Assembly: GCA_028820795.1 (NCBI GenBank)
Contig: JAPPHK010000309.1
Coordinates: forward strand, 1 to 41,343
Source of the DNA: Nitrospinota bacterium
GTDB lineage: Bacteria > UBA8248
DNA length: 41,343 nucleotides
Direction: 5' to 3'
Under the pieces are notes generated by a model. That model was not told the DNA's origin. It ran no database searches and saw only the letters and a program-made list of their open reading frames with translations. This document shows positions 1 to 41,343 of this stretch, piece by piece (the stretch's first letter is position 1; each line of letters starts with the position of its first letter). Position numbers and translations under genes: made by a program.

Positions 1-2
1 AC

Positions 3-356
3 GACTATGTCGAAGAACAAGGCAGCGGCTTCCTGGTGAGGATCGACCGCAGGACCAAGTGGGGAAATCCCTTCCGGCTCGGCAAGTACGACGACGTCAT
101 GGCGCGCACCGCCGTCATCGAGAAGTACCGGCGTTGGCTGTGGGAAAAAATCCGGAACGAGGAGGTGGACCTCTACGAACTCGCCGACCTGCAAGGCTGC
201 GAGCTCGGCTGCCACTGCCATCCCCTCCCGTGCCACGGCGACGTCTTAGCGCGCGCCGCCGAATGGGCAGCGAGGTATCTCGACGGGATGCCCAAGGAAG
301 TGGGGCGCAACGAGCGTGGCTACGCTCTTCCCGAATTCAACCATCCCCTCGCCTGA
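3..356 (+). CDS. DUF4326 domain protein (probably 5'-truncated by window edge)
   Basis: Motifs IDRRTKWGNPF and LGCHCHPLPCHGDVL typical of DUF4326; the frame is open from the window start (DYVEEQGSGFLVRIDRR), ORF track starts at GTG 36. Confidence 0.85.
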   Translation, partial: DYVEEQGSGFLVRIDRRTKWGNPFRLGKYDDVMARTAVIEKYRRWLWEKIRNEEVDLYELADLQGCELGCHCHPLPCHGDVLARAAEWAARYLDGMPKEVGRNERGYALPEFNHPLA

Positions 357-377
357 GGACAACGAAAGGAGTGAACG

Positions 378-1331
378 ATGAACGCCACCGCGACACACAA
401 GGAGATGATCATGCACGAGTACGCAGAGCACGAAGCGCAGAACGAATCCTTCACCGCCATGGTATGCGAGCAGGCCGCCCTGTTCGGCGCGACCCCCGGA
501 CCGGACGAGTTCGACAACCGCCCCGTGTGGGACGAGGCCGAGGCCACCGACGCCGTCCTCAAGGCCTTCGGTATCCTGGCCCAAGCCGCGCCCGACGGAA
601 CGCAACTCGCCGATGAGCGGGCGAGCCTCCTGTGGGGCTTCGTCAACACCCTGGACGCGCAGACACAGCGCCTCGACCGCGCCGCCGACAGGCTCATCCC
701 CGGGGTTCGGGAACTCCAGCGCGAGCAGGACGGATCGGAGATCAGGTCCCGCGAACTCGAACTCGCAACCGACAGGGCGCAGAACCTGAATGATCGGCGA
801 GATGCGTTCGAGCAACTCCGTGACGCCGCCGCAGAGGCCTACCGCGCCGAGACCGGCGAGGTATGGAGGCCGAGGCGAGGCTCCCACGTCAGCCAGACCG
901 GCAAGCTCACCTCCGCCGTCATCGAGGCGCGTGACTTCCAAAGGGCGAAAAAGGACCGCGAGAACACCGCGCATCTCCCCCAGGGAACCCTCGTCGCCGT
1001 CGCGGGTGGAAAGGAGTCAACCGACGCGGGCAAAATCATCGCGCACCTCGACAAGGTCAAGGCCAAGTACGCCGACGTCGTCCTCGTCCACGGCGGCGGC
1101 CCGGGTGCCGAGAAGATAGCGGCGGGATGGGCCGAGCGGAACGGCGTCCACCAGATCGTCTGCAAGCCCGACTGGGACGCGCACGGCAGGGCGGCTCCCT
1201 TCCGCCGCAACGACGAGCTGCTCAACCTCCTGCCCAAGGGCGTGATCGCGTTCCCGGGTTCGGGCATCACCGACAACCTCGTCGACAAGGCCCGCTCGCT
1301 CGGCATCCCCGTCCAGAAAATCGCCGCCTGA
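378..1331 (+). CDS. DUF2493 / YspA-like SLOG domain protein of plasmid/ICE backbones
   Basis: C-terminal VAVAGG..VLVHGGGPGAEKIAAGWA..PDW..HGRAAPFRRNDELL..VIAFPGSG; helical N-terminus; RBS aaaggag upstream. Confidence 0.85.
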   Translation: MNATATHKEMIMHEYAEHEAQNESFTAMVCEQAALFGATPGPDEFDNRPVWDEAEATDAVLKAFGILAQAAPDGTQLADERASLLWGFVNTLDAQTQRLDRAADRLIPGVRELQREQDGSEIRSRELELATDRAQNLNDRRDAFEQLRDAAAEAYRAETGEVWRPRRGSHVSQTGKLTSAVIEARDFQRAKKDRENTAHLPQGTLVAVAGGKESTDAGKIIAHLDKVKAKYADVVLVHGGGPGAEKIAAGWAERNGVHQIVCKPDWDAHGRAAPFRRNDELLNLLPKGVIAFPGSGITDNLVDKARSLGIPVQKIAA

Positions 1332-1343
1332 TGCGGGCGCTCC

Positions 1344-1380
1344 AAGGGTCGCGTCGTCGCCCGACGGCGCGGCCCTTCTT
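1344..1380 (+). terminator. Probable intrinsic terminator
   Basis: aagggtcgcgtcgtc-gccc-gacggcgcggccctt hairpin with G-U pairs and a short T-rich tail, just after the 1331 stop. Confidence 0.65.
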
Positions 1381-1649
1381 CACGCCTTCGTCCACTCCTC
1401 CCCGCATCGTTCCACTCGCTTCTTCCCGCTCACTCGCCGCGGCGGCTCCCGCTCGCCATGTTCGCCGGCGCTGGTTTCCCCATCTCCCGTTCCCACGGAT
1501 TCGGCAATCTGACGCCCTTCGGCGCTTCGGATTTCACACCGGACGCATCGCCGATGCAGGTGTCGCGTGGGCTGCGAACGACCGCGTTCCCCTGCGCCCC
1601 GCCTTGATGGATCATCCCCCCGCGCATCCCCGTCGCGTCGGAAAAAGTA

Positions 1650-1804
1650 ATACCAACCTGGTGGCACGCGAACCCTTTGAAATTCCTACACTTAAAAGTG
1701 GCGTATGCTCTTTGTAATACAGCGTAATACGGGGATTTCCTGCATGATACCAAATTGGTAGTACTTCGAAACGCGCTGCGGTATGATGGATACCGATTTG
1801 GTAT
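1650..1804. promoter_or_regulatory. Three imperfect palindromes ATACC-N5-GGT (operator / oriT-like sites)
   Basis: ataccaacctggt 1650-1662, gataccaaattggtag 1746-1761, gataccgatttggtat 1789-1804; tandem gtaatac x2 near 1714-1730. Confidence 0.45.
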
Positions 1805-1935
1805 TGCCGGATTCCGGTATCGATTCGAGACCTTCCCGGTTCGCGACGAGTGTATTCGGTGAAAGAAAACCGGAATTTCCCAATCGCTTTGGACCGGAAT
1901 CGGTGAAAATCTTTACGATAGGAGCGACAAAACGA

Positions 1936-2226
1936 ATGGCTCAGACAGCACAGAAGAACATCCGTTTCACGTTTGAGCAGTGGAAACGCGTCGAGAAAGA
2001 GGCGGAAAAACGCGAGATGTCACCCAACCAACTTGTGGTCGAACTCGTGATGGAAGCCCTGGCTCGTCGGGAATGGCCCCGCACAGAGGCGGAAATCCAC
2101 CTGTTGCGCTCCGCCATGTTCACCGCGCAGGCCATCATTCGCGACATGGAGAAGGCCGGACGCGAGGAAGAGATCGAGCAAATCAGCAGGAATATCTCCG
2201 AAGTCGCGCCGGAATTGCCGGACTAA
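1936..2226 (+). CDS. Small ribbon-helix-helix (CopG/relaxosome accessory-like) DNA-binding protein
   Basis: KNIRFTFEQWKRVEKEAEKREMSPNQLVVELVMEAL fits strand-helix-helix; ATG 1936 follows ggag and is preferred over the ORF-track start 1783. Confidence 0.6.
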   Translation: MAQTAQKNIRFTFEQWKRVEKEAEKREMSPNQLVVELVMEALARREWPRTEAEIHLLRSAMFTAQAIIRDMEKAGREEEIEQISRNISEVAPELPD

Positions 2227-2499
2227 TCGGCAATTAACCCGAGGGATCGGTCAGATTCGGGGTAGCGTTGATGTGCGAGTTAACCTCCCTAATCCGGGGG
2301 AATCAGACAGATAAAGTCAAAGACATTTACAAACGCGTCGGGAACATAGACTGTCTTCGTCGCCTGTGCAACATCATGCTGCCCGACGCTTTCGCTTGAT
2401 ATTTTGCTGTTCAAAATACGGGCTGTTTTTACTCGCTGAACATGCACGGGAGTGAACACGACTGTCGTCAGTCCCAAGTCTAGATTTGCTATGACCGAT

Positions 2500-2893
2500 G
2501 CCAGCCGCGCAGTGGGCGAGACCCTGCGGTGCGATGACGCCAAGCTCCGCTAGATGTCCCCGCAACGCGTTGATTGCCTGGGTGCGCTGGCGAACTAGCA
2601 AATAGTGCGTGCGGAAAAGAATCCCCCTAGGCCTGCTACACTTCGATCTTCACCGCCACGGACTTCATGGTCGGGCTGGAGGCTACCTCGCAGATCGCTT
2701 CCGCATCCGAAGTGTCGTTCTTGTAGTATTTTATGGAGGGCTTCATGTAGACCGGTGGCACGAAATTCACCTCATGACGGAGTATTCCGATCTCGCGGCT
2801 CCAGTAGTATGCGCTCGCGCATGCGTCCATCCCATCGACAATAGCTCCGGCTGCTCTAGTATAACTGACCGCAGGAGTTGCAATCCGCATCAA
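2500..2893 (-). pseudogene. IS110/IS1111-family transposase, degenerate N-terminal fragment
   Basis: MDACASAYYWSREI..VPPVYMKP..KNDTSDAEAICE..PTMKSVAVK, then after a frameshift LVRQRTQAINALRGHLAELGVIAPQG. Confidence 0.85.
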
Positions 2894-2896
2894 GCA

Positions 2897-3736
2897 TCAT
2901 ATAAAAACTCCCGCTAAATGATTTTCGTGTTTGAACCTATCTAGGTATGAAATACAAAAACTGGAGTAAAGAGAATCAACCCGCCTCATCTTTCTCAAAT
3001 TTGCGATTGCATACTCATAAATATCAACATGGAAAGAATCTCCAGAATCTAATTTCTGAAAAGCCTTCTTAGCAACCTTAATCAATTCCTTCATTTTATC
3101 TCGAAGAGCGATGCGGGATTTCACAAAATCAGTGTGGTTCAGATGATAATACTCAATCGATTTATCGGCTCTTGAATATGCTTTCTTGCTCTCATCCTCA
3201 CCAAACCTAGGCATTGCTTCGCCATCTTCCTTGAATACGATGAACCCAACATCTGCTGCTCGGCAGGGGTCAAGTAGTAAAGGTTCTTCTGCCGAACAGT
3301 CACTTTCAGGAAGCCATGCCCTCGTTGATTCATCCCAAAGTGGAAAATGATCTGCTTTCCCTCCAACGACATCCGTATTCAAATCTCGCCGGCGGCGGTT
3401 GGCTACAATACAGCTGTAACGGTAGTTTTCAGGGGAAAATGCAAGCCACCAATACCCAGGGTGCGGATTTTCTCTATCGCACAACTCAGCAATGCGCTTT
3501 TTGGGTCTATAGTGATCGACATCTACATCGGTCCCCTGTTGGGGAGATTCTGTGTACCAACATTTATCATGAAAGATTTCCCGTAACTGAGGTTTTATCT
3601 GGGCCCAAACGTTGCTGTTAGATTCAATGAGATTCGCTCTTTCGGTTTCGTTTTCCGCTTCGAGTAACTGTTGCTTTAGCAGATCGGTCTGTGAGGGCAT
3701 CTTAATTTTCTCTGGATCATAATCAACACACCTCAT
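2897..3736 (-). CDS. HNH endonuclease, PtuB-like partner of the upstream ABC ATPase
   Basis: KCWYTES..VDHYRPK..GYWWLAF..NYRYSC..ANR..GGKADHFPL..PLLLDPC; ATG 3736 is 1 nt after the ATPase stop, with gaggag RBS. Confidence 0.85.
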   Translation of the reverse strand: MRCVDYDPEKIKMPSQTDLLKQQLLEAENETERANLIESNSNVWAQIKPQLREIFHDKCWYTESPQQGTDVDVDHYRPKKRIAELCDRENPHPGYWWLAFSPENYRYSCIVANRRRRDLNTDVVGGKADHFPLWDESTRAWLPESDCSAEEPLLLDPCRAADVGFIVFKEDGEAMPRFGEDESKKAYSRADKSIEYYHLNHTDFVKSRIALRDKMKELIKVAKKAFQKLDSGDSFHVDIYEYAIANLRKMRRVDSLYSSFCISYLDRFKHENHLAGVFI

Positions 3737-3737
3737 C

Positions 3738-5357
3738 TTAAGACTCCTCGAGTTTTTCTTTCTCAAGAAGTCCATGAACGATTTCTTGCGCTTTATCAGT
3801 CCGCCGCTTCAAAACGTCGGGCGTAGGTTCTTCTTCTTGAAATAGCTCGCTTTCGGCTTTGTGTCGGGCTTTCAGAAACTCCTGATAATCGTTATCCCAA
3901 TGGGCTGTGTTAAACCCAAGATATTCAATCGTCTGATCAAGTTCTTTCAGTTTGTTTTGCTCTGCTTGATTGAGTTTTTCTTTTTCGATTAATTTTCTGC
4001 GTTCACGGAGGAGGTTTTCTGTAGGGTTGTCAAGCGTGCCACGTAAGCCAAACATATCGCTGGTAAGAATACCAGCGTACCCCATACCACGTGGACTTTC
4101 GGCAGGAGCTTGAGCGTGTACTTGGCCCCCTCCATCTCTCCAAGTAACCTGCACTTGATTTTTCTCTAATTCAGCGATGGCAAGCGGATGGTGCGTCACC
4201 ATCAACAAATGGCAGACCTCTTTGTTGGGCACAAATTTTCGTAAAAATTGCAAATACTGGATTGCCCATAGTGGGTTAAGATGTGTATCCGGCTCATCCA
4301 ACAAGAAAAGAGAGTCCTTGCCGCCAGTAAACTTCAGTAATCCCAACACGGTCAACAATTGCTGCTCACCTTCGCTAAGTTCACGAAACCTCAGCGGTTC
4401 TTCACATGAACTAACACGGACACGTACACTCACTTCGGAGATGATCTCTGACAACAATGTGCTCTCCAACATCTTGAAGAACACATCTTGGGTCAATCCT
4501 TCGGCAAAGGTACGCAGCGCCTCAACATCTGGCAAAAATAGATGAATAAATTCGTTGGGTTTCCCTCTTCCGGTCAGGGATGTTTCTTCCTGGCGGGTAA
4601 TCTTCACTGGGGCTAACGCGTGAGGATAAATAGTGTCTAAAAAATCCCGGACGACACCTGACGCCCCCCAAAAAAGCTCGTTTTTCTTTCTTGCCCATCC
4701 TGGCTTACGCATTACAAAATGGATGGAATCCAATTCTTCAATACCAAGATGTTCGCGCAAGAATTCTTTTTCTTCGTCATCTTGAGCGCTTAGAAAAAAA
4801 GCCAGAAGAACAAACTGGCTGTGGAATGGCTTCGCATAAAAAAGTGGGCGAATATCAGCTTGTAAGTTGATTTGGCTATTCAGCATCTTTCGGTAAAAAT
4901 TATCCCGATGCCTTCGAAAATAACCTTCCAGTCGGTCACTTGGACCGGAGTAATATGCGAACAGGAAATTCGGAAGAAAGTGGGTTTCGCCCAGACTATT
5001 GCGTTTTACCTTCGAGAGCGGAATAGACTTACCTTGACCGGTGAACTCACCTCCGGGGTAATTCCCAGTCCTAATTCTGTATTGTTGTGCAAGCTTACTC
5101 CTACTTGGGTCCGCATCCACTACAACCCAGCGCACTTTTTCGTCATCGCCCAGCTTGTATTTGATCTCATAGGAAAATGGTGGCGGTTCACCTAAATCAA
5201 GGTTGCGAAAAATCGCAACTAGAGCTTCCAAGATATTTGATTTCCCTGACCCGTTTCGTCCAACGATAACAGTCATCAGGTTGTCTTGATCGAACTCAAT
5301 AGTGATATTTTCCAGATTCTTAAAACGCGAACGAATGCGCAAATAGTCAATTTTCAT
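3738..5357 (-). CDS. ABC/AAA_21-type ATPase (PtuA-like, restriction-system-associated)
   Basis: Walker A GRNGSGKS, signature LSEGEQQ, Walker B/D-loop FLLDEPDTHLNP, H-loop VTHHP. Confidence 0.9.
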   Translation of the reverse strand: MKIDYLRIRSRFKNLENITIEFDQDNLMTVIVGRNGSGKSNILEALVAIFRNLDLGEPPPFSYEIKYKLGDDEKVRWVVVDADPSRSKLAQQYRIRTGNYPGGEFTGQGKSIPLSKVKRNSLGETHFLPNFLFAYYSGPSDRLEGYFRRHRDNFYRKMLNSQINLQADIRPLFYAKPFHSQFVLLAFFLSAQDDEEKEFLREHLGIEELDSIHFVMRKPGWARKKNELFWGASGVVRDFLDTIYPHALAPVKITRQEETSLTGRGKPNEFIHLFLPDVEALRTFAEGLTQDVFFKMLESTLLSEIISEVSVRVRVSSCEEPLRFRELSEGEQQLLTVLGLLKFTGGKDSLFLLDEPDTHLNPLWAIQYLQFLRKFVPNKEVCHLLMVTHHPLAIAELEKNQVQVTWRDGGGQVHAQAPAESPRGMGYAGILTSDMFGLRGTLDNPTENLLRERRKLIEKEKLNQAEQNKLKELDQTIEYLGFNTAHWDNDYQEFLKARHKAESELFQEEEPTPDVLKRRTDKAQEIVHGLLEKEKLEES

Positions 5358-5367
5358 TTGGTTCCTC

Positions 5368-7056
5368 TCATCTCGCTAACGCGAAGATGTCTTCCTCTCC
5401 CCTGCGGTTGCGTGTAATCGTCCCTCTTTTCAATTGTTCCCGAACTTCAAGAAAAAACAATTCCAATTGGTCCGTCGAAACGTCATTGGGATAGCCCGCT
5501 TGCGCCAACAAGTCTTGGGTGCTCAATGGAATGTTTGCCTGCTTTAAGGTATCCAAAACTGAGATCGTTCTGATTCGCCGTTTTTTCTGAGCCATCCTTT
5601 TACCCTCCATGCTCTTGCTTGTCTTTTTTAGATTTTCCCGTTCTTTTCTCCTCAACCGGATGTGCTCCAACAACATATTAGCGGGCTCGTCCGTCAAATC
5701 TTGCGACACTAACTCCCCCCTGAAAGCCTTCGCAAGGATGGAATTCTTAAGAATCGTATTCTTCCTGATCGCATCGTCTACCAAATGACGGACATTTTCG
5801 ATCACCGAAAAAAGATTTTTTATCCGATGAACAATTATTTTCTGCTCTTCTTTGGAACAAAGCGGCACTTCGAATGCGGCAAGTTTCTTGGCATTAATGT
5901 TAGATTGGTTGACGCCGTCACTTTTAACACGCCAACAATAGTCACGCCCCATTGGGCTGTTCAGACAGAATGCAAGAAATTCCGGATCCAACTCATTCAA
6001 GGTACGGATGCGGATTAGATAGCCAGCATAAATAGCAACGCGACCACCAAGATAAACGGCCGTTTTTCCAACCAACTCAGGGCTATTCGTTCGATTGAAC
6101 AGAACGTCTCCAAACGTAAGAGAATACTTCCCAATTTCAGTGGGGTCTGATGTGTACACCAGATTTGACCAATCAAGTTCTCCGTTTTGAATGTTCCCCA
6201 TCCGTAGCACAGGGACTTTACCTGATGAGCTTGATTTCTTAGATGAGCCATATTTGAAGGACGACGCAAGATTCTCCAACTTAATGTAAGCCCAGCTATT
6301 TGGAAGTAGGTCTGATGCTGTTTCTTCCGGGGCATTGGAAATAGCAGCAATTTTTATTGATTCTGAAGAGGACACAACGTTTTCGAGTTGTCGCATTTTG
6401 AGTTGGCGAACTACCTTCTCAATAGGCACCAAATTGTCCCTTGATTCACGCCAGTCGGCAGTTAGATCTCCACAAAAGGCGGCGAGGAGGACAGATTGAC
6501 GGTATTGATCGAGTAGCGCCGAAATGGCAACTAATGCTTCCTTTGTCCGCTGGCTTTGATCCAACAAAGCGTCAGTCTTTTTAACGATGCGATGTTGTTC
6601 GTTAATAGGAGGAAGAAGGATCTCAGTTTGTTCGAATTTTCCTTTAGTGATGTGACGAAGCCCCGCCCCACCATGCGCCTTGCCTATAAGTTCCTGAAGC
6701 TTCTGATTAATTGCATACCGTAGAAAACTCTTGTTAATCCAGTTTTCATCTACCTCGATTTTGAAAATATGTTGGTTAAGGACTGCTGGACCACCGTTCC
6801 AAATATGTGCGCCAAAAGACGTGCCAGGTGTTCCGGACCACGCAAAGAGTAAAGCACCATTATCTATTAGAAATTTTTCGGCAACTTCACCGTTAAAATA
6901 ATTATACGGGGCCCGTGGATTGTTAAGATTCTGAATCCTAACAATTGGCATCCCCTCTTCCACCCAGTCAGACGGTTTGAAAGCTTTACCGTTGATCAAA
7001 TGGCATACCAATCCTATCTCTGCGGACACCCAATTTTTTGGAAGCATCTCACTCAT
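5368..7056 (-). CDS. hsdS: Type I restriction-modification specificity subunit with C-terminal extension
   Basis: Two TRDs with conserved spacers (LPPINEQHRIV; VPLCSKEEQKIIV; QSVLLAAFCGDLTADWR; SILAKAFRGELV); ATGA overlap with hsdM. Confidence 0.93.
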   Translation of the reverse strand: MSEMLPKNWVSAEIGLVCHLINGKAFKPSDWVEEGMPIVRIQNLNNPRAPYNYFNGEVAEKFLIDNGALLFAWSGTPGTSFGAHIWNGGPAVLNQHIFKIEVDENWINKSFLRYAINQKLQELIGKAHGGAGLRHITKGKFEQTEILLPPINEQHRIVKKTDALLDQSQRTKEALVAISALLDQYRQSVLLAAFCGDLTADWRESRDNLVPIEKVVRQLKMRQLENVVSSSESIKIAAISNAPEETASDLLPNSWAYIKLENLASSFKYGSSKKSSSSGKVPVLRMGNIQNGELDWSNLVYTSDPTEIGKYSLTFGDVLFNRTNSPELVGKTAVYLGGRVAIYAGYLIRIRTLNELDPEFLAFCLNSPMGRDYCWRVKSDGVNQSNINAKKLAAFEVPLCSKEEQKIIVHRIKNLFSVIENVRHLVDDAIRKNTILKNSILAKAFRGELVSQDLTDEPANMLLEHIRLRRKERENLKKTSKSMEGKRMAQKKRRIRTISVLDTLKQANIPLSTQDLLAQAGYPNDVSTDQLELFFLEVREQLKRGTITRNRRGEEDIFALAR

Positions 7057-8480
7057 TCTGCTGTCTCGTTTGTATCTGAATACTTGGGTGTCAGTAAATC
7101 GCTGAGTGCATCCATTTCTTCCAATGCAGTGCGGAGATTTTCCATGACTTCCCGGGCGATGCTTTCAGGATCGGGAGGGTTTTCGGTGCCGCTGTTGCCA
7201 TCGTCCTTGAGCCAAGAGATGTCCAAGTTGTCTTTTCGCTTGGCGATGTATTTGCGGCTAAAGCAACGGAATCGCCCTTCCTCGCCCTCATCTTTCCGTT
7301 CGGCTGTGTTATGGGGGTCGTCACCGAATGCTTTTTCAAAAGGCTCAAGATGTTTCTCGCTCAGTGGATTGCGTTTGCCGAAAGAAGGCATATTTGTCCG
7401 CATGTCATAGACCCAGACGAATTTCGTGTTCTCCTTGTCCTGTTTTCCGCGGCTAAAGAACAGCACATTGGTCTTGATGCCCTGACTGTAAAAGATACCC
7501 GTAGGAAGTCGCAAGATGGTGTGGAGATTGCATTTTTCCATTAAGTCTTGGCGGATTTTCTTGCCTACGCCTTCTTCGAACAACGTATTATCCGGTAAAA
7601 CTACCGCGGCTCTCCCTCCTGGCTTGAGGCCAAGGTAAATATGCTGCAAGAACGCAAGTTGTTTATTGGTTGTCAAAAACGGGATGTCTTTGCGCCCGTC
7701 ACGAACGCTTCCGGCTTTCGCACCAAATGGTGGATTTGCCAAGATGAGGTCGGCAAGAACTAGGTCACGCGCATCTTCGGTTAGCGTGTCCCCCAAAATG
7801 ATGTCTGCATCCATTTGGTGTAAAAAAATATTCATCAAGCAAATACGGTGGGTGCTCTTTTCAATCTCCATACCTTGATATGATGGTGGGTTTGAGGCGT
7901 AAGCTTTATAATTGTTTGTGGTACGGAGGAAATGTTCTGCAGAAATCAAAAATCCTCCACTTCCTGCTGCCGGATCCTGTATTTCTTCGCCCAACTGAGG
8001 CTTTGTCAGCTTCACGATGCAATCAACTAAAGTCCGTGGCGTGAAATATTGCCCAGCACCTGAACGCGCATCCTGGGAATTCTTTGCGAGTAATCCCTCG
8101 TAAACTTCCCCGATTCCATCCTCTGTTACTGAATGCCAGTCGATCTTCGCAATTCCATTGATTACGGCTCGGAGGTTTTCTGAATGTGAAAAAACCGTTG
8201 TTGGAAAGGCGTATATCGCTCGTACTGCCTCAGATTTAGCGTATCCGCCTAGGCGTGTCAGCATCTCTTGGTAAAATGCCAAAAGCTTATCACCGTCGTA
8301 ATCTAAAAGATCTCGCCACCGGCAGCCTTTCAGTAACAGTTTTTCGGTTTCGTTTTCTTCAGCAATTTTAAGAAAAAGGAGGTATGTGAGTTCAGAAATA
8401 TACTCGTGATAGCTGATGCCATCACCGCGCAGTATATGGCAAAGATTCCAAACATTTTGGATGATATTTTCGTTGCTCAT
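7053..8480 (-). CDS. hsdM: Type I restriction-modification N6-adenine methyltransferase
   Basis: GAGQYFTPR, motif I DPAAGSGGFL, motif IV ANPPFG, LHTILRLPTGIFY; EcoKI-like N-terminus WNLCHILRGDG. Confidence 0.95.
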   Translation of the reverse strand: MSNENIIQNVWNLCHILRGDGISYHEYISELTYLLFLKIAEENETEKLLLKGCRWRDLLDYDGDKLLAFYQEMLTRLGGYAKSEAVRAIYAFPTTVFSHSENLRAVINGIAKIDWHSVTEDGIGEVYEGLLAKNSQDARSGAGQYFTPRTLVDCIVKLTKPQLGEEIQDPAAGSGGFLISAEHFLRTTNNYKAYASNPPSYQGMEIEKSTHRICLMNIFLHQMDADIILGDTLTEDARDLVLADLILANPPFGAKAGSVRDGRKDIPFLTTNKQLAFLQHIYLGLKPGGRAAVVLPDNTLFEEGVGKKIRQDLMEKCNLHTILRLPTGIFYSQGIKTNVLFFSRGKQDKENTKFVWVYDMRTNMPSFGKRNPLSEKHLEPFEKAFGDDPHNTAERKDEGEEGRFRCFSRKYIAKRKDNLDISWLKDDGNSGTENPPDPESIAREVMENLRTALEEMDALSDLLTPKYSDTNETAE

Positions 8481-8482
8481 CC

Positions 8483-9280
8483 CTAGCAGTCCATTGAAAA
8501 AGGGTGGTTCAGCCGGTTTCCTGATTTTCCGTGATGACGCATTCGATGGCGTCCGGAGCGCTCACCGAGGGGAGCCAATTCAGGAATAAGGCAGTGTTGG
8601 GAAGTCCAACCTCTGAGCACAAGTACAAGAAAGAAGAACCAGACCCTTGCCACGGCCTCTACTGGGGTTCCGGCTCCTTCTAGAAAGCGTATCAACAGTT
8701 TGAGATTATGCTTGGTGACATGAATCGAGAAGCGCTTGTGAAAGTTCTCACGACTGTGCAGCAAAGTTCGTCGCATTACGCCCAGATACAGGATGTGGGG
8801 GAAGGATTGCTCGACGATCTCGGCTTGCTTGCGTATGACCCCTTTACCGATGCTCGATCGCAGATGGCCGCGATTGTTGTAGACAGCCCTGAGCGCCTCC
8901 TCATCCCCGTGCCAATGCGAGAAAGTCGCACGCCACTGCTCGGCGAGCCGGGATGTCAAGTGGCTACCATCCAAGTTCTGTAGGACAGCGCGCGAACGGT
9001 AGCATTTTTGGGCCACACGCTCCGCCGGTACTTCCGACGAAGGAGGTCCACCGGCATCCAGTAGATGGCTTTCAGCACTCACTTGCGTGCCCTTGATAGC
9101 CTTGGTATCGCCCTTGTCAGCGGGATACAACTCGGGTGCCACCACCGCGCCGATGTCGAGAGCGACGGTGTGTTCCGGCTTGCAAGAAAGACACTGAGCC
9201 CTTCCTTTATCTTAGCAACGTCGACCTGCTGGTCGATCTCGGGCATCCACTCCTTGTTGGACAGCTTTCTGCTTTTGCAC
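8483..9280 (-). mobile_element. Degenerate IS1182/IS5-like DDE insertion sequence (3' part with terminal repeat)
   Basis: Frameshifted transposase RKLSNKEW..AKIKEG / ELYPADKGDT..VAQKCYRSRAVL..AEIVEQSFPHIL..MRRTLLHSRENFHKRFSIHV..HNL; end ctttttcaatggactgctag (minus strand, 8502-8483) resembles IS termini. Confidence 0.7.
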
Positions 9281-9289
9281 TTGTTCGTT

Positions 9290-9651
9290 CCCCCGAGCGT
9301 GGCATGGGTGATCGTCACGCCCAAGTCGTCTTCTTGATCGGTGATGGTCAAATCCGAAAACGCGATCACTTCCGACAGCAGACTCAGATCGATTATGTCT
9401 GTGCAGAGTTTAAAATCAATGATATTGTCGCTCACGCTGATCGCAGAGAACAGGAAATTGTGTATGCAAGCTCCTCCCGTTAGCGTGTCGTTGCCTATGC
9501 CGCCTTGTGTGTCATCGTTGCCTTGGCAGCCGTATATCGTATCGTCTCCCCCGAAACCGAAGGTAAAGTCTTCGAGAATGCTACTCTCTACCGTGTTGTC
9601 TCGTGATGTCCCGAATTTAGGGCTGACCTGATCCAGCATGCCTTGCTCCAT
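9290..9651 (-). pseudogene. Fragment of an RTX / hemolysin-type Ca-binding repeat protein
   Basis: GFGGDDTIYGCQGNDDTQGGIGNDTLTGGA nonapeptide repeats followed by DNIIDF..DIIDLS; runs into the IS remnant. Confidence 0.7.
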
Positions 9652-9974
9652 GCATTCTTACCCTCCGACCCAGGAAGTCAGCCGGGAGCATCCAGTGAAG
9701 CGTCTAGTGAAAAGGCGCGAGTTGCGATTACTTCCATCATATTAATGCCGATTGAAATGAAAAATGCAACATCATGACCCGGCCAGAAAAAATCAAAGAT
9801 GTCCCATTTGTCCATTATTGTCATAACGTAGGATTTGGATACAGACATTGTCTTAGGATTCGATTCAACCGAATTTGGCTTTACGGTAGATCCTTTGTGA
9901 ATGTGATGGAAGTTGTCGTCATGGTAAGTGATGACGGACGGCGAAGCGGCATTTTCGCACCTGATGCATGAACA

Positions 9975-10335
9975 CCATTAGCTCGGCGCGACCGCTTTGG
10001 TGGCCGCGATGGGTGATCCCGCCGCATTCAGGTCCGGTCGGGAGTTTGCCGCTTGGCTGGGTCTGACGCCCCGGCACATCGGGACCAGCGGCAGGGAGCG
10101 CATGCTCAGAATCTCCAAGCGGGGCGACAGGTATCTGCGCACCTTGTTGATACACAGCGCCCGCGCCGCAAGCGTCCACAGCAAGGCGCCGCGCAAATGG
10201 GTATTGCGCCTGGCCGGACGACGGCCCCCGAAAGTGGTTGTCGTCGCTATGGCGAACAAGATGGCGCGCACGATCTGGGCCCTGCTGACCCATGACCGGG
10301 AATACCAACGAAACTTTATCGGCTATCCTGTGTGA
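9975..10335 (+). pseudogene. IS110/IS1111-family transposase, C-terminal fragment
   Basis: GDPAAFRSGREFAAWLGLTP..SKRGDRYLRTLLIHSARA..VAMANKMARTIWALL; no N-terminal domain upstream. Confidence 0.9.
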
Positions 10336-10724
10336 GTTTGAATGGCGAGAGAAAACACGAGACCGGAAAGGAGATGACACGCCGAAGGATTGCGCAAGGT
10401 AAGAGGAACCGCACAGGTCATATCGCGTTACATGGAAAGGAACAGACGAAAAGAAGAAATCCGAGAGCTCAGTCGCCATATTTCCGAAGTTGCTCCGGAA
10501 TAGCCAGTGAAACCTTAAATCGGACATCCTATAGCTTGATTCTTAGAGCGGCTAGATGTGAACATGACTCGAGTCATCCTTGGTGTTGGTCGTGGCAGAA
10601 CTCAACCTTTCTGTAATCCAGAGCTAATTGGAGGCTACGCCCTAAATCGATCTCACGTTTGACTACTTTTACATGTTCCTTCGTGGCAAACAGAACATGA
10701 CAAAACAATTGAAAGGCAACCGAT

Positions 10725-13700
10725 TTGCACGACCCCTTCTGCGAACTTCAATCAATATTACTTGAAGCGGACTCCGCTTGTCTTGAGCGTTTCGCAGCTC
10801 GTGCTCTCGGGTCTTTGCTCGGTGTACCCGTTCGGGTTGCCCGCTCCGGCGATCAGAGGGGTGGAGATGGGGGCACATCAAGCATCGGTAGTCGAGATAT
10901 CGTCTTCGAGGCGCGCCGCTATGGACATAAAACAAAGTTAGACGAGCGCAGCATTCTTGGAGAGATCGATCAAGCGACGAATCGGAGTCCCGATCTTGAG
11001 GCCTGGATTCTGGTGACTACTAGAATTGTTCCCGAACAAATCCAGGACACTATGGTCAGGAAAGGCCTCGAACTCGGGATCGGTACCCTTATTATTGACT
11101 GGCTACAACAGCCATTGCCCAAGCTTGCTGTCCTGGCTGCTAGTTGCCCGGAGTGTTTCCAAGCCGAAATCGGACACGGTCATGAACTTATTCTCGAACA
11201 AATAGCTGCTATGCCAAGTTACGCTCCCACATTAGAAAGTATTAAATCCGAGCTTAAGAGTTGGTTGATCGGTTACGAAGCGGTTCGAAAGGCAAGTCAT
11301 GCCTGGTTAGAGGGGATATGGAAGTCGAGGCGAAAGGCTACCGCCAGGTTCAGGCAGGATGTCGCTGGCGGTGAGGCAGAAGCGCATCACGTCCGGCGAT
11401 CGGATCTAATTGACCATCTGGACGCTTGGTTAGAAGCCTCCGCAGTAGACGAGATAGGGGCATTAGTCGGTCCCGAAGGTGTGGGCAAGACCTGGTTGGC
11501 AATCGATTGGTTGCAGTCGAGACTTGTTCGGTTACCGATAATCGTGCTCGCTCCCTCATCCACGATCGGAAATGGAATTACCAGTCGTACCGATCTAATC
11601 AGGTTTATCGCGCGCTATCTGCACGATATATCAGGAGTGCGCAACGAACCGTTCTGGGAACGACGGGTCCGTCGGTTGCTAGAGCGTCCTGCAGCAGAGG
11701 GGCCGGCTTTCATAATATTCTTTGACGGGCTCAATCAGGTCGCTTCATTCGATTGGCTCGGGGTTTTCAAACAACTACAGGACAATCTGTTTTACCAACG
11801 TGCACTGACCCTGATATCCGTACGTACGAGTTTCTACGAAGAAGGTCTGGACGGATTACGCGCTCCAGGCACACAATCAGCTCGGATCGATGTCGGCAAC
11901 TACGATATGGTGCCCGGAGGCGCCTTTGATCAGAAATTGAAAATGGTCGGCCTGTCCCGCGAGGAACTGTCCGATGAATTGATCAGACATGCGGTAGTGC
12001 CGCGACTGTTCGACTTGGTTGTTCAATTGAAAGACTCCCTTGGCGGCGTTTCCGCAGTGACCGTGAATCGTCTTCTCTGGGCCTACGGGGCATCAACCAT
12101 CAGTGTTTCGACGGATGGTGCGTTCAGCGAGAGCACTTGGCGAAATTTCATTCTCCAACTTGCTCAAGAGCATCGGGACGCCCATCGGAACTCCACGATT
12201 CAGCGCATCAAGGAATTGAGCGAAGATGCGACACTAGAGCCGGATCGAATTCATCAACGTGTCTCCGGCGTGATCGACGGCATCTTCACGGAACTCAGCG
12301 GAGACGGTGAACTCCGTTTCCACGAGGATTTCGTGTATCACGCTCTAGGCCTTGCTTTGGTTAAACGCATGGAGCAGATCGGGTCTGACGAAGACGCCAC
12401 AGCTGTTCTTGAACAATTTCTCGACCCCATCGCGAACTATGACGCCCGAGCTGAAACCCTTTGCGCTGCCATAAACATTTCACTTGATCGAAGCAGTCCC
12501 CAACAACCGAGATGGCTGAGTACGTTATGCACTTTCTGGATCCAGACACAGAATCTGCCCGACGAACATATAAAGGAGTTGGAAGTCCTCGCTCCGGAAC
12601 TTCTCACGCCACTGCTGGATGTGATCGAGTCGTCGGGTAGTCATGTACTAAGTACGCCAAGGTATATTGCGGTCAATGCACTTAGCAAAGTCAAGAAGAG
12701 CGACGGGCTTGTTGCACGGAAGATCGCTGAACGCGGGGCGCGGTGGCACAGGTTCATTTCCCTTGAAAATCACGGGAGCGACACCGATCAGGGGGAAAAC
12801 TCTCCATATGGCCACCGCTGCAAACGCCTCAAGGAGCGTATAGGCACCGCCGAGGCCGGAGAAGTGACCGTTGCAGGGCGGGTTTTCGAGATCGTGGAAT
12901 ACAGAGGCGATGATCTCATTATCGCGGCAGCGCAGCTTCTCCAGGGACGCCCTCTGGCTGACACCACCGAATTCTTTTTAACAGGCGCAATTCATCAAGC
13001 GATCGTCGGCGGTGGAACGGAACACGAATCCCAATCCTGGCTGAACGTTCTCAATACGGTCGATCCTGAGAAGACGGCAGAAAGATTAAGGAATGCAGCG
13101 GAAATGGTGCGTGACCGCACACCCGAACCCGGGGTTCATGGCTACCTCAACAAGCGGATTGCGTCGCTTCTGCTTTGGCGAACCGGCTATGCGGAAGATG
13201 CCGAAAAGGCATGGAAAACTGACCCGAAGATCGACCACTGGTTCAGCTACGAGACGGACTACCTGGATAATCCTTCGCGTTCTTTTTACTTCCAGCTTGA
13301 ACGGCGACACACCGCACAGGCACTTCGGGACATCGGCCTCCCCATCATTCGCAGGATCGAGCGGGCGAAGGACGCGTTGCTGGATCCGAGTTTTGAAATT
13401 CCTCCGGAATTCATTGATGAATTGATCTCGACCGGCGAAGGGTTTGATTTCTCCCAAACGGCCACCGGACGTAATCGTACGCGTCACGATCTTGATTGGG
13501 AGCGACTCTCTCTCGCACTGGCACGTTGCGCACCCGGGAAACTTGCGGAACTCGAACGCAAACGCCTGCTTGGTTTTTCTGACCGGCCTGAGAATCAGCG
13601 GTTTGGCGCGTCTCTCGTCGTGCCTGGCGCCATGCTTCTCGTGCGAAAAAACGAGAGCGCAGCCCTGTATACATTACGAAAGCGCGGGAGTAGCGGACAG

Positions 13701-15389
13701 GGCAGCGCCGAGTATACGGCCAAGACCAACTTGCTAATCTCGGAAATTCAATGCAAATCCCCGGGGGCGCAAGTGCGAAGGATAATGGAATCGGGACTCG
13801 AACAAATCGATTTGCATTTGGCCAACGCCTGTGATCCACCTAGTGAGCGTGAGATAGGTCTCCTTCTAGACGAGTATGGCGATAATCAAGAGAAATCAAG
13901 GCGCCTTGCCAGTATCCTCGGTGCTCATAATCTGACCTTGAGCGATCGGGTTTTTGATATCTTCTTCAAGCTATTAAAACCCGGGGATGCCGATGTCGCA
14001 TCGGGGGCGGTCTGGGTGGTTCTGGCGTTCAACGAACCGGTGCGCCTGGGCGCCATACTCGATAACGTCGACTGGGCTTGGTCGCTTGAAAGGCACGTCA
14101 TGGAAAACCATATGGGATCGGTTGCGATTGCTGCATCTGCATCGAACCGGGATGCCCCGTTTATGGAATATGCGCACAGGATCGCTCCAGCCAAGCTACT
14201 CAAGACATTGTCACAAGAAGAACGGTCGCGTGAAGACGTGGAACTTGCGGTCGAATTGTTGACCGGAGTTCTCTTCGGCGATTCCATAGATCCGCCGGAA
14301 CCCGGCGTTGCAATTTTCCACGAACAGGAAAAAGTCGAAATAAAAGGCTACGAATGCACTATTGGGGGTGTTTTGAAGGAAGGCGATAATCGGGATGATA
14401 TCGTGCGATTCCTTGAAAAATTCAATTCGCCCGAAAAGCATGAGAAAAGGCGGCGCGAGATTGTCGAGGCCTATTTTCGTGAGGTCAAGGAAGCGAGACG
14501 ATCTGGCGCTCAACTCTATCGCGTACATTTCACGGCGGAGAATTTCGAACCCGTTTTGAAACATTGCCCTCATGCCGTAGAAACGTGGCTGGAAGGTCTC
14601 GAATCATCGTCGTCGGATTTCATAAGACGCGTTCGATTGGCTGAAGGCTTTTTCGTTGCCCTTTGCGAAGCGCTTTTGAGGGAAGACCCAACACGCGGCA
14701 TAGCTCTGTGGCGAGTCCTGAGGGAGCACTTGATTACCGGATTCATCGGTCGCGCCGACATTGACAGATTGGTGTATGCCCTGTTTACAGCACAACCCTG
14801 TGGAGATGTGAACACCGTACTGGAGGAAATTTACTGCATCGACGAAGCTCGAAACGATGATGATCTAATGGATTTGGTCATCGCGGCTCGTTTGTCGGGT
14901 CGAGTGGACTGGTTGCGACAAATGTTGAGCCGTGACGCGGAGTCTTCCTGTCCGCTACATCGGCAAAGAGCAACCTTCCTGGAACCGCTGTTGGTCCGGC
15001 CTGATATCGCCGGAGACGAAGATTGGCCGGAGGGTGAGGCCGCCAGCGTATTCGACAACATTCGCGAGGAGTCCTGGAAGCTGGCTCAACGTGAGGCTTT
15101 TGCCGCTTATTGGCTAAGGAAATTTGCCGAAGCGAACACGGTCGAGACCGCCCATGCATACTGGCGTCTGTTCAAGGCTTGCGCTGACAGGCGCGCATGG
15201 ATTTGGATGATGAGTATTTACAAGTCGCACACAACGCGGGATGAGCTATTGGAAGCGGTCAAGCAAAAATTCATTAAGCAAGAAGAACACAATCTGAAGA
15301 ATGCGATAGAAGAGAACGAAAAATCCTGGTCCAACAATTTTGCGTGGCGTAGATACCCAAACACTCTAAGGCCATGGAGGTCGGGATAG
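10725..15389 (+). CDS. Large STAND/NACHT-like NTPase with N-terminal restriction-endonuclease-like domain (Avs-like)
   Basis: N-terminal SGDQRGGDGG..IVFEARRY; Walker A GPEGVGKT; Walker B IIFFDGLNQ; PRLFDL; about 1000 aa of helical C-terminus; TTG start with gaaagg RBS. Confidence 0.75.
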   Translation: MHDPFCELQSILLEADSACLERFAARALGSLLGVPVRVARSGDQRGGDGGTSSIGSRDIVFEARRYGHKTKLDERSILGEIDQATNRSPDLEAWILVTTRIVPEQIQDTMVRKGLELGIGTLIIDWLQQPLPKLAVLAASCPECFQAEIGHGHELILEQIAAMPSYAPTLESIKSELKSWLIGYEAVRKASHAWLEGIWKSRRKATARFRQDVAGGEAEAHHVRRSDLIDHLDAWLEASAVDEIGALVGPEGVGKTWLAIDWLQSRLVRLPIIVLAPSSTIGNGITSRTDLIRFIARYLHDISGVRNEPFWERRVRRLLERPAAEGPAFIIFFDGLNQVASFDWLGVFKQLQDNLFYQRALTLISVRTSFYEEGLDGLRAPGTQSARIDVGNYDMVPGGAFDQKLKMVGLSREELSDELIRHAVVPRLFDLVVQLKDSLGGVSAVTVNRLLWAYGASTISVSTDGAFSESTWRNFILQLAQEHRDAHRNSTIQRIKELSEDATLEPDRIHQRVSGVIDGIFTELSGDGELRFHEDFVYHALGLALVKRMEQIGSDEDATAVLEQFLDPIANYDARAETLCAAINISLDRSSPQQPRWLSTLCTFWIQTQNLPDEHIKELEVLAPELLTPLLDVIESSGSHVLSTPRYIAVNALSKVKKSDGLVARKIAERGARWHRFISLENHGSDTDQGENSPYGHRCKRLKERIGTAEAGEVTVAGRVFEIVEYRGDDLIIAAAQLLQGRPLADTTEFFLTGAIHQAIVGGGTEHESQSWLNVLNTVDPEKTAERLRNAAEMVRDRTPEPGVHGYLNKRIASLLLWRTGYAEDAEKAWKTDPKIDHWFSYETDYLDNPSRSFYFQLERRHTAQALRDIGLPIIRRIERAKDALLDPSFEIPPEFIDELISTGEGFDFSQTATGRNRTRHDLDWERLSLALARCAPGKLAELERKRLLGFSDRPENQRFGASLVVPGAMLLVRKNESAALYTLRKRGSSGQGSAEYTAKTNLLISEIQCKSPGAQVRRIMESGLEQIDLHLANACDPPSEREIGLLLDEYGDNQEKSRRLASILGAHNLTLSDRVFDIFFKLLKPGDADVASGAVWVVLAFNEPVRLGAILDNVDWAWSLERHVMENHMGSVAIAASASNRDAPFMEYAHRIAPAKLLKTLSQEERSREDVELAVELLTGVLFGDSIDPPEPGVAIFHEQEKVEIKGYECTIGGVLKEGDNRDDIVRFLEKFNSPEKHEKRRREIVEAYFREVKEARRSGAQLYRVHFTAENFEPVLKHCPHAVETWLEGLESSSSDFIRRVRLAEGFFVALCEALLREDPTRGIALWRVLREHLITGFIGRADIDRLVYALFTAQPCGDVNTVLEEIYCIDEARNDDDLMDLVIAARLSGRVDWLRQMLSRDAESSCPLHRQRATFLEPLLVRPDIAGDEDWPEGEAASVFDNIREESWKLAQREAFAAYWLRKFAEANTVETAHAYWRLFKACADRRAWIWMMSIYKSHTTRDELLEAVKQKFIKQEEHNLKNAIEENEKSWSNNFAWRRYPNTLRPWRSG

Positions 15390-15674
15390 CAGAATGTTCC
15401 GTTACTTTTTTGCCATTTGGACAATGTCGATAAGCCATGTTGCCCTTCGCAACTAAAGTCCAAGATCGTGCACGACAGGCTTTTACTTTGGTGCTTTTCA
15501 TGCCTCCGGCGCTAGGTTTTGCGTAGACTCCGAAGATTCCTTCGATTTCCCTACATCATTTCCGGTACAGGTTGGCCGCTCCACCGAACCTATCCTACTC
15601 CTCGCCCACTGCTTCTAGTGCCTAGTGAGGCCTAACTGCATGGAACCGGAGAGCGGGTATTACCGAAGTGCCAC

Positions 15675-16598
15675 CTATAAGTTAGATAAGAGAGTGTCCG
15701 TGAGCGCTCTTGGACTCATTGGATCGAAGCAAACTGGGATGTGTTTCTGACGATAAACGCTAATTAGCAAAGACGAGGTAAAAATCCAAAAGTGATCGTC
15801 GTCCGGCAAGGAAGTGTTGGAAAGAATCGCACTCAACCGGTCGGCCAAGGAAAAATATTCTTGATTGCCCCCGTGGCCCCAAACCGGAGTTATGTCGTGA
15901 AGGATGAGGACCATAAGGGCAAAGCCCATGGAACGCTCTCTCAGCACTTCTTGGTAACTGTGTCCTTTTTCTATGGCGTAAGTCGCGAGTTTAGCCGTCA
16001 TGAATTCTCGGGCCCAGACATCGCATTTCATTTCCTCCTCCTTACGGTCATCTGGACGCTGGCCATCGAGATCCAGCATGACGTGGTGAAATTCATGAAA
16101 CAGAGCGAAACCAAGCGCGAGGCATGTCAGATCATAGGCTGTCTTGTATTGTAGATCTTCCATAGCATCGCGATCCGCACTAGGGCGTGGTAGGTCTGGC
16201 GGCCATGAGATGTCGTGAGAATTCGTCGCACTAATCAGCGACTCGACTGACTTACGTCGCTCTTTGTAATCCCGTTCGACATCTGCAAGTTTCTCATCAT
16301 CTCGGATGAGAGCGGTTATGGGCTGATTCTGACAATACGAACATACCACATGTGGAGAATAACACTCGATGGCGTGCCACCCGCTGAATCCGATCAGCCA
16401 AAACACGTCTATTGTTTTCATGCTAAAAGCTATTCGATCCTTCGTTACGTTCAGTGCAATTCTGCAGGTGTCGGGGGCAATAATGACTTGTGGGTTATAT
16501 TTCCTCCATAGGCGTTCTATGTCATGGCGACGCTCGGGAGTTACACCGAACATGAGATTCAAGACTGCCACCTTCGGGTCAATTGACGGCAAATTCAA
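15675..16598 (-). CDS. Phage exclusion Lit-family zinc metallopeptidase (peptidase U49-like)
   Basis: ALFHEFHHV (HExxH) then EEEMKCDVWA; WPPDLPRP motif; about 300 aa like Lit. Confidence 0.8.
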   Translation of the reverse strand: MNLPSIDPKVAVLNLMFGVTPERRHDIERLWRKYNPQVIIAPDTCRIALNVTKDRIAFSMKTIDVFWLIGFSGWHAIECYSPHVVCSYCQNQPITALIRDDEKLADVERDYKERRKSVESLISATNSHDISWPPDLPRPSADRDAMEDLQYKTAYDLTCLALGFALFHEFHHVMLDLDGQRPDDRKEEEMKCDVWAREFMTAKLATYAIEKGHSYQEVLRERSMGFALMVLILHDITPVWGHGGNQEYFSLADRLSAILSNTSLPDDDHFWIFTSSLLISVYRQKHIPVCFDPMSPRALTDTLLSNL

Positions 16599-16639
16599 TC
16601 ATCCTTGGATTTGATTCTTGTGGCTGCAAAAAATTGATG

Positions 16640-17182
16640 TATAGGGCACATTTCGGTTGTTTTCAAGGTCGTGTCAGTCCCCCTGTCGCCTATCATTTCA
16701 TGGAAGGTGATGACAGTTTTATGGATTCCTCCAAGTGCTTTTTGGCAGGGTCAGTGCTTTTTGCTTGCAAGTTTTTTCGACACCAATCGGATGGCAGCAA
16801 TTAAATAAGTATAACGAGCTTCACTAGTTATGTCCCTAACGGAATTCACTGAAAGAACAAACCGTATTGGAAAGGGCAGTTCGTAATAAGCTTTCAAGCT
16901 TTGTTAGAGCCGCGAACCTTGTTGTTCAAAATAGCATCGATTCCGAAGAAGGAGCGAATCTTACTTGCCAGTTCTTGCAATTCACGACTACGACATTCAG
17001 AGTTCTAATTATCCTCGAATGGTAACCAAAGATTTCGATATTGTTGTGATTAATATCCTTAATGTGGATGAAATCCGGATGTCTTAGCGCGGTCGAAAGT
17101 TAATGATACGTTGAACAAATGGCCCTTATGCACGAAATATTCATCGACGATCCGTTCGAGTAAGTTCTCCTTTGTTGTTGTT
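16640..17182 (-). pseudogene. Degenerate conserved hypothetical, restriction-endonuclease-like gene
   Basis: Not in ORF track; manual translation over frameshifts gives TKENLLERIVDEYFVHKG / FVQR..NFRPR / HPDF..DINHNNIEIFGYH..VVVVNCKNWQ; strong RBS ggagggg but no intact ATG; downstream boundary approximate. Confidence 0.5.
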
Positions 17183-17194
17183 CGTCTCCCCTCC

Positions 17195-18055
17195 TCAAAT
17201 CGCGAAACGTTCGATCATATCTGGGGTCCTTGCCCAGTCCTCGCCCGGGATGAGGTCGATCAGTTCCCGCAAGACCCGCCTGAACGCTTCCTTCGTGGAG
17301 TCTTCGTCCAGGGTCTCGGCGTGCTCGACCGAAACCAGGGGCCGCATGTCCGTAAGAAAAGCTGGATTCGCGAGTTTCGCGAACATTCTTTGCTGCGCTT
17401 CGGCGCGGGAAATACGCAGCCCCGATGCTTCAAGATAGAACACGAGACCTTCCACGACCCGCGCCCTGTCCAATCCTTTGAGCGTGCGCAGCCCGTGATA
17501 GAGATCGAACAGGTCGCGCCCCTTGTTTCTCTGAAGAAGCGCCCGGAGTTTCGTCGCGAAGATTTCCTCAATCGAGAACGTCGCTATGTCCGCCGCCCCG
17601 CTGAACCATGGGTTTTCCACCGCGAACGGAATGGAGACCGGCGGATCGAACGCCTTGATTTCCCGTGTATTGATTTCGATTTTCAGGCGGATCGGGGCGC
17701 CGACGGACGGGTCTTCCGCATCGACCTTGAAACGGAGTTTGGGAGCCGTAGCGCTCGGGGCGAAACCAGCCCGTCCCAGCCATGGTTCGAGAGTTTCCCG
17801 GATGGCATCGAGAACCGGGCCGATCGGTCCGGTCTCGGTCCTGACAAGGTCGATGTCTTCCGAATAGCGAAGGGGTTGAGGAAAATGGAGCTTGTTAAGC
17901 GCCGTTCCGCCGCGAAAGCGCAGCTGTCCGGCCAGTCCGGGATTGGAAAACAGCTCTACGAGCGCGCGGCTGATGACAAGGTCCTGTTCGACCTGGCGCA
18001 GATCCGCCCAGGGGACGACATTCCCCCATGCGATGATGTTCATCCGGGGGATCAT
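17195..18055 (-). CDS. abiEii: AbiEii-family nucleotidyltransferase toxin (type IV TA)
   Basis: QVEQDL, FRGGTALNKLH..RYSEDIDL, KIEIN, KLRALLQRNKGRDLFDL. Confidence 0.93.
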   Translation of the reverse strand: MIPRMNIIAWGNVVPWADLRQVEQDLVISRALVELFSNPGLAGQLRFRGGTALNKLHFPQPLRYSEDIDLVRTETGPIGPVLDAIRETLEPWLGRAGFAPSATAPKLRFKVDAEDPSVGAPIRLKIEINTREIKAFDPPVSIPFAVENPWFSGAADIATFSIEEIFATKLRALLQRNKGRDLFDLYHGLRTLKGLDRARVVEGLVFYLEASGLRISRAEAQQRMFAKLANPAFLTDMRPLVSVEHAETLDEDSTKEAFRRVLRELIDLIPGEDWARTPDMIERFAI

Positions 18056-18879
18056 TCGTCGACCTCAGGCAAACGACGGACGATGACGCGCCAGTGTTCG
18101 TCACGTTCCAGCGGGGGTGGCATGAATTCGGGGTCGCGGGTCTCCTTGCGGTCGAGTTCGACCCACGGAAATGCGCCGCGGCCGGACAGCGCGTCGAACA
18201 TCGGTCCGGTTCGGTCCCCGTGCCCGAGGCGGTCCAGCAGATAACCGAGACGCTGCACGATTGAGCGCTCCGCCGCGGATGAAAGCCGCGCCAGTTCCTG
18301 CGAACCGAGTTTCGGGCCGAGATCGGCAAGGACGGTGACGAGGTTGTCGATGCCCCCTGCGGCATGGGAATAGCGCACAAGGTCCAGTGCCGTGAGTTCG
18401 ACGGACGACACTCTCATCGTGCCCGTATCGGTCTTGCGGTTTTCCACGCCGTCCGATACGGTTTTCATATCTTTTCGGTAATGAAAAGCGATCCGGGTTC
18501 TGCCGGCGTGGATTCCGGGCAGCCGTTTGTCCGTGACAACGGGAAACTCCATAACGGCATGATGGGTAGCGCCATGCAGTTCGGCCGCCTTGAGGAGAGC
18601 GACATAATACGGCCGCCCTTCGTGCCGCATCAGGTCATCGATATACCAGCCCGGAGGCGGAGCGCCCCAGGATGCGTACCGGGGAGGAACCACCACATAG
18701 AACCCATTCCGCAGCCTGACGAGATGCCTGCGGCGCTGGAGCCGTTCGGCGGCGTCGAGAAACGCGCCTCGTCCGATTCCCAGCGCCTGCTCCGCCTCGT
18801 CTGCCGAAAAGACTACGCGGCCCTCTGACAGCAGGCCGGAAGTATAGGATGACAATGTTTTTCGTTGGGCATGTATCAT
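18052..18879 (-). CDS. abiEi: AbiEi-family antitoxin / transcriptional regulator
   Basis: N-terminal wHTH, GFYVVVPP, YYVALLKAAELHGA, RVSSVELTALDL, VQRLGYLLD; ATGA overlap with abiEii. Confidence 0.92.
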   Translation of the reverse strand: MIHAQRKTLSSYTSGLLSEGRVVFSADEAEQALGIGRGAFLDAAERLQRRRHLVRLRNGFYVVVPPRYASWGAPPPGWYIDDLMRHEGRPYYVALLKAAELHGATHHAVMEFPVVTDKRLPGIHAGRTRIAFHYRKDMKTVSDGVENRKTDTGTMRVSSVELTALDLVRYSHAAGGIDNLVTVLADLGPKLGSQELARLSSAAERSIVQRLGYLLDRLGHGDRTGPMFDALSGRGAFPWVELDRKETRDPEFMPPPLERDEHWRVIVRRLPEVDE

Positions 18880-18887
18880 GTCTTATT

Positions 18888-18906
18888 ATCCGCTAAAAAA
18901 GCGGAT
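18888..18906. promoter_or_regulatory. Inverted repeat, candidate AbiEi operator
   Basis: atccgct-aaaaa-agcggat just upstream of the abiEi start; extra half site atccgct at 18950-18956; AbiEi proteins are known to autorepress via promoter inverted repeats. Confidence 0.55.
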
Positions 18907-19456
18907 TATTCAACATAATAATTTGACGACAGAAAAATCATTCCTGAAAATCCGCTGGATACACGGATTAATCGAAACGATACTTGAAGGACGACTCAAG
19001 TATAAAACCAGCCCTTTTCCTTGAGACACGGTCCCTCTGACATAAAGTGAGATCCATTGAGGCGCACACGCCCTATTCCTCATAATCATTCTCTTCGAAA
19101 CAGAATTTGCGCAGAACGGCATCACAACCTTCATGGGAGCCAAAGCTCTTACGGGATAGAGCAGGCTCAGGATGTTGCAGGTTGTATCAAAAGCTTCGGC
19201 GAGCCCGCGGATCACAAATGCGATCCTGGACTATAGTTGGGCGCCGCAGTACGACCCAATTTCCTGCGAGATCAATGTCCTGATAGTCCGATCAACATCG
19301 AGAGGCCGGCGCTGGCAAACATTGCGGGTACTGGAAAGACACAATCCGATCTCCTACAATGCGGATAGCATTCAGCTACTCCGCGCCCGAGCCTCCGAGG
19401 AACTCCGAGATTCTCCCTTCACCGATTTATGCGATCGGCCGCAGGAAAAAGGTATC

Positions 19457-21022
19457 ATGGTTCAAAGGATTGACCGACATAGCGAGCATCATTTCGCTTC
19501 TCTCTGCGTAGCCGCAGGAGCTGCTTGCAACATGTCGGAAGATGATCGCCATGGGTGGGACCATATCGTCGAGATACCGCCCAATCCCCATCCCAATCGC
19601 CCACCCGACAAACAGCCTCGACTCATCACGGTTCTTGTCCAGGTAAAGTCGACGAAAACGAATAAACTGACCACAAGAATCAAGCTTTCGAATGCCCTGA
19701 AGGCGGTACAGTCCGATTTGCCATGCTTTATTGTTATGTTCTCCTATAGTGGCACGGAGACCAGGGTGTATGCGAAACACGTTTGGCTCGAACTTACCGA
19801 AAGAATTCTGAAACGGGCAAGAGAATCGGAAAAACTGGGATTGGATTCTCTCCACAAAAAACGGTTTTCGGTCTCGTTCAGAGCAGGGGACCAGATCGAA
19901 GAAAACAAAATAGTAAAATGGATACAGAATACTGTTGCTGCAATCGGCGAAGACTATGCTTCGAAAAAGATTCAAATGTGTACTACCTGCGGATACGATA
20001 AAGGAAGGTACATCGGGAAATTCACATTGGGGCCTTTGAAAAACGTTCAACAAATTGTCGATCATGAAATCGGGTTACTGGAATCTTTGCCAGTGACAGA
20101 CTTTGTGGTGTACGAGAAAAGGTTCGGGATACAATCTACCCATCCAGAAATTTCATCTCCGGAAGGCCACGTTCAGTTGCAAAATGCAGGCGTAAAAAAC
20201 GCTATTCTGGTTATTTCGAACACGTCCGGAGACAAGGTTGAGTTTTCTGCCAATGTCCGTTTACCTTTGCTGATCCCCGTTGACCACGAAGCCTTTAGGG
20301 TGCGAGTGCAAGCCGGTGTCTTGGACTTCACATTTTCTCCGGGCCGAAATCAGGCGCAAAAGTTTCGGTTGAGCTACGATGAACGTGCCGAGTATAGCAT
20401 ATACGATCAGAGCCAATTCTTCGATTTCATTCAATGGTGTAAGGAAGGGGACGTCGATTTACGCCTCATTTCGGAAAGAGGCGTGCTTTGGGGAGCCAAT
20501 GTCCAAATCAGTCATGCGGTGAAGGATTGGCAAATTTCTGATCTGCGATCATACCTCAAGCTTCTCCTCAACATAGGAGGAGACACTCAGTCACGCAAGA
20601 TTCCCACGACAGGAAGGGCGATTCAGGATTCCATGAAGTCGGGGTACTTGATTGCGACGCTAGCGGATGCGCACGACTTGCGAATAGGAACTCACACTTC
20701 TGTATCGGAACCGGAAGTTAGCACGTTTTCTGGCTTCGGCGTCATCAGGTTGGGAAACTGGTATTTTACTTCGATTCTTGAATTTCAAGTGATCAATGTC
20801 TCTCAAAGCCCTGAATTTACCGCTTGGGATTTGCAGTTCAGCAAATTTCTCATGAACAGTGCCAGCTTGGTTGAATTCGAACATGCAAAGGCCACTGTGA
20901 AGGCGGCATTCGATCAGCATGTAGAATCATCCGATTCAAGAATGATGTACTTCGAGGACGGGGATTTGAAGCATTTCGCGAATTTGGGGAATTCCGAGAC
21001 AACAATGAGAACCAACAAGTAG
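19457..21022 (+). CDS. DUF4365/Cap4-like PD-(D/E)xK nuclease domain fused to an unknown beta-rich C-terminal region
   Basis: EDDRHGWDHIVE..VLVQVKST; ATG 19457 with aggaaaaagg RBS preferred over ORF-track start 19172. Confidence 0.7.
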   Translation: MVQRIDRHSEHHFASLCVAAGAACNMSEDDRHGWDHIVEIPPNPHPNRPPDKQPRLITVLVQVKSTKTNKLTTRIKLSNALKAVQSDLPCFIVMFSYSGTETRVYAKHVWLELTERILKRARESEKLGLDSLHKKRFSVSFRAGDQIEENKIVKWIQNTVAAIGEDYASKKIQMCTTCGYDKGRYIGKFTLGPLKNVQQIVDHEIGLLESLPVTDFVVYEKRFGIQSTHPEISSPEGHVQLQNAGVKNAILVISNTSGDKVEFSANVRLPLLIPVDHEAFRVRVQAGVLDFTFSPGRNQAQKFRLSYDERAEYSIYDQSQFFDFIQWCKEGDVDLRLISERGVLWGANVQISHAVKDWQISDLRSYLKLLLNIGGDTQSRKIPTTGRAIQDSMKSGYLIATLADAHDLRIGTHTSVSEPEVSTFSGFGVIRLGNWYFTSILEFQVINVSQSPEFTAWDLQFSKFLMNSASLVEFEHAKATVKAAFDQHVESSDSRMMYFEDGDLKHFANLGNSETTMRTNK

Positions 21023-21384
21023 CTACACAAGACGGCTCTAAACTTTAAGAAGAAGGCCAGTGGAGACGTTATCTGATTTCTGGTATTGGTCGAGAAATCA
21101 GTTAGAAACGTGAGGTGTTGGATCCCGTCTCGAGTGGCATGGTCTACAGGCCAAAAACTTCCGCAAGCTCAACTTTGGGTCCGACATTTAACAGGCTAGC
21201 ACTCCCTTGGTTCGATTCTCCTTGCGAGTAGGCAGATCATTTCATTGGTCAGTTCCATTCAGTGTCCGGTCTTCGTTCATGAGATGGTGAAAGCGATCGG
21301 CTAATCATTGAGCGGGCTCCGGATGCTCACATTTCCCGGCGTCTTCAACATGTTACTCGACCCTACTGAATCTATGTATAGCGA

Positions 21385-22653
21385 CTATCCGCCTGACCCC
21401 GTTCCTTCTGGCCTATCGCTACGGAGATGTCCTCGCAGTATGAACGCATCTGGAGGTGTCCCATCGAGCCGAATGACATTCCAGCCGGACCAGGTAACTT
21501 CGTCGAAGTTCATGTCCGTCAACCGTGTGGAGACTATGGTTTGGAATCTGCACTCAGCTGAACCTAGAACTTCCGCATAGCGCTTCAGCCAATCAGTGTC
21601 AATCCGCCAGGAATCAGCATCGAGAATCAAAAGAGTCGGTCTGGTAATGGATAGTTTGGTGGCCGTTATGATTCCGAGCTCCAACATGAGCTTCTCGCAC
21701 TCTGAACTGGCCAATAGCCGTAGCAGCCTGGATTCAATCTGATTGGCGGCTTGCACTTCAACATGCATGTAAACGCCTTCGTCGGTCTCCTCGAAGCGTG
21801 CTCCTTTGAAAAAATCGCTTTTATTGGCTAACTCGTCGCAAATCGCTTGAAGTTCGTACGGGTGCAGTTTCATTGAGTCGGACACAATATCGCGATCATT
21901 GCGCATTTCCTGAAACCGGTGCTCTATGCTTACGGGGAAAATAACCTTTATGGTATCGGTCGACAAAAACGTTTGCTCTCCATCCAACTTGTATCGAGGG
22001 TATTTTGGACATAGAAAATCAACCTCAATCCGGTGCGGGTCTGGGTTATAGTAATCAACTCTGTAAGACAACCGCTTCAGAGAGTCTCGAGTTAATGTTT
22101 CCCATCTTTCCAGATAAGCGGGATTGGAGATTCCAGCAATCCATTCACATAGTGCTGTCTTTCCAACACTGTTCTCACCGACAATTAGATTCAGTTTGGC
22201 GAATTCTATTTCTAAGTCATCAGAAAAAAGGGGCGATGAATGGAGCGTGAATTTATTTATCCATCCGAAAGGTGTGTGAATTCCCGCTTGCTCATGCGCT
22301 ATTCGTGTTTCGTGCAATGCCTTGTAACTATGCAAAGTTTCAGGTGGATATTCCTTGCCTCTGTTCTTGTCAATCAAGCTTGCACAATGGCCACACAACC
22401 AGATAGCGTTTTGCGGGGATTTTAATTCGTCGTAGCTAAGTCCTCCGGTACCACGTGGTCCACCTCCTGAAATGGCAGCGCCATAGATATGGGCAGCGAT
22501 TCCTGTGATTAATGGTTTTTGCGGATCCTCAGCTGGCCCTACCGTTGTTCGATTACAACCTGGGAAACTGCATCTATAACCGGCCCTTTGTGCAGTGAGT
22601 TCTCTTGTCTTCAGAGAAAAATCCGCTCTTTTGTGTTGCTTGTCATCAGTCAT
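21385..22653 (-). CDS. HNH-type nuclease fused to a degenerate ABC-ATPase domain
   Basis: RAGYRCSFPGC..AAHIYGA..GGPRG..NAIWLCGHCASLID; then LNLIVGENSVGKT, LASSE, LLILDAD, QTIVST. Confidence 0.75.
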   Translation of the reverse strand: MTDDKQHKRADFSLKTRELTAQRAGYRCSFPGCNRTTVGPAEDPQKPLITGIAAHIYGAAISGGGPRGTGGLSYDELKSPQNAIWLCGHCASLIDKNRGKEYPPETLHSYKALHETRIAHEQAGIHTPFGWINKFTLHSSPLFSDDLEIEFAKLNLIVGENSVGKTALCEWIAGISNPAYLERWETLTRDSLKRLSYRVDYYNPDPHRIEVDFLCPKYPRYKLDGEQTFLSTDTIKVIFPVSIEHRFQEMRNDRDIVSDSMKLHPYELQAICDELANKSDFFKGARFEETDEGVYMHVEVQAANQIESRLLRLLASSECEKLMLELGIITATKLSITRPTLLILDADSWRIDTDWLKRYAEVLGSAECRFQTIVSTRLTDMNFDEVTWSGWNVIRLDGTPPDAFILRGHLRSDRPEGTGSGG

Positions 22654-22975
22654 ATTTTTCTCTGTGAAACCATGAAGAAGACAACTTGCTTCATCCCATT
22701 CACTCTATGCTGCTTTGTTCTGACCCGAATTTTGCTCTCACGCTCTCCCTCGTGGTTTCTATTAACCTTGTAATCGATTGCTTTGCCGGCGCGGTTTCAA
22801 GGTCAGGAGTGAAGATATTAGACGATGGCTCCAGGCGACAGATATCAAATTGTTCACGCTCGCGACTCGGCACCTACTTACAGACAACACACGATTCCGG
22901 GATTATCGGGTTAGGGGGACAAATTAAATTATTCGATTCGGACCACAACGTGCTGTTGCCCGATGACGGCTGTTG

Positions 22976-23860
22976 CTATTTTTTCCGTTTCGCCTTTGCG
23001 TCCCGGAGTTGTTTTTTCACCTCGCTCGGAAGCTGGATATTATCAAGCACCCAATCGCAGACCTTCAGCGCCATTGACGCCGATTTGCTGTTTGGCGCCT
23101 GCTCTAGCGGTGTCAGGATCGAGCGTGCAAGAACCGGATTCTGCGACGCTGTCCTGCTCCGCAAGGAACCATGTGGAAAATCGTCCGGCGCAAAGGGAAC
23201 ATTAAGGTTAAGCAAGATTTCACGCAGCCTCTCGCCACGTTTGCCGTTTACCGTCTTCTCGAGCTTGCAGGCCAAGGACACGGTCCACCATTCTTGTTGC
23301 TTCGTCAGAATGTCCCGGTGCGTGATGTTCATCCTGCCCGGGCGCTTCTTCCCCATATAATACGCATCAAGCCGAACACAAAGTCTCCGCAAAGCGTATA
23401 CCATCAGATCGAGCTTAAAGAGATCCTCGCGATGCTGCACAAAACCGTATATCTGGTACCGGTTGTCTGGATTGCCATTGCTATAGAGCCGATGGAAAAA
23501 GCCTTCCGGTGTCTCATCGCGCCAATGGTCGATCTCAAGCTTATCCGGTTTTTCTAAATTGCCCGGCAAGAGGTCCGAAGCGAACGACTTTACGTGTTCA
23601 TAGAGAACTACGATGTCGTGCCTGAAGGATTGGCATTTACCGGCTCTATCGCGGTAACTCTTGCCGGATCGACCGTTCAACAACAGGGCCGCCTTCATGT
23701 ATTTTTCAAGGACATGGACGGCAAGCCAGAAATAGTCGATGTTCAATCCTTCGACAAAACACCAGCGCGCGGTGATGTAATTATCATCCGCAGTATCGAC
23801 GAAAAGCTCCTGAACGATCCGGGCCTGCTCTACATGAATGGGTTCGATGTCGTGTGCCAT
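22976..23860 (-). CDS. HEPN-domain protein
   Basis: ADDNYITAR..VLEKYMKAALL..RHDIVVLY..NRY pattern of the HEPN fold; start uncertain (23860 or 23962). Confidence 0.65.
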   Translation of the reverse strand: MAHDIEPIHVEQARIVQELFVDTADDNYITARWCFVEGLNIDYFWLAVHVLEKYMKAALLLNGRSGKSYRDRAGKCQSFRHDIVVLYEHVKSFASDLLPGNLEKPDKLEIDHWRDETPEGFFHRLYSNGNPDNRYQIYGFVQHREDLFKLDLMVYALRRLCVRLDAYYMGKKRPGRMNITHRDILTKQQEWWTVSLACKLEKTVNGKRGERLREILLNLNVPFAPDDFPHGSLRSRTASQNPVLARSILTPLEQAPNSKSASMALKVCDWVLDNIQLPSEVKKQLRDAKAKRKK

Positions 23861-24904
23861 GGCAAGGTTCCAGGTTGCTCTTGTTGAGAGTAGCGTCCGG
23901 CTGAAGACGCCCTTCCTCGATTCAATAACGTTTTCTGAAGCTCGTCTTGCGACGATCACCAAGAGGGGAGCCAGGAGTGAATACCGTAGCCAGCCTGTTC
24001 AATACGATATCGAACTCATCCGCCTGTCGAGCAATAACGCCACGACCACCAAATTACATTTTCGTCGTCCGCCTGCATTCTACCCTGAGCAGTATGATCA
24101 AGACTTCCTATTATAACAAGCGAAACCAACCTATCCGATTATTTCAAAAAAACTTCCCTACTGGCTTCTTGGACATGATCTCGTGCAAGTGTAGTCCCTA
24201 CAGAGACACCCCGCCAATAACGCTGGCCGCTGGTGCACCCTGCACTCCACCGAAGCATTCATCTTGATTTCTTCGGCATCCAGCCCTAGGCATGGACGGA
24301 TGGGTGCGCCTTGGGCCGAGGCGGACGTTTTCGGGTGACTCTTGGGGAGAAAATCGTCCTTACTGAGTTCATTGCCTATTCCAACTTGAGCGAATTGCGT
24401 TCAGCGGACGGCGCTTCCTGGTGTACCGCGATTATCGCCAGCTATGTGTTGTTCAGTTTTTCGAATTTCGTCATCATAAGCGTGCAGATAGGCAGCATCG
24501 GTGGACTCCCCTAGATCGAATGAACGATCTGGGGAAATTGCAATTCTCGTTGGTATCCTTGCCTCCTGGCTGCCTGCCACCCTGGTGGAGATGATTATTT
24601 GAGAAGGATGATCCAATGAATATAGAACTTCAACCTGAAGATGAACGAGACTTGAGAACCTTGGTAGAGCTTAAATTACAATCTCGGAATTACGTGGAAA
24701 TTAAAGAGTTTTATAAGTGGCCGACCCGGAAAGATTCCGAATCGGTGGAATACCAACCCCCCAGCCCGGAACATTCCTTGACAACGAATAAAATTCGCAT
24801 CAAGTAAATCGGAGTAGGAATGGCTTCGGCTAAACTTTTGTTAGCTATCGAAGCTCATAATGCTCGCGTTTGACGCACGGACGAAGCGAAAGGAAATAGC
24901 CATT

Positions 24905-26626
24905 ATGCCAAGTTATGAACATAACCAATTGGTCGAACATGTAAAACGTCTCAACGAACTGCCGGAAAACGATGCGGAGTATGCAAACTGGATTAAAGCT
25001 GAGGGACATCTCGCTTTGGTACGGGATAATGCGAAACAAGAGGAATTGATCATTTATGCGTCGAGCGTGTACCCCTTATCTACCTTCATAAGTGCCGTTG
25101 TCGTCAGCGAGAATAGGGTTTCTCCTATAGATCAAGACGATTTGCTGCGTTGGTGTACCAATCCGAAAAGTTCCTTGGCAAGTTATGACTTCGAAATGGG
25201 GAAAGAAGATGTCTGGATCGAAAGAAACGAACATCTTTTGGGGAGTAAGGCACTCGAAAATACTCGTCAACTTGTGTTTAGTCGCCACTTCGATGGTTTG
25301 CAAGCAAAAGATAGCTCATATTTTGAGATCCTGCAGGAATACGCACATCTCAACGAAATCCACTGGCGGCCTGAACTGGGTTCCTATTGCCGCTTCGCCA
25401 GAAATGGAAACTTCGACCATATTGTCTCGGTCACATCTAGGAGGGACAAAGAAACTCCGACGCTCGTCTCGTTCAAGCGCGAACCACTGGAACTGTATCT
25501 TGCCGCTTCAGGCTATGTGCTGATTCGTATCTTTGACTTCAAATTGTATAGATCCGAAACTTTTAATGGTTGGCATGGAAAAAATGAAAAAGAAAAAAAG
25601 ATAATCGAGAGCGACACTTTCTTTTATCTGAAGAGAGTCATCAGCGGATACGCAGGGTATGCCCGGGGCGTACAAATTATTCGCCCGGACCGCCCGAAGG
25701 CGCAGATATTTTCATCTTTTATAAGGCAGTGGTTGGGGCAAGAAGAAGCGGAATATGTTGAGTTTATTGCGTGGGATTGGCGCAATGAGCAGGTCACAAA
25801 GATTTCGACGGACCCGGCAACCACGACCGACTACTTTAATGCAAGGGGAAACTCCCTTCCATACAAGTATTCCCCTGCTTTTTTTCACCCTGACGTCTTG
25901 CTGAAATACAAAGGGGATAGCGATAAATTCACGGTCAGCGAACGAGACATTTATTGCCGTGGCGGGTGGATGCTCGGTAGCTACGATGTGAACGAAGCCG
26001 GGCAAGTGCATACCTACATATCCGATCTCCAGGCTCTACCCCATCCGGAACAACTACACTGGCTCAGCCATAACGAGAAGCCAAAAGCGGGAATCTCTGA
26101 ACGCGCTTTCCTTAACGACTTTCAAGGCAAATGGGCCGATACCAGCCCCCTTGAGGATGTCGTATCCATAGCGCGCAGATGGGCTGAGTCTGCCTGTGAA
26201 TGGTGGAAACTCCGAGAAGAAGCGTTACTTGAGCGCGTCCATATACCCCGCACAGGCAGCCGAGACGAGTGGGGGAGTGCGTTCGGGCTTCTCGCGAATC
26301 TGGTCATCGAGGGCTTCCAAGTCAAAACTATTCGCGCAAGGCTCAAGGAAACGAACATTACCTTTGGCAAAGATGACAAGAGTCTGGCATTGCTTGAAAA
26401 ATTACTCATCGGGCATGACAAACTCGATGATGGCCAGAGTCTTGAAGGGCTGAGAATCGTTCAACATATTCGAAGCATAGCAAGCAGCACCCACCCTCGT
26501 GGTAGTACGGCCAGCGATTTGGCAAATAATGCTTTGGAAGAACATGGGACATATTCAGCTCATTTTGAAAGTGTATGCAGAATCGTTAAAAGTGAACTTG
26601 AACTTATCGAGGGTGCCCTTTCGTGA
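24905..26626 (+). CDS. Hypothetical protein with possible C-terminal HEPN-like motif
   Basis: Long ORF with gaaagga RBS; SPAFFHPDVLLKYK..LPHPEQLHWLSHN; helical C-terminus with LRIVQHIRSIASSTH (Rx6H). Confidence 0.6.
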   Translation: MPSYEHNQLVEHVKRLNELPENDAEYANWIKAEGHLALVRDNAKQEELIIYASSVYPLSTFISAVVVSENRVSPIDQDDLLRWCTNPKSSLASYDFEMGKEDVWIERNEHLLGSKALENTRQLVFSRHFDGLQAKDSSYFEILQEYAHLNEIHWRPELGSYCRFARNGNFDHIVSVTSRRDKETPTLVSFKREPLELYLAASGYVLIRIFDFKLYRSETFNGWHGKNEKEKKIIESDTFFYLKRVISGYAGYARGVQIIRPDRPKAQIFSSFIRQWLGQEEAEYVEFIAWDWRNEQVTKISTDPATTTDYFNARGNSLPYKYSPAFFHPDVLLKYKGDSDKFTVSERDIYCRGGWMLGSYDVNEAGQVHTYISDLQALPHPEQLHWLSHNEKPKAGISERAFLNDFQGKWADTSPLEDVVSIARRWAESACEWWKLREEALLERVHIPRTGSRDEWGSAFGLLANLVIEGFQVKTIRARLKETNITFGKDDKSLALLEKLLIGHDKLDDGQSLEGLRIVQHIRSIASSTHPRGSTASDLANNALEEHGTYSAHFESVCRIVKSELELIEGALS

Positions 26627-26960
26627 GAATTGCGTTATCTAAGTACTCTCCTGATTTCCATGACGCTTCCCGGAGAAATGGTACGCCCTCTTCCTTGCCA
26701 CAGTTTGAGACTGACGGGAGGGTCCGTCCACCCCATCGGATACCGACATCCGTTTTCGTTCAGTCTTGGGGTGATGAGAATGTTGTTACTAATAGTAACC
26801 AGTTGTCCTGGCAGAAGGTGGTCGACCCAAGCCAGTGTTTTCTTTGAGCATTTCCCGCTGCTTTGATACGAACCCCTACCGGCATAGAACGACGAATCAT
26901 CACGTCAAGTGTCATTGTGTAAATGGCGACGGAATAATGCTCCATGCCAAAATATACCAC

Positions 26961-28418
26961 TTATGGTCTTTTCTCGGTTATGGCGCGGAGCGGGAAGATG
27001 TACGAGGTTGGGCAACTGCACCTTCCCGCGATCACCATTTCTTCCCAATCATCCGGGGGGCCGTCCTTCAGCAGTTTGAACAGTGTCCTTGTCGTGATGT
27101 CAAATCCCGTGTCGAAGGCCTCTCGATATCTTTCTGACGAAGTCTTTCGCTTTCGGTTGTGCACGATTTCCGACCGTACGGCATAAAACTTCTTCACGGA
27201 TTGCATGATCAAAACCCGCTCTCCCGCACCGCGGCCCAGAAACCACGATGCCCTGATGCGCATCTTGTGGGATATCTCTCCTCCGCTAAGCTCATACATC
27301 CGCTCCAGCGCGATAGCGACGTCCAGAATCCGGTCCTCCGCCGCGAACCGTCCGTTTCTGGCCAGTGCTTCGGCGAGCCGTGCCACGACCGGCGCCAGTT
27401 TCCCGTAACGATCGCCTTTTCTTGCCTCAAAAACGGCCCTCGCTTCCTCAAGTGCTTCTGCCCGAAGCCCCGGGGGGTTGGCAACCGGGGAGAACCGATA
27501 CACCGAAGGCCCCCTTTGGAAAAATCCGTGCCTGTGCGCCAGCCCAAACAGATGGCAGGCGGACCGGTTGAGACATTCCTGAACCGCTGCCAGACACACG
27601 ATTGGTGATCGGTGGGATACCGCCAGGAGTTCCAGAAACTCCAGCGCATCCCCGACGAACGGTTCGGGTGGTTCCGCTTCCACCTCTCTTATGCGGCCAC
27701 TGCGCCGGAAAACAGGCCTCCACCGAAATGGCCTAACCACGGCCCCGACCAGCCGCCAATCCCGAAACCTGACGACATCCGGCGCCGTGTCCTTCAGCAC
27801 CGATTCATCCACGAATGCCCGCGCCCGCTCGAACGGCAGCATCGTCAGGCCGCCTCCGATGCCGACCTCTTCCTCCAGGCACAGGCCATGGAACAGCACC
27901 ACATCGTATCCGATGTCCAAATCGCCCGGCACAGCGGTTGTGTCTTTGCTTTCGGCGGGGTCGAGGAGGGCGTGCAGCTCTCGTGCGGCGGCATGAAAAC
28001 CATCCCCCGGCAGTTCGTCTGCGCGCGCCATCAGTCCCCCGATCAGGTTGCTCAGGGACGTCAGACTGCCCTGACCGCGCATCTGGATCCAGAAATCGTC
28101 GTTGTCGATGAGTGGGCCCACGGCGCGCCACAGCGTGGGATGTGATCGCAAGGTGCTGCGCACTGGGTCGATCACCTCTCGCAGCGTTGCATAGTACTCA
28201 TGCTCGCCGAAGGCTCCCCCGCGGCAGGCCCGGGTATAGAGCATTTGCAGATCGTCCAGAGGAAAGGGCGTCTCGTCTCGTCCATCGACCAAGACATGCT
28301 TACGCGGTGTGCGCCGCCAATATTCCTGCAGGAACGGCTCCTGCGCCCTGGATAGATCGGAGAGCGCCTGCGCGAGCCGCTCTGTCCAACCCTTGGCCTC
28401 GAATTCCTCCGATTTCAT
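26961..28418 (-). CDS. ApeA/Apea-like HEPN domain protein
   Basis: ILDVAIALERMY..EISHKMRIRASWFLG..KKFYAVRSEIVHN (Rx4H); ATG 28418 with aagga RBS. Confidence 0.8.
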   Translation of the reverse strand: MKSEEFEAKGWTERLAQALSDLSRAQEPFLQEYWRRTPRKHVLVDGRDETPFPLDDLQMLYTRACRGGAFGEHEYYATLREVIDPVRSTLRSHPTLWRAVGPLIDNDDFWIQMRGQGSLTSLSNLIGGLMARADELPGDGFHAAARELHALLDPAESKDTTAVPGDLDIGYDVVLFHGLCLEEEVGIGGGLTMLPFERARAFVDESVLKDTAPDVVRFRDWRLVGAVVRPFRWRPVFRRSGRIREVEAEPPEPFVGDALEFLELLAVSHRSPIVCLAAVQECLNRSACHLFGLAHRHGFFQRGPSVYRFSPVANPPGLRAEALEEARAVFEARKGDRYGKLAPVVARLAEALARNGRFAAEDRILDVAIALERMYELSGGEISHKMRIRASWFLGRGAGERVLIMQSVKKFYAVRSEIVHNRKRKTSSERYREAFDTGFDITTRTLFKLLKDGPPDDWEEMVIAGRCSCPTSYIFPLRAITEKRP

Positions 28419-28767
28419 AGGCGCATCCTTTCCATATTCACTTGCGCGCATCACTCGGCGGTATCTACGGCATCGCCCGACAGCACACTCCGCGTCGCGC
28501 ATATCGCTGACCGCCCTAATGGAGCCACCCTTGCCCTGGAAATTGGGCCGCTAGTGGGTGCTGAGCCGGAATCACGGACGGGGCAATCACCTTGACCCTC
28601 GAGTATGTCATCGGCTTCGCCGGAATACGCAATGGCCGCCGAGAACGCTGCTGCGAACGACATTTTCAAACCCCCCGGACAAAGTCTTGGAACTGCGCCC
28701 GCGCACGCCAGGTACCACTACAAGCCCGTCTCCCGCCATGTGCCAGTTGCAAGCGTTGACGAATCTG

Positions 28768-29715
28768 TCACGTCGTCTTTTTGCTGGCTTGCGAGCGCGT
28801 TTTCATTTGTCCGATAAAAGCCAATGTGGTGGCATCGTGCCCTCTTTGCATTCTGTCAATCCACCAAATTGGGTAGTTATTCGACGGATTGTTCAGCCGT
28901 CGGACAATGATGGCCACAATCTCATCCGAGGTGCGATCAGTGACAAGGATGGACGACACGGATTCTTGAGGGACGGTAATGACCGCAATACCACTTCCGG
29001 GCTGCTGTGCTTTCGACAATTCGGTAATCAAACGCCACTCTTGTTCATATTCCCAAGCGACTCCTTTGCTAGACATGAATGCATATGCGTTCTCTTGGTT
29101 GACAACTCGCGGACCCATAACTAGGGGAAGATTATCCTCATATCTGACCTGTCTGATGATCGAAGTGCCAATCAAGTGCCTGACCCAATAATCAATGTTG
29201 TAGCCAATGACAACGCCTTTGCAGTTGTCAGCATAATGTGACCACATCTTCACATCATCTCTTCTAGTCGAAAACGATGTGACCCCGTATCGCTTTGACA
29301 ACTGGTCGCAAGTTAACTCGGCCCCATAGACACGAGGATATTTCTGACGAAATCTTTCCACGTCGTCGACAGAAACTGGCGATTCTGGGAATAGTTCGGT
29401 TAGGGTTGAAGCATATTCTCGATTGATATTCTCCCGATTCTTTTCGTCATCAACAAACGAGGGTTTGTAATTGATCTCATTAATGTCGTTTAACTCGTTG
29501 GGCGGCGTGACGCGGAACGAGCACGGCTTCTCGTCAGGAAGAACATTGTCCAATCGATCTGCAGGAATGTATTTGTAGAGCACCTGTGGGGGTTGTGAAA
29601 ATTGGTCAAAGAACGTTTGGTCTGGATCCAATAGGCGTGCACGCCAAAATTCTTTTTTTATTTTTGTGTGTCCGGATGCGTCAATGGCGTCCAACAGATT
29701 TCGCGTTGTAAACAT
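28768..29715 (-). CDS. DUF2971 domain protein
   Basis: LYKY, FRVTPPNELND, VTSFS..MWSHYADNCKGVVIGY, VRY, KGVAWEYEQEWR. Confidence 0.88.
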   Translation of the reverse strand: MFTTRNLLDAIDASGHTKIKKEFWRARLLDPDQTFFDQFSQPPQVLYKYIPADRLDNVLPDEKPCSFRVTPPNELNDINEINYKPSFVDDEKNRENINREYASTLTELFPESPVSVDDVERFRQKYPRVYGAELTCDQLSKRYGVTSFSTRRDDVKMWSHYADNCKGVVIGYNIDYWVRHLIGTSIIRQVRYEDNLPLVMGPRVVNQENAYAFMSSKGVAWEYEQEWRLITELSKAQQPGSGIAVITVPQESVSSILVTDRTSDEIVAIIVRRLNNPSNNYPIWWIDRMQRGHDATTLAFIGQMKTRSQASKKTT

Positions 29716-30060
29716 GGCCGTATGGTATCACACGGGATTTCGTTGATGAATAGGAAGGCTCGGCCCCGACAGAAACCCGCCGGGCTACGCTGGAGTTATA
29801 ATTCATCCGCTTCCGCTTTGATTACTTCTTCCAGAAAGCAAATCCCCAACGAGGTTGAGAAGAGTTAGTTTTTCTCAATGATATCAACGGAATAATGGGA
29901 TTATATAGCCGCAGCAAATCACCCACTGCCACTAAACGGGCGCAAGAGCCTTGCGCTTTCATTCGTTGCGAGTAAAGACCGTCTAAACCCAAAAAACGCT
30001 AGACCCGATTAGAGGTTCCCTAGTAGTCTAAGGAAGAATTCTTACTGCAAGGGGGCTCCC

Positions 30061-32271
30061 ATGGCTCGATTGAAAATCGCCGCTACCATCCTAGCTGCTG
30101 CCGAAAAATGGAAACAGCGCTGCCTGCTCGAGGACGGCTCGCTCTTTTCCGAACAACGGCTCTGGACCAGGGAAAACTTCGGGGAACTTCAAACCTGCTT
30201 CGTCGAGCGTCCCGATGAGGGAAGCGATTCTTTCGCGGAGAAGCTGCGGCGCCAGCTCGACCCCGCGCCACCGGAAGCGAAGCGTCTGTGGGCGGAGATG
30301 ACGTGGGTGTATTACCTGATCGCAAGTTCCGTAAAACGGGTAACGAAGCTCGACAGGATCAGGACGGTCTGGGAGTGGTCGGGAGCGGCGCTTCCTGAAG
30401 ATCACTGGGCGTTGGGCGAAGTTCTGGACGGAGGGATGGTCAATCCAGGCATGGCCTATTTGAATCACCAGTGGCGTGAGTTCAGGTTCATCATCACCAT
30501 GATGCTGGACTGGAACTCCCGTTCCGCAAGGGAACGGGAGACACTGCTGAACGATCCCTGGGGTTTCGCGGAATGGGTTGACGGGCAGGAAGACAGCCAC
30601 CGACGTCAATTCCGCCATGCCCTGTTGTTCCTTCTGTTCCCGGGCGAGTTCGAGTCCATCGTATCGCGACGCCACAAGAAGGACATCGTCAAGGCTTTTC
30701 GAGAGGAAATCGGTGAAACATACGATGTCGACCGCATGAATCTTACCGAACTCGACAGGGCGTTACTTGCGGTAAGGAGACGCCTCGAAGGCGAGCATCC
30801 CGGGAAAGAAATATATTTCTATGAGCCATCCTTGAGGGAGCGTTGGGACGACGACGATTCGACGACGCCGGGCAATAACGGTCAAATTGAAAAGACCGAT
30901 CATAAGACATGGTTCCAGAAGCGTTTCGGTATGGCGGACGTGTGGGCCATCGCGCCGGGTGAGGGCGCTCGCTTGTGGAGGGATTTCCAGGAACATGGCA
31001 TCGCGGCAATCGGATACGACGAACTAGGAGATCTCAGTGATTACGATTCCAAAGACGCCATCCACAGTGCGTTAATAGAGAACGGCGCATTGCAAAACCC
31101 GATCAACCATTCGCTTGCCGTGTGGGAATTCGTGCATGAGATTAAGAACGGGGATATTCTCATCGCCAAGAGAGGGCGTAAGACTATACTCGCATGGGGG
31201 GAGGTCACCGGAGATTACACATACGAGCCCGAGCGGCCTGAGTACCGCAACCTCCGGAAAGTCGAGTGGCATCCGTGCCGTTCACCGATCAACCTCGAGG
31301 ACCCGATCACCACCAAGACGCTGACTCGATTCACCTCTTACAAGAATTGGTTGCGGGATGTCTTCAAATTGATCGATGAACCGCCAGAAAACGGGCCCGA
31401 TGGGAAACAACCCTATGACATTCCCGCCGCAATCGTTGACTTGTTCTTGGAGGAAACGCAGTTCCGTCGCATTCTCGACTCCATAGCGCTTCGCAAGAAC
31501 CTGATTCTTCAGGGGCCGCCGGGGGTCGGCAAAACCTTCATCGCCCGGCGGATCGCATGGTGCCTGATGGGTCGCAAAGACTCGCGACCCATCGAGATGG
31601 TGCAGTTCCATCAGTCCTATGCGTACGAGGACTTCGTGCAGGGCTGGAGGCCGACTGAAACCGGTGGCTTCAGGTTGCGCAATGGTGTGTTTTACGAGTT
31701 CTGCAAACGCGCGGAACAACAGCCAGATACGCCTTTCGTCTTCATCATCGACGAGATCAACCGGGGCAATCTCTCAAGGATATTCGGGGAACTGCTCATG
31801 CTCATCGAAGCGGACAAGCGTGGCCCCGGGCACGCTATCGCGCTGACATACGGCGCGCCCGGAGAACGCTTCAGCGTTCCTGAAAACGTACATGTACTGG
31901 GACTCATGAACACCGCTGACCGTTCTCTGGCGATAGTGGACTACGCGCTTCGCCGCCGGTTTGCGTTCGAGACGCTCAAGCCCGCGTACGGCACCGGGAA
32001 ATTCCGGGAATACCTGCTGGAAGCGGAAGTCGACAAGGACCTCGTGGACCGGATCGACCGCAACCTGTCGGCGCTCAACGAGCGCATCCGTGACGACAAG
32101 GACCTCGGTCCCGGCTTCCAGATCGGACACAGCTATTTCGTGCCCGAGGGATCGGCAGACGAGCAGTGGTACCTGAGCATCGTCGATACCCAGATTGCGC
32201 CGTTGCTGCGAGAGTATTGGTTCGACCGTCCCGAGCAGGTGGATAAACTGGTCGAGGATTTGAGGCGGTGA
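30061..32271 (+). CDS. mcrB: McrB-family AAA+ GTPase, type IV restriction
   Basis: GPPGVGKT, FHQSYAYEDFVQG, IIDEINRGN, MNTADRS, ALRRRF, IGHSYF. Confidence 0.95.
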   Translation: MARLKIAATILAAAEKWKQRCLLEDGSLFSEQRLWTRENFGELQTCFVERPDEGSDSFAEKLRRQLDPAPPEAKRLWAEMTWVYYLIASSVKRVTKLDRIRTVWEWSGAALPEDHWALGEVLDGGMVNPGMAYLNHQWREFRFIITMMLDWNSRSARERETLLNDPWGFAEWVDGQEDSHRRQFRHALLFLLFPGEFESIVSRRHKKDIVKAFREEIGETYDVDRMNLTELDRALLAVRRRLEGEHPGKEIYFYEPSLRERWDDDDSTTPGNNGQIEKTDHKTWFQKRFGMADVWAIAPGEGARLWRDFQEHGIAAIGYDELGDLSDYDSKDAIHSALIENGALQNPINHSLAVWEFVHEIKNGDILIAKRGRKTILAWGEVTGDYTYEPERPEYRNLRKVEWHPCRSPINLEDPITTKTLTRFTSYKNWLRDVFKLIDEPPENGPDGKQPYDIPAAIVDLFLEETQFRRILDSIALRKNLILQGPPGVGKTFIARRIAWCLMGRKDSRPIEMVQFHQSYAYEDFVQGWRPTETGGFRLRNGVFYEFCKRAEQQPDTPFVFIIDEINRGNLSRIFGELLMLIEADKRGPGHAIALTYGAPGERFSVPENVHVLGLMNTADRSLAIVDYALRRRFAFETLKPAYGTGKFREYLLEAEVDKDLVDRIDRNLSALNERIRDDKDLGPGFQIGHSYFVPEGSADEQWYLSIVDTQIAPLLREYWFDRPEQVDKLVEDLRR

Positions 32272-33308
32272 ACGATAGGAAAATTCCCATCGCCAACATC
32301 TACTACCTCCTGTGCTACGCCTGGAACCATGTCGATGAGCGCGATGTGGTACGGCTTGAAGAACTGGAAGGGCTGGAAAAAGTACACGATCTCCTGGGCA
32401 AGGTGCTGGCCGAAGGGACATTCCGGCTTATTCGCAGAGGCATCGACCGCGGCTACCGGGAGTTGCGCGAGGACCTCGCCGGCATCCGCGGAAAAATTGC
32501 CGTGGGAGAGACCGCGAAACGGGCGCTACTCGTCCGCGGACAGGTCGCTTGTGACTTCGAGGAGTTGTCCCATGACGTGCTTCACAACCGCATCTTGCGC
32601 TCCACGCTGAGATCCCTGCTGCGACTCAAGGACCTGCACTCAGGCGTGCGCGCCCAAGTCCGGAACGCCTATTCGAAGCTCGACGGCGTAAGCGTAGTGC
32701 CGTTGCACAGCCGATTGTTCCGGCAGGTGCATATCGACCGCAATCGTCGGTACTATCGGTTCCTGTTGTCCGTGTGCCGACTCATCCATGAGCAGTTGCT
32801 GGTCGACGAACGTTCCGGGCAAGCCACGTTCAGCGATTTCAGCGAAGAGCGGATGGAGAAATTGTACGAGGACTTCATCATAGGGTTTTATCGCCGTGAA
32901 CAGGACCGTTACCGGGTCAACCATCGCGGGCGCACCATCGCGTGGGTTGACGAGGGCACGCCCGATCACCAGCGCTCGAAGCTTCCGCGAATGGAGGCCG
33001 ACGTCATTCTGGAAGCGCCGGAGCGCCGGATCATTATGGATGCCAAGTACTATCGGGAGGCTTTTGGCGGCCGTTACGGCGGGAAGCTGCATTCGAACAA
33101 TCTCTACCAACTCATGGCCTACGTGAGAAATCGCGAGGCAACCGAAGCGACGGGACCAAAGCACGAGGGGATCCTGCTCTACCCGACAGTAGAGGCGCCG
33201 GTGGCGGCCGACGTCCACTTGGAAGGCTTCCCGATCCGGGCCCGGAGCATCGATCTTTCCCAGGATTGGCGCAACATTCACGACGATATGTTGGCCTTAA
33301 TCGCGTAA
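32268..33308 (+). CDS. mcrC: McrC-family nuclease subunit
   Basis: IPIANIYYLLCYAW, MEKLYEDF, MEADVIL..IMDAKYY, NLYQLMAY, GILLYP; GTGA overlap with mcrB. Confidence 0.95.
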   Translation: MNDRKIPIANIYYLLCYAWNHVDERDVVRLEELEGLEKVHDLLGKVLAEGTFRLIRRGIDRGYRELREDLAGIRGKIAVGETAKRALLVRGQVACDFEELSHDVLHNRILRSTLRSLLRLKDLHSGVRAQVRNAYSKLDGVSVVPLHSRLFRQVHIDRNRRYYRFLLSVCRLIHEQLLVDERSGQATFSDFSEERMEKLYEDFIIGFYRREQDRYRVNHRGRTIAWVDEGTPDHQRSKLPRMEADVILEAPERRIIMDAKYYREAFGGRYGGKLHSNNLYQLMAYVRNREATEATGPKHEGILLYPTVEAPVAADVHLEGFPIRARSIDLSQDWRNIHDDMLALIA

Positions 33309-33644
33309 TTTAGCTTCCTTCTGAGCGCAACGAAGTCGGAGAGTGTCAATGCAGCCCAGAGAGTGGGGCTGACCTAGATAGTTCAAATTCTGCTTGGGCC
33401 TGCCACCCAAGACAAGGGATTCGCTGTTAACTTTTTACCGACTCGCCCTGAAAGCTTTTAGGTTCGGAACGTTACCAGGTACGGGCCGTTTTGAGCGGTC
33501 GGCGAAGGAAGGGACTTGGGAATTACATTTTATATGCGCTCTGGCCCCTTGAAGCCGGATTCGGGCATTGGCTACCATTACCGCGAGTTCCGTTAGTCCG
33601 GGGGCACACTCTCGGTTGGATAAAAGAGCAAGGAAGGAACTTCT

Positions 33645-34346
33645 GTGCCGAGGCGCAAACGACCATTGCATACAAGCCGAAGCGAACATTGGCTTCGTAT
33701 AGCGGCAAACGAAGCATCCGTTTTCACGAATGAAAGGATCAGGCTTGCGTTTGGATGGTGCGCTCGAGAAATGATCGATTGGTTGTCGCCTATCAAAGCC
33801 GATCAGTATGCGGAATACTATGATGGCGAGTTCCTGAAGCGTCTGGGAATCTACGAGCTTGCAACTCCCCTGCACTCGTTCTGGCCGCCAAACGGACCGC
33901 GCTGGGACGGCCTCGCCAGAACATCTTCGCACAAGTTCCTGATGGTCGAGGCCAAGGCATATATTGAGGAAGCTGTAGATTTTGGCAGCAAGGCGGGAGA
34001 TACCTCTCGCAACAAGATTGCTGAAGCGCTGAGAGAGTCACAACTCGCGTACGGGGCCAATCCAGACGCAAACTGGGAAGCACCGTTTTACCAATATGCA
34101 AATCGTCTCGCTCATCTTCACTTTCTGGTCGCGAAGAATGAAATCGATGCTTTTCTCGTATTCTTGTATTTCGCGAACGCACCTGATGTACCAAGCCCCT
34201 GTACCGCGAAGGAGTGGGAAGGGGCCAGGAGGTTGACCGAGAAATGCCTCGGTCTAGGCAGTAGTCATACCTACAGCGATCGAATTGCAACCATCGTGAT
34301 AGACGTCCCTGAAATGTGCGAGTCATATCTCGGTGTCAATCCGTGA
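33645..34346 (+). CDS. Hypothetical PD-(D/E)xK nuclease-like protein
   Basis: SE near N-terminus, FWPPNGPRWDGL..MVEAKAYIEE, YQYANRL; GTG start after aaggaagg. Confidence 0.6.
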   Translation: MPRRKRPLHTSRSEHWLRIAANEASVFTNERIRLAFGWCAREMIDWLSPIKADQYAEYYDGEFLKRLGIYELATPLHSFWPPNGPRWDGLARTSSHKFLMVEAKAYIEEAVDFGSKAGDTSRNKIAEALRESQLAYGANPDANWEAPFYQYANRLAHLHFLVAKNEIDAFLVFLYFANAPDVPSPCTAKEWEGARRLTEKCLGLGSSHTYSDRIATIVIDVPEMCESYLGVNP

Positions 34347-34734
34347 TGGAGAGTCTAGAGGTGTTCGGTCCCAGCATCGAAAGACCCGTTGTGGAGTTCG
34401 GTGTCAGGCTGTAACACTCTTGTTAATGGTCGGTGAGTTCCAAACAGAGGAAACATAGTGATCTTCGAATATTGTTCGAAGACATCGTTATCCGTGTCAG
34501 CATCCACTTAAGGAACATCGATCACAATACTTTGAAGAGGGTGTCTACCAAATGTGCGGCGACAATGTCTGCACGCACTTACTCCAGCCCGTCGCGAAGG
34601 TGAGAAAGGGGTAAATTCTTCCGGATAATGGAAGCGAGGCATAGAACTGGTGACCATCGCCGTATGTCGGACAGTCGTAGTTCAGGAAAACCAGCAACCA
34701 TAAAATTCAGTGGACATCAGCAATACTGACTTTC

Positions 34735-34808
34735 AAACTGCCGTCTGCATCCACCACGCACACACTCGGCCACTTTAATGACACGTCGAGTCCTGCAAAA
34801 CAGTGCAT
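34735..34808 (-). pseudogene. IS110-family transposase, extreme N-terminal fragment
   Basis: MHCFAGLDVSLKWPSVCVVDADG with intact gaggagg RBS; similarity stops after about 25 codons. Confidence 0.75.
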
Positions 34809-34984
34809 AAGTCCTCCTCTTGTGGGTGTGGGAGATCGGACCATCCCGGCTTCACCAATACGTTTCCTGCACTGCGAACGTCGCTCGCACTTCATGACAG
34901 GTGTATCGCAGATTGCGGGACCGCAAGCGCAGTAATAAAGGCCGGCCGTCGACACGGTTCAAGCCCCGGACGCAGATCATGTCG

Positions 34985-35200
34985 GGATCACAGTGTCGAG
35001 AGCATCATCGAGATCACCCCGCCCTGAGGGACACCCGCCACCGGCCTCTGCAAGGCTTCCTCTTCGAGCACCCCCGCATTCAGCCATTGGTCGATGATGC
35101 GCCTTGCGACGCCGTCCTTGACCGCAGGTCGAGGAATGACCGGAGGAGGGTGTGCGTGATCGAGTCGAGGCACTTCGAGATATCGGCATCGATCACCTTT
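34985..35200 (-). pseudogene. Group II intron reverse transcriptase remnant
   Basis: DADISKCLDSITH, frameshift, VKDGVARRIIDQWLNAGVLE..GVPQGGVIS; stops before any YADD. Confidence 0.8.
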
Positions 35201-35591
35201 CACTTACGCATGGCCCCCTGCGCGTGTTCGCCTGCCACGGCAGCCCGCGCCAGGTCAACGGGTTCCAGTGGAAGACCACAAAGCCTTCGCACTTTCTCGC
35301 GAAGCGCGCCGGGGTCATGGAGCATCCTCCCGTCGACGGGCGATCCTGCGTCTGGTATCCTGCGCTATCCACGGACGCGGACCGGTTGAGCATGTTCCGG
35401 TGTGCTACGATCACGGGGCGCCGGCTCGCGAAACGGCGAGAGAGGGCATCAGTCAGGAGTTCGTCACGACGATTCGCACCGGGAGGTGGACCACCAGCCT
35501 GGAGATCCTGCCGGGCAGGGAACGGGCTCGCGGGCGCTGCTGAGGGTCCGTGGTCCCGGCTTTCCTCCGGTGCGCCAACCGGGAGGCGCCG

Positions 35592-37448
35592 TTGAGTGCT
35601 CACATCGCCTATCTGGACGGACCGCGCCTGCGCCGGTCTCTGGTAGCCGCCTGCGAGTATACCCGCCAGCAGCGGCAGGAACTGAATCGCATCAACGTCT
35701 TTCCGGTGCCCGACGGCGACACCGGCACCAACCTGGGCCTCACCGTGGAGGCCATCGCGGACCGCCTGCGGCGCAACCGCGACCGGGCGGTTTCCGCCGT
35801 CGCGGACGATGCAGCCGAAGCGGCGCTGCTGGGTGCGCGCGGCAACAGCGGGATGATGCTGTCGCACTTCCTGGTGGGCTTCGCGGCCCACCTGAAGGGA
35901 CGCAGGCGCGTGGATCCGCGCGGGTTCGCCGAGGCGCTGGGCGGGGGCATCGACAACCTCTACAACGCGCTCGACAACCCGGTCGAGGGCACCATTCTGA
36001 CTGTTATCCGGGACACCGCGAACGCCGCGAAGGAGAGCTCCGCTACGGACTTCGTCCCCTGCGTCGACCGGCTGGTGGACGCCGCGCGCGAGTCGCTCGA
36101 GCGCACGCCCTCGCTGCTTCCGGTGCTTGAGGCGGCGGGGGTGGTGGACGCCGGCGGCCGCGGTTTCGTGCACATGCTGGAGGGCGTACTCCTGCTCATC
36201 AACGGGGACCCGATCGCCGCCTCCGGAGACGAGACGGATTACGCGCAGGTCCCGGCGGCCGTCACCGAGGTCGAGTATCCCGGGAATGAGGAGCAGTACC
36301 GCTACTGCACCGAGGCGTTGGTGCGCGGCGAGGGGCTGCCGGCGTCCGCGGTCGTGCGCGAGGAACTGCGCCGCCATGGCGATTCCATCATCGTGGTCAG
36401 CACCGGCGCCCTGCTCAAGGTGCACGTGCACACGGACGGTCCTGAAGGAGTCTTCTCCTACCTGCGAACGCTGGGCAGGCTCGCCACGAAGAAAGCCGAG
36501 GACATGCGCGCCCAGCACGCGGCGGCGCGCCGCGGCGGGGGGGGCCATCAGACCCTGGTGCGGCGTCCCTTCGCGATCGTGACCGACAGCGGCAACGATC
36601 TCCCCGAAGACGTCATCCGCGCCCACGGCATCCACGTGGTCCCGGTCGTGCTCGTGGACGGGGGCCGCCCCCTGCGCGACGGCATCGACATCACCGCGGA
36701 GGAATTCCACGAGAAGATGCGCGACGCCGGCGGAGAACTGCCCACCACCTCGCAGCCTCCGCCGCAGGCCTTCGTGGAGGGCTTCGCGCAGGCAGCCGAG
36801 GACGGCGACCGGATCCTGGGCGTCGTGCTGGGAAGCGGCGTGTCCGGCACCTTCGGTTCTGCGGAAGCGGCGGCGCGGACCTTCGAGGAGGCGCCGGTGC
36901 ACCTGTTCGACTCCTGCGGGGTGTCGATTCTCGAGGGGCTGCTCGTGCTGAAGGCGGCGGAACTGGCGGAGAGCGGGGCGAGCGCCGGCGAGATCCTGGC
37001 CGAACTCTCCCGCGTGCGCGGCCAGTCCGGTATTTTCGCCACCGTGGACACCTTCGACCGCCTGCTGCACTCGGGGAGGGTGGGAAAGGGCCAGGCCTGG
37101 TTCGGGGGCATGCTGGGGGTGAAGCCCATCCTGTCGCTGACCGGAGAGGGGAAGGTCGTTCCGGTCGGCAAGGTGATCGGCCGCAAAAAGGTGCTTCCGG
37201 CGGTTCTCGGTCTTCTGGAGGACCGCATCCCGGCCGGTGCAAAGCAACTCCGCTTCGGCGTGGTGCACGTCGGGTGCCCGGAGATCGTCGAAGAGGTCTC
37301 GGCCGCCCTACACGCGCGTTATGGCGACGTGGACATCATAGGCGGCCCCACGGCCCCGATCTTCGCCACCCACCTGGGGCTGGGCGCCTGGTGCCTGGCC
37401 TACATGGTCGAGGACCAGGGACCACAGCTCAGCCCGGCGAAGGGGTAG
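35592..37448 (+). CDS. DAK2-DegV fusion (fatty-acid kinase FakA/FakB-like)
   Basis: INVFPVPDGDTGTNL, GARGNSG, PVEGTILTV, GVVDAGG, KVHVHT; then IVTDSG, TTSQPPP, SGTFGSA, GVKPIL, THLGLGA; TTG 35592 after gggagg. Confidence 0.93.
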   Translation: MSAHIAYLDGPRLRRSLVAACEYTRQQRQELNRINVFPVPDGDTGTNLGLTVEAIADRLRRNRDRAVSAVADDAAEAALLGARGNSGMMLSHFLVGFAAHLKGRRRVDPRGFAEALGGGIDNLYNALDNPVEGTILTVIRDTANAAKESSATDFVPCVDRLVDAARESLERTPSLLPVLEAAGVVDAGGRGFVHMLEGVLLLINGDPIAASGDETDYAQVPAAVTEVEYPGNEEQYRYCTEALVRGEGLPASAVVREELRRHGDSIIVVSTGALLKVHVHTDGPEGVFSYLRTLGRLATKKAEDMRAQHAAARRGGGGHQTLVRRPFAIVTDSGNDLPEDVIRAHGIHVVPVVLVDGGRPLRDGIDITAEEFHEKMRDAGGELPTTSQPPPQAFVEGFAQAAEDGDRILGVVLGSGVSGTFGSAEAAARTFEEAPVHLFDSCGVSILEGLLVLKAAELAESGASAGEILAELSRVRGQSGIFATVDTFDRLLHSGRVGKGQAWFGGMLGVKPILSLTGEGKVVPVGKVIGRKKVLPAVLGLLEDRIPAGAKQLRFGVVHVGCPEIVEEVSAALHARYGDVDIIGGPTAPIFATHLGLGAWCLAYMVEDQGPQLSPAKG

Positions 37449-37756
37449 CGCACATGGGCCGCCAGGCGGGCGAGGCGCGACTCCCGGGACGCGGGGCTGG
37501 TCACCACGAAGAGCAGATCAACTGCCATGCCGCCATTCCCCAAACGTCACCGCGCGGAACCACGCCCACCATGGGGCGAACGTACGGATACGAAGACGCT
37601 CCGACAGGAATGCTCCAGGTTGCGCACGAGTTTGAATTCACTCGCTACCGCTTTAATTACATATTGCAAAAACCGGGTCTTAATCGAAACTCGAAAAAAC
37701 AAATATCCACAACAACTTCAACAAACTACAAAGACTTCACCCCCAATAAGAATCCC

Positions 37757-37786
37757 CCACTGTCTGTAAACGGGCGAAAGATCCGT
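37757..37786 (+). repeat. 30-bp direct repeat, copy 1
   Basis: ccactgtctgtaaacgggcgaaagatccgt; 27/30 identical to 39890-39919. Confidence 0.8.
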
Positions 37787-38069
37787 CTGCTGAACTGCTT
37801 CCGCAGGAGGTGGTTCGCGTTGACCTCACCCGATGCGATTCCTCCCGGGCCCGTGATACGCGCGACGACTCGTCGCTTGTCGAATCCCGTGGTTCCCCGT
37901 GCCGACTGCCGAAAGGCGGGACACGGGATCCGTCGCACCGGGAGTCCTGACGCGGACTCCAGGCCATGATCCCGATTCCGCCGATGAGGGCGGCAAGTCC
38001 TTCGGGTTCCGGAACGCGACGGGGGAGGCGGCGCAACACCCTGGCTTGCTGCAAACAAGGGCTGCCCGT

Positions 38070-39770
38070 CTACTCCGCCCTCCACGCGGCGAAAGAACCC
38101 AGGATCCTGATCGGGTCCGGGTCGGTGGCGCTGCCCGCTGCGGCGGCGGCGAAGGCGCCCGCGGCGGTCGTGGGGTATTCGGTTCGGGCGGCGTCCGTAT
38201 CTGCCGCGGCATCGTTGGGGCCGTAGAACCGGCCGCCCCACGCGCCTTTCAGCGAGGCGCCTCCCAGGGCGCCCCGGCTGGCGCCCTCGAAGCCGGTCGT
38301 GCTGTCGCCGTCCCGCGCGCCCGCGATGACGGGCGCCCTCCCCAGCGTCAGCGAGCCCGCCACGGACATGCCGCCGGCCCTGATGCGGGAGACGCTCCCG
38401 GTGACGACGCCCAGGAGCAGCCCGTCATTCGCGGCCGGGGTGGTAGCGGTTTCCGACGTGGAATCGGCCCCGCCGGTTCCACCGAAGCTGGCCGTCAGGC
38501 TCACGTCCGCGTCGAAGTATTCGACCATGCCGCCCGCCGAATACATGCCCGTCGCGACGCCGTTGTACGTCGCCGTGCCCGTGAGCCCGGCCCTGACCTC
38601 GAACACGTCGCTGCCGCTCGCGAACGCGCCGGCCGCGGCCGGGTCCGCGGCGCCCGCAGCGTCCGGAACGCTCAGCCAGACGCCCCAGGCCAGCCAGTCG
38701 GCGTCGGGCACGGGAGTCATGCCGCTTGCGACGGGCTGCCACCCGTAGCCCTGAACCGCCACGATCACGCCGTCTTGATCGACGCTGATGGCGCAGCCGC
38801 CGACCGTGCCGGGGGCGCAATAAAACCGCCCCGCCTGCGGCGGCAGGTTGTCGGTGGCGGACACGTTCCGCGTTCCCGTGAAGGTCGAACCGTCTCCCGG
38901 AACGTCGCCGGTGATGATCTGGCCGATTGCCAACGCGGCATCATCGGGTCCCGTGCCCGAGCCATCGGCGGTAGCCCCGTAATTCCGCCTCATCCCGGGC
39001 GCCTCGATGTCCGTATAGACGATGGCATAGGAGTCGGAAGCGGCATCCTCCGCCAGTTCCCTGCCCATCCAGCCCCCGCGGGTCGTCAGCAGCGCCGGGT
39101 TTTCGCCTCTCAGCAAGGCGGGGCCGACGCCGGTCACCGTGATTGCGGGTCCGCTCGCGCCGTATTCCGCCGTCGCGCTGACCGGACCGCCCTGGGAGAC
39201 GCTTCCGGCCTGAGCGCCGGGACCATCCGCTACAGCGGTTCGCTCGACAGGATCAGCCGCCGTCGCGGCCAGCTCCGCACCCACTCTCCCCGCGTTGGAA
39301 ACGGGCTCGACGGCGGGCCTGCCCTCGGCGTTCTGGTTGGCGATCCTGTTCGCCAGGGAAGTCAGGCCCAGGCCTCTCGCGCCGGCCGCCTCCACCGCGC
39401 TGTCGCGATGCCCCTCGGCCGCCGCCCGGTACGCCCCGGCCGTCGCCGGAGTTCCGGCCGTCGCCGCCGCGCCGGACGCCTCCCCGGCCATGTCCGCGTA
39501 CACCTGCGCGTTCGCCATCGCCACGGGATCCACCGCGCCCCTCACCGCGGCCATCGCCGCCGTCCAGGCCGCCATGGCGGCGTCGCGGGCTTCCTTGAGA
39601 GCCTGCGCTTCCGTTTCTTCGGGCGCCGGGCCCGGGTCCACGGGTGCGGGCGGGTCCGGCGGAGCGGCAGTCGTGCCGCCGCCACCGCCGCCGCAGCCCG
39701 CCGGCGCCAGCGCGAAGGCGGCCGCCAGCGCGAAAGCGTAAAGCCTGGTTGTCGATTTCTCCCTGAACAT
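38070..39770 (-). CDS. Surface lipoprotein with C-terminal TbpB-like beta-barrel
   Basis: Signal peptide ending ALAPAG|C, then GGGGGG and Pro-rich linker; DWLAWGVWL, GTATYNGVATGMY, ADVSLTASF, GAWGGRFYG, GSFAA; ATG 39770 with aagagg RBS. Confidence 0.75.
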   Translation of the reverse strand: MFREKSTTRLYAFALAAAFALAPAGCGGGGGGTTAAPPDPPAPVDPGPAPEETEAQALKEARDAAMAAWTAAMAAVRGAVDPVAMANAQVYADMAGEASGAAATAGTPATAGAYRAAAEGHRDSAVEAAGARGLGLTSLANRIANQNAEGRPAVEPVSNAGRVGAELAATAADPVERTAVADGPGAQAGSVSQGGPVSATAEYGASGPAITVTGVGPALLRGENPALLTTRGGWMGRELAEDAASDSYAIVYTDIEAPGMRRNYGATADGSGTGPDDAALAIGQIITGDVPGDGSTFTGTRNVSATDNLPPQAGRFYCAPGTVGGCAISVDQDGVIVAVQGYGWQPVASGMTPVPDADWLAWGVWLSVPDAAGAADPAAAGAFASGSDVFEVRAGLTGTATYNGVATGMYSAGGMVEYFDADVSLTASFGGTGGADSTSETATTPAANDGLLLGVVTGSVSRIRAGGMSVAGSLTLGRAPVIAGARDGDSTTGFEGASRGALGGASLKGAWGGRFYGPNDAAADTDAARTEYPTTAAGAFAAAAAGSATDPDPIRILGSFAAWRAE

Positions 39771-39889
39771 CGTCTGGCGAGTCCTCTTGTGCGTTGTGAA
39801 TAGGGAAAAGCGGGATGAACGTGTATGGACGTACATGGGCGCCAATGGAGGGTTCGGCGCAGTGCGGTCAGGCCCTGTCGTACATCCGG

Positions 39890-39919
39890 CCACTGCCTGT
39901 AAACGGGCGAAGGATGCGT
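39890..39919 (+). repeat. 30-bp direct repeat, copy 2
   Basis: ccactgcctgtaaacgggcgaaggatgcgt; 27/30 identical to 37757-37786. Confidence 0.8.
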
Positions 39920-39950
39920 TCCTGCGTCCGCGAGCGCCCGGCGCGAGCCT

Positions 39951-40592
39951 CTAGCGCTCCTTCCCCCTCCGCGCGCCTCTCTCCTGGGATATAGAAGTCC
40001 AGCGCCGCGCCGAGGCCCACGCCTCGAGGTCCTCGAGCCGGTAGCGCACCCGGGAGCCCGGCTTCCGGAACTCCGGTCCCTCGCCGCTCGCGCGGCAGCG
40101 CTCGAGCGTCTTGGGCGAGAGGCCCAGCCGGGCGGCCGCCTCCCGCGTGTCCAGAAAGTTCCCGTTCGCGGGCAAGTCTTCTCCGGCGTCGACCCCTGCA
40201 GCAGGGGTTTGCGCGGCTTCCCGTGTTGCACCGAAGGGGTCCGGAACGCCCGCCAGCCTCCCGCGGACCGCGCGGAGTTCCTCTTCCGTCGCGTTCGCCG
40301 CCATCCAGGCGCGCACCCGGTCGAAGGTTTCGAGATACGGCGAGGCCCCCCGGCGCAGCCTGCCCACGAAGGCGCGGTCCCCCAGGGCCTCCTCGCCCAG
40401 CACCGAGGCCTTGGTCCCGCTCACCGCCAGGAACGCCTCGACCTCGGCCCTGAGAAGCGGCTCAAGCGGGGGGCATCCCATGAACGCCAGCGCCCGGTCC
40501 GCCGTGCGGAGGCGCAGGGAGCGCCCCCGCGCCAGCGAGCGGAGGAAGCCGGGGTCGCCCATCGCCTCCGCCCCGAAGCGCCGCTCGCTCAT
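39951..40592 (-). CDS. DNA-binding protein with two tandem Cro-like HTH repeats and a C-terminal excisionase/HTH_17 domain
   Basis: GMSERRFGAEAMGDPGFLRSLARGRSLRLRTADR / GTKASVLGEEALGDRAFVGRLRRGASPYLETFDR; FLDTREAAARLGLSPKTLERCRASGEGPEFRKPGSRVRYRLEDLEAW; true start may be near 40650. Confidence 0.75.
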   Translation of the reverse strand: MSERRFGAEAMGDPGFLRSLARGRSLRLRTADRALAFMGCPPLEPLLRAEVEAFLAVSGTKASVLGEEALGDRAFVGRLRRGASPYLETFDRVRAWMAANATEEELRAVRGRLAGVPDPFGATREAAQTPAAGVDAGEDLPANGNFLDTREAAARLGLSPKTLERCRASGEGPEFRKPGSRVRYRLEDLEAWASARRWTSISQERGARRGKER

Positions 40593-40666
40593 CCCGCGGC
40601 GCGCGCGCCAGAGCGCGACCGCCCCCCGCAGGCGTTCGATCAGCGTCGGGCCGGTATGGCCGGGGT

Positions 40667-41343
40667 CTACCAGCGCCTCGAACCCTTGAGGAGGACGCCG
40701 CTCTCGGTATCCTCCCCGTTCGCGGGCGCGCGCAGGCTCGCCTCCAGTTCGACGTCGAAGGCGGGGCCGAGCTTCCAGCGCGCACCCGCGCGCCAGGTCT
40801 CGCCGCTCCCGGTGAGCGCCACGCCCGTGTAGGGCGTCAGCAGACCGCGCCGGAAATCGAACCCGTAGCCCACCTCGGCGTCCAGGCCCGCGCCGGGCTC
40901 GAACGCCCCGCCGGCGAGGTCCGCCGCCGCGCGCTGCGACCAGAGCCGGTCGACGCCCCCCGCCGCCGCGCCCCACGTCGAGGCGGCGCGCAGCGAGAGA
41001 CCGCGGCCCACCTCGTCCGGGGAGAAGCTCACAGACGCGCTCACCCCCCATTCCTCGTAGTCGTTCTCCTCATGAGCCAGGAGACCGCGCGCGCTGAACT
41101 CCACCGTGAGTCTTCCCGAGGCGTAGCGAAGCCCGCCGCCGAGTTCCAGGCCCGCGCCCGTCTCCGCGTCGCCCCCGTCGTAGCGCAGGCCGAGCTCGGC
41201 GGTGGGCGTGAGGGCGCCGCCCGCGAGCCTCACCTCGCGCGAACCCTCCACCACCAGGCGAAGACGGCTCGTGTCCGCTTCCGCGGCCGCGAGGCCCGCC
41301 GCCGCCTCCGATTCGGTGCGCACGAAGGCCAGGTCGCTCCTGA
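40667..41343 (-). CDS. Autotransporter-like outer-membrane beta-barrel, C-terminal part (5'-truncated by window edge)
   Basis: SRLRLVVEGS, LTPTAELGLRYDGGDAETGAGLELGGGLRY, LDAEVGYG, LTPY; amphipathic strands; terminal Trp. Confidence 0.8.
   Translation of the reverse strand, partial: RSDLAFVRTESEAAAGLAAAEADTSRLRLVVEGSREVRLAGGALTPTAELGLRYDGGDAETGAGLELGGGLRYASGRLTVEFSARGLLAHEENDYEEWGVSASVSFSPDEVGRGLSLRAASTWGAAAGGVDRLWSQRAAADLAGGAFEPGAGLDAEVGYGFDFRRGLLTPYTGVALTGSGETWRAGARWKLGPAFDVELEASLRAPANGEDTESGVLLKGSRRW

Follow-up and report, generated by a model that had tools for sequence, protein, structure and literature searches.

A type I hsdM-hsdS pair linked to a Septu-type ATPase-nuclease pair, with no hsdR nearby, in a Nitrospinota bacterium

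The MADS system of P. aeruginosa (mad1-8) is described as combining a type I-like methyltransferase (MAD2) and specificity subunit (MAD5) with an ABC ATPase-nuclease pair (MAD3/MAD4), using m6A to separate self from non-self and working without HsdR (PMC13662399; preprint 10.1101/2023.03.30.534895). The published detection model treats MAD6, MAD7, and MAD8 as mandatory (preprint 10.1101/2023.03.30.534895). In retron Ec78, the PtuAB pair is reported to have been co-opted, with PtuA gaining elements for sensor binding (PMC12819146), and PADLOC ranks the Ec78/Eco7-type retron as a Septu subtype, "Septu type II" (PMC8565338). The PtuAB pairs of Septu and retrons are described as acting by abortive infection via tRNA-Tyr rather than by sequence-guided restriction (PMC13096335, PMC11555353). 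PrrC-type modules are reported almost only at type I loci (preprint 10.1101/2024.01.29.577857).

Here, we analyzed a 41,343-nucleotide stretch of Nitrospinota bacterium DNA (the window; contig JAPPHK010000309.1 of assembly GCA_028820795.1). The initial annotation had described four tightly coupled genes in the order hsdM-hsdS-ATPase-HNH with no hsdR in the window, and both statements held. All four genes are intact and tightly packed on the minus strand between positions 2897 and 8480 (Table 1). Read directly from the letters, hsdM and hsdS overlap by ATGA at 7053-7056, hsdS is separated from the ATPase gene by 10 nt that include a GAGG site (TGA, gaggaaccaa, ATG), and a single nucleotide separates the ATPase gene from the nuclease gene (TAA-g-ATG). 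The nuclease open reading frame was listed as 2897-3775, and its first ATG falls within the ATPase gene; the match to the PADLOC PtuB profile begins at residue 14 of that frame, which corresponds to the ATG at 3736 and gives the length shown in Table 1. Pfam scans of 28 open reading frames in the window found no hsdR, and whole-genome ResIII and TIGR00348 searches gave no match on the contig. An HsdR to accompany HsdM and HsdS, as in a type I enzyme, was found neither beside them nor elsewhere in the genome (79% complete), which has no EcoEI_R_C domain; other contigs carry HsdR genes of different families, of which two (C296, C12) have an HsdM on the same contig and two (C112, C321) are cut by contig ends.

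Table 1. Positions of the four cassette genes and of the two domains proposed to join them
Feature	Position	Strand	Description
hsdM	7053..8480	-	type I m6A DNA methyltransferase subunit, 475 aa; N6_Mtase, MTase_I
hsdS	5368..7056	-	specificity subunit, 562 aa; Methylase_S x2, Specificity_I
HsdS C-terminal winged-helix domain (S-CTD, residues 486-562)	5371..5601	-	proposed PtuA-docking adaptor
ptuA-like ABC ATPase gene	3738..5357	-	539 aa; PADLOC PtuA PDLC00293
PtuA insert subdomain, ~residues 205-315, beta-sheet-rich	4413..4745	-	predicted S-CTD docking site
ptuB-like HNH nuclease gene	2897..3736	-	279 aa; PADLOC PtuB PDLC00330

HsdM matches Pfam N6_Mtase (E = 2.3e-74) and PADLOC MTase_I PDLC03026 (E = 1.3e-192) and carries the m6A catalytic motif of a type I methyltransferase, NPPF, at residues 249-252, together with a DPxxGxGGF motif; the NCBIfam hsdM model gives it only 90 bits, with a cut-off of 242.75. 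HsdS has two Pfam Methylase_S stretches (E = 1.6e-32) and a PADLOC Specificity_I match (E = 1.2e-90). Drawn with a conservation profile over 74 relatives, its layout has the two target-recognition domains (TRD1, ~1-145; TRD2, 250-400) and two conserved regions (CR1, 145-205; CR2, 400-475) of a type I specificity subunit, followed by a basic linker and a C-terminal extension. EcoKI HsdS (2y7c) matches at E = 1.3e-34, and the alignment ends at residue 491.

The ATPase and the HNH protein proved to be catalogued already, as Septu PtuA and PtuB, once the PADLOC check proposed in the initial annotation was made. The ATPase matches PtuA PDLC00293 at E = 2.2e-203, with residues 1-535 aligned to positions 1-525 of the 527 in the profile, and has Pfam matches to AAA_21, AAA_15, and SMC_N. 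As expected of a Septu PtuA, it has an intact Walker A motif (GRNGSGKS, 33-40), signature (LSEGEQ, 327-332), and Walker B motif (LLDEPD, ~352-357), and the motif residues are invariant among 26 relatives, as are H213, V215, P250, R255, and H272 in the insert. Pfam found no nuclease domain in the ATPase, the nuclease being encoded as the separate HNH protein. Similarity to a solved PtuA is distant (8ee4; E = 1.5e-5, a single short stretch), and the NCBIfam PtuA model gives 58.5 bits (cut-off, 500). The nuclease, encoded directly downstream as PtuB is in Septu, matches PtuB PDLC00330 at E = 1.1e-86 and no Pfam family or PDB sequence; C59, Y61, E63, H75, N104, and N113 are invariant across 54 aligned relatives, and at least 90% of these keep D74. 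The initial annotation suggested that restriction-associated AAA ATPases had been catalogued computationally, and this is true of the general kind, TIGR04435 ("restriction system-associated AAA family ATPase"), which is the best NCBIfam match of the ATPase; the window protein itself falls short of it, at 133.9 bits for a cut-off of 300.

We then surveyed the best 80 of at least 525 confirmed relatives, a nonrandom set chosen by similarity to the window. HsdS is encoded directly upstream of PtuA in 75 of these 80 loci, and PtuB immediately follows PtuA in 77. Of the five loci that depart from the S-PtuA-PtuB order, four are cut by contig ends, and the fifth (L095) lacks both neighbors. The position of HsdM varies (M-S-A-B or S-A-B-M), and no fifth conserved gene was found. 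The spacing is tight, with a median S-to-A gap of 2 nt (65 of 68 within -20 to +30) and a median A-to-B gap of -4 nt (48 of 49 within the same range). As related loci repeat both the gene order and the close spacing, the arrangement is more than chance.

The C-terminal extension of HsdS, a domain of ~75 aa (S-CTD), occurs in 73 of 74 PtuAB-linked HsdS proteins and is absent from all 25 family-IB HsdS proteins not linked to this PtuAB clade, a control set that is gammaproteobacterial apart from one betaproteobacterial member (Comamonas, L110). Its AlphaFold2 model (pLDDT 86) has the order H-H-H-E-E; Foldseek placed winged-helix proteins on top, none of which reached E <= 0.001, and no Pfam family matched. 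By these comparisons, the S-CTD is a feature specific to PtuAB-linked HsdS and is described here for the first time.

A structure model of the specificity subunit with the ATPase had been proposed in the initial annotation, and the model predicts contact between them. For PtuA, PtuB, and HsdS residues 476-562, the ipSAE was 0.70 in each of three runs, with 0.01 for the best control; this score is the model's own confidence, obtained with custom alignments for three chains at once, a setup that differs from that of the calibration set. There, 58 of the 80 solved complexes reached the mark, as did 2 of the 110 mismatched pairs. Between runs, at least 69% of contacts were shared, and partner pLDDT was at least 75. 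All listed S-CTD contacts fall on PtuA 211-310 (residues 211, 213, 215, 228, 244, 248-256, 272-276, 308, and 310), and those on the HsdS side fall within residues 513-558. No solved complex resembling PtuA with PtuB and the S-CTD was found. The S-CTD is thus predicted to dock on the PtuA insert. Given this predicted hold of the HsdS tail domain on the ATPase, and given that the customary cutting subunit is absent, the four genes probably act as one phage-defense unit.

These data bear on the idea that two uncoupled systems travel together, namely, an orphan or solitary type I M+S pair beside an ordinary two-gene Septu. Unrelated defense genes are reported to be commonly embedded in type I loci (preprint 10.1101/2024.01.29.577857; PMC12255303), 1 to 3 kb of other cargo separate S from M in many family-IB loci among our control regions, and two genes are described as sufficient for a stand-alone Septu (PMC13096335). 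Against this idea, hsdS accompanies the PtuA clade almost throughout the loci surveyed, the remainder being cut or degenerate, and the S-to-A junction is translationally tight; the distribution of the S-CTD and the complex model, which favors S-CTD/PtuA binding, likewise count against it. We therefore consider independence improbable, and the functional coupling of the ATPase-HNH pair to M and S proposed in the initial annotation gains support from linkage, S-CTD specificity, and the predicted interface.

The initial annotation staked its proposal on homologous loci not always carrying hsdR, and they do not, as 26 of the 72 decidable loci among the best 80 relatives and one whole HsdM clade are without it. 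At these R-less loci, the neighbors are housekeeping genes (gcvT, glmS, gyrB, traG); EcoEI_R_C, which marks IB-type HsdR, is absent genome-wide from 8 of 10 R-less genomes, and HSDR_N is also absent from 2 of 5. In the HsdM tree, which like the others was built by a quick method with SH-aLRT as its only support, the clade of the window comprises 16 rows (99% support), 15 of them R-less, one undecidable, and none with hsdR. This clade extends across both main PtuA clades. Taken together, the R-less loci, the R-less HsdM clade, and the genome-wide absences suggest that HsdR is dispensable. The "no HsdR" of the initial annotation accordingly stands for the HsdM clade of the window and does not extend to the wider family: because 46 of the 72 decidable relatives have an intact family-IB hsdR directly upstream, it is a trait of a sublineage.

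Could the window cassette simply be a decaying type I system that recently lost hsdR and is heading for loss? The PtuA tree implies at least 16 shifts in R status, and deletion footprints survive in two relatives, as a 100-aa N-terminal piece of hsdR (L026) and a 78-aa C-terminal piece (L054). However, the four genes of the window are intact, and its HsdM lineage is R-less throughout and deeply diverged, with identity dropping to about 51 to 64%, tree paths of ~1.5 changes per site, and catalytic motifs kept. An R-less cassette of the same kind also occurs in E. coli islands and on plasmids. We regard decay as very improbable.

In the R-less clade, all 16 members retain NPPF and the SAM-binding motif I, and target-recognition domains have been exchanged between close relatives: L032 and L048 share 84% HsdM identity with only 13% in TRD1 and 17% in TRD2, and L064 and L066 share 85% with 16% in each. 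Judged by the kept motifs and exchanged domains, methylation and specificity seem to remain under selection without HsdR.

This observation weighs on the strongest competing account, in which the cassette is a guard like PrrC. M2S, with HsdR where present, would keep an S-tethered PtuAB inactive until a phage anti-restriction protein (an Ocr/ArdA-type DNA mimic, or Stp) binds or disables M2S and so sets PtuAB free; the freed pair would then abort infection by cutting tRNA or DNA, and an R-less M2S would serve as bait. The layout of most relatives speaks for it. The commonest architecture, found in the 46 decidable loci mentioned above and not in this window, combines a complete family-IB R-M-S locus with PtuAB, in the manner of PrrC-EcoprrI, and all 43 full-length hsdR copies have an intact D...ExK nuclease motif and intact helicase motifs. 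As hsdR is present and intact in most relatives, PtuAB in its commonest state adds to a complete restriction enzyme and is no substitute for one, which fits a guard or backup role better and counts against our preferred reading. So does the mode of action described for stand-alone Septu and retron PtuAB, abortive infection via tRNA-Tyr in place of sequence-guided restriction (PMC13096335, PMC11555353). Moreover, PrrC and PARIS are described as guarding restriction-modification (PMC12707154), anti-restriction proteins are reported to be frequent triggers of ABC ATPase defenses (preprint 10.1101/2024.01.29.577857), retron Ec78 is described as sequestering PtuAB and freeing it upon infection (PMC12819146), tRNA-Tyr cleavage is reported for both Septu and retron PtuAB (PMC13096335, PMC11555353), and the predicted S-CTD/PtuA tether would suit sequestration as well as recruitment. 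Bait for DNA mimics, however, needs neither methylation nor new specificities, so the motifs kept and target-recognition domains exchanged in the R-less HsdM clade count against a guard; the nuclease, moreover, is an HNH protein and not a HEPN anticodon nuclease. We consider a guard function possible but unlikely.

Because methylase motifs are conserved and specificity turns over in the R-less lineage, we lean toward a restriction arm. The explanation we prefer, tentatively and a little short of probable, is an HsdR-independent, methylation-guided system in which a family IB-like M2S is wired to a Septu-type PtuAB effector, as a self-contained, horizontally acquired cassette of four genes. HsdM and HsdS would mark host DNA with m6A at sequences set by the target-recognition domains of HsdS, and the winged-helix domain of HsdS, on its basic linker, would dock the beta-rich insert of PtuA, which in turn would carry the HNH nuclease PtuB. 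When M2S engages an unmethylated target on incoming DNA, the tethered PtuAB would fire in place of the HsdR motor-nuclease, so that methylation status would gate PtuAB. The target of PtuB may be DNA or, as in other PtuAB pairs, a tRNA. MADS, which joins an m6A M+S pair to an ABC ATPase-nuclease pair without HsdR (PMC13662399), and retron Ec78, with its co-opted PtuAB (PMC12819146), provide precedents. A more far-reaching version, which we offer with greater doubt, is that the S-CTD serves as a plug-in adaptor and sets apart a new class of type I-like restriction-modification that does not depend on HsdR. In such a class, an SMC/Rad50-like ATPase and an HNH nuclease would replace HsdR, the ATPase would dock HsdS as an SMC head does a kleisin winged helix, and the M2S core could run with HsdR, PtuAB, or both.

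Compared with described systems, the cassette shares features with several. Its HsdM and HsdS are closest to R-M-S loci of the family-IB type (EcoAI/EcoEI) whose HsdR carries EcoEI_R_C, on which the HsdM profile gives 660 to 716 bits, but it differs in having no hsdR in the window and an added winged-helix domain on HsdS. It resembles PrrC-EcoprrI in that an ABC-ATPase-type nuclease module is encoded within or beside a type I locus. PrrC, however, consists of one polypeptide that includes an anticodon nuclease of the HEPN type, while the module of the cassette is split into two proteins, one of them HNH, and no such nuclease is fused to the ATPase, the restriction-modification family is IB rather than IC, and the window lineage lacks HsdR. 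TIGR04435 matches only the C-terminal half of the ATPase and at a score below the NCBI threshold, so the protein is not a member. Septu is matched by full-length PADLOC hits to PtuA and PtuB, conserved ABC motifs and HNH residues, and adjacent genes; unlike a stand-alone two-gene Septu, the PtuA clade of the window is linked to hsdS (upstream in 75 of the best 80) and hsdM, its partner HsdS has a dedicated (predicted) docking domain, and similarity to a solved or tested PtuA (8ee4) is only remote. As in the type I-A retron Ec78/Eco7, a sensor module co-opts PtuAB as effector, but here the sensor would be a type I M2S instead of a reverse transcriptase and its msDNA, retron genes are absent, and the adaptor sits on HsdS. 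MADS likewise joins an m6A M+S pair to an ABC ATPase-nuclease pair without HsdR, and window proteins give weak PADLOC and NCBIfam matches to mad2, mad3, and mad5; the NCBIfam scores of 87.6, 44.6, and 22.8 are far under cut-offs of 720, 400, and 420, and the ATPase scores 72 bits in PADLOC for mad3 versus 675 for PtuA. PADLOC found no match to MAD6, MAD7, or MAD8 in 18 window open reading frames scanned, and in place of the MAD3-MAD4 pair with its Toprim nuclease, the partner of the ATPase matches PtuB HNH profiles, in a cassette of four genes versus eight. We regard the cassette as a variant of Septu co-option and MADS-type systems, both of which are already known.

All four genes that the initial annotation had placed at 2897-8480 of the window, hsdM and hsdS followed by genes for an ABC ATPase and an HNH nuclease, were recovered there, on the minus strand, in the ORF list and by Pfam and PADLOC searches (see the table). 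Their junctions were also as described: hsdM and hsdS overlap by ATGA, hsdS is followed by a 10-nt gap with GAGG in it, and the ATPase and nuclease genes are 1 nt apart. PADLOC scored the ATPase-HNH pair as Septu PtuA and PtuB, in agreement with the likeness to such effector pairs drawn earlier. The ATPase is remote from experimentally studied PtuA proteins (8ee4, E = 1.5e-5). With NCBIfam's model of PtuA it reached 58.5 bits, where the cut-off is 500. The top NCBIfam match of this protein, TIGR04435 ("restriction system-associated AAA family ATPase"), is probably the catalogue entry to which the initial annotation alluded; the ATPase scored below its cut-off. PtuB had no Pfam match, and its HNH residues were invariant or nearly so among 54 relatives. 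Promoter-like and terminator-like sites showed no excess over shuffled expectation. Immediately ahead of hsdM lies a 220-aa ORF with no Pfam, PADLOC or NCBIfam match and no homologue in the best 80 of at least 525 related loci; it is either a lineage-specific addition or a non-gene.

Features of the window, hsdR remnants in two related loci and a repeated gene pair on another contig of the same genome
Feature	Position	Strand	Remarks
HNH nuclease (ptuB-like)	2897-3736	-	PADLOC PtuB PDLC00330, E 1.1e-86
ABC ATPase (ptuA-like)	3738-5357	-	PADLOC PtuA PDLC00293, E 2.2e-203, full length
hsdS	5368-7056	-	Pfam and PADLOC; two TRDs
hsdM	7053-8480	-	Pfam and PADLOC; NPPF at 249-252
220-aa ORF	8483-9145	-	GTG start; stops 2 nt ahead of hsdM
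1554-aa STAND-like NTPase	10725-15389		weak AAA_16
Lit-like peptidase U49	15675-16598		
AbiEii/AbiEi	17195-18879		
Large ORF without family match	19172-21022		
Protein with N-terminal endonuclease or HNH effector-like region	21385-22653		weak AAA_15
Large ORF without family match	24860-26626		
Large ORF without family match	26961-28502		
PDC-S31/DUF2971	28768-29715		
McrB/McrC	30061-33308		
HsdR remnant, N-terminal 100 aa	L026:6636-6935		in frame, just upstream of hsdM
HsdR remnant, C-terminal 78 aa	L054:5011-5244		in frame, just upstream of hsdM
ResIII + N6_Mtase pair	C87:790-5221 and 35234-39665		852 aa + 725 aa; same pair at both contig ends, opposite orientation

The window is a complete 41.3-kb contig of a metagenome-assembled genome that is 79% complete. 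From about 2.3 to 35 kb its G+C content is 43-56%, compared with 61-76% in the flanks, and none of 50 other genomes of the same phylum carried the ATPase; together, these observations mark this region as an acquired island. The cassette lies within a dense defence island, with further features at 10725-33308.

No hsdR was found in the window by Pfam scans of its ORFs and by ResIII/TIGR00348 searches of the whole genome, as had been claimed. Other contigs of the genome encode HsdR proteins of other families, two with an HsdM on the same contig and two truncated by a contig end; EcoEI_R_C, the mark of the family found in relatives of the cassette, had no match in this 79% complete genome. Contig C87 of the same genome carries a ResIII/N6_Mtase pair twice with identical scores, so that the contig either has a large inverted repeat or was misassembled.

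We collected relatives with an alignment-based PtuA scan of one genome per species, which yielded at least 525 confirmed matches, and kept the best 80 with 10-kb flanks; a single PtuA sequence used as the query found no relative. Close PtuA homologues (63-90% identity) came mainly from Proteobacteria and metagenomes, and the matches as a whole spanned many phyla. Among the best 80 of at least 525 loci, PtuA was immediately preceded by HsdS in 75 and immediately followed by PtuB in 77; loci lacking either neighbour were cut by contig ends, except for one degenerate locus (L095) without both. The position of HsdM varied in this set, ahead of S (M-S-A-B) or after PtuB (S-A-B-M), and junctions were tight throughout. 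Prevalence was low: among 300 sampled gammaproteobacterial genomes only 2 had the cassette, and one of these was the search centre. A distant-mode search with an Enterobacter cassette found 11 matching genomes among 5426 of E. coli, where megablast with that cassette gave no match. PtuB proved modular, as pairs of loci with PtuA proteins 65-76% identical had PtuB proteins only 28-30% identical (L032 and L041, L027 and L045, L096 and L089), and therefore two PtuB subtypes have been swapped behind similar PtuA proteins.

In HsdS proteins linked to PtuAB, the normal second conserved region is followed by a basic linker and then by an extension of about 75 residues that begins where EcoKI HsdS stops. 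This extension was present in 73 of 74 PtuAB-linked HsdS proteins, the exception being a split gene. As a control, we used 40 regions adjoining EcoEI_R_C matches, taken from 300 sampled genomes of Gammaproteobacteria. Of 24 control HsdS proteins with a complete C-terminal conserved region, a single one had the extension, and no other in this set was followed by this PtuAB. The extension was also missing from two additional, ordinary R-M-S loci, giving 0 of 25 family-IB (EcoAI/EcoEI-type) HsdS proteins unlinked to this PtuAB. Four family-IB loci of Gammaproteobacteria (L115, L118, L135 and L144) have other, weakly related ABC ATPases directly after hsdS (25-146 bits on the PtuA profile) and HsdS proteins without the extension, and in seven further loci (L119, L123, L124, L126, L129, L132 and L138) hsdS is separated from hsdM by 1-3 kb of unidentified cargo.

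The extension was modelled as a winged helix (pLDDT 86). It belongs to no Pfam family, and Foldseek returned only generic winged-helix folds, none at E ≤ 0.001; the fifth-ranked, the ScpA C-terminal domain bound to the SMC head, is an analogy and not evidence. The suggested modelling of HsdS with the ATPase gave a positive result: three runs with PtuA, PtuB and HsdS residues 476-562 each gave a score of 0.70 (best control, 0.01). Of 80 solved complexes 58 attained this mark, as did 2 of 110 mismatched pairs, a calibration that holds only roughly for a three-chain model with its own alignments. The runs had at least 69% of contacts in common, with partner pLDDT of at least 75. All confident contacts joined HsdS residues 513-558 to PtuA residues 211-310, a beta-rich insert ahead of the signature motif with several invariant residues, and structure searches found no similar solved complex. 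HsdS residues 531-539 and PtuA H213, P250, R255 and H272 belong to this predicted interface. We therefore argue for one physically coupled machine, not two neighbours; what that machine senses we infer.

The initial annotation had proposed surveying homologous loci for hsdR. Using a profile built from nine family-IB HsdR proteins, we found hsdR in 46 of the best 80 of at least 525 loci, and 26 lacked it; 8 were undecidable. The large ORFs upstream in relatives matched ResIII, EcoEI_R_C and HSDR_N (Pfam), which identified them as family-IB HsdR. The D...ExK, GxGKT and DExH motifs were intact in all 43 full-length copies, and the intact D...ExK led us to reject a degenerate HsdR whose nuclease is replaced by PtuB. 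With catalytically intact HsdR in these loci, the pattern that holds across the family is thus a type IB restriction-modification system with PtuAB added, and not a missing HsdR. This majority architecture matches the main rival to the reading we prefer, a PrrC-like guard, as does the behaviour of PtuAB elsewhere, where sequestration by a retron, tRNA-Tyr cleavage and abortive infection are described (PMC12819146; PMC13096335; PMC11555353; PMC12707154); we regard a guard as possible but rather unlikely.

In the 26 hsdR-less loci, 5-8 kb of upstream sequence was present, and two of them retain small in-frame hsdR remnants (in L026 and L054), footprints of hsdR deletion in otherwise hsdR-less cassettes. 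The immediate neighbours of hsdR-less loci are housekeeping or plasmid genes, for example gcvT, glmS, gyrB and traG. Whole-genome searches found no EcoEI_R_C in 8 of 10 hsdR-less genomes and no HSDR_N in 2 of the 5 also searched for it. On the PtuA tree, hsdR presence changed at least 16 times, and the loci nearest the window all lacked hsdR. On the HsdM tree, the window fell in a clade with 99% support whose 16 members (the window, 14 hsdR-less loci and 1 undecidable) included none with hsdR and were scattered over both major PtuA clades. Four more cassettes with HsdM of this clade, on three E. coli chromosomes and one Pseudoalteromonas plasmid, had no hsdR nearby. The regions flanking these 16 loci had no fifth conserved gene in common, and no domain was deleted in hsdR-less compared with hsdR-containing HsdM. 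NPPF and the SAM motif were kept in 16 of 16 members, and close cassettes had exchanged TRDs (HsdM identity, 84-85%; TRD identity, 13-17%). The hsdR-less form is thus old and mobile, and selection for methylation and for new specificities continues to act on it.

The cassette also occurs on plasmids and in integrase islands. The hsdR-less copies occur repeatedly at classic integration hot spots (L048 of Acinetobacter at glmS, L065 and L103 at gyrB, L154 and L155 of E. coli at dinD/yicG, and L156 of E. coli beside mutS with an integrase), with tyrosine recombinases or Tn7-type genes in the vicinity; it therefore appears that all four genes are mobilised together.

Both the HsdS adaptor and the old hsdR-less clade speak against two further explanations: that the methyltransferase and PtuAB are independent neighbours, which we hold to be improbable, and that the cassette is a decaying remnant, which we scarcely credit. 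For the window's lineage we tentatively favour a restriction-like mechanism, because both the chemistry of methylation and the turnover of specificities persist where HsdR is missing. The HsdM/HsdS methyltransferase would mark self and read target sites, and the tethered PtuAB would act as effector in HsdR's place. MADS is a precedent for this mechanism, since its M and S pair can work in such a manner with an ABC ATPase-nuclease pair (PMC13662399; preprint 10.1101/2023.03.30.534895). Membership of MADS itself was rejected: none of 18 window ORFs matched mad6-8, and the nuclease is HNH, not Toprim.

If correct, this model provides a concrete, testable physical link, the ~75-residue HsdS adaptor, by which the recognition core of a restriction-modification system is joined to an ABC-ATPase/nuclease effector, and implies that one killing arm can be swapped for another on type I methyltransferase cores. 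As the cassette occurs in ordinary collection strains of E. coli, the two competing mechanisms could be separated by standard phage and plasmid assays; natural hsdR-less copies are present in strains NCTC11121, NCTC9966 and KFu019. Such loci would be recorded as two separate items, an incomplete type I system and a Septu. Full-text searches found no description of the four-gene unit, the hsdR-less HsdM lineage or the HsdS adaptor; a classification of ABC ATPases or a tabulation of systems embedded in type I loci may already list the architecture. Type I loci frequently harbour defence genes, including ABC ATPase modules (preprint 10.1101/2024.01.29.577857). Co-option of PtuAB by a sensor is already known from a retron (PMC12819146), and the model would explain sensor acquisition by Septu-type effectors in parallel to retron capture. 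MADS, too, is already known (PMC13662399; preprint 10.1101/2023.03.30.534895); it has eight genes, and the cassette would be a compact relative with four.
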